Part shown: piece after piece, positions 1 through 64,000 of the stretch
How the letters are laid out: each line of letters begins with the position of its first letter
Position numbering within the stretch: the first letter of the stretch is position 1
NCBI RefSeq assembly: GCF_037042905.1
Contig: NC_087251.1
Location: 11,224,001 to 11,288,000 of the forward strand
DNA: 64,000 nt
Direction: 5' to 3'
DNA from: Lytechinus pictus
Lineage: Eukaryota
Made by a program: the position numbers and the translations under genes
The notes under the pieces: model-generated
Database searches by the model: none
Seen by the model: the letters and a program-made list of their open reading frames with translations, nothing else
Told to the model about the DNA's origin: nothing

Positions 1-1258
1 TCTGTGATATGCAAATGAGAGTCGATGATGTCACTCACTCACTATTTCTGTTGCTTTGTATTGTTTGAATAATACAATATTTCAATTTTTACGAATTTGA
101 CAATTAGGATCCCCTTGCTTGAACCACAAAATGTTAAAATAATGGAATTACATGTGTTCAGGGAGGAATGAGACTTTGTTTCACATGACAATGACGAGAA
201 AATCAAAATATTTCATATAATAAAATACAAAAGAAATAGTGAGTGGATGATGTCATCAGTCCCCTCATTTGCTTGCCGACCAGGATGTGCATATATAGGG
301 ACAGTGATTTTCCGCGATCGCGGAAAACGGACGGAATTCACGGAAAGGGCCTTTTGAAACGGAAAGTGGCATTTCAAACGGAAAATCACGGAAAACGTAA
401 TTTCCCTCAAAATACACAGAATAGCAACAGAAATTACTCCAAAATCACAACAAAATGAGAATATTAAATGGCCACAAAACCCCATAAAACACGATCTCAC
501 TTCGCTACTATCATGACAATTCACACATCGTGACTGCACTCGACATCAGCACACTCAATTGTACTCCGCACCTGTCCCGTACCGATACCCGGGGCGGCGC
601 GGCCGGCCGTGTTGGGCTTCACATGCACACATATCGTTCAACTACACGGTCGTGTGTTGCTGCCCTCTACGTTTGAAGATGTAACAGCACGATATCGTGG
701 TTTTAAAATCCAAGATGGCGGATTGGCAAAAGCCGTTGACTGATGATAACGATGTCCAAAAAAAACCCAAATTATCGATGAAATATGATTACACCGTGAA
801 ATAATGCTAATAATGTGAAAGGTGAGGATGTATGCATGCTAAATGGGTTTGTAAAAATGTTTTATGCACCCGCATAGATCCGATTAGAACGGATTCTATT
901 GTGTTGTTGGTACAGTAGCAGATACAAATTTTGACCAGTGCGATTCAATATGATTTTGCTATTCAATGTGTAAACGGAATTGTCACTTTTCCGTGTGTAC
1001 AAAGTCTATGGGGAAACGGAATTTCCGTTTTCTGACATGCTGAAACGGAATTTGAGATTTTCTGAAACGGAAAAGGCAATTTTTTGAAACGGAAAATCAC
1101 TGTCCCTACATATAACTGTTTTGAAAAATTAAGCGAAACTTTAAAATGTTATAACATTACTTATTTTACATCCGATTTCGATGACATTTTCAGTGTTATG
1201 TTTGTTTGATAATTCTCTTTCTATTCAAATCAGCTTTTTGTTGGGGTGGACTTGTCCT
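1..1258. mobile_element. Kolobok-type TTAA MITE (left end outside window), interrupted by the 296-1108 element
   Basis: Same family as 23340-23943 and 24914-25499; ends GGGGTGGACTTGTCCT + ctaa. Confidence 0.8.
296..1108. mobile_element. Non-autonomous TIR element, TAGGG ends, 6-bp TSD (hAT-like)
   Basis: TIR TAGGGACAGTGATTTTCCG / CGGAAAATCACTGTCCCTA; CATATA at 290-295 and 1109-1114; empty site GTGCATATAACTG seen (reverse) near 25052-25066; subterminal ACGGAA repeats. Confidence 0.85.
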
Positions 1259-2244
1259 CTAAGTATCACTTTTGTAACCAAATATACTCATTTCTTTACA
1301 GTTGCAATTTATTTTTCATTAGTAACTCGGGGATCAGTTTTGTATTTACCAGAGACTCAGAGTGCTCAAAAACTTTAATTTTGACTCAGAGTGCTCAAAA
1401 ACTTTACTTTTGGGCATTTATTGTGTTGGCCTTCTATTGGTGGAAAGTATAATGGCAAGAAAATGCAAGAAAAAAGTCATTCAACAATCTCTATTTTAAT
1501 TGATAAAAAATAAAAGAACTCAATTTACTTAAGAGCCAAGTTATATGATGAATTGTAATAAAAACTGACAGTGTAAAAAATCAAGCATTTGTCCTCAAGA
1601 ACAGGAGAAAATCAGCATGGAAATATGCCGCAGATTTAGCAATTTGAAGGCCGAAATTACGATTTTCAACGGGGATTTTGGTGAGGTGTACCTCCGGATT
1701 GGCGCTAATGCAGTTTCATGGGTTTTTCTTTTAAAAATCATTGATTTAAATCACTTCCATTGGAACATGTACAAATGATTGACAATTTTTTTTCGTTAAA
1801 GGTCATTTGGGGGTCAAAAGATTATACTGCATATTGATCGCAAAATCAGGCGAGACTTGTGGTATGTGAACCAGCTTGTATGTCTTGGAGTACATTGCAA
1901 AAACTCTACGTCAACATAACATTGGCCTAGCATCTATACACCAACTGGTGTTGCTGAAACGCACCCTAATTGCCACCTCAAAGCCAAACTGGTGTTGCTA
2001 GTTTGGATACTAAGAAACCATGTGGCTCACTGTTGAACGCTTTGACATATCTACAAAGAGTACATTAAAGTACAGAGTAAGTAAAGAGTACATTGTGTAG
2101 AGGACATGGCTTATCAAGTATGTGGCCCAGTCATGTAACAAATTACCAAATTTTTTCTTTGAGTAAACCCATGTTGATGACGGTTAGAATTAATAGAAAT
2201 TGGCGTACATTTATATGATGGCATTTTTATTCATTTTAATGCAG

Positions 2245-2441
2245 CATTCTTGCCATAAGTGTGGTCATGCATATTGTAAAACCTGCCTTCCTCACAAGAC
2301 CTCACTTCCAGGAAAGGATCCCAAAAAGCAACAAAATGTTTGTAATGACTGCTTCAAACTCCTACAACAAACCAAGCCAGACATGCATAGGGACAACTTG
2401 AGGAATGAAGGCAGATACTCGCCTCCGGAGAACTTTAAAAA
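2245..2441 (+). CDS. ZFYVE19: ZFYVE19 exon (FYVE domain core)
   Basis: tttaatgcag|CATTCT...TTTAAAAA|gtgag; [14 protein letters not shown]...CNDC...SPPENFK. Confidence 0.92.
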
Positions 2442-5400
2442 GTGAGCAATATAACCCACAAATGATCTTAACCTATTATTCATAGTGGAATGGAGAAACG
2501 AAACATGCAGAACCTTTCAGGTCATGCATATCTCTTGGATGAAAGAAGCTACATTTTTTAGGACCTGCCTACTGACTGTTATGTCCTTTATCTTCTCCAA
2601 TTTTCTCTTCTATTGCTCTCATCTCTTTTTCAAAACTATTTGTGCAATACGTATTAGCAGTTATTATTTTCAAATGTATATGTGGTATGTTCTTACTTTT
2701 ACTATTTCTGAAAATGAGCTATATGTATTTTTAAATGAAAAAACTCTGATATCAAATCACAAATTTTTGTCAAAACATGTGTGAAGACTATGTCAATTTG
2801 AATACAGGTACCGTAAGGGCACTAGTTATACGGCGACGGATTTTGGTACTAGTATTCAACCCGTCGGCACTAGTATTCAACCTAGCGATGAAAGATGGCC
2901 CTATCTCTCAATCTGCCCTTGTCCCATCCGACTATGGACTAGACCATTTGAGATGAGACCAAACAGGGAATTAATCAAAGCCAGAGATTTACATAGATCC
3001 AGATCTAATTTAGCAATCTAAACCCTTTTGAGATTTGCTATCAATCCTCACTAGGTTGAATACTAGTACCATTCAGTGCAAAAGGCCATCACCGCATAAT
3101 TCGATCCTCCGCGCATACAGTCGACAGATTGACAAAGAAAATATCGACAACAGATTACCCTGGAAATAACAAACGTGTGAAATTAAGATAAATTCCCTAT
3201 TTCTAAATATTTTGGGGAATATGTCAAAATCTTTGAATTATGCCGGGTTGAATACTAGTACCCATACGGTACTTAGTGACTTACATTTATCTCTGTGGAT
3301 AAACTATTAGAAAGTCATTAGCTTTTAAAATCATGTTTATTGTTCAGAAATGAATAAAGAGAAACTTGTGTGAGTAAAATCTGAGGGGGGTTCATTATGT
3401 CTTCTGCCCTTTTACATGTCATTGATCAGGGGCCCCAGATAAAAATTCATAACAATTATTCATTTCATTTTTTATATTTTAACAATGAAATCACACAGGC
3501 AAAATGAAATAATCAACATAATTAAATGCAAAGTGAATCAGGTGAAAAGCATAGCTTCATTATGTAGCTTCCCATGGAAATTAAATATCTCTTTATAACT
3601 GGTATGCAAACCAGTCTTATCTTGTTTTGCAATATGAAATATGATTCTATTTGTTGGTTGCATGTGTTACAGGATCCTGATACATTAAACCTCGTCTGAA
3701 AATCTATTTCAAATCTTGACAGGAGAGTTGCTGCTCTTCACGAGAAAGAGCAAGGAAAGCAGCCCTCATCAAGACAGCCAGGACCATCACAATCTTCATC
3801 AGATGCTTCATCAGCTAATCAAGCAGCAAAGTATAAAGATCTAGCACCAGCAGACAGAGACATTGCTATGAGGTTGGACAAGCTTAAGGAGGACCGAAAG
3901 AAAAGAGAGAGTAAGAGTGAATCACTTAAAAATATTGTTGATATTGCCAATTGTACAGTTATTGTTTTTCTGTAATCTGTATGAAGTTTGGATCTGTATT
4001 CAGCCACCAACATTATACTGTATTACTTTTTAATTAATCATTGCAATTTACACCTAAGGTATGTTTTCACTTTTTAGATAATAAAAAGACAATCTCCTGT
4101 AAAAATTAACATTATACTATGGCATATAGGTTAAATTGATTTAATATTTGATAAGTAATTTTTTCTTAAATACTTGGTTACTTATTCTGCCATACTTTGA
4201 AATACATGTGTGCATTTTTTGTGCCTTCACAGACTATGTTTCTTTAGTATTATTTTGATTAATAATTGCTTTTATAGTTTTCAATTTTTATATTGAAATA
4301 ATTGTTTTCCATTAAATGAAATAGAATTTATGATTAAATATAACTATACTGTTCCGTTCTGATAATTTGAATATTTTGATTTTTTTCATGTTATCATTTA
4401 AGTAAAAATATTTGTTTATTTATGTTACCAAGCATTGCTTAGATATTTTTTACTCAGATTTTGATTAATTTTCGTGTATGATATGATGATTTTTGTTGTT
4501 CTTTATTATTTTTTCATCAGGTCATTGATGAAAAACAGTTTTATGCTAATCTTTTGTACCTGAATAAATATGTTCTAATAATATATAAATATTTGTTGTT
4601 GTCGTAATCATAAATTAGCAATGAATGAAATAGGGTAATCATGATTTTTTTTTCATCAGCATTGATGAAGTAAGGATTGTATTTTATTTGAATGAGAATT
4701 GTGAGATTTCCACAATTCTGAATCTTAGATAATTATAAAGAATATTTTTTTACAAAAAATACTATGAACTATATGATTTTGTTGCAATGTACAAGAGTGT
4801 TTATATGAAGCTTGCAGTCTGATAATTGTTTTTGTTTTTTATTTAGAACCTGTGCTAACTCAAAGTGAGATTGAGGAAAGGCTTCGCAATCTCCAGGGAC
4901 ATCAACCATCTTCTGAAACAAATCAAAACGCAGTATGTAATATTAATCACTGTAATGTGAAGATTCAACTTCACTCAAACTGCTGTCCCCATACAAAGTA
5001 ATGTAAATATTGGATACAGGTTTTAAAAATTATCAGGTTTTTTTTTTGTTGTAGAGTATGCAAGAAGGTGAGGTAGCCTTTGCTAAGTTTTAAACCTTCT
5101 GAACCTTCTGAAGTTGACACCGGCAAATCGCCAGCGTGCTGCTCATGTGTGGGTTAGAGTGTTGCTCTGAAACTTTTTACAGATATTTTGTTCTTTATGT
5201 TAGGATCCGGGTTAGTGTGTTGCTCTGAAACTCTTTACAGATATTTTGTTCTTTATGTTAGGATCCAATAAGTTCCAAGCTCTAAGTTTTCTTGGAAAGG
5301 AAGAATTTTTATAAGTTTCTGTCTGGGCAAAGGGCACTTCTATGCAGGTACCACTATTGTACCTTGTCTCCCTTGTTGAAATCAAGTTCATGTATTCCTC

Positions 5401-8400
5401 TTTGTTTACACCATTTACAGTCTGCTCTTTTCCCTTCTACTTTCCAGTGTATCTAGTAGGAGATATTTTAACATTCCACTGACGCTACTTTCACAGCAAT
5501 AATCTCCACAACAAAAATGGGCTACCTTGCATTGAACCCCTTCTAGAATTCTAACTTGATCGACTTTATGTGGATCCCATGCACAAGTGGCATACTCTAA
5601 AACTGGTCTGACTAATGATTTTATAGGCTTCATGTATGACTTTGACATCCCTCGGACAAAACCCTAAATTTCTCCGCAGAAAGCCAAGGGTTTTATGGGT
5701 TTTGTTAGCTGTTTTATCCACTTGTTCCCTTTATGATGGGATGTTGTCTTTTATATCACCTGTCCACAAAAAGGATTGTGTCAGCTCCAATGTCAAATTC
5801 AGACAATTGGTCATCATTGATAAAGAGTAATGACTTTATAAAATTATTCTTGAAGACTCTTCAAAGCTTTATGAAAGCACACAATAATTAAAGGGATACT
5901 CCAGATTGAAATATACCTTGAATATTAAGAAAAAATGGACAATTAAAACATAAAATTTCATCAAATGCACATTAAAATAAGAAATTTAATGAATATCAAA
6001 GTTTTGCAATATTTTGGTTATTTTGTCATTGATATTCAAGGAGTGAGTTGTTGATTTCATGTCCCCATCATGTTTTTTGTGCAGTTTTCTTTTTTTAGTG
6101 TTCATGTTTCATCAAACTTATGCAAAAGTTGAAAAGGCCATAACTTTATGACTTGTCAACTGATTTTATTCAAATTTTCAGTGTTTCACTTGTTTGATTT
6201 TTCTGTATTCAAATTGTATAATTATCAGCTTGACGTGCCCATTTCAAGGTCAAGAACCGTTTATCATAATGATTTGCTCTTTATAACTGAAAGGTTTTAC
6301 CGAGATCAAATAAAACAGTGAATGAGCAGTTCGATGATCTTCTAGATCAGATGACAGATGAAGTGGCTTTAGATGCAAGATTAGAAGGCAATGATGCTAC
6401 TACTTACGGTGAGTTATGTCATATTCTTCTTTCTTAATTTAGTTTTGTGACACTGCCTATGCAAGTGCCTTTATCTAGCCTGAAATGTGCAAGGCAAGTT
6501 GTAAATGTTCTGTGCAAGTGCGCGATGACTGTTTCAAGCTGCCTAATCTTTGAAGGGCAAATTACAGCATGTAATGAAAATCTCCATATATTGATAACGT
6601 AGGCTTTTGTACTATTTCAGCAGTGTTTGGGGTCCATGTTGTGGGTTTGGACAGTTCATTTCCTTCTCAAAGGCTTTCCAAGCTTTACTGTCTGTGTGTT
6701 TCTTATGGTTGATACCAGGGTCCCCTCAACACAAAGCTGAGCACTTGATTATGTAGGTGAATTTCAAGCTTGATTATAATGATCATATTGTGCTATGAAA
6801 CATAGAAACCAATTCTATTTTTCCTCATAAGCTATGCTTCCCCGGACAGGCCCCGTAACTTCAGGTTGACTTTGTTCTTTGTCTTTTCATGAAAGCATGT
6901 AATATTAACTGCTCAGATGCATAGCATCCTTATGGCAGGATTCCTGGAATGTTAATTGCTCAAAGTGCTTCAATCAGACAATATAATTATATCTTGGTAC
7001 ATTTGCCTCACCCCATGTTTTCCAAACACTCCAGTACCCTTGTAATCCACATTTAGACCCTGTTCAATATGTTTTAGGGTGCTTTCTCAAAAAGTTCCTT
7101 TCTACTAGAGACTAGTAGCACAATCCTTCTTTTTCAGCAGAATTTAAAAAAAACTGTCCATATACATGTATTTGTCTTTCAGCAATAATATTGGCTACCC
7201 CTCCCTGTGCATTTATGACTGACCATGTATACATGATTTCTAAACTATTTTTTGAAACCCTACTCATTGCATAATGTGCAGTACATTCCTTCACTCTTTC
7301 ATAACAGAGCATAGAGAATACCATGCTGCACTCTTTGAGATAAAGGATGGAGTGCATATCACTACCATTTTCACTAAGTGTCCAAATTGGACAAAATCAA
7401 TGAAAAAAATATAAATTCAGGCAGTAGATTGTAAATTGTCGGCAATATTTCTCACAAAATTCAGAGGTCTCACTCAATTCATTAAAAAAATATTTACTAT
7501 GGTGGTGTAAGAAATAAGTTTCAAATTCAATTTTATACTTTTTGTGGCCACTAAACAAAAATTAAAGTTTTAAACTTGTATGTCTCAAACTTTGTTTCTC
7601 TCTGCCAAATTCTCTTTGGATGGTTCATGAAAATGGGACAATATGTACCCTTTCACTTGACTAGTACGAGGGTTGACCTGTTGTTTTCTGGAATCTGGTG
7701 GTCCCTGGACATAGCCTATGGAAATTATACTATTCAATGTTCAATGTGTCAATATGTTATTGTCAGATCCAGCTGCAGCCAAACGAGCCCCCACATGCTC
7801 AGGACCAGGACAAAACACTGATCCACTCTTGCCTGATGAAGATGAGATGAAACAACTCACAGAAGATGCCAAGAAATTATTAGGTTAGTACTCTGAGAAA
7901 CTTGCCGTGGTACACTAGAAAAAAATTGTGGGGAAGTCCACCCTGAATTCAAGTTGGCCTTTTAACAATGCCTCGCGACTTGGCGAGACTTCTCGTATTG
8001 GCTGATTCGAGACAAGCAGCCAACGAAGAGAATTAGCATGACCCGAGTGAGCTCGAGATCCTTTAGAAACCTGGAGGAGACATGAATGTATGAATTATTG
8101 GTGTTGATTACGTCATGGGACCAGGATTATCTGAGAGGTAGCTATCGCGAGTCAGAATTAATGGTAAACATAACAAATCTATTCAGGTTCCGTAAGGCCC
8201 CGTGACTTGGCTCACATTCATCCGGCTTTTCGCAAATAGTATTTTTTTCCAGTCGGTAGGCATTTGATATTAATATAACAGCCAGGACTTTGTTTAAAGG
8301 CTAAATTCAAGTTGGTTTTGATCCTGATATAAGCTACTGATATGTTATTTCAGGGGCTGAGAGCAAATTCATCATCAAATTGTAGCACATTGTTATTGGT

Positions 8401-11400
8401 AGCAATTTTAATGAGATGGTCTTCTGGTGCAGAGAGCCAAAAGGAGCTAGTGAGCAATTCTAATTTGATATAAGTAGGGGAAGGCGGGGTAAGTTGTGAC
8501 ACTTTTTGCATTTTGCATGTTAGAATTGATATGACCAATAATATTGTAGTATTAAGTACCTTGCCTTTAAATTTGATTCTTGGGAAATATTTTTCACCTA
8601 CTTTCTACCCCCACACTGAAAGTCATTGTGACCTTTGAAAAAAACAATGTCAAATGGCTCAACTTGCCCCATCTGTGGGGTAAGTTGTGCCACCTTCTGG
8701 GGGTAAGTTGAGCCACAAAAACTATGTACAAAATGTATGCGGGAAGAACCAGCATGTCAACTTTTTATTTAGTCCTTTCACTTTCTAATTCTCTATAAAT
8801 ACTAACATCCTCTAAAAGTAAAAGAACTGTCATGTGAATTTGCTCCTTTCTGCCTGCATATCAATGGCTTTTTAAGGTTTGTTTGTTTTTTAATTATACA
8901 TTACCATAAAAATTATTATGGCTCAACTTGCCCCATATTGGCTGGCACAAATTTTGTTTTACCCCAGTCCGAACTTAATGCGGTATTTTCACATCCACAC
9001 ATTTCTTATGCATCCATCATGTAAAAGACTATAACAAGAATGAGAATCCATACATGGACTAACAATATTGTTCTTATTTCTTGATTATATTTAAAGACAT
9101 GTGTGAGTAAAAAGCACTGATCTATTTCACACCCTTTTTTACTTTTTTGGCTGAAATTTGTATTTTTCCCTCTAAAAAAGTACTTTTTGTTTCAAAGTTG
9201 AAAACAATGTGGTGGGGTTAAGGGTTATGTAATGGGTCATCAATACATGACACCACCACAATGTCTGACTCATTCATTATTGGCCTGGGGGTGGTGGCTC
9301 AACTTGCCCCTATGCTCAACTTACCCCACCTTCCCCTATATAGTTTGAATTCATCAAAATCTAATTATATCCATTTTTTTGCATAATAAAGATGCATTAA
9401 TTACAAAGTGCAGAGAGTTTAAACAAATGAGCAGCATATTTATAGAAAGATCATGGATTCTAGCATTGTACGTGATTTGGGGCATTTATTGTATTCAATT
9501 CTGCTTTGTCTTCATGATAAAATCAAACAGAGAGTATCCATGTATATTGCAGCTCAAAAAGATAAGACTTCACAAAAAGAACCCTTTAGATTTTGATCAC
9601 CTGTTTGAAATATTGTCCTTCAGGTGAGAAGACCTTGTTTATCAAAATTTGAGATTAAAAAAAACAATTTTTTAATTTTTGTCTTGCCTACATCGCAGAG
9701 CAAGAATATAGACACTGATTTTCTGACTGCGGCAGCAGCGGCGTCAACATTGAAATCTTTACCTAAGGCTAAGTTTCTGAGATGACTTTATAACTTAGAA
9801 AGTAATGGACCTCGTTCATGAAAAGTCATTTAGGGTCAATGAACTTAGACCATGTTGGGGAATCAACATTGAAATCTTAAGCTAGGGTCAAGTTTTTGAA
9901 ATGTCATCATAACTTAGAAATCATAGGACCAAGTTCATGAAACTTGGACGCAAGGATAATGAAGTATTACTTGAACATCCTGCTCAAGTTTCAGGTCACG
10001 TGATCCAGGTCAAAGGTCATTTAGGGTCGATGAAGTCTGGCCATGTTGGGGTTATTTGTTGAATTGCCTTCAAAACTATGAAAGTTTATGGATATAGTTT
10101 ATGAAATGTGGACATAGGGGTAATCAAGTATTACTGATCATCTTGCACAAGTCTAGGTCAAGGTCAAATGTCATTTAAGGTCAATTAATGTAGTATTTTT
10201 ATTATTATATGAATGGTGTTTTTGTAAATAATCATTTTATAGCCATTTTAAAAGTCAGCACTGCTGCTATATTGAATCATATAATGCAGGTGAGACTGCC
10301 AGAGGCACTCCACTTGTTGTTTTAATGACTAGATAATCTATCAAGTAATGTCCTATCTGAAATACAAGCAATTATGCCTTCTTAGAAACATTGTCATATT
10401 GGATAAAACATTCATCTTCACTCCTAAATATTTTGTCACTATAAGAAAAAAGTGCTTGTACAATATAACATCTTCCTATAACAGGAGAGTCTTCAAGCAA
10501 CACAGAACAGCCTTCCAGGGGTACCAACCCTCAACCACCAGGAGGCCCTGATGGGGGTGAGGATGAGAGTAATGCAAGGAAACTGGCAGAGGAGGCAAAC
10601 AAGCTGATGGAGGCAGCAAGGGCTGAGCTCCATCTGGAGGAGGAGGCCACCAAGAGAGGAGCCGAGAGGGATGCAGAGATTGCAGGGAGACTGGCTCATC
10701 TCAAGGGTGCACAGTCAGGAGAAAATACAGGTTAGGATCTTCGATTTGATTACACAGCCTGGCCAGTCCCGGGTGTGTCAGTGTGTGTTGTGTCTGATAC
10801 TTGGCTATTGAGGATTTAAGTAGGCCTGGGTCTTAAAAATTAGACTTGGAAATTTGATGTATGTCCTGTCAAAGATGTATATGGGAGTAACAGCAATCTA
10901 ATCTGAATTTGGGTAATGAGATAGATTGTCAAACGACACAGAGGGCATTATAAACATGTCAGTGACTCGGTCGTGTTCTTAATTCGTCGGCGGTCATCCG
11001 AACCGTCGTATCACACATACGATGGTGCAAACCCATTTCAGAGAAAATTGACTTCAAAGTTAACTATAATATGCACACTTAGTTTCCCATCCTTGCAACA
11101 TATTCATTGCTAGAAAAATACATGGTTGGAAAGACCAAGACAATTGCTTGACATTGGTATCCTTATTTGTACACAAAACTGAGGATCAGAGAAAATATCG
11201 CAAAAGAGCTACATGCTTGTAATTTCGGTTTTAGCAACTGTAAGCTGAAATTTTGTGGGAGTTTTTATTTTAGCTTATTTAATGTTTCAAACATATCCAC
11301 TTCAGTAAATTGCCATTCCTGCAAGTGCGTTCTTATAACAACTCTTGAAAATGCCAAATAAATATTTCATAAAATCCTGAAAATAGCTGTATGATATTAC

Positions 11401-13632
11401 ATTGCCATATGATCCACACTTGTGTCTTTGAAGTAATTAAAAATTTTGTTGAATAATTGATGTTATTAATTGTTACTTTTCTTTCTGGTTTATAGGGAAT
11501 CTTCACCTTGATGGAGATAGTGATGAAGATGAAGAAAAAGCTTCCCAGAGACTCATTCAACAGGTATGGGTATCCTCAAAGAAAAAAAGTGATTAATTCT
11601 TTTGAATACAGTTATAAGAATTTATTTCCTTTGTCATAAAAAATGATTGACAATGCAAATACTTTCGCGCATACTCATAATAATACATTATGTTTTTATG
11701 AGCTGACGTGATCAGTCAACACAAAAGTTCCATCACAACTTAACTGATGATTGATGGGGAAACTACTATTTTTTTTTCCAATCCTATAAGAAGATTATGA
11801 GTATGTTGGATATAATCTTGCATAATCTTGAGTTCCAGTGGGCCCATGAATAATTTTTATTTGGAAGAGCTGGTCTCCCCCATCATTTCAGAGAATCATA
11901 GAGTTATCATGACCTTAATCAAATTCAACAATATCTGGTTGTTGAAAGTCCAGCATGAATGTGAGAAATCTTACCAGGAAAGATCCATTTAATTCCTCTT
12001 TGCCCAATCAAAATACAAAATGGTAACTGCACAGAGAAATGTCAGTTCACATATTTTTGTTTTAAATGTTTATTACATTAGATATTGGAGGAAGATAAGT
12101 TGGATGACAGAGTAGCTGCTGATGGGTTCCAAGTACCAACAGAGAAAGTACATCCTAAACCAACAAGCAACACAAATGTAAGTTGAAATAATTTGTTTCT
12201 TTCCATCACGTATCTTTGAATCATGATTTGTGGGTGTTTTTTGGGGGGGACATGTATCATACAGATATTTTATATTTTTACCGGTACACATTACATGATT
12301 GTGATTATTAGTTAATTATTTTAGTAAGTTATTTTTATATGTATCCTTTGTTATTGGTTTTCTTTGGGGGGGGGGTTCTTTATTGATCTTTTCATTTGTT
12401 TATTCAATTCTTGATTTTCTTTTTTTATTGATTCATTTATCTTTTGCATGTATATCATATTCCTTGCCTTCAAAAAGAATGTCATATCTATCAATTCAAC
12501 TGTTTATTTGTATTTTACTTCATACATATGTGTATTTATTCACTTATCTTTTTTTTTTTTTATATAAGTTGCATTTCTACGTACACTTTCTCTGCCTTGA
12601 GGAAAAGTTTACCAAGGGTCCATTACATTAATTCATCTCTTTCTAATTCATTCTTACCTATGAATCATCATTGAATCTGCAGATTTCTGAGAACCCTCCA
12701 CTAGAACAACACAAGCATGACCCTCCAGGACCCCAGACAAACCCTGATGAGCTGCCGTGGTGTTGCATCTGTAATGAAGATGCTATTGTGAGATGTGTGG
12801 ATTGTGATAATGATCTCTACTGTAAAAGATGCTTCAGGTCAGTAGTTATGGTTTCAAAAAGAATGATTGATTAGTAATTCTGAAAGATATGACCGATATT
12901 TGCAACTGAGGGGTAGCGCACTGCTGTAAAACCTGTGTACAAGACTGTACTTACCGCAAACATAGCATCTGTTACCAGGATGTTTGTACCGCTCACCTTA
13001 TTGGTTCATGTGTTTGGAATAAGACTTTTTGTCTCATCTTGCAGGTTTGTTATGATGTTTAATTTGGTGGCTGGCAGAAACGGCAGTTGTTACCATGATA
13101 TTTGTACTCTAATATTAACTGATTGGTTATCATGTTTGGAAATCAGCCTGTTATTATCCAGCCATGCATGATTCATGATGATACACTACCCTAAAAGTTG
13201 GCAGTACATTCCTAAAGGAAATGTCATGCATCGTCCTTTGAAGTCGGCAGTAAAGACAGCAAGAAAATGGTGGTCTGAGATGTGTGGATTGATTATGATC
13301 TTTACTTAATTAAATAGATTCTTTGGTTTAGCGTGTACGCTTTCAACACTAATGATAGTGTTGAAATTTTGAATATCTGAATATCAAATTATTCATGCTG
13401 AGAGGTGATAGTATATGAGTATTTTTTTATATGACTAGAGCCATCAGTCCTCTTATCACTTGCCTACAAGCATTCATGCTTTTCTTTAATAGCCATGGGA
13501 GTAATTGAATGACTAACGATGCTTACCTTGCATTCATTTTATATTCTTTTATTCAAAATCTACAGAGAAGGACACAGAGACTATGGAATTGAGAGTCACA
13601 AGGTTAAACCATACAAGCCTCCCAATAAATGA
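2245..13632 (+). CDS. ZFYVE19: Abscission/NoCut checkpoint regulator (ANCHR, FYVE + C-terminal B-box-like zinc finger), 5'-partial; join(2245..2441,3723..3910,4847..4932,6294..6408,7767..7883,10485..10730,11496..11563,12082..12177,12683..12837,13566..13632)
   Basis: Ten exons with GT-AG ends and matching phases give 1335 nt (444 aa + TGA). Protein has FYVE-type [14 protein letters not shown]...VCNDC, then [61 protein letters not shown], and [35 protein letters not shown]. These match remembered ZFYVE19 motifs in order. Confidence 0.93.
2811..3269. mobile_element. TA-flanked MITE (Tc1/mariner-pogo-like, CCGTA ends)
   Basis: ta|CCGTAAGGGCACTAGT ... ACTAGTACCCATACGG|ta; internal ACTAGTATTCAACC repeats. 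Confidence 0.75.
3723..3910 (+). CDS. ZFYVE19: ZFYVE19 exon
   Basis: cttgacag|G...GAGA|gtaag; [10 protein letters not shown]...[19 protein letters not shown]. Confidence 0.9.
4847..4932 (+). CDS. ZFYVE19: ZFYVE19 exon
   Basis: tttatttag|AA...GCA|gtatg; [17 protein letters not shown]. Confidence 0.88.
5151..5268. repeat. Two-copy ~59-bp tandem duplication near the 3' end of a LINE remnant
   Basis: GGGTTAG..TGTTGCTCTGAAACT..TTACAGATATTTTGTTCTTTATGTTAGGATCC occurs twice. Confidence 0.8.
5270..5760 (-). mobile_element. Non-LTR retrotransposon (CR1/Jockey-group-like) ORF2 3' remnant
   Basis: [18 protein letters not shown]...ILEGVQ...TLESRR is the typical post-RT LINE motif; frameshifted. Confidence 0.8.
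5892..6241. mobile_element. Decayed Kolobok-type MITE
   Basis: ttaa|AGGGATACTCCAG start, AAATTTCATCAAA and CATAACTTT blocks shared with the other copies. Confidence 0.55.
6294..6408 (+). CDS. ZFYVE19: ZFYVE19 exon
   Basis: ctgaaag|GTT...TACG|gtgag; [30 protein letters not shown]. Confidence 0.85.
7767..7883 (+). CDS. ZFYVE19: ZFYVE19 exon (symmetric phase 1-1, 117 nt)
   Basis: ttgtcag|AT...TTAG|gttag; open in the required phase; [14 protein letters not shown]...[15 protein letters not shown]. Confidence 0.7.
7913..8254. mobile_element. Possible small TIR element (CACT(A/G)GAAAAAAA ends)
   Basis: CACTAGAAAAAAA ... TTTTTTTCCAGTC flanked by GGTA on both sides; CpG-rich interior unlike the flanks. 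Confidence 0.35.
8477..9336. mobile_element. TA-flanked MITE (pogo-like)
   Basis: ta|GGGGAAGGCGGGGTAAGTTG ... CAACTTACCCCACCTTCCCC|ta; internal GGGGTAAGTTG/CAACTTGCCCC repeats. Confidence 0.85.
9676..10317 (+). mobile_element. Helentron-associated non-autonomous element (HINE/DINE-like), short diverged copy
   Basis: T-run start, (GGC)n-GTCAAC, AGGTCA-rich units, 3' ATGCAGGTGAGAC-TGCCAGAGGCA-CTCCACTTG-TT; same family as 45930-47521. Confidence 0.8.
10485..10730 (+). CDS. ZFYVE19: ZFYVE19 exon
   Basis: ctataacag|GA...ACAG|gttag; [15 protein letters not shown]...[10 protein letters not shown]. Confidence 0.88.
11496..11563 (+). CDS. ZFYVE19: ZFYVE19 exon
   Basis: tttatag|GG...CAG|gtatg; [22 protein letters not shown]. 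Confidence 0.9.
12082..12177 (+). CDS. ZFYVE19: ZFYVE19 exon
   Basis: acattag|ATA...AAT|gtaag; [19 protein letters not shown]. Confidence 0.88.
12683..12837 (+). CDS. ZFYVE19: ZFYVE19 exon (C-terminal zinc finger)
   Basis: atctgcag|ATT...TTCAG|gtcag; [31 protein letters not shown]. Confidence 0.93.
13566..13632 (+). CDS. ZFYVE19: ZFYVE19 last coding exon
   Basis: atctacag|A GAA GGA CAC...[28 protein letters not shown]. Confidence 0.9.
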
Positions 13633-14104
13633 ACACCATGACTAAGGACTGTCAACAAGGATCAATTATCATATACAAGGTACTGATGTAACTGCTTGAT
13701 GCAGAAATTATTTCAAGGTATTATTGATAATCAGACTTTCAGATGTGATGCTGGTAATTTAAATTTGGTGATGACAGCTGTCATGACAGATGATGACAGA
13801 TGTCACTACATGTTAATATAATGTGATTCATGATACCTCTGTAAGCTCACATTGGAGGCTTCGCAGCCTTATTCATGCTCTTCAACTCCAAGGATATAAA
13901 GGCTATGGAATTGAGCGCTACTGGTTCAAACCATACAAGGGTCACAATAAATGAACAACATATCAATAAAGTAGCATCAACAGGAATGCATTATCATTTA
14001 CAAAGCACTGATACAGCTACTTGGTGTCAACACTCAACACTAACGTCAACACCAACATCACACCTCAAATCAGTCATTGTTGTATGCAATATTGTATTTA
14101 TATG

Positions 14105-14110
14105 AATAAA
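14105..14110 (+). promoter_or_regulatory. Candidate polyadenylation signal of ZFYVE19 (AATAAA; a second at 14191-14196)
   Basis: AATAAA about 470 nt after the stop with TG/T-rich sequence downstream; weak evidence in AT-rich DNA. Confidence 0.3.
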
Positions 14111-14789
14111 GATAAGAAGATGGGAATGATTGATATGGTTTCTCTGTATCTTGTTCAAGCTGTGCAATAACCTTTTAAGATGAAAATACAAATAAATCAG
14201 GCAAGAGAATGTATTACAATAATACTAAAAGTATCAAAGTATCATCTTTTCAAGATTTTAGTAAAGATTTATATCACATGTGTATTTCATCCATAATTCA
14301 CTTCAGTGGGAGCAAATGTTCAATAGAAAAGGGAATCCAAATGATGAGTTAAGGGGGGGGGGTGAAATTTGCAAAAACAAGTTTGGATACCGTGTTAGTA
14401 ATTACCACTATTATTTGAAAAATTGTTGTTCATATTTCAAAAATGTAGTACCTTCTGTCAAAATCCAAAACAGATTTACACAATTAAAGTAAAACAAAAA
14501 AGCAAATAGAAATAATCATTGTACATGAACCATTTTCATCAAAATGTCAATCAGGCAGTTATTGAATTACGATTCTACTAATTGTTGGAGTACATGCGGA
14601 AATTGTTGATTCTAAAAGAATGTTATGGTTGGCTAATACATTAAAAACATAGTGAGTTTTTATATTATTTTTCATTTGGGTAGTATTAGGGAGATAATTT
14701 CTCTTCAGACTGGCAGGTAATTATGATATATGGCTTTTATATAGTACTTATCACATTGGAATGTCATCTCTCAATGAGTAACATATGTG

Positions 14790-15000
14790 TTTTGTCTTGC
14801 TTGCCCACATGAATATGCAATCTCAATTTCCTAGTGAGTATTCAAGCAATTGCAGTCAGGTTGCTCAAATTTGCTAAGCTAACAAAATTTGTGTTTACAT
14901 GTACATCCTAAACACCTGGGTGGAGAGTGGCAAAGTTATATATTGATGCCCTGCAAAAGGACACGACCCAAAGCCAGAGTGAGAACCTCTACACCACAAA
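14790..15000 (-). mobile_element. Probable SINE remnant
   Basis: ACACCTGGGTGGAGAGTGGCAAAG...TGCC.TGC.AAAGGACAC resembles the reverse strand of conserved-core invertebrate SINEs (from memory). Confidence 0.4.
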
Positions 15001-17052
15001 GCTGCTAAATAAGCTATTTCTCCCAGGACATTACCAGGTCAGCGTTTGGGGCTTGGGTAAAGTTTTCCCCAAAATAACTCTCTATATTTTACAAGCAACT
15101 CCTTAGAAGTTACCCAGAACTTTTTCTTTCATTGCAAATGTTAAAAATGATTAGTTACTTATTAAAAGTGCCTTTTAAAATTCGTTTAACAACCAATGCT
15201 CATTCATTGTAATACATTTATCTAATTAAAGTTTTTCTATAATTTTCATAATTTTTCATAGATGTAATAGTATTATTTATAAATTATTATTTTACATTTG
15301 ATTATGTTATTTTCTTTATGTTTGTACACAACTGAAATGTAATTTCCATTGGCATTGTTGATGTTATGCAATAAACTAACCCATATTGTAATTATCATTG
15401 TATTTTTGAAAGTGATTGATGGATTCAAATTCTACCGATGTAATCCCACTTGTTTACTTATTGTCTGTTTGGCCTCATCCCATATGGTCTTATCACATTT
15501 TGTCTCCAGCCAATTTTATATTTGTGTAATTACTGTTCAATCCATATTCCATGGTTTTATTTCCAGATAGGTAACTAGTGCCTCTATCTGTCTATATGCC
15601 CTCTTGATTAAAGCCCTAAATATTAATTACTCAAAATGGAAGTAATAATTCCTAAGATTAGCAATTTCATCATTTATTTTGATGACATGATATTTCATGT
15701 GAAATGTAGTCAATTATGGACTTGGAGATTATTGGGCCAAATTATGAATATACCAAATCAATGTTAGATCATATTCTGAATGTTGGTTTAACTTTGATAA
15801 GTCTAAGTCGTATTACTGAAAGTCTGTGTGAGATATATGGATAGCCAAAGAAAGTAAAAAATTCTTCAAAACTCCATCTTATGTTTTCTGAGCTCATTTA
15901 CATTTTGCTACCCAAAGTTAAACCACATTTTTAGACCATGCTTTAAGTTGAACCAAAGTTCAGAATATGGTCCTATGGGTTAATAGCATTGTCATAATGA
16001 ATGATCTGATAATTAAAATCAGTTGCTATTGGAACCATGTGGCTTTAAACTATAAATGGCATCAAGGGTGGACATTTTTCTTCAAAAATTGGGTGCAATG
16101 TCATACGCCATAGATTCATTAATAACAGAGTACATATTAAGTGCAATATCAAACATGGACCTGTATGGAAAGCCTTGTCAGAAGTGAAAAAGTAAAATAG
16201 ATGAATTGAACATATGAGACATAAAATTGAGATAAGTCAATAACCAGCAATTTAATCATATGCTTTGCTTATGGGCTGATGTGAAATATCATAGTTCTCT
16301 GAACATTTGAAATCAAAACGTGCAGAGAATGGGAAGCTGTAGACCTCAAAATTGGCTATAATTGAGTTCTGAATACACAGAATACTTTTAATATTCCCAT
16401 TTCAGTGTTTAATATTTACTTGATACAAATTTGACTTCATCTGTATTTTAGTATCTACAGTAAAAGAAAGTAATATGACAAATCTCTTTTGTGCAATAGT
16501 AGAAGTTTCTTCCCTATTGTTCATTGAGTTAAACTTTACATCCTGTAAGATTGTTCCTTGTATAGTTAGTACAAAATGGTACTCATAAAAAATAACAGAA
16601 TTCATGTAAGAATATAGTCTGTATATCTATAAATGATGTCACACACAAGGTTTTATAAAATTAGTCAAAAAAAACCAGAACTATCCATAAACCCTGTAAA
16701 TTCCTTTTTTTTTTGTTGCATAACTTTCAGTAAAAAATGTAATGTTAACAGGGCAAAGTTTGTCACCATTCAAAATGTCATAAAAAAGCTTATATAAAAT
16801 CTTCGAAGATGAAAATTTCCCTCAGAATTGGTAATCTTGCTAAGTCCATATATTTGTGGTGAATATTATGAAGGTTGTATTAACACATGTACCTATATTC
16901 AAACTTTATTTACATTTATTAACATGTTAAAATAATACATTATGTTTCAAGATAAGTTCAATGAAATCAAGGTAACTACTATAATCATAACAGCTTCATA
17001 TTTCAGTAATGAATCAATATCCCACTCTCAGTTCCCTCTTTCTTCTTCCCTC

Positions 17053-17086
<34 letters not shown>

Positions 17087-17504
17087 TCAATCTATACCTC
17101 CTCTCTCTTTCTTGTTTTTTCCCTCTCTTCCTCTCTTAACATCCTTAATTCCATTTCAGGATGTCCGATCTGAATGATTTCCCACTCTTTTACATACATG
17201 TATATATTATAAAGATGGTAGTGCATTATTACAGAACCAGCAGACAAGAATATATCATTACTGGCTTAAAATATGTATTAGGGTATCAGTAACAAAGACC
17301 CAAATGGTCCATGTAATTAAATTGGTAAAATTGCCAATTGGTCTACCCCTGCTTCATCTACTTTACTTTCAGTTTGGCTCATCTAACATGGTCAAACCCA
17401 ACTTCATCTGCAACCAACCTCCACAACTAGTTCATCTACTGACTAGCTGGTCTAATTGCAATTTAACCATTTTCCCATTGTGGGTACTTTTCAGTAAAGG
17501 CTAT

Positions 17505-18700
17505 AGGGGAGACCGGGGTTAGTCGGAACATTTTTGACAAAAATGGCTGTAAAATCCAAATAGATTTTATTCGAGAAACAATCAATATATCAGCTTGAAG
17601 CATATATCTAAGGGCTTCAAATGTACCCCATAAAATTTTTAACTCTATTATGGTTACTGAAAAAAATCCACCTTGAACAAGACCATCGCAAACGTTCCAA
17701 TTGACCCCAATACGGGGTAAGTTGGAACATGGTATGGGGTAAGTTGGAACACTGCATGGTCAATTAAGAATGATACTAAAACTGTGTAAACTGTAATATT
17801 ACATGGTTTTAGCCTATTTGCTTTATTTATTATTTTTTTTTTCTATTACTGTATACAGCCACTCACGCAAGCAGACTGTGTAGTAGAATTCCGCATATTT
17901 GGGTGCGTTTGATTTTACATACAATTAAGTGTACTATCAGCAATTTCATGTACTTCTGCATCAAATTTACAAGACAAAAATTAATTGTTTATATTTTTTT
18001 CATTAATTAATTATGCAAATAAGCATATGAAATTTGCCCTAAATTTTTTTTGTATGTTTTTGCCTTTAACTCTATCAAGCTAGTAGAATGCAAATTTTTG
18101 GTGAGAGTATCAATTTTCACATTTATAACAAATATCCACAAAAAATTGCAAAAAATATAATTTCTTATGTATTTTTTTTTTTTTTTTTGTATTTCTTTGT
18201 TTTTTCGAACCTATGTTTTTTCCGATGAACTTTGTCGGGACTCTTTTGCGATCATAAATAGCATAAAATAAATCTATTTGAACCAACAAAAGTAATAAAT
18301 AATCGTACATTTATGACTTTTGGTTGAAAAACACAATTTGCATTGACCTTGTACATGGAATCACGTTTTTGAGCAATTTTGGGTCCGACATGCACGTACA
18401 AAATGTTGCGTAATTTCAAAAACCGCGCACACAGGCACCGCAAATTTGGTCTCAAATGATGCGCAAGACTTGAAAGTAAAAAGTCAGCGAGTAGTGTAGT
18501 CAAAAAAAATTTCGCGCGACAGCGTAGTGACCTTAAATGCACACTCAGACCTAACTAATAAACAAAACAAGCATGATATACAATACATGTTCAGAAGAGT
18601 GTGAAATACTATAAATATTTTTATTCATAATTATGTTTGGGGTAAGTTGGAACATGTTCCAACTAGCCCCTTCAATTTTTTTCCAACTAACCCCGGAGGC
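17505..18700. mobile_element. pogo-like MITE remnant with a nested fragment of another repeat (~17860-18550)
   Basis: ta|GGGGGAGACCGGGGTTAGTCGGAACA start; GGGGTAAGTTGGAACA repeats on both sides of the nested block; right terminus not found. Confidence 0.5.
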
Positions 18701-19671
18701 CCATTTGACGTTTATAAGCTTACAGCACAAAAAAGGGACTTCACCATGGCATATTAATAACCTCATTTTGTAGCTTGGTACAAGTGTCTATCATCTTGTC
18801 TTCAGATTTCATGCACTACCTTAACATAAACCTGGTGCAAACTCTGTATCATCAAGTTCTATTCATTCAGGTAAATCTAAACTATAGGCATCAAGCAATG
18901 CCATCATTTGTCATGAAAACCCTGCACATATGCCTGTACTCTCACAATGCTGATGTCACTTGACTACATTTTGAATTCATCTTTTTCCAAGAGTAAAGAT
19001 GTATAATCAATCCACCCATTCACATTTTGTTAAAAAAGATATAGTTTGATACCCCTTCTAGAATCTGAATAACAAATAGCAATGCTTGCTTTCCATAGTA
19101 AAGAACAATTTGAATCAATGGCAACTCTTAAAGATATGAACCAGGGGTGATTCACTAAGATCTAAAATGAATTTAAAATACTGAATAAATTTCATTCAAT
19201 TTTCGAGAGATGGAATCAATTTTACAAGATATTGCAAGGCTACAGCCTCTTCAAATTAACGTAAGCTCATAATGAAGAATCTCCAGTTGTCTCCATTAGA
19301 AATACTTCATATAGTCTTATTTTACATGATGATGTTATCATTTGAAGCCTTGGATAATGATACTGGCATCACACCCAGGTATGAGTATCATGTCCTCAAA
19401 AACAGGAAACGTGCACATTTTCAAGAGAACAGTGTTGCCAAGCCGACAATGTATAAGGAGATGAAAATGATGAACATAACAGCATCTGGTATTGTTGATA
19501 CAAGTTTCTTTTCCTGTAGCATAAAAAAAGGAATTATTATAACAGATGGGCATTAGAATACCGGTACATATGCCAACGAGAGTGGGGGATGACACAGTGA
19601 GGGAGAGAGAGAGATGTAGAGAGGAAGGAAAGCGAGCGAGAGAGGGGTGGTGTACACGAGGACATTACTAA

Positions 19672-19834
19672 TACCTCAGTCACATTTGTTCTACGGCGGC
19701 CGTACAGCGAGTCGAGAACAGCCTTTCTATTCATTTTTATTTAAACCACCTATATGTAACTATTACAAGAAAATGTTAAAACACCTGTTATCAACTCGGC
19801 GTACGGCCGCCTTAGAGCCAATGTGAATGAGGTA
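19672..19834. mobile_element. 163-bp PIF/Harbinger-type MITE
   Basis: taa|TACCTCAGTCACATT...AATGTGAATGAGGTA|taa; ~55-bp imperfect TIRs; TAA TSD. Confidence 0.85.
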
Positions 19835-20617
19835 TAAGTAGTAAGCTTTTTTCGTTTATAAACATACAAATTTATGCATGATTTAAAAAATTGGTATTAT
19901 TAATGACAACCCTGGCACATGCTTGTCTGAAATAACAAAAATTATTCATACAAACTGAGTTCCAAAAAATAGCATGAGAGCTAGAGTAGCTATGAAGTGT
20001 AACAAGAAAACTGGATACAGTGAACATGAAAACGAGCAAAAAAAATGTTCAAAATCAAATGGAAGATTAGAAGTCATGTATCTTTATATCTTTGTATAGT
20101 CTTATTTCTGGGTTTTTTTTAATGAAAGAACAGTGACATCATCCAGGGTGATTGTGATTCCTTTCCCAGGGCAGTAGATCAATTCATGTGCAATAATGAT
20201 TATAGAGGGGATGGAAATCTCATCAAATCATGTAGACGGCACATAAACATGCATTTCTTTCTCTTCCTGTTTAGAGTTTTTACATTATAGTCATGACAAT
20301 GTGTAACATTTCATTTTAGCTGGATAAATTCTGCTACTTTTCAATAAAAATGTCAATAGACATTATAATGCACCAGAAATTATTTTTTCCAGGGGCTAAA
20401 ATGCTGTTTTCCCAGGAGTAATAAAATTCGTACCTGGAATATAGCTATGATGACAACACTATGATTACAATATATGCAAGACAATTATATAATTTCCATT
20501 TGATAAATAAACACTAATTGTATACTGAAGATATTGATATATTGAGCACTTTCTATTAGTTGATGTGGTGCTTTATAAATAACCAAGGAGTTGCCACCAA
20601 TGTTATCATTTCTTTCT

Positions 20618-21404
20618 TCAGATACTAGAAAATAATGCTATTGTTAGTCTTTTGGCTCTCAATATCCCGAACAGCAAATATATTAAACAACTTACAGCTA
20701 TGGTCAACAACTGCTCCCCATCCTCTTCAGTATTGCCCTCTTTAGTTTTGAATCTCTTCAGCAATGGAAGGACGAAGAACAACAATAAAACAGCAGCAAT
20801 GATGAGAAAAATGTAAACCGTTGAAAAGAGCATAAAGTTGTACAAGTCTGTTTGTTCATGGGACTGGATCTGCACGAGGACGCTGAATCCTGCAAGGATG
20901 AGTTGTCCAAGAAAAGCCATCCCTACCATAAGAATCCTCTCTCCTGCCATTGGTGGGAGAAAGAACACACCCAGTGCTGCAAGTGATGTCATGATGGACG
21001 GTGCCACTAACTGAATAGGGGTGTTTGACGTTTCTGTGTTACTGATCATGTTAAAGTTGAAGGTTGCCAAGGAGATCGGTCCATGGGGGCTTGGTCTTGA
21101 TTGCACCTCCTGCTTGATAATCACTCCATCCAGCCACCACTCATCCTTAATGTCTTCAAGAGCTGTGACATCAGGTGGTGTGGCGTGGTACAAAATGGCG
21201 GCATGAGACTGTATTGCACAACCCATTTTCAAAGTACACCTCCGTCTCGTCTTTCCATTCATTTCATCGTCCAAACCATTGCTGCTTTCGTCACTTGGCT
21301 TCCCTTTGACACATGGTAGAGAGGCCTCCATGATACTCACGTCGGCCACCTTTCCACTCGCAAAAACAAGAACATTTTTAGAGCTGGTCTCCTTGGTAGC
21401 TACC
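20618..21404 (-). CDS. Cys-loop receptor exon 5 (rest of extracellular domain + M1-M4)
   Basis: tttttccttcag|G GTA GCT; corresponds to the 271-aa ORF 20618..21433. Confidence 0.9.
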
Positions 21405-24400
21405 CTGAAGGAAAAACAATGATGAGAAATCACCAGAAAAAAGCATGTTTTAAGTTAAATATTATCTTTTTTCGTGAATCTTGTGAATACTGGGGTCTCT
21501 GAGAAGGCAGGATAAGAAGACAGACTGAATTTAGATGACCCTATTATGATAAAACCAAACTGAATTATAAAATCATTGTACAAGAACATCCTATTTATGT
21601 ACATGTATGTGTACAGTAGATGCATTGGTTGTACATATCATTCTGGTCTAATTACCATTCGGTCTAATCAAAACTTGTTCTTATATATCCACTCAGGGTA
21701 CTTGTCTATTTACCTGTTGGACATAAAGTTTGAAGAAAATACTCTGATTGGAATGTCTTCCAAACTTTTTAATTTGCTTCTTGAATGAACAATTGAATAG
21801 GAAGCAATAGAAATAAGCTCCTTCTCTGATGCTTTAGAATGTTTCAGCCTATTTTGCTGTTAAAACTGAGGATAGACTAGTCAGATCTAACTATGTTTTA
21901 CATGTGTGTGTATTTTAAGAATTTGAAGTGAGATATCTAAACTCTTAAGGCTACATACTAAAACTTCTAAATTGATTTAGAAGAAATGAACCAAAAAAAA
22001 TAATGGTAATATGTTGTTAACAATACTTCATATAACTATATTTATAGATCTTTAATATGGTTTACCACCTGTTGGTCTAATTGCTATTTGGTCCAATTAA
22101 CACTTAGGGGGTGTGGCAAGAAAGTATTTGCGATCAATTTGCAAATATTCTGTTGCAATTTTACAATTGATGGATCAACTTTAGTTATAGCAAATCAGAT
22201 TAAACTTCTTGTTTCATGGAGTAGATTAGCAATCAATCGCAAATTTGCAATTAATTGCACGGCATATGCTTGATTTCGGGAACGAAAATAGACTTGCTAT
22301 TGATCGCAAGTTTCTTGCAACGCTTAGTCTAATATCCATGGGCTACTTGTCATTTTCTGAGTATTAGACAAACTAGCGTAATTAGAAAATTGAAGGATGT
22401 AGGCTGTTGAAGTAACAACTTAATCAACTACTGATATGCCTATGTTGTAGTCGTTGATGTTGATGTTATATTGGATGAAACCAAACATGTATTAGGTGAA
22501 CTGAGAGTGACAACTATTCTTCTGATTATGAATTTACATAAATAATTTTTAAAGCAGTTTTGATATATTTCTACAAAACTTGTTAGTAACACCCACAGAT
22601 CCTGAAAGCTTAGAGCCTTAAGCTTTTTCAACTTCATATTAGGAAATTAAACAATATGTCACCATGTCCAAGTGGAATATACTGTGTTTAATAGGAAGCC
22701 AAAATTGTGATGAGGGTTGCATTTTTCTGCCCATTAAAAAGATTTTAACAAGTCTTCTCAAAATATCTTTCTTCTCTTTGTCAACCTGTGTACTTTTCCA
22801 ATGTAAATATTTGTTATCGGAATAGGCTCAATTTTTGGTGTACTTAGCAGTTTCATTGATAGAAACTCCATTCCATTAAATCTCAGAGCACATTGTGTAT
22901 TCATTTTTGCAATCATCTTATTTCATCTTCATGTTTTGAAAGATGTATGAAAACTATTTTTTGATATTGCAAGTGTCTAATTGTAGTGATCTCATCTGAG
23001 GCAAGGAGCAATATGAAATTACATGGATGATTACTTTGACATACCCCATGTGTAATGTAGTATCAGGTTCCCAAACAGCATGTCTTGGAATGTAGATAGA
23101 TGTGATGTTATACTCCTCCATGTCCCAAGATAGTGTTTGGTCCATCCAGCTCTGTACGATGAAGATGCATGTGCAAGAGACGATAGGGAGAGTACAGGAA
23201 GGAGAGAGTATCAGAAGAGGGTGGAGAAGAGTGGGAATGTACAATTAGAAAGCAACTTGTTTAACGATTTTCACGTTCGGCTCACTACTCTGTATATCTC
23301 TCAATTCGCAAATAATAGCGCAACAAATTTAACATTTAAAGGTCAATTCCACCCCAGAAAAATGTTGATTTGAATAAATAGAGAAAAATCAAACTAGCAT
23401 AATGCTGAAAATTTCATCAAAATCGGATGTAAAATAAGTAAGTCATGACATTTTAAAGTTTCGCTTATTTTTCACAAAACAGTGATATGCACAACTCAGT
23501 GACATGCAAATGAGACAGACGATGATGTCCCTCACTCACTATTTATTTTGTTTTTTATTGTTTGAATTATATATACAATATTTCATTTTTTACAGATTTG
23601 ACAAATAGGACCAACTTGACTGAAGCATATAATATTAAACAATGCTAATTCCACATGTTCAGGAACTAATCGCTGTTTTACTTGACAATGAGGAGAAAAT
23701 TAGAATATTTAATATTTCATGTAATAAAATACAAAAGAAATAGTGATTGGATGACGTCATCAGTCTCCTCATTTGCATATCAACCAGGATGTGAATATAA
23801 CTGTTTTGTGAAATTAAGCGAAACTTTAAAATATCATAACTTTCTTATTTTACATCCGATTTTGATGAAATTTTCAGAGTTATGCTTGTTTGGATTTTTC
23901 TCTTTTTATTCAAATCAACATTTTGTTGGGTTGGACTTGTCCTTTAAGAATGACAATTGCTAATGATGAGCATTGATTATTAATTGTCTTTCCATGACCT
24001 TATTCGGGGAATTCTACTTCAATAATCATTTGGTAGAAATACATATTTCCAATTGAAAAAATATAGGCCTAAGTTAAGGGCATTTTAAAGTTGCTAAAAA
24101 GTATTCCAAAATAATTATTCGAATTTTATGCTTGTATCGTAGCCACCTCACCACCCATTATAATTATGGACCAATATGTAGATCTATTTTGAATATATTT
24201 CCGAGCAACATTAATCGTTTACTGCTGAAAAATAAAACACATATACTTCAATTTTATTCACTAACAAAAACGATGCAGTGGGCGCTTTGTCCATGGCAAA
24301 TGAAAGGGGAGGTTCCTTCGTGTATACCCGTGATTGATTTACAAGCTGCTGTGTGGATCTCACTAGAACATAATCTACCATCATTGTCTGGAAGATCATT

Positions 24401-27400
24401 AAATGATGGGAAATGGGGAAATAAAAGATAAATTTCATGAAGGTTTTGCGAAATAACAAAAATGAATGTTTATCATTTTCATTTTGTGACGTCATATGCG
24501 AACATCTGTCCCCGTAGGCCCATGTCCTGATTTCCACAACTTGCCATTAATTCGGGAATGTTTGATGATGACTAATTTGTATTTCTCTATAAAATGTGTA
24601 TAAAATAATTCTCAGAGAAATTAACATGTTGCGAAACTGCTCGGACGTGACGTCAAGAACTTATACAATCATAAAATATCCATAACTTTGTTATTCTTTG
24701 ATAGAATGCCGCTAAACCTTTATTAATATATTTTTCTTATTTCTACGTTTTTATTGTCACTAACTGGGTGTCAGGGTGGATTTCCCATTTTATAAAAACG
24801 ACCTCCTTTGTTTCTAACAAAACAATATTACCTGATAAAGTCCAAAGCATACTTTTACGGTGCCATCCGCTTCATTCTATTGGGGAAATAGAAAAGAAAG
24901 GAATGTAAGTTAAAGGACAAGTCCACCTTAGCAAAAAGTTGATTTGAATAATAAGAGAAAAATCCAACAAGCATAACACCGAAAATTTCATCAAAATCAG
25001 ATGTAAAATAAGAAAGTTATGACATTTTTAAGTTTCGCTTAATTTCACAAAACAGTTATATGCACATCCTGGTCGGTATGCAAATGAGGGGACTGATGAC
25101 ATCACTCACTCACTATTTCTTTTGTATTTTATTGTATGAAATATTAATTATTCTAATTTTCTCCTCATTATTCTGTGAGACAAAGTTTGATTCCTCCCTG
25201 AATTGTTATAACATCTTATGGTTGAGTTAAGTTGGTCCTTAATGTCAAATTGGTAAAAATTGAATATTGTATATTTCAAACAATAAAAAACAAAAGAAGT
25301 AGTGAGTGATGGACATCATCGACTCTCTCATTTACAAGTCACCGAGTTGTGCATAACTGTTTTGTGAAAAATAAGCGAAACTTTAAAATGTCATAACTTT
25401 CTTATTTTAAATCCGATTTCAATGAAATTTTCAGCATTATGCTTGTTTGATTTTTCTCTATTGATTCAAATCAACATTTTTCTGGGGTGGACTTGACCTT
25501 TAAGTGTGCTGTTGGGGACATGCATTACAGGGGGGAGGGGGTGGTGTTGATATTTAGGTACATAAATTATGCTAACTTCTAGAATCTGACAATGCACCTT
25601 TGTGTTGCAAACTCCCGAGGACCTTTTCATGAAAGTTGTTATCGCGAACACCTTGTCATTTCCCGACAGTCACCGAAGTTAAAGGGATGGTCTGGGCTGA
25701 AAAAAAAAATCTAAATAAATACAGTGCGTTTCAAAAAAAAAGTTTACACTTAGAAAAAATCTTATAAAATTACACATTTGTAATATCCTGAAGATTTTTC
25801 CACTTTTTAACATTGGTACAGATCCATTCAAGCAAATGATGATAAAACTGACGAAAAATATTTCCGCTTGAGTGAGCACCACTTACTTTTGAAAAGTGAG
25901 TGAAAAATGATTTGCGCAGAACTTTGAAATAGTTATGCGAATAAAAGTAGACCTTAATCATGAAGAACACGTGGAAATTAGCTAGTAAAATTGATTTGAA
26001 GATATCTTTTACCTTTTTTAATTTGTTTCCTTGCCCAAAACACTTCAAAATGCGCATTGAACCCCACCCCACTCCCCACACACCGAGGCCATTGTGACGT
26101 TATTTGCTTTACACTGAGCTGTGATTTACCTGAAATGGTTTAGGATTGATTTTCATTTTGATAATCATTGTCAAGCTTGGGAAAAGTGTGAAGAAACAAC
26201 TATTAAATGTAAAATGAAATGTAAACCCACTTTAAATGATAAAAACTTAGTAAAAAAAGATGCTGGAGATGTCTGATATAGACTTTTGTTCAGATTCAGT
26301 TATTTCCTCAGATCCAGCTGACACAAAAAGGATAAAGGTTGTGCTTACTAAGTGTTACAAAATTGTTACAAAATGCTTGAATGTATCCGTTTCATTTCAA
26401 TTGACTAAAAGTACAAGGAAAAATGTATGAGAAATGTTTCGCAGGGTAAGTTTGATTTCGCCCTTTCCTCTTGACACAGCGTGAAAACAAGCATTTCTGC
26501 GCAAACAGATTTCTTCGAGCTTTACGAAAATGGACAGTGCTCACTCAAGTGTAACATTCTGTCAAAACTTTTACTTTCATTGGATAGATGAGACCCAAAC
26601 CCAAGATTATATGTGAAAAAATTACCCACATGTTGTATTTTTTTAAATTCCCAGGGCTTTTTCAAAGTGTAAACTTTTTTTTTATACGCACTGTAGAGTA
26701 AAATTCACAGAGCAAAATGCTGAAAATTTCATCAGAATCGGAAAACAAACAACAAAGACATTGAATTTTAAAGTTTATCAATATTTTGTGAAAACAGTTA
26801 TATGCACATCGTCATGAATATTCATTAGGTGAGCTGATGATGTCACATCCCCACTTTCCTTTTACTTATGTTATTACATGGAATCACAAATTTTTCATTT
26901 TTTCTCACATGTGTAAATGGTGTGTCTCCATTATGATGAAATAAGTTGCAGCATAAATAACTAATGCACTTAATCAGTTGTCAATCCAATTGTTTCAGTT
27001 CTCGGTAGAAAAAAAATGAATAAACCTAATTTCATATAATAAAATACAAAAGAACAAGTGGGATATGACATCACCAACCCACCTAATGAATATTCATAAA
27101 GACATGCCTAGCACTGTTTCACATGAATAATGCAAATCTTTAAAATTCAATCACTTTGTTATTTGTTATCCGATTTTGATAAAATTTTCAACATTTTGCT
27201 TTGTGAATTTTACTCTATTTATTGAGATATAGATATCTCCAGCCTAGCTGGACCATCCCTTTAGAGTCTGACAACATGTGCGTCTTATAACCAATCAAAA
27301 TGAAGGAAAGAAAACATTTACCGGGTCATGATTAACATGTAGATTTAAACCGAATTATTCTACAATCTTCGAAAAATATGTTTTTAACAACAAGTTTGAT

Positions 27401-27962
27401 CCATGGAATACTTCGACGTTTTATTATCGCCCTTTAATAGTTTTGAAAGCCCCAAAGTAGCAGAATTCTATAAGGACATTTCGAACAATCCCCGACCAAA
27501 ATTTGCTTCATGCTACCCGTTAATAAAAAATTGGCCCTTCCTGATTTTGTTGGTGATTTTTTTTTTTAAGAGGGGGTGGTCAGATAAAATTTTGTGACAG
27601 TTTGTATTCCCCTGCTCTGACAGGTTTTAAATTTACCCTCAAGTCAGTGAAGAGCGCTCTTGCTTACGTACTTGAGGTTGGCCTGAAAATTGAAGGATGC
27701 GTTTTGGGTTTTTTTAAATAATAATCAATAATAAACAATAATCAGGATCTATTCTTACCACTTGCCCAATTTGATGTATAGATAACGCGACATTGATGGT
27801 AACAGCCACCGTATCTTGGTTGGGTGACATCAGCGCCTGGTAATCCATTAACATCTTCGTATATAGGCGCGATCGAACAGTATTGCCCGCTAATAGAAGA
27901 AATAAAATATATAAGCAATGGAATAATTAATTAAATAGCCTCATCCCCTTTCCCTCCCCATA

Positions 27963-28000
<38 letters not shown>

Positions 28001-28042
28001 TACTACTACTACTACTATACTACTACTACCACTACCACCACT

Positions 28043-28077
<35 letters not shown>

Positions 28078-31000
28078 AACTACTACGACTACTACCACTA
28101 CCACCACTACTACTACTATACTACTACTACTACTACAACTACTACGACTACTACCATTACCATGCACCACTACCACCACTACTACCACTACCATGCACCA
28201 CTACTACTACTACTACTTTGTACTAATGTTGTTGTTGTTGTTATTGGTGGTGGTGGTGGTGTGCTGCATGCTGCTACTACTATTACTTGTACCTACTATA
28301 CACCTACCACCACTTTGTTGCCGTTACTATTTTCTCCATATCCTGATAACATAAGATGCTCATAGTGGTTGTGTAAAATCCTTCACTTTCTCCAGGGATC
28401 AGTGTGGCGATCGGAATAGGAGATTGCCATTTAAACGAGAAACCAGATATCGATGATGAGGGGATGAGCCTCACCTCACCCCACCCCACTCTCCTGCCCT
28501 ATTTTCATCTCTCGGTGCCCCTTGATGAATTCAACCATGGACCTATAGGTCCATGATTCAACCACCTCGACTATCCATCCATACTTTTTACATTCAGCGC
28601 AATATTTTTATTTTTTTCGGAAAGAGAGTGAAATTATACCCTTGCGTGTACGGAGTTGATTTATAGCATGAGGCGTGTGATCATGACCATTGACCTGCCT
28701 TTTAATCCGAAAAATAAGAACATTGTAGGCATCCTGTTGTGATCTCTGCTGTTCTAATCTCTGTTACCAACAATGTCATTGTTTGACTCTCAATCATATC
28801 ATGTATTGAATTACTTTCCATGAAAAACTTATTTATCAACATGGAGTCATTGGGCGCAAACAGCAGAAGTCGCAATTGATAAAAATGTTAGAAATATTCG
28901 CGGAAGCAGGTGGATATTATATTTATGGAATTGAGTTTCACAAAAAAATGATACCAGGGATGAATTTGCCGTTATTAAGTTATTTTTTAGTTTGTTATTC
29001 TTCCATTTCCGGTTGTAGCTTATGCTAAATTCAGCCAATTCAGCGCGTAATTAGATAACTCCTTCAATTTTTTTCAAAGGATTCTTTAAGAATTTGTTTC
29101 CCTTTTTAAAGATATGTTTTCGATTTTCTTTCTTTTCCTCTCATTCCGTATCTTCTTTGATTTTTGTCATGTTTTTTTTTATAATAATTCCAGTCTTCAT
29201 CATCTAAGTGTCCGAGTCGTCAACAATCGAATATTTTCAAAACATGCTCATGATTATTGCTAAAATACTTGTTTTTCAATTTCTTTCTTCTTCTTATTCT
29301 ATTTTATTTTTTGGGGGGGTGGCTTATCAAAATTGTTGTCGATTCTCGCGTCACCAGAAAATACATCAGTACCAAAACTTGAATACATGAGCTTCAAATT
29401 CCTTCACCATTATCTCCACAATACATGTATCTTGTAATAAGGCATTAAATCCCATAAAATTATGTACACAATTTAATTCATTTTTCGAAAAGCGTAATAG
29501 ATACCAATAAAAATTATTATTATAATAATAACAACAACAATAAATACTAATAATTATGATAATGATAATAACGATAATGATGATGATGATGATGATGATG
29601 AAGATGATGCTGATGATGATGATGATGATGATATTTCATAAATCAAAAGTGTTGGTAAAATAAAAGATGACGACGGTGACGACCACGAGGATGATGATGG
29701 TAATGGTAATGCTGATGATGGTAATAATAAAAAAATATATATATTTCATAAATCAAAAGCGTTGATAAAGTAAAGGATGGCGGCGGGCCGTTGAAGACGA
29801 TTACGACGATGATGACGATGATGGTTATGATGATGATGGTGGTGGTGGTAGTAGTGATGATTATGGTGATGAAGATGGTGAAAGTGATGATGATGATGCT
29901 GATGATAGTAGTAGTGATAATGATAATAATGGTGATGATGATGATGATGATGGTGGTGGTGATGATGATTATGATAATTAGAAATTTATATAAAATAGGC
30001 TCAAAAATCCAGATACCAATATTGATACCGGTCAATGTTATTACAATTTCATTTTCTGACTGTATAACGTTATTGTTTGTCCATCATCCCTAATTAATTC
30101 ACGCATGAGTCGGCCATTATATTTCGAGTGTTCAGTAGAACGAAAATAATTAATTGCAAAATAAATTGATTGTTGAAACACGAGGATGACACGGACTTCT
30201 GCAGATAGTTTCACCATTAAAGCGTGGCATGCAAAATAAAGGCCGTTTAAAATTGGGAATATAGGCCTATACTGATATCTGATACTTTATATTGACTGAG
30301 TGGAATTTCGTTTAAGGGCATTTTGTACTATCGCCAAGGGAAAGGAACCGTTTTGCCACCTCTTGCCTATGTGTTTGAAATCAATCATACCATTCACAAA
30401 TATAACACTCGAAATAGTAAAAAAAAATCATATCTAACCCATATAAATAAACAGTATATGCAAAAATCAGTCAGATATACAGGCCCACAGTATGGAACTC
30501 ATTGCCAATTTCTATTACCATGATTACGGGGAACGTCTTCTTGAATACTTGAATTCTTGAATAAAAATCTTATAGTTTATTTGTTATCATATTAATTAAT
30601 TTCCATCTTGTACCTAAAACCATTCAATATTTACAATGATGGAATCTATGTAAAATTCCACCAGATTGAGAGATGGGGGTGGGGTTAGAACGAGGGGACA
30701 GGGGAGGGGGCAAGACGTTGAATTCAAATACATGCGCCATTTATATATTATCATTACACTCTATTATCTGTATTTAATTCACCTTTTGGACTAAAAAGCT
30801 TTCTATACAGATGTTTCTTTTACACATATTTTATGATCAATAATGCTTATTTTTCTTGTATATACATGTGTATTTCGTGAATGTACATATTTTGATGTTT
30901 TTAATGGAAAAGAATAAACAAATCAAGTGGAATAGGCGGGATAATGTCAAATAGTTACTGGTTGCCCGAAACATAATTATTACATGTGCATCTACCGTTA

Positions 31001-31196
31001 ACTTGTGAACGCATTTTTATAACCAACAAAGTGTATATCTGCAGATGATGTAGTTGATATCCTGCGAACTCAGATCTGTTTACATCTTGCAATTATTAAT
31101 ATAATAATTTATATAACTTTTAAATAGTGCAATTCTCAAACCTGTAAGGACTCTCAATGTATAAAACTCCCAAAACAACAAAAACGGTAATAACAT
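20618..31196 (-). CDS. Divergent pentameric ligand-gated ion channel (nAChR-like Cys-loop) subunit, 374 aa; complement(join(20618..21404,23045..23151,24832..24876,27759..27889,31142..31196))
   Basis: Exons of 55/131/45/107/787 nt splice in frame (1125 nt). Signal-like MLLPFLLFWEFYTLRVLTA; helix RSRLYTKMLMDY; SWMDQTLSWDMEEY...VWEPDTTL (WxDxxLxW, WxPD); C...CTLKMG; M1 LVAPSIMTSLAALGVFFLPP; GER at the start of M2; four hydrophobic segments. The 55-nt and 45-nt exons and their phases match the nAChR gene scaffold as remembered. Confidence 0.88.
22105..22324. mobile_element. Small MITE remnant
   Basis: GTGTGGCAAGAAA..TTGCGATCAAT / ATTGATCGCAAGTTTCTTGCAACGC inverted ends. Confidence 0.55.
23045..23151 (-). 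CDS. Cys-loop receptor exon 4
   Basis: atcgtacag|AGC...GG|gtatgt; SWMDQTLSWDMEEYNITSIYIPRHAVWEPDTTLHM. Confidence 0.92.
23340..23943. mobile_element. Kolobok-type MITE
   Basis: ttaa|AGG...CCT|ttaa; ~150-bp TIRs. Confidence 0.88.
24303..24789. mobile_element. Older Kolobok-type MITE remnant
   Basis: AAAGGGGAGGTTCC... start and ...CAGGGTGGATTTCCCATTT end; CCATAACTTTGTTATT block. Confidence 0.45.
24832..24876 (-). CDS. Cys-loop receptor exon 3 (45-nt beta2/loop D exon)
   Basis: tttccccaatag|AAT...CAG|gtaat; NEADGTVKVCFGLYQ. Confidence 0.85.
24914..25499. mobile_element. Kolobok-type MITE, inverted relative to 23340-23943
   Basis: ttaa|AGGACAAGTCCAC...GTGGACTTGACCT|ttaa. Confidence 0.88.
25683..27260. 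mobile_element. Kolobok-type MITE (second subfamily) hosting a Tc1-like insertion
   Basis: ttaa|AGGGATGGTC ... GACCATCCCT|ttag; left TIR resumes after 26695. Confidence 0.8.
25722..26693. mobile_element. Tc1/mariner-type non-autonomous element
   Basis: ta|CAGTGCGT.T(A)nGTTTACACTT ... AAGTGTAAAC(T)nATACGCACTG|ta. Confidence 0.85.
27759..27889 (-). CDS. Cys-loop receptor exon 2
   Basis: tttcttctattag|CG...GTG|gtaag; GNTVRSRLYTKMLMDYQALMSPNQDTVAVTINVALSIHQIGQV. Confidence 0.85.
27963..28215. repeat. (TAC/CAC)n microsatellite
   Basis: Direct inspection. Confidence 0.95.
28536..28555. mobile_element. 20-bp perfect palindrome between 7-bp direct repeats (transposon footprint or micro-element)
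   Basis: attcaac|CATGGACCTATAGGTCCATG|attcaac. Confidence 0.7.
29520..29980. repeat. (GAT/GGT/AAT)n low-complexity microsatellite with an internal duplicated unique block
   Basis: Direct inspection; ATATTTCATAAATCAAAAG.GTTG.TAA occurs twice. Confidence 0.9.
30340..30925 (+). mobile_element. LINE 3' remnant
   Basis: HKYNTRN...KSVRYTGP..WNSLP-type ORF2 tail followed by AT-rich UTR ending AATAAAC. Confidence 0.55.
31142..31196 (-). CDS. Cys-loop receptor exon 1 (signal peptide)
   Basis: ATG TTA TTA CCG TTT TTG TTG TTT TGG...CTT ACA G|gtttga; 55 nt, phase 1 fits the next exon. Confidence 0.7.
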
Positions 31197-31273
31197 GGGG
31201 GTTAACTACCGGAATAATATTATTCAAAGCTGTATTAAACCCCCCCCCCCCCTCCCCCGATGAGAATGTCTTA

Positions 31274-34200
31274 AGCAAGGTTTCCACTTTGGCGAGTTGG
31301 AGTTGCGAGTCATACGCGAGCTGCGCGAGCTCTAACTCGCCTTAGCTCGCACAAGCTCGCGTGAAATTTACATTTTCCCCTGGAATTTGCTTGAGTGACA
31401 AACGACTCAACATCGAGTTCACTACGCTCGTTGTACGAGTGAACCGAGCGCGAAACGAGTCAGACCGAGCTTAGTATGAGTTGCGGTGACCTTTATACGA
31501 CTTAAAGCGAGCTATGAACGAGTTATAAAGATTTTGTTACGAGTGATAAGAGTTTCATACGACCAAGGGGCGGGAAATGCACATTTTTGGCACTCAAAGA
31601 TGGATGCCGGCGGAAGCGGCGTCAACACCAAATCTTAACCGAAGGTTAAGTTTTTAAAATGGCATCATAACTTAGAAAGTATATGGACCTAGTTCATGAA
31701 ACTTGACCATAAGGTTTATCAAGCATTATAAAAGATCCTTCTCGAGTTTCAGGTCACAAGACCAAGGTCAGAGATCATTTATGGTCAATGAACGTAGACC
31801 ATGTTTAGGGAATCAACATCAAAATCTTAACCTACGGTTAAGTTTTTGAAATGTCATCATAACTTAGAAAATATATGAACCTTTTTCATGAAACGTGGAC
31901 ATAAGGTTATTAAAGTATATAAACATCCTGCTTGAGTTTCAAGTCACAAGTCAATTAGGGTCAATGCATGGACTTTGGCCAATTGGGGTATTTGTTAAAT
32001 TAACATAACTTTGAAAGTTTATGAATCTGATTCATGAAACTTGAACATAAGAGTAATCAGGTATCACTAAACATCCTGTGCAGATATCAGGTCACATGTC
32101 CAAGGTCAAAGGTCAATGAACTTTAGTGATGTTCGGGTGATCTGTTGAATTACCATCATAACTTTAAAAGTTTATAGATCTGATTCATGAATCTTGGACA
32201 TAAGAGTAATCAAGTATTCCTGAACATCCTGTGCGAGTTTCAGGTCACATGACGAAGGTCAAAGGTCATTTAAGGTCAATAAACTTTGGCCATGTTGGGG
32301 GTATTTGTTGAATTACCATCATAACTTTGAAAGCTTATGGATATGATTCATCAACTTGGATATTAGAGTAGTCAAGTATCACCGAACATTTCATGCCAGT
32401 TTCAGGTCACATGACCAATGTCAAAGGTCATTTAAGGTTATTGAACTTTGATCATTTTGGAGATTAATACTATAGTGCTGTCATAACTTTCAAAGTTTAG
32501 ATACAGTTTATAAAATGTGGATATAGGGGTAATCTAGTATCACTCACAAGTCTTAGGTCACATGATAAAGGTCAAATGTCATTTATTGTCAATGAACGTA
32601 GTATTGTATCAATGTATGAATGGTGTTTTTGTGAATAATTATTTTATAATAGTTTTCAGAGTCAGCACTACTTCTATATTGGGTAGCGTGATGCAGGTGA
32701 GACTGCCAGAGGCGCTCCACTTGGACCTTAATTGTCTATAATTTGGTGTCTTGTTCTTTTACCTTGGCTCTGCTCGTCATTGACCTCCTCTTCCGTTTCA
32801 ATTGTCCCTTCCTGCACTTCTTCTACCCTTGTTTGAATGTCATCTTCTTTCGCTGTTTCCTATCTGAATGGCCACAACTCTTGGATCTTTTGGATCGAGG
32901 CATATTTCTCTCCTTATTTGTTGAAAGTTGTAATAATGCAGTTGGAACAGCCTTTTTTAAAGTACGATGACTGCGTCGGTCAGTTAAAATGTGCGCTCAC
33001 TTTAAAATAAACTCCTCAAAAAAAGTTTGGAAATTCGACTTTAATCAAAACTCCCTCCTCAGTTTTAGTAAATATCAATTGTTATTAATATCAATGAATA
33101 GATCATTTAAGTGTCTTTAAAATGATACCCTACATGATATGATTATGGTTCACATGGAGGTGCAGTGCCTTGAAATGTAGGGCAAGGTCAAAATTCAATA
33201 TTAAGTTGCAAAGAGACACAATATTGAAAGTCACTGTTCCTTTTTCCGTGGTGATGAGTGAGTATTTTAAGCGGTTTCTTTTGAGTTCGATCGGTAATCC
33301 CGCCTCGGTTTTAGTAAATATCAATGTTGAATTAATATCAATGAATAGATCATTTAATTTTCTTTTAAAAGATACTTTCCATGGTATGATTTTTGCTCAC
33401 ATGGAGGTGCAGTGCCTTGAAATGCGGGGCACGGTCAAAATTCAAAATTTGCAAAATGACACAATATTGAAAGTCACTGTTCTTTTCTTTCATGATGATG
33501 AGTGAGATTATCAGCAATTGTTTTCATGCACTTTAACATCAACATTTAAATGGAATCAAACACACCTCTGCACAAGCAAACACACAGCAATCAAACATAA
33601 ACCACAACAAAACATTATGAAATGAAAAAGCAGGGGTTTGATTTGAATGGATTTTCATCTTTATTGACACAGACAAAAAAATCATGTTCTGTATTGACCC
33701 TTCATGATTACTTCTGCTCGTTTTGCAGCTTTTTACTTCAGACCTCATCCAACACTTATTAATTTTGCTCTTTTTTTATGGCATGATCATAACAAGCATG
33801 GGATCATTTTAAAGAGAATCAAATGATCTTTTGAAAGATATCAAATATGCATTGTGTAAAATTTGGAGTCGGGATAAATTAATGGCCAAACTCAGATTTC
33901 CAAACTTTTTTGCTCGTTTTGCAACTTTTCAATTCAGACTTTATCCAACACTTTTGAATCCTGCTCTTATCGTGATGGCATGATCATAACAAGCATGGTA
34001 CCATTGTAAAGAAAATTGAATGACCTTTTAAATGATGTCAAATATGCAATGTGTAAATTTTGGAGTTGGGGAAAATTAATGGTCAAATTCAGATTTCCAA
34101 ACTTTTTTGAGGGGTTTATATGTGGGGAAAATATAGATCACTGGACATTTATCATTCAGCTGGCATGCCTCTGAGCTATTGCAACGCACTCGGAATAAAC

Positions 34201-34675
34201 TCATACGAAACTCGCTGTAACTCGGGGTGCTCGATCTAAAGTCGCGCTAATCTCGTGGGCACCTCCAGTTGATTCGTAAAACGATCGCAATGCTCGTATC
34301 TCGCTCTTGAAAACTCGGAATGCACTCGCGTATACTCAGATGTGGCGAGTTATTACGAGTTATTGTGAGTTTATCTCGAGCTTCTTACGAGTTATTGCGA
34401 GTACTGCGAGTATATAACGAGTTTAGGTGAGTTCAGCACGAGTTACAGCGAGTTAGCAAATTTTTTGAACATGTTCAAAATTTAGAAACTGCTCACGATT
34501 TCATGGAGAGTTGTCCCGAGCTTGAACGAGCTCCGCCGAGCCATGCCGAGTTGTCGCGAGTTATCCCGAGTTTCATGGTGAGCTTTATGCGAGTTATCGC
34601 GAGTGCCTCATTTTGGCAACTCGCTATAACTCGCCATAACTCGTGATGTTAACTCGCCAAAGTGGAAACCTTGCT
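31274..34675. mobile_element. PIF/Harbinger-type non-autonomous element, copy A (3.4 kb)
   Basis: tta|AGCAAGGTTTCCACTTTGGCGAGTT ... AACTCGCCAAAGTGGAAACCTTGCT|tta; TTA TSD; CGAGTT-rich subterminal regions. Confidence 0.88.
31606..32722 (+). mobile_element. 5'-truncated HINE/Helentron element nested in copy A
   Basis: GGCGGCGTCAACACCAAATCTTAACC ... ATGCAGGTGAGACTGCCAGAGGCGCTCCACTTG. Confidence 0.8.
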
Positions 34676-34678
34676 TTA

Positions 34679-37600
34679 AGCAAGGTTTCCACTTTGGCGA
34701 GTTAACATCGCGAGTTATAGCGAGTTGCCAAAATGAGGCACTCGCGATAACTCGCATAAAGCTCACCATGAAACTCTGGATAACTCGCGACAACTCGGCA
34801 TGGCTCGGCGGAGCTTGTTCAAGCTCGGGACAACTCTCCTTGAAATCGTGAGCAGTTTCAAAATTTTTGAACATGTTCAAAAATTTTGCTAACTCACTGT
34901 AACTCGTGCTGAACTCACCTAAACTCGTTATATACTCGCAGTACTCGCAATAACTCGTAAGAAGCTCGAGATAAACTCACAATAACTCGGAATAACTCGC
35001 CACATCTGAGTATACGCGAGTGCGTTCCGAGTTTTCAAGAGCGAGATACGAGCATTGCGATCGTTTTACGAGTCAACTGGAGGTGCCCACGAGATTAGCG
35101 CGACTTTAGATCGAGCACCCCGAGTTACAGCGAGTTTCGTATGAGTTTATTCCGAGTGCGTTGCAAGTGCTCAGAGGCATGCCAGCTGAATGATAAATGT
35201 CCAGTGATCTATATTTTCCCCACATATAAACCCCTCAAAAAAAGTTTGGAAATCTGAGTTTGGCCATTAATTTCTCCCAACTCCAAAATTTACACATTGC
35301 ATATTTGACATCATTTAAAAGGTCATTCAATTATCTTTACAATGATACCATGCTTGTTATGATCATGCCATCACGAAAAGAGCAGGATTCAAAAGTGTTG
35401 GATGAAGTCTGAATTGAAAAGCTGCAAAACGAGCAAAAAAGTTTGGAAATCTGAGTTTGGCCATTAATTTCTCCCAACTCCAAAATTTACACAATGCATA
35501 TTTGATATCTTTCAAAAGATCATTTGATTCTCTTTAAAATGATTCCATGCTTGTTATGATCATGTCATCAAAAAAAGAGCAAAATTGAAAAGTGTTGGAT
35601 GAGGTCTGAAGTAAAAAGCTGCAAAACGAGCAGAAATAATCATGAAGGGTCAATACAGAACATGATTCTTTTGTCTGTGTCAATAAAGATGAAAATCAAT
35701 TGAAATCAAACCCCTGCTTTTTCATTTCATAATGTTTTGTTGTGGTTTATGTTTGTTTGTTGTGTGTTTGCTTGTGCAGAGGTGTGTTTGATTCCATTTG
35801 AATGTTGATGTTAAGGTGCATGAAAACAATTGCTGAGAATCTCACTCATCATCATGGAAGAAAAGAACAGTGACATTCAATATTGTGTCATTTTGCAAAT
35901 TTTGAATTTTGACCTTGCCCCACATTTCAAGGCACTGCACCTCCATGTGAGCCAAAATCATATCATGGAAAGTATCATTTTAAAGAAAATTAAATGATCT
36001 ATTTATTGATATTAATTTAACATTGATATTTACTAAAACCGAGGCGGGATTACCGATCAAACTCAAAAGAAACCGCTTAAAAAACTCACTCATCACCACG
36101 GAAAAAGGAACAGTGACTTTCAATATTGTGTCACTTTGCAACTTAATTTTGAATTTTGACCTTGCTCCACATTTCAAGGCACTGCACCTCCATGTGAACC
36201 ATATTCATATCATGTAGGGTATCATTTTAAAGAAAATCGAATGATCTATTCATTGATATTAATAACAATTGATATTTACTTAAACCGAGGAGGGAGTTTT
36301 GATTAAAGTCGGATTTCCAAACTCTTTTGAGGAGTTTATTTTAAAGTGAGAGCACATTTTAACTGACCCACGCAATGTACACGTACATTCAAAAAGGCTG
36401 CTGCCACTGCATTATTACAACTTTCAACAAATAAGGAGAGAAATATGCCTCGATCCAAAAGATCCAAGAGTTGTGGCCATTCAGATAGGGAAACAGCGAA
36501 AGAAGATGACATTCAAACAAGGGTACAAGAAGTGCAGGAAGAGACAATCGAAACGGAAGAGGAGGTCAATGACGAGCAGAGCCAAGGTAAAAGAACAAGA
36601 CATCAAACTAGACAAGGTCCAAGTGGAGCGCCTCTGGCAGTCTCACCTGCATCACGCTATCCAATATAGTAGCAGTGCTGACTTTGAAAACTTCTATAAA
36701 ATAATTATTCACAAAAACACCATTCATACAATGATACAATACTACGTTCATTGACAATTAATGACATTTGACCTTGATCATGTGACCTAAGACTTGTCAG
36801 TGATACTTGATTACCCCTATATCCACATTTTATAAACTGTATCTAAACTTTGAAAGTTATGACAGCAATATAGTATTAATCTCCAAAATGGCCAAAGTTC
36901 AATAACCTTAAATGACCTTTGACTTTGGTCATGTGACCTGAAACTGGCATGAGTTTTTCGGTGATACTTGACTACTCTAATATCCAAGTTGATGAATCAT
37001 ATCCATAAGCTTTCAAAGTTATGATGGTAATTCAACAAATACCCCCAACATGACCAAAGTTCATTGACCTTAAATGACCTTTGACCTTCGTCATGTGACC
37101 TGAAACTCACAAAGGATGTTCAGTAATACTTGATTACTCTTATATCCAAGTTTAATGAATCAGATCTATAAACTTTCAAAGTTATGATGGTAATTCAACC
37201 GATCACCCGAACATCACTAAAGTTCATTGACCTTTGACCTTGGACATGTGACCTGAAATTCGCACAGGATGTTTAGTGATACCTGATTACTATTATGTTC
37301 AAGTTTCATGAATCAGATTCATAAACTTTCAAAGTTATAATGTTAATTTAACAAATACCCCAATTGGCCAGTCCATTGACCCTAATTGACCTTTGACCTT
37401 AGTCATGTGACTTGAAACTCAAGCAGGATGTTTATATACTGTAATAACCTTATGTCCACGTTTCATGAACTAGGTTCATATATTTTCTAAGTTATGATGA
37501 CATTTCAAAAACTTAACCGTAGGTTAAGATTTTGATGTTGATTCCCTAAACATGGTCTAAGTTCATTGACCATAAATGACCTCTGACCTTAATCTTGTGA

Positions 37601-38071
37601 CCTGAAACTCAGGAAGGATGTTTAGTAATGCTTGATAAACCTTATGGTCAAGTTTCATGAACTAGGTCTATATACTTTCTAAGTTATGATGCCATTTCAA
37701 AAACTTAACCTTCGGTTAAGATTTGGTGTTGACGCCGCCGCCGCCGGCATCCATCTTTGAGTGCCAAAAATGTGCATATCCCGCCCCTTGGTCGTATGAA
37801 ACTCTTATCACTCGTAACAAAATCTTTATAACTCGTTCATAGCTCGCTTTAAGTCGTATAAAGGTCACCGCAACTCATACTAAGCTCGACCTGACTCGTT
37901 TCGCGCTCGGTTCACTCGTACAGCGAGCGTAGTGAACTCGATGTTGAGTCTTTTGTCACTGAAGCAAATTCCAGGAAAAAATGTTAATTTCACGCGAGCT
38001 TGTGCGAGCTAAGGCGAGTTAGAGCTCGCGTATGACTCGCAACTCCAACTCGCCAAAGTGGAAACCTTGCT
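34679..38071. mobile_element. PIF/Harbinger-type non-autonomous element, copy B, inverted relative to A
   Basis: Same 25-bp TIRs; TTA at 34676-34678 and 38072-38074; reverse complement of copy A along its length. Confidence 0.88.
36620..37749 (-). mobile_element. 5'-truncated HINE/Helentron element nested in copy B
   Basis: Reverse complement of 31606-32722 with the same junctions. Confidence 0.8.
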
Positions 38072-38199
38072 TTAGAATACATGACTGACAATAGTAGATG
38101 CTTTTTGACGGAGCTTATTTACAAGTTATGACATTCATAATCATCTCATCTTTTCACAATCGTTTTTCCTTGCCAAATTGTTATTATTGAAGTTATTCA

Positions 38200-38700
38200 A
38201 ATTCAACTTGTTTTATTCTCTCAGTAAAATCATACATATAAACAATTATGATACAAAGTTAAATACACGTATTACAAATCGGTGTACAATTATGAAATTG
38301 CATTATGATTCAGAGTTGTACTGAGGGGTAGCAGCCAAAAGGGGAAAATCCTTATACAATAGGCCGACCTATTTTACTAATAAACAATATATGCTATATA
38401 CTTTTATATACCGTACATACAATATGTACATTAAATTAACTCATTTAACAACAATTTGCCTATATATTCACGAATACTTTTATATATGCTTTCTAAATTT
38501 ACGTTTGCTTTGAAATTTGCGTAGAGGCTATTCAGTAATAAAACTAGAATACAATATTAATGCTAAGACAATGAAATACAACGCAAAACGGTATACTCAA
38601 TACCTTTGAGCAAGTCAATTCTTTTTAAGGGATTTTTTATAAAGGGATTCAGCTACTATGTCATATCTTTATACTGTCATTATTATTGATAACAATAGTA
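38200..38700 (-). mobile_element. Probable LINE 3' remnant
   Basis: TTTATT start, GGGGTAGCAGCC...GGCCGACC stem, decayed coding-like tail. Confidence 0.4.
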
Positions 38701-38949
38701 GTAGCAACTAGCAACAATAATAAATTGATATACTTTCTTTAAAAAAGGGGGGTAAATTTTAGCGATTCATGACAGAGTTGTCATCTTTATGGTGTTTTTT
38801 TTACAACGTCAAAACGACATTTCTTCCATTCAGTATTTAATCCAACTATCATCGAAATATTTGTGTCACCTTTCCACTAGAAATCAAGCTTTCTGGTAAT
38901 TTTCAGCTCGCGCTTCGCGCACACATCAATTGTTTGGTTAATATAACTT

Positions 38950-40185
38950 GGCTGTATGTCATCACCCGAAGTTCTGTTCATCTTGTCTGTCTGTCTTCAC
39001 CCGACGTTCTGTTCACCTTGTCTGTCTGTCTGTTATCACTCGACGTTCCGTTCATCTTGACTTACTGTCTTCACTCGACGTTCTGTTCATCTTGACTTTC
39101 TGTCATCCCTCGACGTTCTGTTCATCTTGTCTATCATCACTCGACGTTCTGGGCAGCTTAACCGTCTGTCATCACTCGACGTTCTGTTCATCTTGTCTGT
39201 CTGTCTGTCTTCACCCGACGTTCTGTTCATCTTGTCTGTCTGTCTGTCATCACTCGACGTTCTGTTCATCTTGTCTGACTGTCTGTCTTCACACGACGTT
39301 CTGTTCATCTTGTCTGTCTGTCTGTTATCACTCGACGTTCTGTTCATCTTGACGGTCTTCACTCGACGTTCTGGGCAGCTTGACCGTCTGTCATCACTCG
39401 ACGTTCTGGGCAGCTTTGACTTTCTGTCATCACTCGATGTTCTGGGCAGCTTAACCGTCTGTCATCACTCGACGTTCTGTTCATCTTGTCTGTCTGTCTG
39501 TCTTCACCCGACGTTCTGTTCATCTTGTCTGTCTGTCTGTCTGTCTTCACCCGACGTTCTGTCCATCTTGTCTGTCTGTCTGTCTTCACCCGATGTTCTG
39601 TTCATCTTGTCTGTCTGTCTGTTATCACTCGACGTTCCGTTCATCTTGACTTACTGTCATCACTCGACGTTCTGTTCATCTTGTCTGTCTTCACTCGACG
39701 TTCTGTTCATCTTGTCTGTCTTCACCCGACGTTCTGTTCATTATGTCTGTCTGTCTGTCTTCACCCGACGTTCTGTTCATCTTTTCTGTCTGTCTGTCTT
39801 CACCCGACGTTCTGTTCATCTTGTCTGTCTGTCTGTTATCACTCGACGTTCCGTTCATCTTGACTTACTGTCTTCACTCGACGTTCTGTTCATCGTGTCT
39901 GTCTTCACTCGACGTTCTGTTCATCTTGTCTGTCTGTCTGATATCACTCGACGTTCCGTTCATCTTGACTTACTGTCATCACTCGACGTTCTGTTCATCT
40001 TGTCTGTCTTCACTCGACGTTCTGGGCAGCTTGACCGTCTGTCATCACTCGACGTTCTGGGCAGCTTGACCGTCTGTCATCACTCGACGGTCTTTTCATC
40101 TTGTCTGTCTGTCATCACTCGACGTTCTGTTCATCTTGTCTGTCTGTCATCACTCGACGTTCTGGGCAACTTGTCTGTCTGTCAT
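38950..40185. repeat. Modular minisatellite, ~30-45-bp units
   Basis: Core TCAC(T/C)CGACGTTCT followed by GTTCATCTTG(TCTG)n or GGGCAGCTTGACCGTCTG; roughly 30-35 units. Confidence 0.95.
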
Positions 40186-40581
40186 CTTTCATCAGATCAT
40201 CTACTCTGCTTCAAGTCGAATTTCTTTTTTTGTCATCACTTATCTAATGAAAAGAAATCTAGTAACCGTTTTGATGAACTATGTTGGCATATGGCTTATT
40301 ACCCTCTGTCACTATCGTGGCGTTGTTGTTGTTTTTTCTTTCTTTTCGTTTTTAATCTAGTTGATGATATTTTTAAGTAATATTTATTCTGTTTGAAAAC
40401 CTTTTTATTATTCGATAATCAGTTACACAATTTTATAATATTTGTTTCATATTAGGGTGATATTGCACATTATAGATATCCTAAAGTCATTTTAAGACAT
40501 TTAATGAGCAACTCTATATACTTCTTTTACATGTATCTGTTCTTATACTTTCGCTAAAACATACGTAGTCCTTTTTCAGCT

Positions 40582-42230
40582 ATGGGAATAAAATATCCAT
40601 GCGTTTGTTGTGGTAGGCCAGTAAAAAGAAACCAAAAATCCCTCGGCTTGCATGAACAAATTGCGGGGCATGGTTTCATATTAAAGGTGATAACATTCCA
40701 CTATGTAAATAATGATCCACTATAAGGATTTGTGGATTGGCAATGCCGTAGATGTTTGTTGCAGACCTTACCATTTTGGGACAATATTAATGTTGATAAT
40801 GATGAGTTATCGAAGTATTCGGGGAATAGTATTTGTAACGACCATAATACAACATGTGATGACTTTCCACATGAAAAGGGAATTAAAATAGCACATACTA
40901 ATATCAGAAGCCTACGATACAAGGTGATCGACGTTCAGCATTTCTAGGGCAATCAATTGCTATGATTTTTTCAGCATATTTGAAACATGGTTAAATGACG
41001 ACATATGTTGGAATTGATTGAATACCCGCGTATAATTTATGGGTAAACACAGAGTGTCAGCTGAAGGGGGAGGAGTTGGTTGCTAAATACATCAAAAATA
41101 ATACATCTCACGTAAGACGAGGAGATTTAGAATATGTGATGAGATTGAACTGATGTGGTTAGAAATAAAGGCACCAAAGCAGTTCTATTTTTGTTGGAGT
41201 ACAAAAGACTAAAATTATAATTTTCGGTAATAAACGTAAATTACAAAATAAAACAATCAAATGAAATTGTAGAATACAACTTTGGAGCATGTTGATAATA
41301 TGAAATACCTACAGGAATCATTTTTTTAATCCCAATTAAGCTATCTTTGCATATACAATACATCTCATGTAAAATATCACGTTCTATTGCTTGCATAAGA
41401 AGAATTAAACATGTGATCAACAGAAATCAATTGAAACAGTGATTCTTTGCACTCATATTATCATATATTAACTATTGTTGTACAGCGTGGGGAGATTGTT
41501 CTAAAACTAATATATCCCGATTACAGAAATTGCAGAATAGATATGGTCGCTTGGTTTTGAATACAGACTACTCGAATTCACAATGTTCTTTGTTAACTAC
41601 ACTCGACTGGCAATCTGTTGAAAAGATGATTAAATACAAACAATGTATTCTATAGTGTACAAAATTTTGAATGATTCTGCACCAAAATACTTGAAACCAT
41701 TATCTGTCATACGACCCATTGTTTATAATACTAGACATTCCGCCCAAAATCGTCTACAAATACCATACCCTAAATCTTTATTTAAAAAAAAGATCATTCA
41801 CTGCAACTTCTATATTCAATAAATTACCATTGTCCGTACAAAACTCTAAGTCCCTTAATAACTTCAAAAAGCTTTGCAAAACTTTTACTTTCATGCTCTA
41901 ACTTTGCAACCTGGCCCAGTTTGGGAGGGGGTACCATGCACATGCAGCCGCTCTTAATCATGGTTTATGTTACTTTATGTTTAAGTTTTTCAATATGTTT
42001 TCATATTTTGATTTATGTTATGTTCTTTCATCATATTCATTTGTTGTTATCTATTCATTTGCCATGTTTATGTTCTGCTCTTTATTTTGTCATGTTTATG
42101 TTCTTTTTATTAGTGGGGGGGGGGGGGGGTTCGTTGCAGCTTTTTAACTGAACCGGACTATCCTCCATTGTTTTTATCGATTATGTAAAATAAAACATGA
42201 ATAAATAATAATAATAGATAAATAATAAAT
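40582..42230 (+). mobile_element. Decayed CR1/L2-group LINE (PHD-like finger, APE endonuclease start, internal deletion, ORF2 tail, (AATA)n end)
   Basis: YPCVCCGRPVKRNQK, DWQCRRC, GIKIAHTNIRSL, ETWL, GGGVG, then YCCTAWG...LQKLQNRYGRL; many stops and frameshifts. Confidence 0.8.
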
Positions 42231-42679
42231 CGAGTCAGTTGTCTAATTTGCATGATCTAACAACTTTGTCGATATGTAATCATTCTTGTCTGTTTAAGGT
42301 TTCCGGTTCTTCCTTATTGATCCCCGGTTACTGTTAACATATTCATACCACTTGCTTTGTCTTTATACGCACTGACAATGCAAGATCGATGAAGAACAAT
42401 GCCCATATCATGCCTCGCCTAACAAAATACCCCAGCCCACAGCAAGGTGGACACTCATGATGGACATATGACATGACAACAAACGTTCTTATATTCGTTC
42501 AAAATATATCTCATATACACCATGGCACCTCTATTTTACCTCGTTTAAATGAATGTACATTATGTTTCCTTGAATATTTGAATGCTCATAGTTTGAGCAA
42601 ATGATGTATTTTAAAAGTTTTAGAAGTTTTCATTGATCATAAATGAATGACCATTTTTTCAAACATGAGTGAATGATAT

Positions 42680-43009
42680 GTCTCCCTTAAGTTGCAGTAA
42701 TGAATATCTAATGCACTAAATCAGTTGTCAATCAATTTTTTTAGTTCGTAGAGGAAAAATTGAATTTTAAATCGTAATTTAATAAAGTAAAATACAAAAA
42801 GAACAAGTGGGGATATGACATCATCAGTTTGCTCATTAAATATTCATGAAGACATGCCTACAACTATTTTAAACGGAATAATGCAAATCTTTAAAATGCC
42901 ATAACTTTGTTATTCTTCGTCTGATTTTGATGAGATTTTCAGTGTTTCGATTTTCTGATTTCTTTTTTTATATTTTTAAACCATATTATTTTCAGCCTGG
43001 AGTACCCCT
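42680..43009. mobile_element. Right half of a Kolobok-type MITE
   Basis: Colinear with 26945-27260; ends CAGCCTGGAGTACCCCT|ttaa. Confidence 0.7.
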
Positions 43010-45099
43010 TTAATAAGTCGATACCATCAATCGTGAACTGAACGTCACGGAAGATCTATATGAAATCATGACAATGAGTGAAGAATATAGAATTTTTCAA
43101 TTGCCCATGTTTTGATTAATATCAAATATGACTTAATGGCAGATGAATAGAATTAAAGATATGGCCTGCACATTTCGGTAAATACTAAACAGTGAATTTG
43201 CCATACTGTCCAGTATTTTTTTGTTTCTCAATTCGTAAAATTGCCTTGGTATCTGATCGAACTGCAACTTGTAGGGGATCTTTTTCATCTCGGCTAATTG
43301 CCAAAGGTCACGCTGTCTAGACACTGTAAGATTTTGATAAGGGTATTGGTATATAGAGGTGAGATCTAATAACAAAACTGCTAAAACAAAACTTTTCCCC
43401 AATATTGGCTGAAGAGTTGATATGCATGTTTGTTGGGTAAATCTATGTTATGAGCATTGCCCAATTTTGCGCTAGAATTTACACACAAAACAATTGTTTT
43501 CTCTCTTAAGAAAAAGGACAAAATAACCGATGAGTTTTTCGGTGAATATATGCGCATGTATCCGACCAAAAGAAAGTATAATAAAAACAAATGACAATTA
43601 CTTATATGCAAACTCACCTGCGAAATGCAGTAAACAAGAAGCGGCTAACAAAAGACATATCATGGTGGTTTTAGCATCAAACGATCCCAAATATGCCATA
43701 CTGTTCCTGCCAGGGCAGTGATGTCAGAGAGCGGAGAGCGACGTGACTGGATTCCCCATCGACCGACTGCCACACTGAAGCTGAAATTCAATTTCCCTCC
43801 CCACCCAGCTTACTTCAGACTTTCCACCAAATTGATGAGAACCCAAGAATGATGTCATCTGTTTATCTCAACAGTTCTTGTCGTTGTTGTCGTCGGTTGA
43901 AATTGGTCTAAGGTTATATTAGCTGTGTGAACTATGCACTCGGTGCCTCTTGGAATACCCAAGTTTATATGTTATAATCATGATACTCCACCGGCTGATA
44001 AAAGTGGTTTAAGCACACCGTAGACATGGTAGATGTGATGGGGTGAGGGTATTATTAAAGGTACTGGGATTGGGACGAGATTCATTGTGGAGTGGTGTTT
44101 CCATGGCAGCAATCCATTTGACTGTATTTTACAATAATGTTTGACTTATCGCAGGCATATACTATACGTCAGTATGTTTCTAAAGTCAAAATTGACGAGA
44201 GAAAATGGCCAGAGTTCAGGTACAAAGTGAAAGTTAAACAAGATGATAATTAGTTTTAAACTTTGATCATTCCACTATCGAAGAAGTTCGGTGTGATTTC
44301 CTTCATGTCTGTTCTTTAAGACAGGATTTTTCCCCACTTCATATTTGAATTCATGTTTTCCATTGCTATTATTTTTTCTATCCGCATGAATCAATAATCA
44401 CAACCGGAGCATGCAGTAGGTGTATTTTACCATGGACCTTATACAAATTCGAAAGCGAACACTGTTTGACATGCATGCATGTATACAAGCAGTGAATATA
44501 CATCAATAAGGGTAAAGAAATGTCTTGACAAAGAAAAATGGTGTAACCTAAACTGTAGGTTGGCATATGGTATTTTGAAGGGGCCGCAGAACTGGTTTTT
44601 AAAAATGGGGGGGGGGGGGGTGGACAACAAATAGATGGAAACTCATGGGGCTTCATGTGATACCGTTACTGTCATATTTCTGTATCTATTTGAGTAACAT
44701 ATTTTACTCAATAATATCTAATATGATAGTCATATCATCATGGAAACATGATACAAGTTTGGCTTGTATTAATGTATTATCTTAAATAATCCACGTATTG
44801 AAGTAATAAACGATATCAAATTCATTGAGCGAAAAAACCGACTTGTTAATGCATTTGTTGTCATTCAATAAGATTTTATTACCTCCAGATTTTTTGTTTT
44901 TTAGGGGGGCTCCCTCCCCCCCCCCCCCTTCATTATAAATAACGATCGTCTTTATCCCTAAGGAACGGTCAACATGGTCAATGGTAAAGCTCGGTTGAAT
45001 AATCTGTCAAAAAAAGTTTTTAAAAATATATGCCCCGAGTATATCTGAACCCACGAGAGTTATGCCTAACAATCACTTGTTGATACGTAATATTTACTG

Positions 45100-45925
45100 T
45101 CATTAAAGGTAAATATCAACCTCTCTCTCCAAAGATAAGCAAATTTCGCAAGTTCAAACATTTTTATTTTTACACACATTTAAAGAAGATATGAGCAAAA
45201 TTGACCGGAATTAATTTTATTCATCTGGTCAGGATGTAGAAAAATTATGGAGTTTTAATCAGAAGTACTCTGTTGGAAATTTGTGATAGACATGCCCCAT
45301 TTATATCAGTGCGTCTTAAGCAAAGAGGTGTACCATGGATTAATGATGACTATCTGAATCTAGCACGAGAAACGTGGAGGAACGTATCAAATATCAATAT
45401 TATGTTCTTGCTTTCAAAATACAAAACGATTTAGCCACAGCCTATCTGGGACCACTTATCTGCAAACGTAATGTAACTTATAAAACACGATATTCTAAAC
45501 AACGTCCCCTTCAAATACCATTATAAAAGAAAATCTTTTGAATATGTTGCTGCCGTCTTATTTAATTCGCTCCGTTGTGATATACAAAAATGCACGTCCC
45601 TCCATTATTAAAAAAACACTGTAAATCATAAAAATTCTGACTGTCATACATGTAATTAAATTGAATAACTTGATGTTGATGTAATGATTCCATGATAATT
45701 GTTGATTCACTCTATCTATATAATGTATGCTGTTTTTACTTTATTATGTTACATACATTGAATTGTTATGATGTTGAGTTATTTGTTAAACTGCAGCTAG
45801 GCGCCTTTGGAAAGCAGTTTTGCATACCTAAACAGGCCTACCCTGCAGTATCAAATAAAGAAAATCAATAAATAGATAAATGAATAAATATATAAATAAA
45901 TAGATGACTGAATAAATAAATAAAT
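45100..45925 (+). mobile_element. Decayed, internally deleted LINE remnant with (AATA)n tail
   Basis: LEICDRHAP...GVPWIN linker-type motif, LFNSL tail, AAATAAAT repeats at 45855-45925. Confidence 0.55.
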
Positions 45926-45929
45926 ATAG

Positions 45930-47521
45930 TTTTTGTCTCACCTGCATAGCAGAGTGAGACTATTGGCTCCGCTTTTCCGACGGCGGTGGCGGCGTCAACA
46001 CCAAATCTTAACCGAAGGTTAAGTTTTTGAAATGACATCATAACTTATAAAGTGTATGGACCTGGTTCATGACACTTGGACATAAGGTTAATCAAGTATT
46101 ACTGAACATCCTGCATGAGTTTCACGTCACATGACCAAGGTCAAAGGTCATTTAGGGTCAATGAACTTTGGCCAAATTGGGGGTATCTGTTGAATTACCA
46201 TCATAACTTTGAAAGTTTATGGATCTGATTCCTGAAACTTGGACATAATAGTAATCAAGTATCACTGAACATCCTGTGTGCATTTCAGGTCACATGACCA
46301 AGGTCAAAGTTCAATGAACTTTGGCCAAATTGGGGGTATTTGTTGAATTACCATCATAACTTTGAAAGTATATTGGTCTAGTTCATAAAACCTGGACATA
46401 AGAGTAATCAAGTATCACTGAACATCCTGTGCAAGTTTCAGGTCACATGATTAAGGTCAACGGTCATATAGGGTCAATGAACTTTGGCCAAATTGGGGTA
46501 TTTGTTGAATTACCATCATAACTTTGAAAGTATATTGGTCTAGTTCATAAAACTTGGACATAAGAGTAATCAAGTATCACTGAACATCCTGTGTGCATTT
46601 CAGGTCACATGACCAAGGTCAAAGTTCAATGAACTTTGGCCAAATTGGGGGTATTTGTTGAATTACCATCATAACTTTGAAAGTATATTGGTCTAGTTCA
46701 TAAAACCTGGACATAAGAGTAATCAAGTATCACTGAATATCCTGTGCAAGTTTCAGGTCACATGATTAAGGTCAACGGTCATATAGGGTCAATGAACTTT
46801 GGCCAAATTGGGGGTATTTGTTGAATTACCATCATAACTTTGAAAGTATATTGGTCTAGTTCATAAAACTTGGACATAAGAGTAATCAAGTATCACTGAA
46901 CATCCTGTGTGCATTTCAGGTCACATGACCAAGGTCAAAGGTCAATGAACTTTGGCCGTAAAGGGGGTATCTGTTGAATTACCATCATAACTTTGAAAGT
47001 TTATGGATCTGACTCATGAAACTTGGATATAAGAGTAATCAAGTATCACTGAACATCCTGTGCGAGTTTCAGGTCACATGACCAAGGTCAAAGGTCAATG
47101 GATATTGGCCATGTTGGGGATATTTGTTGAATTGCCATCATAACTCTGTAAGTATATTGGTCTAGTTCATAAAACTTGGACATAAGAGTAGTCAAGTATC
47201 ACTGAACATCTCATGCGAGTTTCAGGTCACATGACCAAAGTCAAAGGTCATTTAAGGTCATTGAACTTTGGCCATTTTAGAGGTAATTATTAGATTGCTG
47301 TCATTACTTTCAAAGTTTATAGATATAGTGTATAACATGTGGATATAGGGGTAATCATGTATCACTGACAAGTTTTAGGTCACATGATCAAGGTCCAATG
47401 TCAATGAACGTAGTATTGTATCATTATATGAATGGTGTTTTTTGTGAATAATTATTTAAATTGTGTTTTTTAAAGTCAGCACTGCTGATGCAGGTGAGAC
47501 CGCCAGAGGCATTCCACTTGT
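45930..47521 (+). mobile_element. Full-length HINE/Helentron non-autonomous element with ~9-unit internal tandem array
   Basis: 5' TTTTT-GTCTCACCTGCAT subTIR, (GGC)n, 153/162-bp units, 3' subTIR ATGCAGGTGAGAC, GCC..GGC hairpin, CCACTTG-T; no TSD. Confidence 0.85.
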
Positions 47522-48730
47522 CTATCAGTTTGAATCTGTTCCACATGACAATTCACTTCTTTGGTGATTCAAGCTCTCCGTCGTAACAGAGTAAGTTACA
47601 ATACATGACGATATTCAATATTTCATGCCTGGTTCCAATAAGTAATTTGACCCCCCCCCCAAAAAAAAAAAATGTCATACGATGTACAAAAGCAGTAGGG
47701 AATTTGTAACATTTTCCCATCGATAGACTCGGTCTTTGGATATTGTTATGCATCGACAGTTTACTTTAAAAGCTATCACTTCTCAGGGAAGGCTGTATCA
47801 ATTTTTTTATTTTTTTATTTTGCTGTTACCCTCAAAATCTAAATTCAGGGGAGTAGCCGGGGGGCGGTGTGGGCGGTCACCCAAACCCCCTTAAAAATCC
47901 CCCCCCCCCAAAAAAAAGGAAAAGGGGTGAAAAGGTAAAAAATGTGAAGGGAGAAAAAATAATAAGGGTTTAGCTTTATTGGTTTTCTTCTTTATTTTTT
48001 TTTCTCAAAAGAATAAAAACCTGAACGAGACGTATTCTCTCTCTTAATTCATACAAAAAAAGTTTTGCTTACGCGCTCTGGTAAAATTACAAAATTGTCT
48101 TTCCCTGTTCTTAATTACACCCCTTTTCTACCCCGTTTTCCCCTCCCCAGTTATTTTACCGTACAGTATAAAAGTATACATTCGCGTACAGAATTACGTA
48201 GAAGCGGGTGTGTAAAGTATGAAAAGTTATCTTATTTATTTCAAATTGATGATTTGTGAGGTAAAGATAATTATGGCTATTTGATTTCCGCGCTACCGAT
48301 CGGAGCGGGTAAACACCGTCACTCCCCATATGCTATTTCTTCCTCTATTTAGCAAGCAATTTTTGGCAGGTATCTGCTCGTAGGGGCAGGCATTAAATTT
48401 ATACCATGCATGCTACATACAAAAATAATATATGCGATGAAACTTTATTCTATATCCCTGTACACCATCCCCTGTCTTGTTTGCGCCCTCAATTCACGTA
48501 ATTTTAAATTTTGAATTGGAAGCACCATTATGAGCAAAATTATATATATATATACTGTTCGGTTTGTTGGGTTTTTTTTAAATATAAATCACAGAGAATT
48601 CCAAGCTTCGCGTGAGCCTGAAGCGCTTAACCATTGTGTACTCTGTTTTCTTCGTAATCAAGAGATACAATATCAGAAAAATCACTTGAATTAGACCAGG
48701 TGAAGGTGAAATTTCAGAACTTCAACGCTT

Positions 48731-51700
48731 TAGTCAAGTAACACCCCAACATAACCGTCAAGTTGGGTATGGCTACGATTTTTTTTGCTGGAAGTTGTAG
48801 TATAGAGTGTCTACTCCAAGAATCCGACGGGTGCCACCTGGGCACCCTTGGGCATTTTTTTTTTATTGACGTCATAGGCCACGCCCACTTTTTCACATAC
48901 CTCTTATATATCATTTTCATATTTTACGGAATTAACATGTCATGTTTGGTATCAAATTAAAGTTTATGAAAAATCAAATGCAAATATATGGATTACTGTG
49001 TATTTAAATCACGCATAGGTCAGTTATAGGTCGCTTAAGGTCATAAATTGTCAAATTGCCTTACAAATATAAGTAAGACATGTAATGCGGAACATACCAT
49101 GATTTAAATATAAACAAGTTAGGTATTATATGCATTTTTTTTGCAAAGGTTAAGTTTGAGAGTGTGAATATTAAGAATCCGATGGATGCTTCCTTGGCAT
49201 CTTGAGGAATTTTATTTTTCTGACGTCATAAACCACACAAACTTTCAGTTACATTCCTCTTTAATATGACTTTTCTATTTAACGGAATAAACATATTATG
49301 TTTGAAATAACATTAAATAAAATGCAAAATAAAATCCACATAATATGAATTGCTACCCATTTAAAACGTGCCCAGGGCAATTAAAGGTCATTTAAGGTCA
49401 TAAAAGGTCAAATTGGCTCACAAATGTAAGTAATGCAGCAAATAATGTGGAATATATCATGTTTGGAATACAAACAAGTTAGGCATTATTTATGTAGGTC
49501 TATTTTTGGCTGAAAGTTATGTTGAGGATGTGCAGATTAAGAATCTGACGAAGCTCGGCTGCTTTGGCAACCTTGGGCAACGTCATTGTCTGATGATATA
49601 TTTTAATATCTAGCGTACAAAATGAAAATATCATGTTTGGTATCAAATTAAAGCTTATTGAAAATGGAATGTACATAAAGGTTACCCAAAAAATGAAGCA
49701 CATGTAAAGGTGCCCTTTAAGTCATTTACACGCATGAAATGTTGATGATTGCTCGACTTTCACAGGACTTATACAAAACGTTTAATTTATCATTTTGTAT
49801 CAAATCATTCCATGGGATTCCAAATAATCTACACCAATTTAACATCTTACACAATGTCCTGTTATATTCCTCTCACAACTACCCTCTGTACCATAATTCT
49901 TCGACCGGATGCTCATTATGATTCCCCTTCACCAACAACCTCAACTACATGCCTCTGCCAGATATGTGTTACTTTGATTCACACTTGCAGTATGAACTAT
50001 GAAATACGTGATTCGACGGCCGACCAGCAACTGCATTAATCTTTAAAAGTTGTAGAACAGGGTGACGCTGACTTGTATCGACAAGGAGGTTCTTTTAATT
50101 CCTTGGGAACAACCACTGTGTCATGAACAAGTACGGAAGGTCCAATGCCCTGTTCCACTATCTTCTGAAGATGTAATGGCAATAGATGCATGTAAAAAAA
50201 TTCTCTGACGACACTAACCTTTCTGTTCTACCAGTCTTCTCATTTTGGGCTTGCAAGTCTTTTGCATACTGATGGAAAAGTAATTGGCATTAAAGGTATT
50301 GCATTGAAGTTTAGAGGAAAATACTAGCCTTGCACGATTCCCTATCAGGTTGTAATACAATGTTGTGTCAATTTGGCAAGGGAAAGTTTTCCACTTTAAA
50401 CTTGCTGCTCGAATAATATCTTAATATATAGAGTCCGATGCTGAAGAAGTGGACTGGATGAATTAAATGTGTAATATTCATACTCTTCATCTTGCTTTAC
50501 TAATATAACAAATGTAATGGTCTCTCTAATATAATTCACATGATTTAGCAAGAAGGCAGATGCTTCAAAGATCATAGGCCTACCCCCAACTGACAAGTCA
50601 GCAAAAGAGCATGATTATCAAAGGTGCTCTTCCTCAGGAGCTTGATCAGGAGAGCAACTGATCAGAATTACTCCCCTGCAAATTGCCTCCCATGCATCGA
50701 TGGGAAGTATAAGTTAGGAGAACACTCCTGTACCTGTTCATAGCACATTAGTTACTCCCAAGGAATAATTATCAGAACTTGTTCCATGTGGATTTAAATC
50801 GGGGCCACCATGCTCTAGGGTAAGCATTTGCCTCTTATCGTGTATCGTACAGATCGTATGTAAATAACATTGTGTCATTCTAAACACAAGGAAAACTGAA
50901 CATGCAGTTGAGACTAAAGAGGGGGAAATCAGTCTGGAAGATGAATGAGAGAACAACATGATAGTGGAGTTAGGAGGATGTAAAATGTCAAATTTGTCCA
51001 ATTGGATACTTGTCTAAAATGTGAATTTGTGTTGAAGAAGTCATTTTCTGAGGTGTCTCCAACACGATTGATCTTAAACTGGAAATTGTGTGTTATACAT
51101 TATTTACTGTTACTGTATATGATTCTGTCCTTGATTATAAACTAAAAAAAAACACTGTGCAGTTTTATTTCATGTAGGAAAATTGGTGATACGATGCCAA
51201 GCTTATGTTACATGTTTTTATTAAACTCTTGTTACATTGCCTGACATCATTTGACCTACCTAAACATTACTGCACTTTTGGTGATCTTGTCTTGTATTTA
51301 ATCTCTTTTAACTTTTATAATTGCATTTTACTTGCCATAAGCTTAAATTAGTTAGCAAACACGTTAGGTTTATTCTATAAAGTGTCACTTTCTGTCATAA
51401 TCATGATAATTACTCATAGGCCATATATATGTGAAAAGTGGGCGTGGTTCGTGACGTCAGATATAAAAATTGCCAAAGGGTGAGCAGGTAGAACTCGTCA
51501 CATCCTTAATATACACACCCTCAACCAAACATGAGATATTCCACATTATATGTTGCATTTATTACGTTTGTGGCCCAGTTTGACCTTTTATAACCTTAAA
51601 ATGACCTTTAATTGTCCTGGAAAAGTTTTAAATGCCTAGTCATTCATATATATGTGGATTTTATTTTGAATTTGATTTAATTTTATATCAAACATGATGT

Positions 51701-52256
51701 TTATTCCGCTGAGAGGAATGTAAGAAAGCTGGTGTGGTTTATGACGTCACAAACTTAAAATTCCTCAAGATGCCAAAGTAGCACCGGTCGGATTCTTGAT
51801 ATGCACACCCTCAACTTAACCTTTGCCAATAGATTCACATAATATCCAACTTGATTGTATTTAAAACATAATATATTCCACATTATATGTACTTCTTACA
51901 TTTGCAAGGCAATTTGACCTGTTAAGACCTTAAATGACCTTTAACTGACCTATGCGTGATCTAATTGTCCAATGATCCATAAATGTTACATTTGATTTTT
52001 CATTAGCTTTAATTTTTTATACCAAACATGTTTATTCCTTAAAATATGAAATTCATATTTAAGAGGTATGTGAAAAAGTGGGCGTGGCCTATGACGTCAA
52101 TAACAAAAAAATGCCCAAGGGTTCCCAGGTGGCACCCGTCGGATTCTTGAAGTAGACACCCCATACCGGGCCCCATACTACAACTTCAAGCAAAAAAATC
52201 GCAGTCATACCCAACTTGACGGTCATACAATAATGTTGATCAAATCTACCCGACTA
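48731..52256 (+). mobile_element. Decayed long-TIR DNA transposon, Academ-like, with transposase remnant (~49900-50900)
   Basis: TAGTC...GACTA termini; ~0.9-1 kb imperfect inverted arms (e.g. ACCGTCAAGTTGGGTATG / CATACCCAACTTGACGGT); broken + frames give EQGDAD, GK..ALKVL, LPPTDKSAKEH, ELVPCGFKSGPPCS. Confidence 0.6.
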
Positions 52257-53016
52257 TTATGTCAAAATCTATCACAAAATAGGATTTTTGTAACAAAAAT
52301 GTCGAAATTTTTGCTCGATCACAATGAATTTTACCGTAGGCCTATATTAATCTGTATCTGGCCTCCTTAAAATCTTTGGCTCATTACATCATCGTTCTCT
52401 TTAATGTATTTTTTTAAGTTCAGAGAGGGGAGTTTGTGATCGATGTGATGAGCTAACAATTTTGAGCCGGGGCTAGACATGGCCTATGGGACATTTTTAT
52501 TTTCAAGCCAGCAAGCAAAATATTTGACCTCTTAATAAAAAAAAAAATCTAATTTTGTGATAAATTTTAACATGATTTGAATATTATATACACCTTTCCC
52601 TTTCAGTATCATTATCATTGTTAATGCTACTTTTCATCATTGATGTTGTTGTTATGAATATGATATTGATGATAGGCCTAATCATTGAAAAAAATATACA
52701 ATATGAGCCCTATAAACATTACAAGAAAAAAGAAATTGATTGTTATATACGATAATAATCACTACCATCATAAATGTTCTACCGTGCATTATTGGGAGAT
52801 GATTAAGCAGGTAATGCCCCTTTTAATTAGGGGGATATCCCTCCCCCTTGGATCGATACAACTTGGGATTTATTTCGGATAAAGGAAAATATATAAGACA
52901 ATTTGTGAATGACATAATTCGTATGTGATCTATATCCCTCGCATATTCACGCGGCGGCGACGCGGGTAATTTGGTGAAATTGGAAACTGGGACTGGTCAG
53001 GGAATCGACGCCAATC

Positions 53017-53119
53017 ATGCAGAGCTTTCAAGTTATTGAAGAAACACCGCAGTACTGTGTTGAAACGTTTGGACCATCGCTTCCTGTCCTAATAACAGAA
53101 GTACTTTTACAAGCTGATC
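53017..53119 (+). CDS. NUP133: NUP133 first visible coding exon
   Basis: VETFGPSLPVLITE motif; consensus donor gtaagt at 53120; start codon uncertain. Confidence 0.85.
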
Positions 53120-56100
53120 GTAAGTGTTAATTTTTATTTTTGTTTAATTCGTCAATACAAAGTGCAATACAAGTGAATGTGTTGTACGGTACCATCTATT
53201 GAAATCTGTGTAGGCCTACCGGTTTTCATTAAAACCTTATCGGAACGTGAGGTCTGGATCTTGATTAACGTTAGATTGATAAGTATAATAACTGAGACAA
53301 CGATAATAATAATTGTTATTATAATAATTATAATTTTAATAATACTAATTATGATTAATAATTATTGAGACAACCATATTAAAATAGGGTGTCTGGAGAA
53401 AAAATTATTTTTCTTATTTCAAGAAAATATCACATTTTCTTTGTGAATTTGAAGAGAAATGACCTTCAGACTGACAGAAATGTAACATTTTTGAAAAAAA
53501 TCCAATTATTGGCTGCAAAAAAGAAGAATGAAATTGGGTAAGTTTTCAGCATTTCTCTGCCATAGACTGTGTAGTTAAGAAATGGACACACACAAATCCA
53601 AATTTTTAGCTTCCGAGAGCTGTTATAAGTTTATTATTAATGCCAAAAACTTGTCCATAGTGAGTCCAATAGGATTTTTTATGCTCTATCTGATGGTATG
53701 ATTTTTATAAAGATTTGGAAACCAGATCACAATGAAAAATTGGGACAAAGTGAAACAAATCGTGCAAAACAGAAATTTCATTTTCCCATAGAAAACGCAT
53801 GGAGAAATGGCAATCTCAACACACACAAAAATAAGGGTTTGCAATTTATCTCTAAATATCCTTATTTAAAATGATCATATAAACTTGTCCTTACTATCAA
53901 AAGAAGCCCCTGAATTTTCTCTTTCCATACATGCCAAACACAAGTTAATAATCAATTCAGATCACATTTTTCTAGTAGCCTGAACTTCCCCCCCAAAATG
54001 TGCCATATTTTCCCCTAAATTAGCCTGTTTTATGCTGACACTTTTCAGTGTGGCTTCAGACACCCTAATTAAAATAATGTTAGTGAGACACTTTCTTTGA
54101 CTTGTCTTTGACTGAGGCTGAGCTGAGTCTGAAGTGAGACAACAAATTCACCTAGGCCTATAGGTATGTTGCAAAAAAAAAAAAAAAAAAAAGAAGAGAA
54201 ATGAGGTGTTTGCTTCATAGCATCATTTAGAGCTGATCAAGAACTTTCATTTAATACCTCATTCATTTCAAGAGCCCCAGTAACAAGAAAGTTATGGTAG
54301 TTTTAAGTTCGCACAAATCGACTCTTCAATTTGTTTTTAAAAACAAAAGTTGTGATCTTAATTGGGACCAAGGTGCACTAATATAATAGAAAACAACAAT
54401 GCGCATACATTGGCAAATGGAAGTGCCCAACAACACTCCCAAAAATTACAGACATCGCCGAAACAGGGACATAAAAAACACACTTAGCGTCAGCAGATTT
54501 CTTTCAAATTTCACCACAATGTAGTTGAAATGTTGTTCTATCGGAATGAATACCTGTTAGAGTGGGATGATACCTGTAATTGAATAGCAAGAGGTTGAAA
54601 GCAAGGCCAAAGTTCCAGTAGCACACAGAGCTGCAAGATCACCGAGTGAGATTTTTGTTCAAGTCTAGACAGCTGCCATAAACATTCAACTACGTAAAAA
54701 CAATAATGTCATTGGGAATAACCTTTTCTTGCACATGCAAACACAATACAAAGCAATGCCCCCCCCCCCCAGTCACCCTGAGATTATAGGCAGCACACTC
54801 AATGCCGCATTCAGAATGCACCTAGAGGTAGGGCGCTTTTGCAACATACCTACAACAAAAAATTTATGAATATTTAGAATTAAGTTAGACTAGATCTAAC
54901 CTAACGTCCATGCGCAGTGAGTCGCCATTGGCAATAATCGGCGATCTTCAACCTTCAATTTTGCACCAAAAAAAATTCTTACCCAAATCGTCGCCCGAGA
55001 AAAATGGCAGCTAAAATTCGCACCGTACGGATCCAGTTTGCAAGTCTGACTTTGACTGCGCTAGGGCTAGGACTAAAACCCGAGTACCCGGGTCTCGCCC
55101 GGAAGCCTCGGGTACCCGGGTAGAAAAATCAATACCCGAAAATTGCTTACCAGTATTTGATTTGTATTGCGTAGTGTAAGACATGATTGTAACTCATCAC
55201 AAAAGTACACAAGTCTCATTTTGAATCTCACCAATTACCCTCGAAATATCCATAAATATACAAGTTTTTCAAGTGATGATGTGACTGAGATCGTTCGATC
55301 GTCGCCATGTTTCTTTTGCAGCTTGAGCATACGAAGCGCCAGCCAACCACGTTCGTGTTACTATTTTCAGTTCATCATAAACTGGAAATAAGGTTTATCG
55401 CTAATCAGAATTGCAATGCATCATGGGATCGAAAAGGGGACCGTTAGCTAGCTCTGCACGTGCGCAGAGCTTGCTAACGGCCCCCTTTTCGATCCCATGA
55501 TGCATTGCGGTTCTGATTAACGATATACCTTATGGTAACACGATCGTGATTGGCTGGCGCATTCGGCGCTCCAAAACTACCCGGAAATCAATTGACTCTG
55601 TGCATGTAGCGATAGATTCTACAAACTCACGAACACGATGTAATATCGACGCTACTTCGTAAGATTTTGACGGAAAAGCAAGAAGTAATCAAAATTTGCT
55701 TACCTGTGTGGTATCGGTGAGAAAACAGATCCTCTGAGAAAATATTTCATAAATAATATGAAATATAGGAAAGTAGAATTCTAGGTCGATTTTGGTACGA
55801 AGTGACAAAGTATTGCAGACTTGTTTTGATGGAATAATGCGTGGGGCACGGGAGGCTTGCACTGCGCATGCTTACTATATTTTCATTCATAAGTTTGCTT
55901 GCGGCGCAGTGGCTGGATGACGTCACCTATGGGGTTTTTCCACCAGTCATATTTCATGCGACATGATTTTCGGGTACCCGCCCGAAAATTACCACGGGTA
56001 CCCGAAGACAAAAATACCCGAAAGTCCCAGGCCTAGACTGCGCTAAACTCCTGTTTCTTTTGCTGGATCTTTTAACCAAACGTTGCAGCATTTCAGGGAA

Positions 56101-59100
56101 TTACTGAGGATTAATGTCAGATGCCACAAGACACTTTTCAACATTGCAAATAATTTCTAGAACCATTTTGGTCAGAAAGTGACAGGTGAGTGGCGCAACA
56201 ATAAAAAATTGCACATGGTGACTCACTGCGCATGGACGTTATAGATCTGATCATGACGGTTATCAATCATAATTAAAATAATTATTGAGACAACAATGAT
56301 AATAATGAGACAATAATGATAATGAGACAATAATAATATTGTTTTTATTGAGACAACAATAATAACTTCTTTTTTTTATTTGATAGCATTTATTCCATTC
56401 ATCATAAAAACAAATACAAGGTACATACAAAGTTTACATAAATTACATGGGAAAATTGCAAATATTACAATGATAAAATCTGGGAAACAGTTGAATTAAA
56501 AGAAAAGATTGTACATGATTTATAAATGAATGAGGAGGCAACTAGAAAGGGAAAGCCTTATTAGCGCTGCCACCTTTACAGAATCTGGAAACTGAATATA
56601 TATATGATATTGTAAAATACATGATGTAATAAATACTGAATACCAGATATAAACATTGAACATAAAAGGGGAAAATACAAATTATAACATTAAAAAACTA
56701 TAATGATTATGAAGAGGATCTGACTTCAATACCAAGTATTCAGAAGAAGACTCGGACAGAGCTGACAGAGATTGAATTCAGGGAACAAGACATAGAAGAG
56801 ATACTGTCCAAGCTTGGACATTAATAAGTCTCCTGGCCCAGATGGAATCAGCTCCAGAGTATTAAGAGAAGTTTATAAGGAGATAACTAGTACATCATTT
56901 AAGATAATCTTTACGAATCTGATGGAAGAGGGTACTGTTCCTGAGTGATGGAGTCAAGCTTAGCCAGGAGGTTCCTGGAGATTAATGTCATATCACTGAC
57001 GTGCTTAATCTCCACGGAGCCAGGGATGGGATGCCATTGCTCTATGCGCACCAAGTATTTTGGCAACAACAAAGTTGTTGCCAAAATACTTGTTTTCTTA
57101 AGGGTTTTGAGCCCAAACTTATGTAAATGGGCTACAATACAATTTAGACCCTTTTTTAAACTAAAGGGTCATATTGTAAAATAATATTTATTATCAAAAA
57201 ATTGAAAATATTTAAAGTAGAGGAGCGTTTACTCACAGTCTGTTATTGTCGCCATCTTGCCATCTTTGTTATAGCCTAGCTATAAGACGCGTATAGAGGG
57301 CGATAATATCATGAGCAGTGCCCAAAAAATACTTGCATCGGCCGATAAATATCATGAATCGTAAAATACTTGCATCGGCCGATAAATATCATAAAGATCT
57401 TGAATGTTTTTAAATTTAGTACATTCCAGTATATATTTTGGAAAGGTGGTAAGCTGATTATATACACTATTATTTTCTCTTTATTATTGCGCCCCTTTTC
57501 GCCCATCAAAAGGGTGAATTAAGTAGTAATCGAATCTTGCGCTCCCCTTTCTCCATTGATGCTGTAGCTAAGCGTTGGTCGAACCTCCACCATTACGAGC
57601 CCAATGGCCGTCATTGGTCGATTGACGAAGGGGATACCGTGTAGCCAGACAAAGTCTTAGCGGAGCATATCCCTGACAGAAATAGACCTATATATCGGTC
57701 TAGATCTGGATGTGCACAGTGCATGTCATAAGTACGATGCGGGGGCGCATTTAGCCTAGAGGACTCTGATGATATTTTTATCATATTTGTCTTTTCATCA
57801 CAGAGCCTAGACACTGGGGCTACAGACCTGCATGTCGTACATGGTAAACAATGACGGATTTCCCTTGAAAATCCATATTTACATGTACCACATTAATTTT
57901 GGGAAAAATAGAATTAACCTTGTACTGTATTCCACTTTAATCCATATAAAGGATTTAGAAAATATCAATAACAAAAGATGAAATTAAAAGGTTTCTTACC
58001 AGACAGACCTATCTCTTAATTGCAGCTACTAAATGTTCCCACGCTTTATAACACAATTGGCAGAACTCGCTTCCCATTGATGTAAGGACGGTGAACTACC
58101 GTTATGAGGCACTGTTTGTAACACAATTTTATACTCAATTTATTATTTAACAAATGATAATTATTTGCATCACATTTTAGTTGTGAATAATTATGTATAA
58201 AAAGTATTTTGAAAAAGGCACATGGTTAGCATGATTTTATGAAGTGACCTAAATCCCCTGTTTTTGTAAAAATTAGCAGTTTCTGAAATGCATACTTGTA
58301 CTTCTTTTCAAATATTAAAAGAATAAAGTCAAATTTTGCATCTTATGAAAGGGTAGAATGTATGCTTTAAATTGGTGCAGGGTGCGACATAAGCGCTTGC
58401 CCGATTGCCCGGGGCAAGTAAAAGTTAGAGTCGGGCAAGTGTTTTGAAGCAAAGTCAAAAACTGATTGCCCGAATCGGGCAAGCAAAATTCTCCTATGGA
58501 AATTATATTTTACTTAGAAAGATTCCCCATGTTTCACCATCAAAATATAGAAAAGAAAAAGAGACACAAAAAAGGCAATATCATTAATTTTCTTCTTTCA
58601 AAAAGTCTTAAGTTTTGTGGCGTGGCGGTCCGTCGTCTGTCGTCAGTCACACAAAATGCTTCTTCTTTAATTGTTGACCGATCATGATTCGAATTGCAAA
58701 ATTTGCGCCATTTTCTGCAATTAACACACAGCTCAGAGACGTACACACACACACAGAATCAATGACAGTCTAGCATACCTAGCTAGCTAGCGCCTAGTCC
58801 ACGCAGCCGATGCACATGCATGTAGTTTCTACGGAGTACGATGCTGCACGAACGAAGTTTGCTCTGGAAGAAATCTCCTACAGAACTGTCAAATTCACAT
58901 TTCTTACCAATAAAAAAATTCATGTAATGTCCATATTTCCTAAAAATTGGGGTAGCTCTGTCATTTGTAAGCAGTAAAAGGAGGATTTTCACTTCTGTTA
59001 TGCTTCAAAAAGATTGGGTTTCGAATGATCGTCTGTATCGCACACACAGAAATACATTGTTTTGACAGTCCCACATATGCATTGTGTGTATGTTGATAAA

Positions 59101-62100
59101 CGTGGTTTCTTTCGTAACTGTTTTTTTTTAGCCAAGGAAATTGATAAATTTTCTTCTTTATTTATGACTGGATAGTTTGAGCTTTCTTCCTCTCTATTTT
59201 CTTTCTTTCTGCCTATCTCTCCTTCTTTTCTTTTCAATCTTTCCTTTTGGATCTCTCTTTATTTCTTTAAATTTCCTTCCTTCTTTTGTTAATTTTTTCT
59301 GTTACTATAGCTGTCTTTCTTTTTGTCATTCTTTTCTTTCTATCTTTTTATCTTTCTTCCTTCCATTGATCCAACCTTTGTTTACCACTTTCTTTAATCC
59401 TTCCTTCTTTTTCCCCTTCCTTTCATTCTTTCTTACTGTCTTCCTTCCGTCCATCCATTCTTTACCTTTTCTTCCTGTCTTTTTTTCTTCCTAACTTTCT
59501 TCATTCCTTTCATTCTTTCTTTCTTTATTTCTTTCCTTCATTCCTTTCTTTCTTTCTGATTTTCTTTATATCTGTCTTTCGTTCTTTTGATCTTTCTTTT
59601 TTCCATCCATCCTTTCTTTTCTTCCTTATTTTTTCTTTCTGCCTTCCTTCATTCCTTCCTTCATTTCTTTCTGTCTTTCGTTCTATCTTTCTTTTCTTTC
59701 TTTCTTTTTTCCTTCCTTCCATCTATCCTTATACCTTTTCTTTCTTCCTTCTTTCCTTTCTCTCGTTTTCTTTCTTTCTCTTTTCCTTCCTTCCATCAGT
59801 CCTTAACCTTTTCTTTTTCTCTTCGTTTCTTCCTTTCTTTCTTTTTTTCTTCGTTCCTTTTTTTCCTTTCTTCCTTTCTCTTCCCCTCATTTTTTTTTCT
59901 CTCTATTTTTCTTTCTTTCCTTTTTTCTTTCTGATTTTCTTTTTTTGTCTTTCGTTCTTTTGATCTTTTTTTTTTCCATCCATCCTTTCTTTTCTTCCTT
60001 ATTTTTTCGTTCTGCCTTCCTTCATCTCTTTCCTTCATTTCTTCCTTCATTTCTTTCTGTCTTTCATTTTATCTTTTTTTTTTTTTTTTTCCTTCCTTCC
60101 ATCTATCCTTATACCTTTTCTTTCTTCCTTCTTTCCTTTCTCTCGTTTTATTTCTTTTCCTTCCTTCCATCAGTCCTTTACCTTTTCTTTTTCTCTTTTC
60201 TTTCTTTTTACCTTTTTTCTTTCTTTTTCTTTTTTTATTTGTTCCCTTCTTTCCTTCCCTTCTTTCTATCTCTTCCCCTCAGTTTTTTTTAATTTCTTTC
60301 TTTTTTCTTTCCATCCTTCTTTCTTCATTTCTTTCTTTCTTTCCATCTTTCTCATCCCCGCAGCCATTCTCTCTCTCTCTCTCTCTTTATTTCTTTTTTT
60401 TCTTTCTTCCTTTATTTCTTCGTCCTTTCTCTGGTTATTTTCAGTGATTTCCCCTTTTTTTATTGTGTATCCTAGTCCCCTCCAAAATATATGGAAAATG
60501 TATGAGATTAGGGAATTAATTAAAGAGCATATTGACCCTATATTTTGTCATGATGTTCAAGATAAAAATCATTAAAAAAAAAGAAATACAACTACAAGGT
60601 ACATCAGTAGTCATGTTGAAAAATGTATTTTTAAAGCCTTTAACTTGTTTTGAAGCAATAAAACTTTGTTTTGAAGGATTTTTTCGGGCAAGTGAAATCT
60701 ATATTCGGGCAAGTATTTTCCAACTATTTGAAAATTTACTTGCCCGACTGGGCAAGTGCTTCAAAAAAGTTATGTAGCACCCTGATTGGTGTACATGATT
60801 ACCATGGCTTCTTTCAAAGTTATGAGTGTAAAAAAACACTGAAACTTTGAACTCTTTTATCTCGAGATTGTGTTTTAGAGACCAGTGCGAGTTCGTAAAA
60901 TCACTGATGTCAATGATGAATAGGTTTTTTTATTGTCCAGTTCATGTGCTTATTGGATTATAGCACTTATTAAATACTCAACTCTTTACACCACTCCTAG
61001 TGCCAATGAGGTCAAAACATAAAAGTTTTAACCTCATAGGTGACAATAGCGCATAAACATGTACGGGGTGGTGCATTTGTAGAAAGTCAGCACCCACGGT
61101 AACACACACGGAAATAAAAGGAAGGGGAAAGCTGATCGAGCGTGAAGAAGTGTTGCCCGCAATCGTACGTAGTCACGTGACTGCTGCCATCTTGCTAGTC
61201 CCTTTAGCGTTCATCTGCAATGCAAACGAGTGTGATTTCCGTGTCATTTGCTGCTTGAAATTACTGCACGAAACGGAAATATGTCGTGTTTTCTGCATTT
61301 AACTGCACCAATATACAACGGAAATGATGTGGAAAGACTTTTCACTTGTGTTTATACTCAACTTTTCTGTAAATAAGATCGATTTTCTTAGAATGTCATT
61401 CAGAAAAACTAAAGAAAAGTGTTGTCCCGCATACTGCAGAAAGTGTTGGGAATTGACTGTTCGTATTTCAGTTTGGTTTATTTTCATGTCCTGCAAAATA
61501 TAAAAGGCCTACAGTTTGATATTCGAAAAGTAAGAAAACATAAACGATATAATAGTACACTATTATAATTGAATAGACATTTTTCAAAATGGTAATATCA
61601 TTTAAATTTGCAGATTAGAGATGCACACATGAAGGGAAAATAAAAGCAGTGCTTGTATTTTTATAGTTTCCTCATATAATCAATTCGGATAAGTATCATC
61701 AATTTGTTGTATTATGATTATAAAAAAGAGAGAAAATAAATATGCTTTAAAAACAAGGATGGGCTGGCGATGTTAAAAGGAACATATTCAAAAGTCCTGT
61801 GATTATAATTATGTGTACCAAATGAAGGTTATTTTGGTAAAGATTTTTTTTTCAAAAAAAAAAGTTTTACCACAAAATGAAGGATCCAAAATATAGGGTC
61901 AGTACTTGATTAAGTTGAAGATGAGAGACGAACATACAGAAAGATAAGAATTTGAAGAGAAAATAAGAGCAGAGCTTGTAATTTATAGTTTCCTTATAAG
62001 ATTAACTCACTAGTATTGCCAATTTGTTTTATGTTAGGCCTATTATAAAAGAAAATTAGAGAGAGAGAAAAAAAAAACATACTCAGTTAAAAACATGCAG

Positions 62101-63335
62101 GGACAGAGAAGAAAAAAAGATGAGGGTGGACTGGCGATATTCAGCAGGAAGAGCCCTGTGATTATTCTTAAGGCATGTTAAGAGCACTGGCAGATCGATC
62201 CAGGGGGGGGGGCAGTGGCTCGTGTCCAGGCCCCCTCCCCCTTTGAGAGCCACAATAAAAATATTTACTGCAAATATGCCGTTTTTACACGAGTGTACCC
62301 CCTTTTGAAAGTCACTGAATATATTTCTTTAATAGTAATAATATATTTCATACACAAAACAGACCCTTCTTTTTTTTTTTGCTTTTCAAATTTGACGTGG
62401 ACGAAATTTCCTTCCATTTTAGGTGAAAACCCTTTTTTTTTTTGCTTGTCAAATTTTCTTCGGGAAAATGTGCCCCCCTTTTTGTCTCACCTGCATAGCA
62501 GAGTGAGACTATAGGCACCACTTTTCCGACGACGGCGTCAACACCAAATCTTAACCGAAGGTCAAGTTTTTAGCTCATCCGGAAGGGCCAGATGAGCTTG
62601 TGGCGTGGCGGTCTGTCGTCCGTCACACAAAATACTTCTTCTTTAATTGTTGACCGATTTTGATTTTTTTTCTTCCATCTGGTAGAACTTCATGAGGTTC
62701 ACCAAACTTCTACACAGAAGATTGAAATTTTCATTAGAAAATTATTTATGCTAATTTATGCGAAATTTATTCATAAATCACATAAAATGCCCCTTCTTCT
62801 TTATTTGTTGACAGATTTTGATTTTTTTTTCTTCCATCTGGTAGAGCTCCATAGGTTCACCAAAATTGTACACTAAATTTTGAAATTTTGTCTAGAAAAT
62901 TATTCATGCTAATTTATGCAAAATTTATTCATAAATCACAAAAAATGTTTTTTCTCCTTTTTTTGTTGATCAATTTCAATTTTGTTTGCTTTATATGATA
63001 GCTCTAGGTGGTGATACAAAATTTCAACACAGAATTTTGAAACTCATTGAATATGCTAATTCATTCATATATTTTCAAAACTCACAAAAAATACTTATAT
63101 ATTTATTGATTGATTTTGATTATTTTTTTTGTTCCATCTGAGAGCTACATGAGGTTCACCAAGGTTCTACAGTTCGATCAGTTTCTTTTGGAACCCAGTT
63201 CATATAAAATTATATAATCTGTTATTTCCAGGTTCTGCAAATATCAGTGTAAAGCTAGATAATTCAGGATGGGCATGTCTTGTTTGCGATAGACGTCTTT
63301 TCATCTGGAGATACAAGCAGACACAGGCAGCTAGG
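53017..63335 (+). CDS. NUP133: Nucleoporin Nup133 N-terminal beta-propeller, 3'-partial; join(53017..53119,63232..63335), continues beyond window
   Basis: Spliced peptide MQSFQVIEETPQYCVETFGPSLPVLITEVLLQAD-RSANISVKLDNSGWACLVCDRRLFIWRY aligns with remembered human NUP133 (YDVKTFGSSLPVKVMEAL...[20 protein letters not shown]). Donor GATC|gtaagt, acceptor tatttccag|GT, phase 1 consistent. Confidence 0.88.
53385..54067. mobile_element. MITE with TAGGG ends and 7-bp TSD
   Basis: attaaaa|TAGGGTGTCTGGAG ... CTTCAGACACCCTA|attaaaa. Confidence 0.8.
54163..54850. mobile_element. TA-flanked MITE
   Basis: ta|GGTATGTTGCAAAA ... TTTTGCAACATACC|ta. Confidence 0.8.
55062..56035. mobile_element. hAT-type MITE, 8-bp TSD
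   Basis: gactgcgc|TAGGGCTAGGACT ... AGTCCCAGGCCTA|gactgcgc; subterminal TACCCG repeats. Confidence 0.9.
55388..55533. repeat. ~146-bp near-perfect palindrome (possible fold-back MITE, TA-flanked)
   Basis: ATAAGGTTTATCG...GCTCTGCACGTGCGCAGAGC...CGATATACCTTAT. Confidence 0.85.
56700..56950 (+). mobile_element. LINE ORF2 fragment (pre-RT)
   Basis: KSPGPDGISSRVLRE ... IFTNLMEEGTVPE motif. Confidence 0.75.
58378..60784. mobile_element. Non-autonomous element with CAGGG ends and 7-bp TSD, carrying a long polypyrimidine tract
   Basis: attggtg|CAGGGTGCGACATAA ... TTATGTAGCACCCTG|attggtg; subterminal TTGCCCG/CGGGCAAG repeats. Confidence 0.85.
59180..60430. repeat. CT-rich low-complexity tract with internal ~370-bp duplication
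   Basis: TTTC/TTCC repeats; TCTTTCGTTCTTTTGATCTTT...CCATCCATCC block at ~59575 and ~59948. Confidence 0.9.
62479..62569 (+). mobile_element. 5' end of a HINE (same family as 45930), cut by a second HINE family
   Basis: TTTTTGTCTCACCTGCATAGCAGAGTGAGACTATAGG...CTTAACCGAAGG. Confidence 0.85.
62568..63172 (+). mobile_element. Second HINE/DINE-like family, 3'-truncated
   Basis: TTTTAGCTCATC...GATGAGCT 5' hairpin, CGTC microsatellite, ~160-bp tandem units; related fragment at ~58612-58682. Confidence 0.7.
63232..63335 (+). CDS. NUP133: NUP133 second visible coding exon
   Basis: SGWACLVCDRRLFIW motif; ag/gt boundaries in phase. Confidence 0.88.
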
Positions 63336-63582
63336 GTAATTTATATATTATCTTTCCATATTAGCTTGTAATTTTCACCTTGTTCAACATGTAGTCACAT
63401 TGTTCATTTGCATGATTAATATGCTTGTATACTCCCTTGGATGATACTTTTATATTTTGGTATGATTGAATTTAGAAATAATGATAACAAAAATTAAACA
63501 ACAAAATTTCTTTCATTAATATCTTGTCCATAATTTTTAATTGATTTATAGATGATAACTTATTTGGTTTAATGTAGTTTGG

Positions 63583-64000
63583 TTTTGCCTGCAAAGCAGA
63601 AGCGAGACATGGTCACTGCTTTTCTTATGGCAGCTTTGATGACAGTGACATCGTCGACATCAAACTTTAAGTTTTTGAAAGGTCAACATATATTGTGAGA
63701 GTTCATGGTCCTGTGTCATGAAACAGATAACTGTATCGAGTCTCACTTAGGCAGTGTTGGATCAATGTAGAAATATTAATTGTCTCTCATTTAAACATTT
63801 GTATGAATAGAAATTCAGGTCATTTGGGTAAAGGTCAAAGGTAATTTTAAATAGAAAATTGTAATAGAAAATATTTCTTTCAATTTCAATTATCCAATGA
63901 AACTTGTGTATTAAAGATACAAATCAAATGACGTTAGTAGATTACATGTTACCATGTCAAGGTTAAAATCATTTGAGGATAACAGACTTTGGTTTTTATG
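63583..64000 (+). mobile_element. Old diverged HINE copy running off the window
   Basis: GCCTGCAAAGCAGA.GCGAGAC start, AAGTTTTTGAAA and AAGGTCAAAGGT blocks. Confidence 0.5.

What the first reader, a model, noticed from the sequence alone, without database searches (positions are those of the whole stretch)
20618..31196. Intact but radically remodelled nAChR-like channel: candidate non-cholinergic (sensory-type) Cys-loop receptor
Seen: a complete, stop-free 374-aa spliced ORF with the nAChR exon scaffold. Aligned by eye to alpha7, every aromatic-box residue is gone: loop A Tyr is H (PDTTLH), loop B Trp is A (KMGCAI vs KFGSW), loop D Trp is G, and loop C has no Tyr and no vicinal CC (EVQSRPSPHGP). 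Established: these residues bind ACh, and cephalopod chemotactile receptors are nAChR-derived channels that lost the ACh site and have short intracellular loops. Inference: this may be an independently evolved orphan receptor family detecting another stimulus, or a modulatory subunit.
Basis: partly seen in the sequence, partly recalled or inferred. Interest (0 to 1): 0.85.

Follow-up and report, generated by a model that had tools for sequence, protein, structure and literature searches.

The report
Divergent sea-urchin Cys-loop receptor subunit
This is a real, spliced and expressed sea-urchin gene for an acetylcholine-receptor-like channel subunit that has lost both its acetylcholine-binding residues and the family's hallmark proline loop while keeping a conserved pore; databases name it automatically but nobody appears to have studied it.

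Summary
There is an intact nAChR-like gene on the minus strand, and all five aromatic-box positions and the loop-C Cys pair are replaced. Its first exon (31196-31142) has no support, and its last 25 residues are intron read-through.

The real gene has six GT-AG coding exons (43699-19421) and encodes 388 aa. From M40 it is identical to a Lytechinus pictus RefSeq protein. A spliced 1877-nt contig matches the exon 2-6 junctions without mismatch.

Orthologues are found only in echinoids: Lytechinus, Strongylocentrotus and Diadema. The gene is single-copy with no neighbouring paralogue.

- The Cys-loop is C-x24-C, hydrophilic, and lacks [F/Y]PxD.
- The M2-M3 proline is absent.
- The pre-M1 Arg is polymorphic (R/S).
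- M1-M3 is the most conserved part.

It is not a cephalopod-type chemotactile receptor: it is multi-exon, unexpanded, and closest to ambulacrarian short-loop nAChR-like genes. My best reading is a non-cholinergic, probably accessory, subunit of a pentameric cation channel. It is a new variant of a known kind, of moderate interest.

The parts
43618..43699 (-). Coding exon 1 (ATG at 43699; 82 nt): signal peptide MAYLGSFDAKTTMICLLLAASCLLHFA, with a GTGAGT donor at 43617.
   Evidence: tblastn of P0001 and the sequence read. The same peptide is conserved in L. variegatus and S. purpuratus models and in Logan contigs. It was not covered by the read lay, which ended at 27950.
27759..27889 (-). Coding exon 2 (131 nt): N-terminal helix and beta1 (AGNTVRS...IGQV).
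   Evidence: X1 contig piece 27759-27891.
24832..24876 (-). Coding exon 3 (45 nt): NEADGTVKVCFGLYQ. It holds the beta1-beta2 loop and the loop-D position (G83 where alpha7 has Trp).
   Evidence: The 45-nt gap in the X1 contig record (positions 1569-1613) fits this exon.
23045..23151 (-). Coding exon 4 (107 nt): SWMDQ...WEPDTTLHMG. It holds loop A (H120 at the Tyr position).
   Evidence: X1 contig piece 23044-23151. Pfam Neur_chan_LBD E 1.7e-08 on this ORF alone.
20696..21404 (-). Coding exon 5 (709 nt): the rest of the extracellular domain, M1, M2, M3 and most of the short M3-M4 linker.
   Evidence: X1 contig piece 20695-21403 is colinear with 0 mismatches, so the internal GTGAGT at 21340 is not used.
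21236..21313 (-). Enlarged Cys-loop, C153-x24-C178 (VKGKPSDESSNGLDDEMNGKTRRR): 11 charged residues, no [F/Y]PxD. The tip is N-G-K-T where relatives have F-P-F-D.
21041..21043 (-). Codon 243, the pre-M1 position. It is AGT (Ser) in the window. It is Arg in the other haplotype (X2 contig), in XP_054758916.1 and in L. variegatus, and Lys in S. purpuratus and Diadema.
   Evidence: The column is Arg in at least 90% of the 63 aligned relatives.
20876..20941 (-). M2 pore helix, E277 (-1') to L298 (20'): ERILMVGMAFLGQLILAGFSVL. By alignment the pore-facing positions are 2' L, 6' M, 9' L, 13' I and 16' G.
   Evidence: The AF2 model has a helix at 277-302.
19421..19513 (-). Coding exon 6: EKKLVSTIPDAVMFIIFISLYIVGLATLFS plus TGA, which is the real M4. 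The 3' UTR continues below 18800.
   Evidence: X1 contig piece 18800-19512 is joined directly to 20695. The exon is conserved in Strongylocentrotus and Diadema.
20618..20695 (-).
   Evidence: GTAAGT donor at 20695-20690. It is skipped in the spliced X1 contig and present in an unspliced X2 contig.
31142..31196 (-). It is in frame and has a GT donor, but it has no counterpart in any orthologue or database model.
   Evidence: Orthologue sequences. tblastn places the orthologous N-terminus at 43699.

Best explanation
Identity (about 0.9). This is the Lytechinus pictus orthologue of an echinoid-restricted, single-copy gene for a very divergent subunit of the pentameric ligand-gated channel (Cys-loop) superfamily. 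It descends from nAChR-like genes with short intracellular loops.

Shown by the sequence:
- a signal peptide, a beta-sandwich extracellular domain, four membrane helices and a roughly 20-residue M3-M4 linker;
- a cation-type -1' glutamate (A-G-E-R);
- an unusually hydrophobic M2 (2' L, 6' M, 9' L, 13' I by alignment).

It cannot bind acetylcholine in the canonical way on either face. Loops A, B, C and D have H, A, R/SP/I and G at the aromatic and Cys-Cys positions.

The interface that normally transmits binding to the pore is rebuilt:
- the beta6-beta7 loop is C-x24-C, charged, and has N-G-K-T in place of F-P-F-D;
- the M2-M3 proline is missing;
- the pre-M1 arginine is R/S polymorphic.

Mechanism (inferred, about 0.45; the confidence value given for this explanation refers to this mechanism). 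It acts as a non-ligand-binding accessory subunit. It takes one or more places in a heteropentamer with canonical echinoid subunits, such as the 361-aa short-loop paralogue XP_054768711. It contributes its conserved M1-M3 to the pore and so tunes conductance or gating, while its ligand loops are free to drift.
For: Gene and transcript. There are six exons with GT-AG borders, giving a 1167-nt stop-free CDS. The product is identical to XP_054758916.2 over all 349 of that protein's residues. An 1877-nt contig of run X1 joins exons 6-5-4-(3)-2 at exactly these borders with 0 mismatches. Raw RNA reads of X19 and X20 cover the three exon-5 bins, while the adjacent unique intron bins (20024-20635, 21554-21859) read 0.

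Fold. Pfam Neur_chan_LBD scores E 7.9e-20. The AF2 model built from 63 sequences has pLDDT 85.5, with a beta-sandwich and helices at 250-270, 277-302, 307-344 and 350-387. Foldseek's best hit is alpha7, E 1.2e-22. VIA-align gives Z 23-24, and the extracellular domain alone fits at rmsd 1.8-2.6 A. hhalign against canonical relatives gives probability 99.95% over 361 columns, including M1-M4.

Long-term constraint. Open orthologous frames exist in L. variegatus, S. purpuratus, D. antillarum and D. setosum. M1-M3 identity to these is 100/84/53%, against 90/54/21% for the C-terminal half of the extracellular domain. All 11 L. pictus-L. variegatus differences in the mature protein lie in the 220 extracellular residues and none in the 139 from M1 onward. 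By my arithmetic the chance of that is (220/359)^11, about 0.005.

Loss of binding and coupling residues.

For an accessory role. The gene is single-copy and solitary. Both faces of the binding site are degenerate and not conserved even among echinoids: loop B is GCA/GCR/GNF and loop C is SRPSPH/TIASLP/GSPWQE. The pore is conserved. Canonical short-loop partners exist in the same genome (P0032).
Against: No partner, co-expression or current was tested, so the accessory role is an inference from analogy. The known accessory subunits I recall (vertebrate alpha5, beta3, 5-HT3B-E) mostly keep the FPFD loop.

Fast change confined to the ligand-binding half could equally reflect diversifying selection on a ligand pocket. 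No dN/dS could be computed.

A fully hydrophobic M2 is also present in the canonical asteroid relatives, so it is not specific to this gene.

Pfam Neur_chan_memb does not match at E <= 1. The pore-facing assignment rests on alignment only; no coordinates were inspected.

Exon 1 was not covered by the read lay.
Confidence: 0.45

Rival explanations
1. It is an orphan receptor in its own right. It forms a homopentameric (or self-sufficient) cation channel gated by a non-cholinergic stimulus, such as a small molecule, a proton or metal, or a macromolecule. The remodelled pocket or the enlarged charged beta6-beta7 loop would be the sensor.
For: All ACh-contact residues are replaced while the fold is intact. 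The extracellular half bearing loops B, F and C evolves fastest, as reported for octopus CR pockets (passage of PMC11526382). A G-K pair at the loop tip and C184 next to the loop-B position are invariant in 6 of 6 echinoid sequences, so parts of the new surfaces are constrained. The -1' Glu is kept.
Against: The gene is single-copy, unexpanded and multi-exon, unlike chemosensory repertoires. The putative pocket residues are not conserved between Lytechinus and Diadema, so there is no shared ligand. Five copies lacking the Pro-loop, the Asp, the M2-M3 Pro and, in one allele, the pre-M1 Arg would have none of the residues found at 88-100% across 561 pLGICs (Table 1 of PMC4795631). No homomer evidence was obtained.
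Confidence: 0.3
2. It has a non-channel role. The pLGIC scaffold would be kept as a membrane-anchored binding, decoy or assembly factor, with a permanently non-conducting hydrophobic pore.
For: The pore-line residues are hydrophobic at 2', 6', 9' and 13'. The ECD-TMD coupling motifs are lost. Pfam Neur_chan_memb does not match.
Against: M2, including the -1' Glu and 0' Arg ring, is the most conserved segment, which is hard to explain if ions never pass. Canonical asteroid relatives share the hydrophobic M2.
Confidence: 0.12
3. It is a decaying gene: a recent pseudogene, or a gene under relaxed constraint that merely remains open.
For: The near-invariant pre-M1 Arg is R/S polymorphic. A second haplotype carries 3 nonsynonymous and 3 synonymous differences in exon 5. 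Unspliced or intron-retaining forms are common among assembled contigs: X2, and P0156 and P0158 with four 213-aa members. The newest RefSeq model starts at M40 without a signal peptide.
Against: Frames of 386-394 codons are open in five named species across the Lytechinus-Diadema split. M1 onward is 100% identical between the two Lytechinus species. A correctly spliced transcript exists. The three nonsynonymous variants all lie in linker or loop positions.
Confidence: 0.03

Closest known systems
Alpha7-type nicotinic acetylcholine receptor subunits (best solved-structure match by sequence: 9viq_A, E 2.6e-14)
   Same: Both have the same fold, the two Cys-loop cysteines and a cation-type G-E-[KR] ring before M2. 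The N-terminal exon pattern, including the 45-nt exon, also matches; the alpha7 exon sizes are recalled, not tested.
   Different: None of the five aromatic-box residues is present and there is no Cys-Cys pair. The Cys-loop has 24 rather than 13 residues and lacks FPFD. There is no M2-M3 Pro. The M3-M4 loop is about 20 residues. The 2' and 6' positions are hydrophobic. Identity is about 20%.
Ambulacrarian short-loop nAChR-like subunits (Acanthaster XP_022108687.1, Patiria XP_038072797.1, Amphiura XP_072026173.1, L. pictus XP_054768711)
   Same: They are 360-385 aa long with a very short M3-M4 loop. They share the M1 motif APS[IV].TSL, FL.PP..GER before M2, and a hydrophobic M2. They are the nearest groups in the trees, although the join is weak (SH-aLRT 84; unresolved).
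   Different: These relatives keep C-x13-C with YP[FY]D, the loop-B Trp, the loop-C Cys-Cys and the M2-M3 Pro. The echinoid gene sits on a stem of about 2 substitutions per site.
Cephalopod chemotactile receptors (CRT1/CRB1)
   Same: They are nAChR-derived, do not use acetylcholine, and have a fast-evolving pocket (passages of PMC11526382 and PMC10338036).
   Different: CRs are described as intronless and expanded. This gene has six exons and one copy. Sequence similarity to CRT1 chains is much weaker than to alpha7 (E 4.5e-07 over residues 36-119, against 2.6e-14 over 16-311). Any resemblance is convergent. No CR sequence was available for the trees.
Alpo4, the orphan nAChR-like receptor of Alvinella pompejana
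   Same: It is an invertebrate nAChR-like receptor that remained an orphan after large ligand screens. A need for an accessory subunit was discussed (passages of PMC10338036).
   Different: Alpo4 keeps the aromatic cage (F103, W159, Y199, Y205, W65) and a long intracellular domain. The urchin protein keeps neither.
Schistosome and other 'Cys-less' pLGICs
   Same: They are metazoan pLGICs with an atypical beta6-beta7 loop (whole text part 1 of PMC9874803).
   Different: This is the converse case. They lost the cysteines but keep F/YPxD. The urchin gene keeps the cysteines and lost F/YPxD.

Membership tests
Pentameric ligand-gated ion channel (Cys-loop / 'Pro-loop') superfamily | Extracellular beta-sandwich recognised by Pfam Neur_chan_LBD | tested here: met
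   E 7.9e-20, 71.6 bits (cut-off 26), but only residues 34-153 match profile positions 2-126 of 216.
Pentameric ligand-gated ion channel (Cys-loop / 'Pro-loop') superfamily | Four-helix transmembrane domain (Pfam Neur_chan_memb, or the fold) | tested here: inconclusive
   There is no Neur_chan_memb match at E <= 1. However, the AF2 model has four helices. Full-length structural matches reach Z 23-24. hhalign aligns M1-M4 to canonical relatives at probability 99.95%.
Pentameric ligand-gated ion channel (Cys-loop / 'Pro-loop') superfamily | Beta6-beta7 loop with [F/Y]PxD; the Pro was 100% conserved in 561 sequences (Table 1 of PMC4795631) | tested here: not met
   N-G-K-T stands at those columns, where P and D are in at least 90% of 63 aligned relatives. 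Of 122 hits of 330 aa or more, 112 have C-x13-C with the Pro, and 3 more keep [FY]PxD with other Cys spacing. Three are this family, and 4 lack it and were not resolved.
Pentameric ligand-gated ion channel (Cys-loop / 'Pro-loop') superfamily | Cys-loop disulfide pair with 13 residues between the cysteines | tested here: not met
   Both cysteines are present (C153, C178; invariant). The spacing is 24, and 26-29 in the other family members. The disulfide itself is not testable here.
Pentameric ligand-gated ion channel (Cys-loop / 'Pro-loop') superfamily | Pre-M1 Arg and M2-M3 Pro (94% and 88% conserved in PMC4795631, Table 1) | tested here: not met
   Codon 243 is Ser in the window, Arg in the other allele, and Lys in S. 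purpuratus and Diadema. The L. pictus, L. variegatus and Diadema M2-M3 loops hold no Pro (QIQSHEQTDLYNF); S. purpuratus has one Pro, whose equivalence to the canonical position was not checked.
Acetylcholine-gated nicotinic receptor subunit | Aromatic box (loop A Tyr, loop B Trp, loop C two Tyr, loop D Trp) and, for alpha subunits, the loop-C Cys-Cys pair | tested here: not met
   H120, A185, R225, I232, G83 and S227-P228 stand at those positions. Diadema keeps only the loop-D Trp.
Acetylcholine-gated nicotinic receptor subunit | Cation-type ring G-E-K/R at -2' to 0' | tested here: met
   A-G-E-R is invariant in 5 of 6 echinoid sequences; D. setosum has A-R-E-R.
Cephalopod chemotactile receptors | Membership of the cephalopod CR clade; intronless, tandemly expanded genes | tested here: not met
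   The gene has six exons, one copy and no neighbouring LBD exon on the contig within about 5 Mb. Its nearest relatives are echinoderm and hemichordate genes. No CR sequence was in the trees, so clade membership is judged from E-values and taxonomy only.
Acetylcholine-binding protein (soluble) | Extracellular domain only, with no membrane helices | tested here: not met
   Four predicted helices follow the domain. The resemblance is limited to a hydrophilic Cys-loop without FPFD; that property of AChBP is recalled.

The most novel reading that the evidence does not exclude
This may be a naturally occurring 'Pro-loop-less' Cys-loop receptor that still works as a channel. Echinoids would have kept, since before Lytechinus and Diadema split, a pentameric cation channel that has lost the one residue reported as invariant across the superfamily, together with its Asp/Arg salt-bridge partner pattern, the M2-M3 proline and the whole orthosteric aromatic cage. 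Binding-to-gate coupling would then run through a new, enlarged, charged beta6-beta7 loop with a conserved G-K tip, or the channel would be gated by something other than an orthosteric ligand. That would be a different solution to coupling in this superfamily.
Probability: 0.2. Interest if true: 0.75.

Novelty: new variant of a known kind. Interest (0 to 1): 0.5.

Why it matters
1. It is a natural test of how indispensable the Pro-loop and the ECD-TMD coupling residues are. Those residues were reported as 88-100% conserved across 561 pLGICs (PMC4795631, passages and Table 1 seen). Here they are gone while the pore stays conserved.

2. The automatic database names for this gene imply cholinergic or serotonergic function that the sequence cannot support. 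The names are nAChR alpha-L1-like, unc-63-like, unc-38-like, beta-4-like and 5-HT3A/3B-like. Transcriptome surveys that read urchin 'nAChR subunits' by such names could be misled (for example PMC12467107, passages seen).

3. The host species is, as I recall, a sea urchin in which stable knock-out lines can be raised, so the function is testable.

Tried and rejected
- Run search: no RNA holder is listed on record for exon 5. The lay of four runs was used instead.
- Strand of the raw reads: in the exon-5 bins X19 has first mates on the minus strand only, and X20 on both. There are too few reads to call a strand.
- Complex prediction with two copies of residues 30-388: no verdict, score 0.02 against a mark of 0.32. 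It is not used for or against assembly. The tool did not use my alignment.
- The first AF2 run, with only the 6 orthologues, gave pLDDT 54. It was superseded by the 63-sequence run.
- An internal intron at the GTGAGT of 21340, which would shorten the Cys-loop, was rejected. The spliced contig is colinear over 20695-21403, and all orthologues carry the segment.
- Read-through tail as an alternative M4: the tails of L. pictus, the S. purpuratus cluster and P0004 share only V-S, which comes from the GTAAGT donor, and they end at different places. Rejected.
- Profile search with the 6-orthologue alignment found only the same three clusters at E <= 1e-10. Only the 8000 candidates sharing most words were scored.
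- Earlier notes of this scan: nothing by place or by sequence.
- Literature: 0 papers hold any of six RefSeq accessions of the family. Searches found no paper on this gene. I therefore say 'not found in the held library', not 'unpublished'. Supplements were not searched.
- Protein Atlas: the nearest clusters are short arthropod nAChR-like groups (score 0.97). This is a lead only.
- dN/dS was not computed, because no orthologous coding DNA was reachable with the tools.

Full report
WHAT IS THERE

The window is AT-rich animal DNA (GC 0.30-0.41). The largest ORF (21454-20618) found two database proteins. One is a 388-aa 'acetylcholine receptor subunit alpha-L1-like [Lytechinus pictus]' at 98% identity. 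The other is an unnamed 382-aa protein at 66%.

tblastn of these proteins back onto the window gave six collinear pieces from 43699 down to 19424. Reading the borders showed GT-AG at every junction. The coding exons are:
- exon 1, 43699-43618
- exon 2, 27889-27759
- exon 3, 24876-24832 (45 nt)
- exon 4, 23151-23045
- exon 5, 21404-20696
- exon 6, 19513-19421

Joined, they give 1167 nt with no internal stop. The 388-aa product is identical to XP_054758916.2 over all 349 residues of that protein. It differs from version .1 at Q91P and S243R. The window is therefore L. pictus, or an indistinguishable genome.

Its 374 aa are reproduced exactly by 31196-31142 plus exons 2-4 plus 21404-20618. The middle four exons are right.

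The first exon is an in-frame ATG-to-GT stretch, but it has no counterpart in any orthologue. The exon at 43699 encodes a signal peptide that is shared with L. variegatus, S. purpuratus and spliced contigs of a Strongylocentrotus-like species.

The last 25 residues run past the GTAAGT donor at 20695. The true M4 lies 1.2 kb further on.

TRANSCRIPT

Run X1 holds an 1877-nt contig whose pieces are 18800-19512, 20695-21403, 23044-23151 and 27759-27891. A 45-nt gap in the record between the last two pieces fits exon 3. There are 0 mismatches. This is a spliced mRNA with exactly the predicted junctions 6-5, 5-4 and (3)-2.

A further 131 nt of that contig lie upstream of the laid stretch. The exon 1 junction is therefore inferred, not shown.

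Run X2 holds unspliced pieces across exon 5 and its introns, on a second haplotype. Two raw RNA-seq runs, with about 6% of each read, put 0.5-1.7x on the three exon-5 bins. They put 0 on the unique intron bins beside them.

FAMILY AND RANGE

phmmer against 1.84 billion cluster representatives gave 740 hits at E <= 0.001 but only three at E <= 1e-30:
- P0002, 69% identity
- P0003, 37% identity
- P0004, 43% identity, partial

The next hit was at 4.7e-17.

Cluster look-ups named members from L. pictus, L. variegatus, S. purpuratus, Diadema antillarum and D. setosum. A profile of six orthologues recovered only the same three clusters at E <= 1e-10.

In the window's own 812-Mb assembly the last exon has one match, and the whole protein has no paralogous match better than E 0.005. 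The genome has 91 exon-level Neur_chan_LBD matches, and none lies near this locus.

In a 43-row quick tree and a 32-row careful tree the seven family rows form one clade (SH-aLRT 100; bootstrap/SH-aLRT 100/100). The clade sits on a stem of about 2 substitutions per site.

Its attachment is unresolved. The nearest groups are short-loop nAChR-like proteins of starfish, a brittle star and L. pictus itself, and then hemichordate proteins. I left out of the trees the fragments and multi-domain predictions among the 150 listed hits, and I cut the read-through tail of P0004.

ANATOMY

Pfam sees only the first 120 residues of the ligand-binding domain (E 7.9e-20) and no membrane domain. The fold is nevertheless canonical:
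- AF2 with 63 sequences gives pLDDT 85.5 and pTM 0.71, with low confidence only in the signal peptide, the Cys-loop insert and the linkers.
- Foldseek's best hit is alpha7, E 1.2e-22.
- VIA-align gives Z 23-24 for full-length 5-HT3A and nAChR chains. For extracellular domains alone it gives rmsd 1.8-2.6 A over about 200 residues.
- Profile-profile alignment to 18 canonical relatives covers 361 columns, including M4.

At the ACh site the three alignments agree:

| Site | Canonical residue | This protein |
|---|---|---|
| Loop D | Trp | G83 |
| Loop A | Tyr | H120 |
| Loop B | Trp | A185 |
| Loop C | Tyr / Cys-Cys / Tyr | R225 / S227-P228 / I232 |

Among echinoids these positions are themselves variable. 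Diadema keeps the loop-D Trp and has Arg at loop B.

The two Cys-loop cysteines are kept but enclose 24 residues, and 26-29 in the other members. Eleven of the 24 are charged in L. pictus.

The insertion lies in the first half of the loop. The distance from the loop tip to the second Cys is canonical. At the tip, N-G-K-T replaces F-P-F-D. G172 and K173 are invariant in 6 of 6 orthologues.

Jaiteh et al. (PMC4795631; passages and Table 1 seen) report conservation in 561 sequences from all kingdoms as follows:
- this Pro, 100%
- the Asp, 93%
- the pre-M1 Arg, 94%
- the M2-M3 Pro, 88%

Here the first two are absent. The Arg is Lys in Strongylocentrotus and Diadema and R/S polymorphic in L. pictus. 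The L. pictus, L. variegatus and Diadema M2-M3 loops have no Pro.

Among the 122 hits of 330 aa or more, the Cys-loop status is as follows:
- 112 have C-x13-C with the Pro.
- 3 keep [FY]PxD with different Cys spacing.
- 3 are this family.
- 4 lack it and look like exon-skipped predictions; I did not resolve those.

PORE AND CONSTRAINT

The -1' Glu and 0' Arg are kept. By alignment the pore line is L280, M284, L287, I291 and G294, which is all hydrophobic. Starfish relatives share this feature.

Identity of L. pictus to L. variegatus, S. purpuratus and D. antillarum by region:

| Region | L. variegatus | S. purpuratus | D. antillarum |
|---|---|---|---|
| M1-M3 | 100% | 84% | 53% |
| N-terminal half of the extracellular domain | 98% | 69% | 30% |
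| C-terminal half of the extracellular domain | 90% | 54% | 21% |
| Cys-loop | 92% | 48% | 21% |

All 11 differences between the two Lytechinus species are extracellular.

The second L. pictus haplotype differs in exon 5 at three synonymous sites and three nonsynonymous sites (R175I, S243R, S248T). All three nonsynonymous sites are in loops or linkers.

Open frames in five species, the uneven pattern of change and a spliced mRNA together exclude a recent pseudogene. A formal dN/dS could not be run.

INTERPRETATION

Shown: a real, expressed, conserved, echinoid-restricted pLGIC-fold subunit that lacks the residues needed for canonical ACh binding and for canonical coupling.

Inferred: it still sits in a pentameric cation channel, because the pore segment and its charged ring are the most conserved part. 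My preferred mechanism, at about 0.45, is a non-binding accessory subunit of a heteromer. The reasons are:
- Both faces of the site are degenerate and drift among echinoids.
- The gene is single and solitary.
- One odd subunit among five is easier to reconcile with loss of the coupling residues than five.

The main rival, at about 0.3, is a self-sufficient orphan receptor with a new stimulus. The fast-evolving binding half would fit that equally well. A non-channel role (about 0.12) and decay (about 0.03) follow.

COMPARISON

The gene works, at most, like a cephalopod chemotactile receptor in having abandoned ACh, but it is not one. It has six exons and one copy, it occurs in a deuterostome lineage, and its sequence is closer to alpha7 than to CRT1.

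It differs from Alpo4, which keeps the aromatic cage. It is the mirror image of the 'Cys-less' flatworm channels, which keep FPxD.

No paper on this gene was found in the held library. It exists in RefSeq only under automatic, mutually inconsistent names.

VERDICT

It is a new variant of a known kind, with interest about 0.5.

Noticed in passing
window 31324-38030: A roughly 6.7-kb near-perfect palindrome lies inside intron 1. Its arms are about 3.3 kb and 95-97% complementary, centred near 34672 with a 69-nt spacer. The arms contain 153-197-nt tandem units. It looks like a foldback-type element.
   Followed up: partly
window 38947-40186: A minisatellite of about 34 copies of a 35-39-nt unit (CTGTCTGTCATCACTCGACGTTCTGTTCATCTTGT...) lies in intron 1. 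It gives long spurious ORFs on both strands.
   Followed up: no
window 23300-27300: Introns 2 and 3 are filled with high-copy repeats. Summed contig depth reaches 30,000-49,000 in runs X1 and X2, against 15-29 for the gene's exons, with many chimeric joints.
   Followed up: no
window 27963-28217, 29556-29975 and 58000-60600: There are long trinucleotide arrays (TAC x87, ATG x26, GAT x54). There is also a strongly CT-skewed low-complexity block (GC skew -0.29, AT skew -0.34) that yields 120-200-aa pseudo-ORFs.
   Followed up: no
window 21041 (codon 243) and 21246 (codon 175): Within-species protein polymorphism occurs at the pre-M1 Arg position (S/R) and in the basic run before the second Cys-loop cysteine (R/I). 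It was seen in run X2 and, for S/R, in the two RefSeq versions.
   Followed up: yes
proteins P0156-P0159, P0162, P0163 (S. purpuratus cluster); window 20324-21437 in run X2: Intron-5-retaining or unspliced forms are frequent among assembled contigs and older gene models. They would encode a protein without M4. RefSeq also lists a 349-aa isoform starting at M40 without a signal peptide in both Lytechinus species.
   Followed up: partly
protein P0164 (D. antillarum, separate 2.69-Mb contig): A second, N-terminally truncated, near-identical copy of the Diadema orthologue sits on another contig. It may be a haplotig or a recent partial duplicate.
   Followed up: no
residue C184 (window 21220-21218): A third extracellular cysteine lies next to the loop-B position. 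It is invariant in 6 of 6 named echinoid orthologues but is Asn in P0004. It has no obvious disulfide partner if C153-C178 pair.
   Followed up: no
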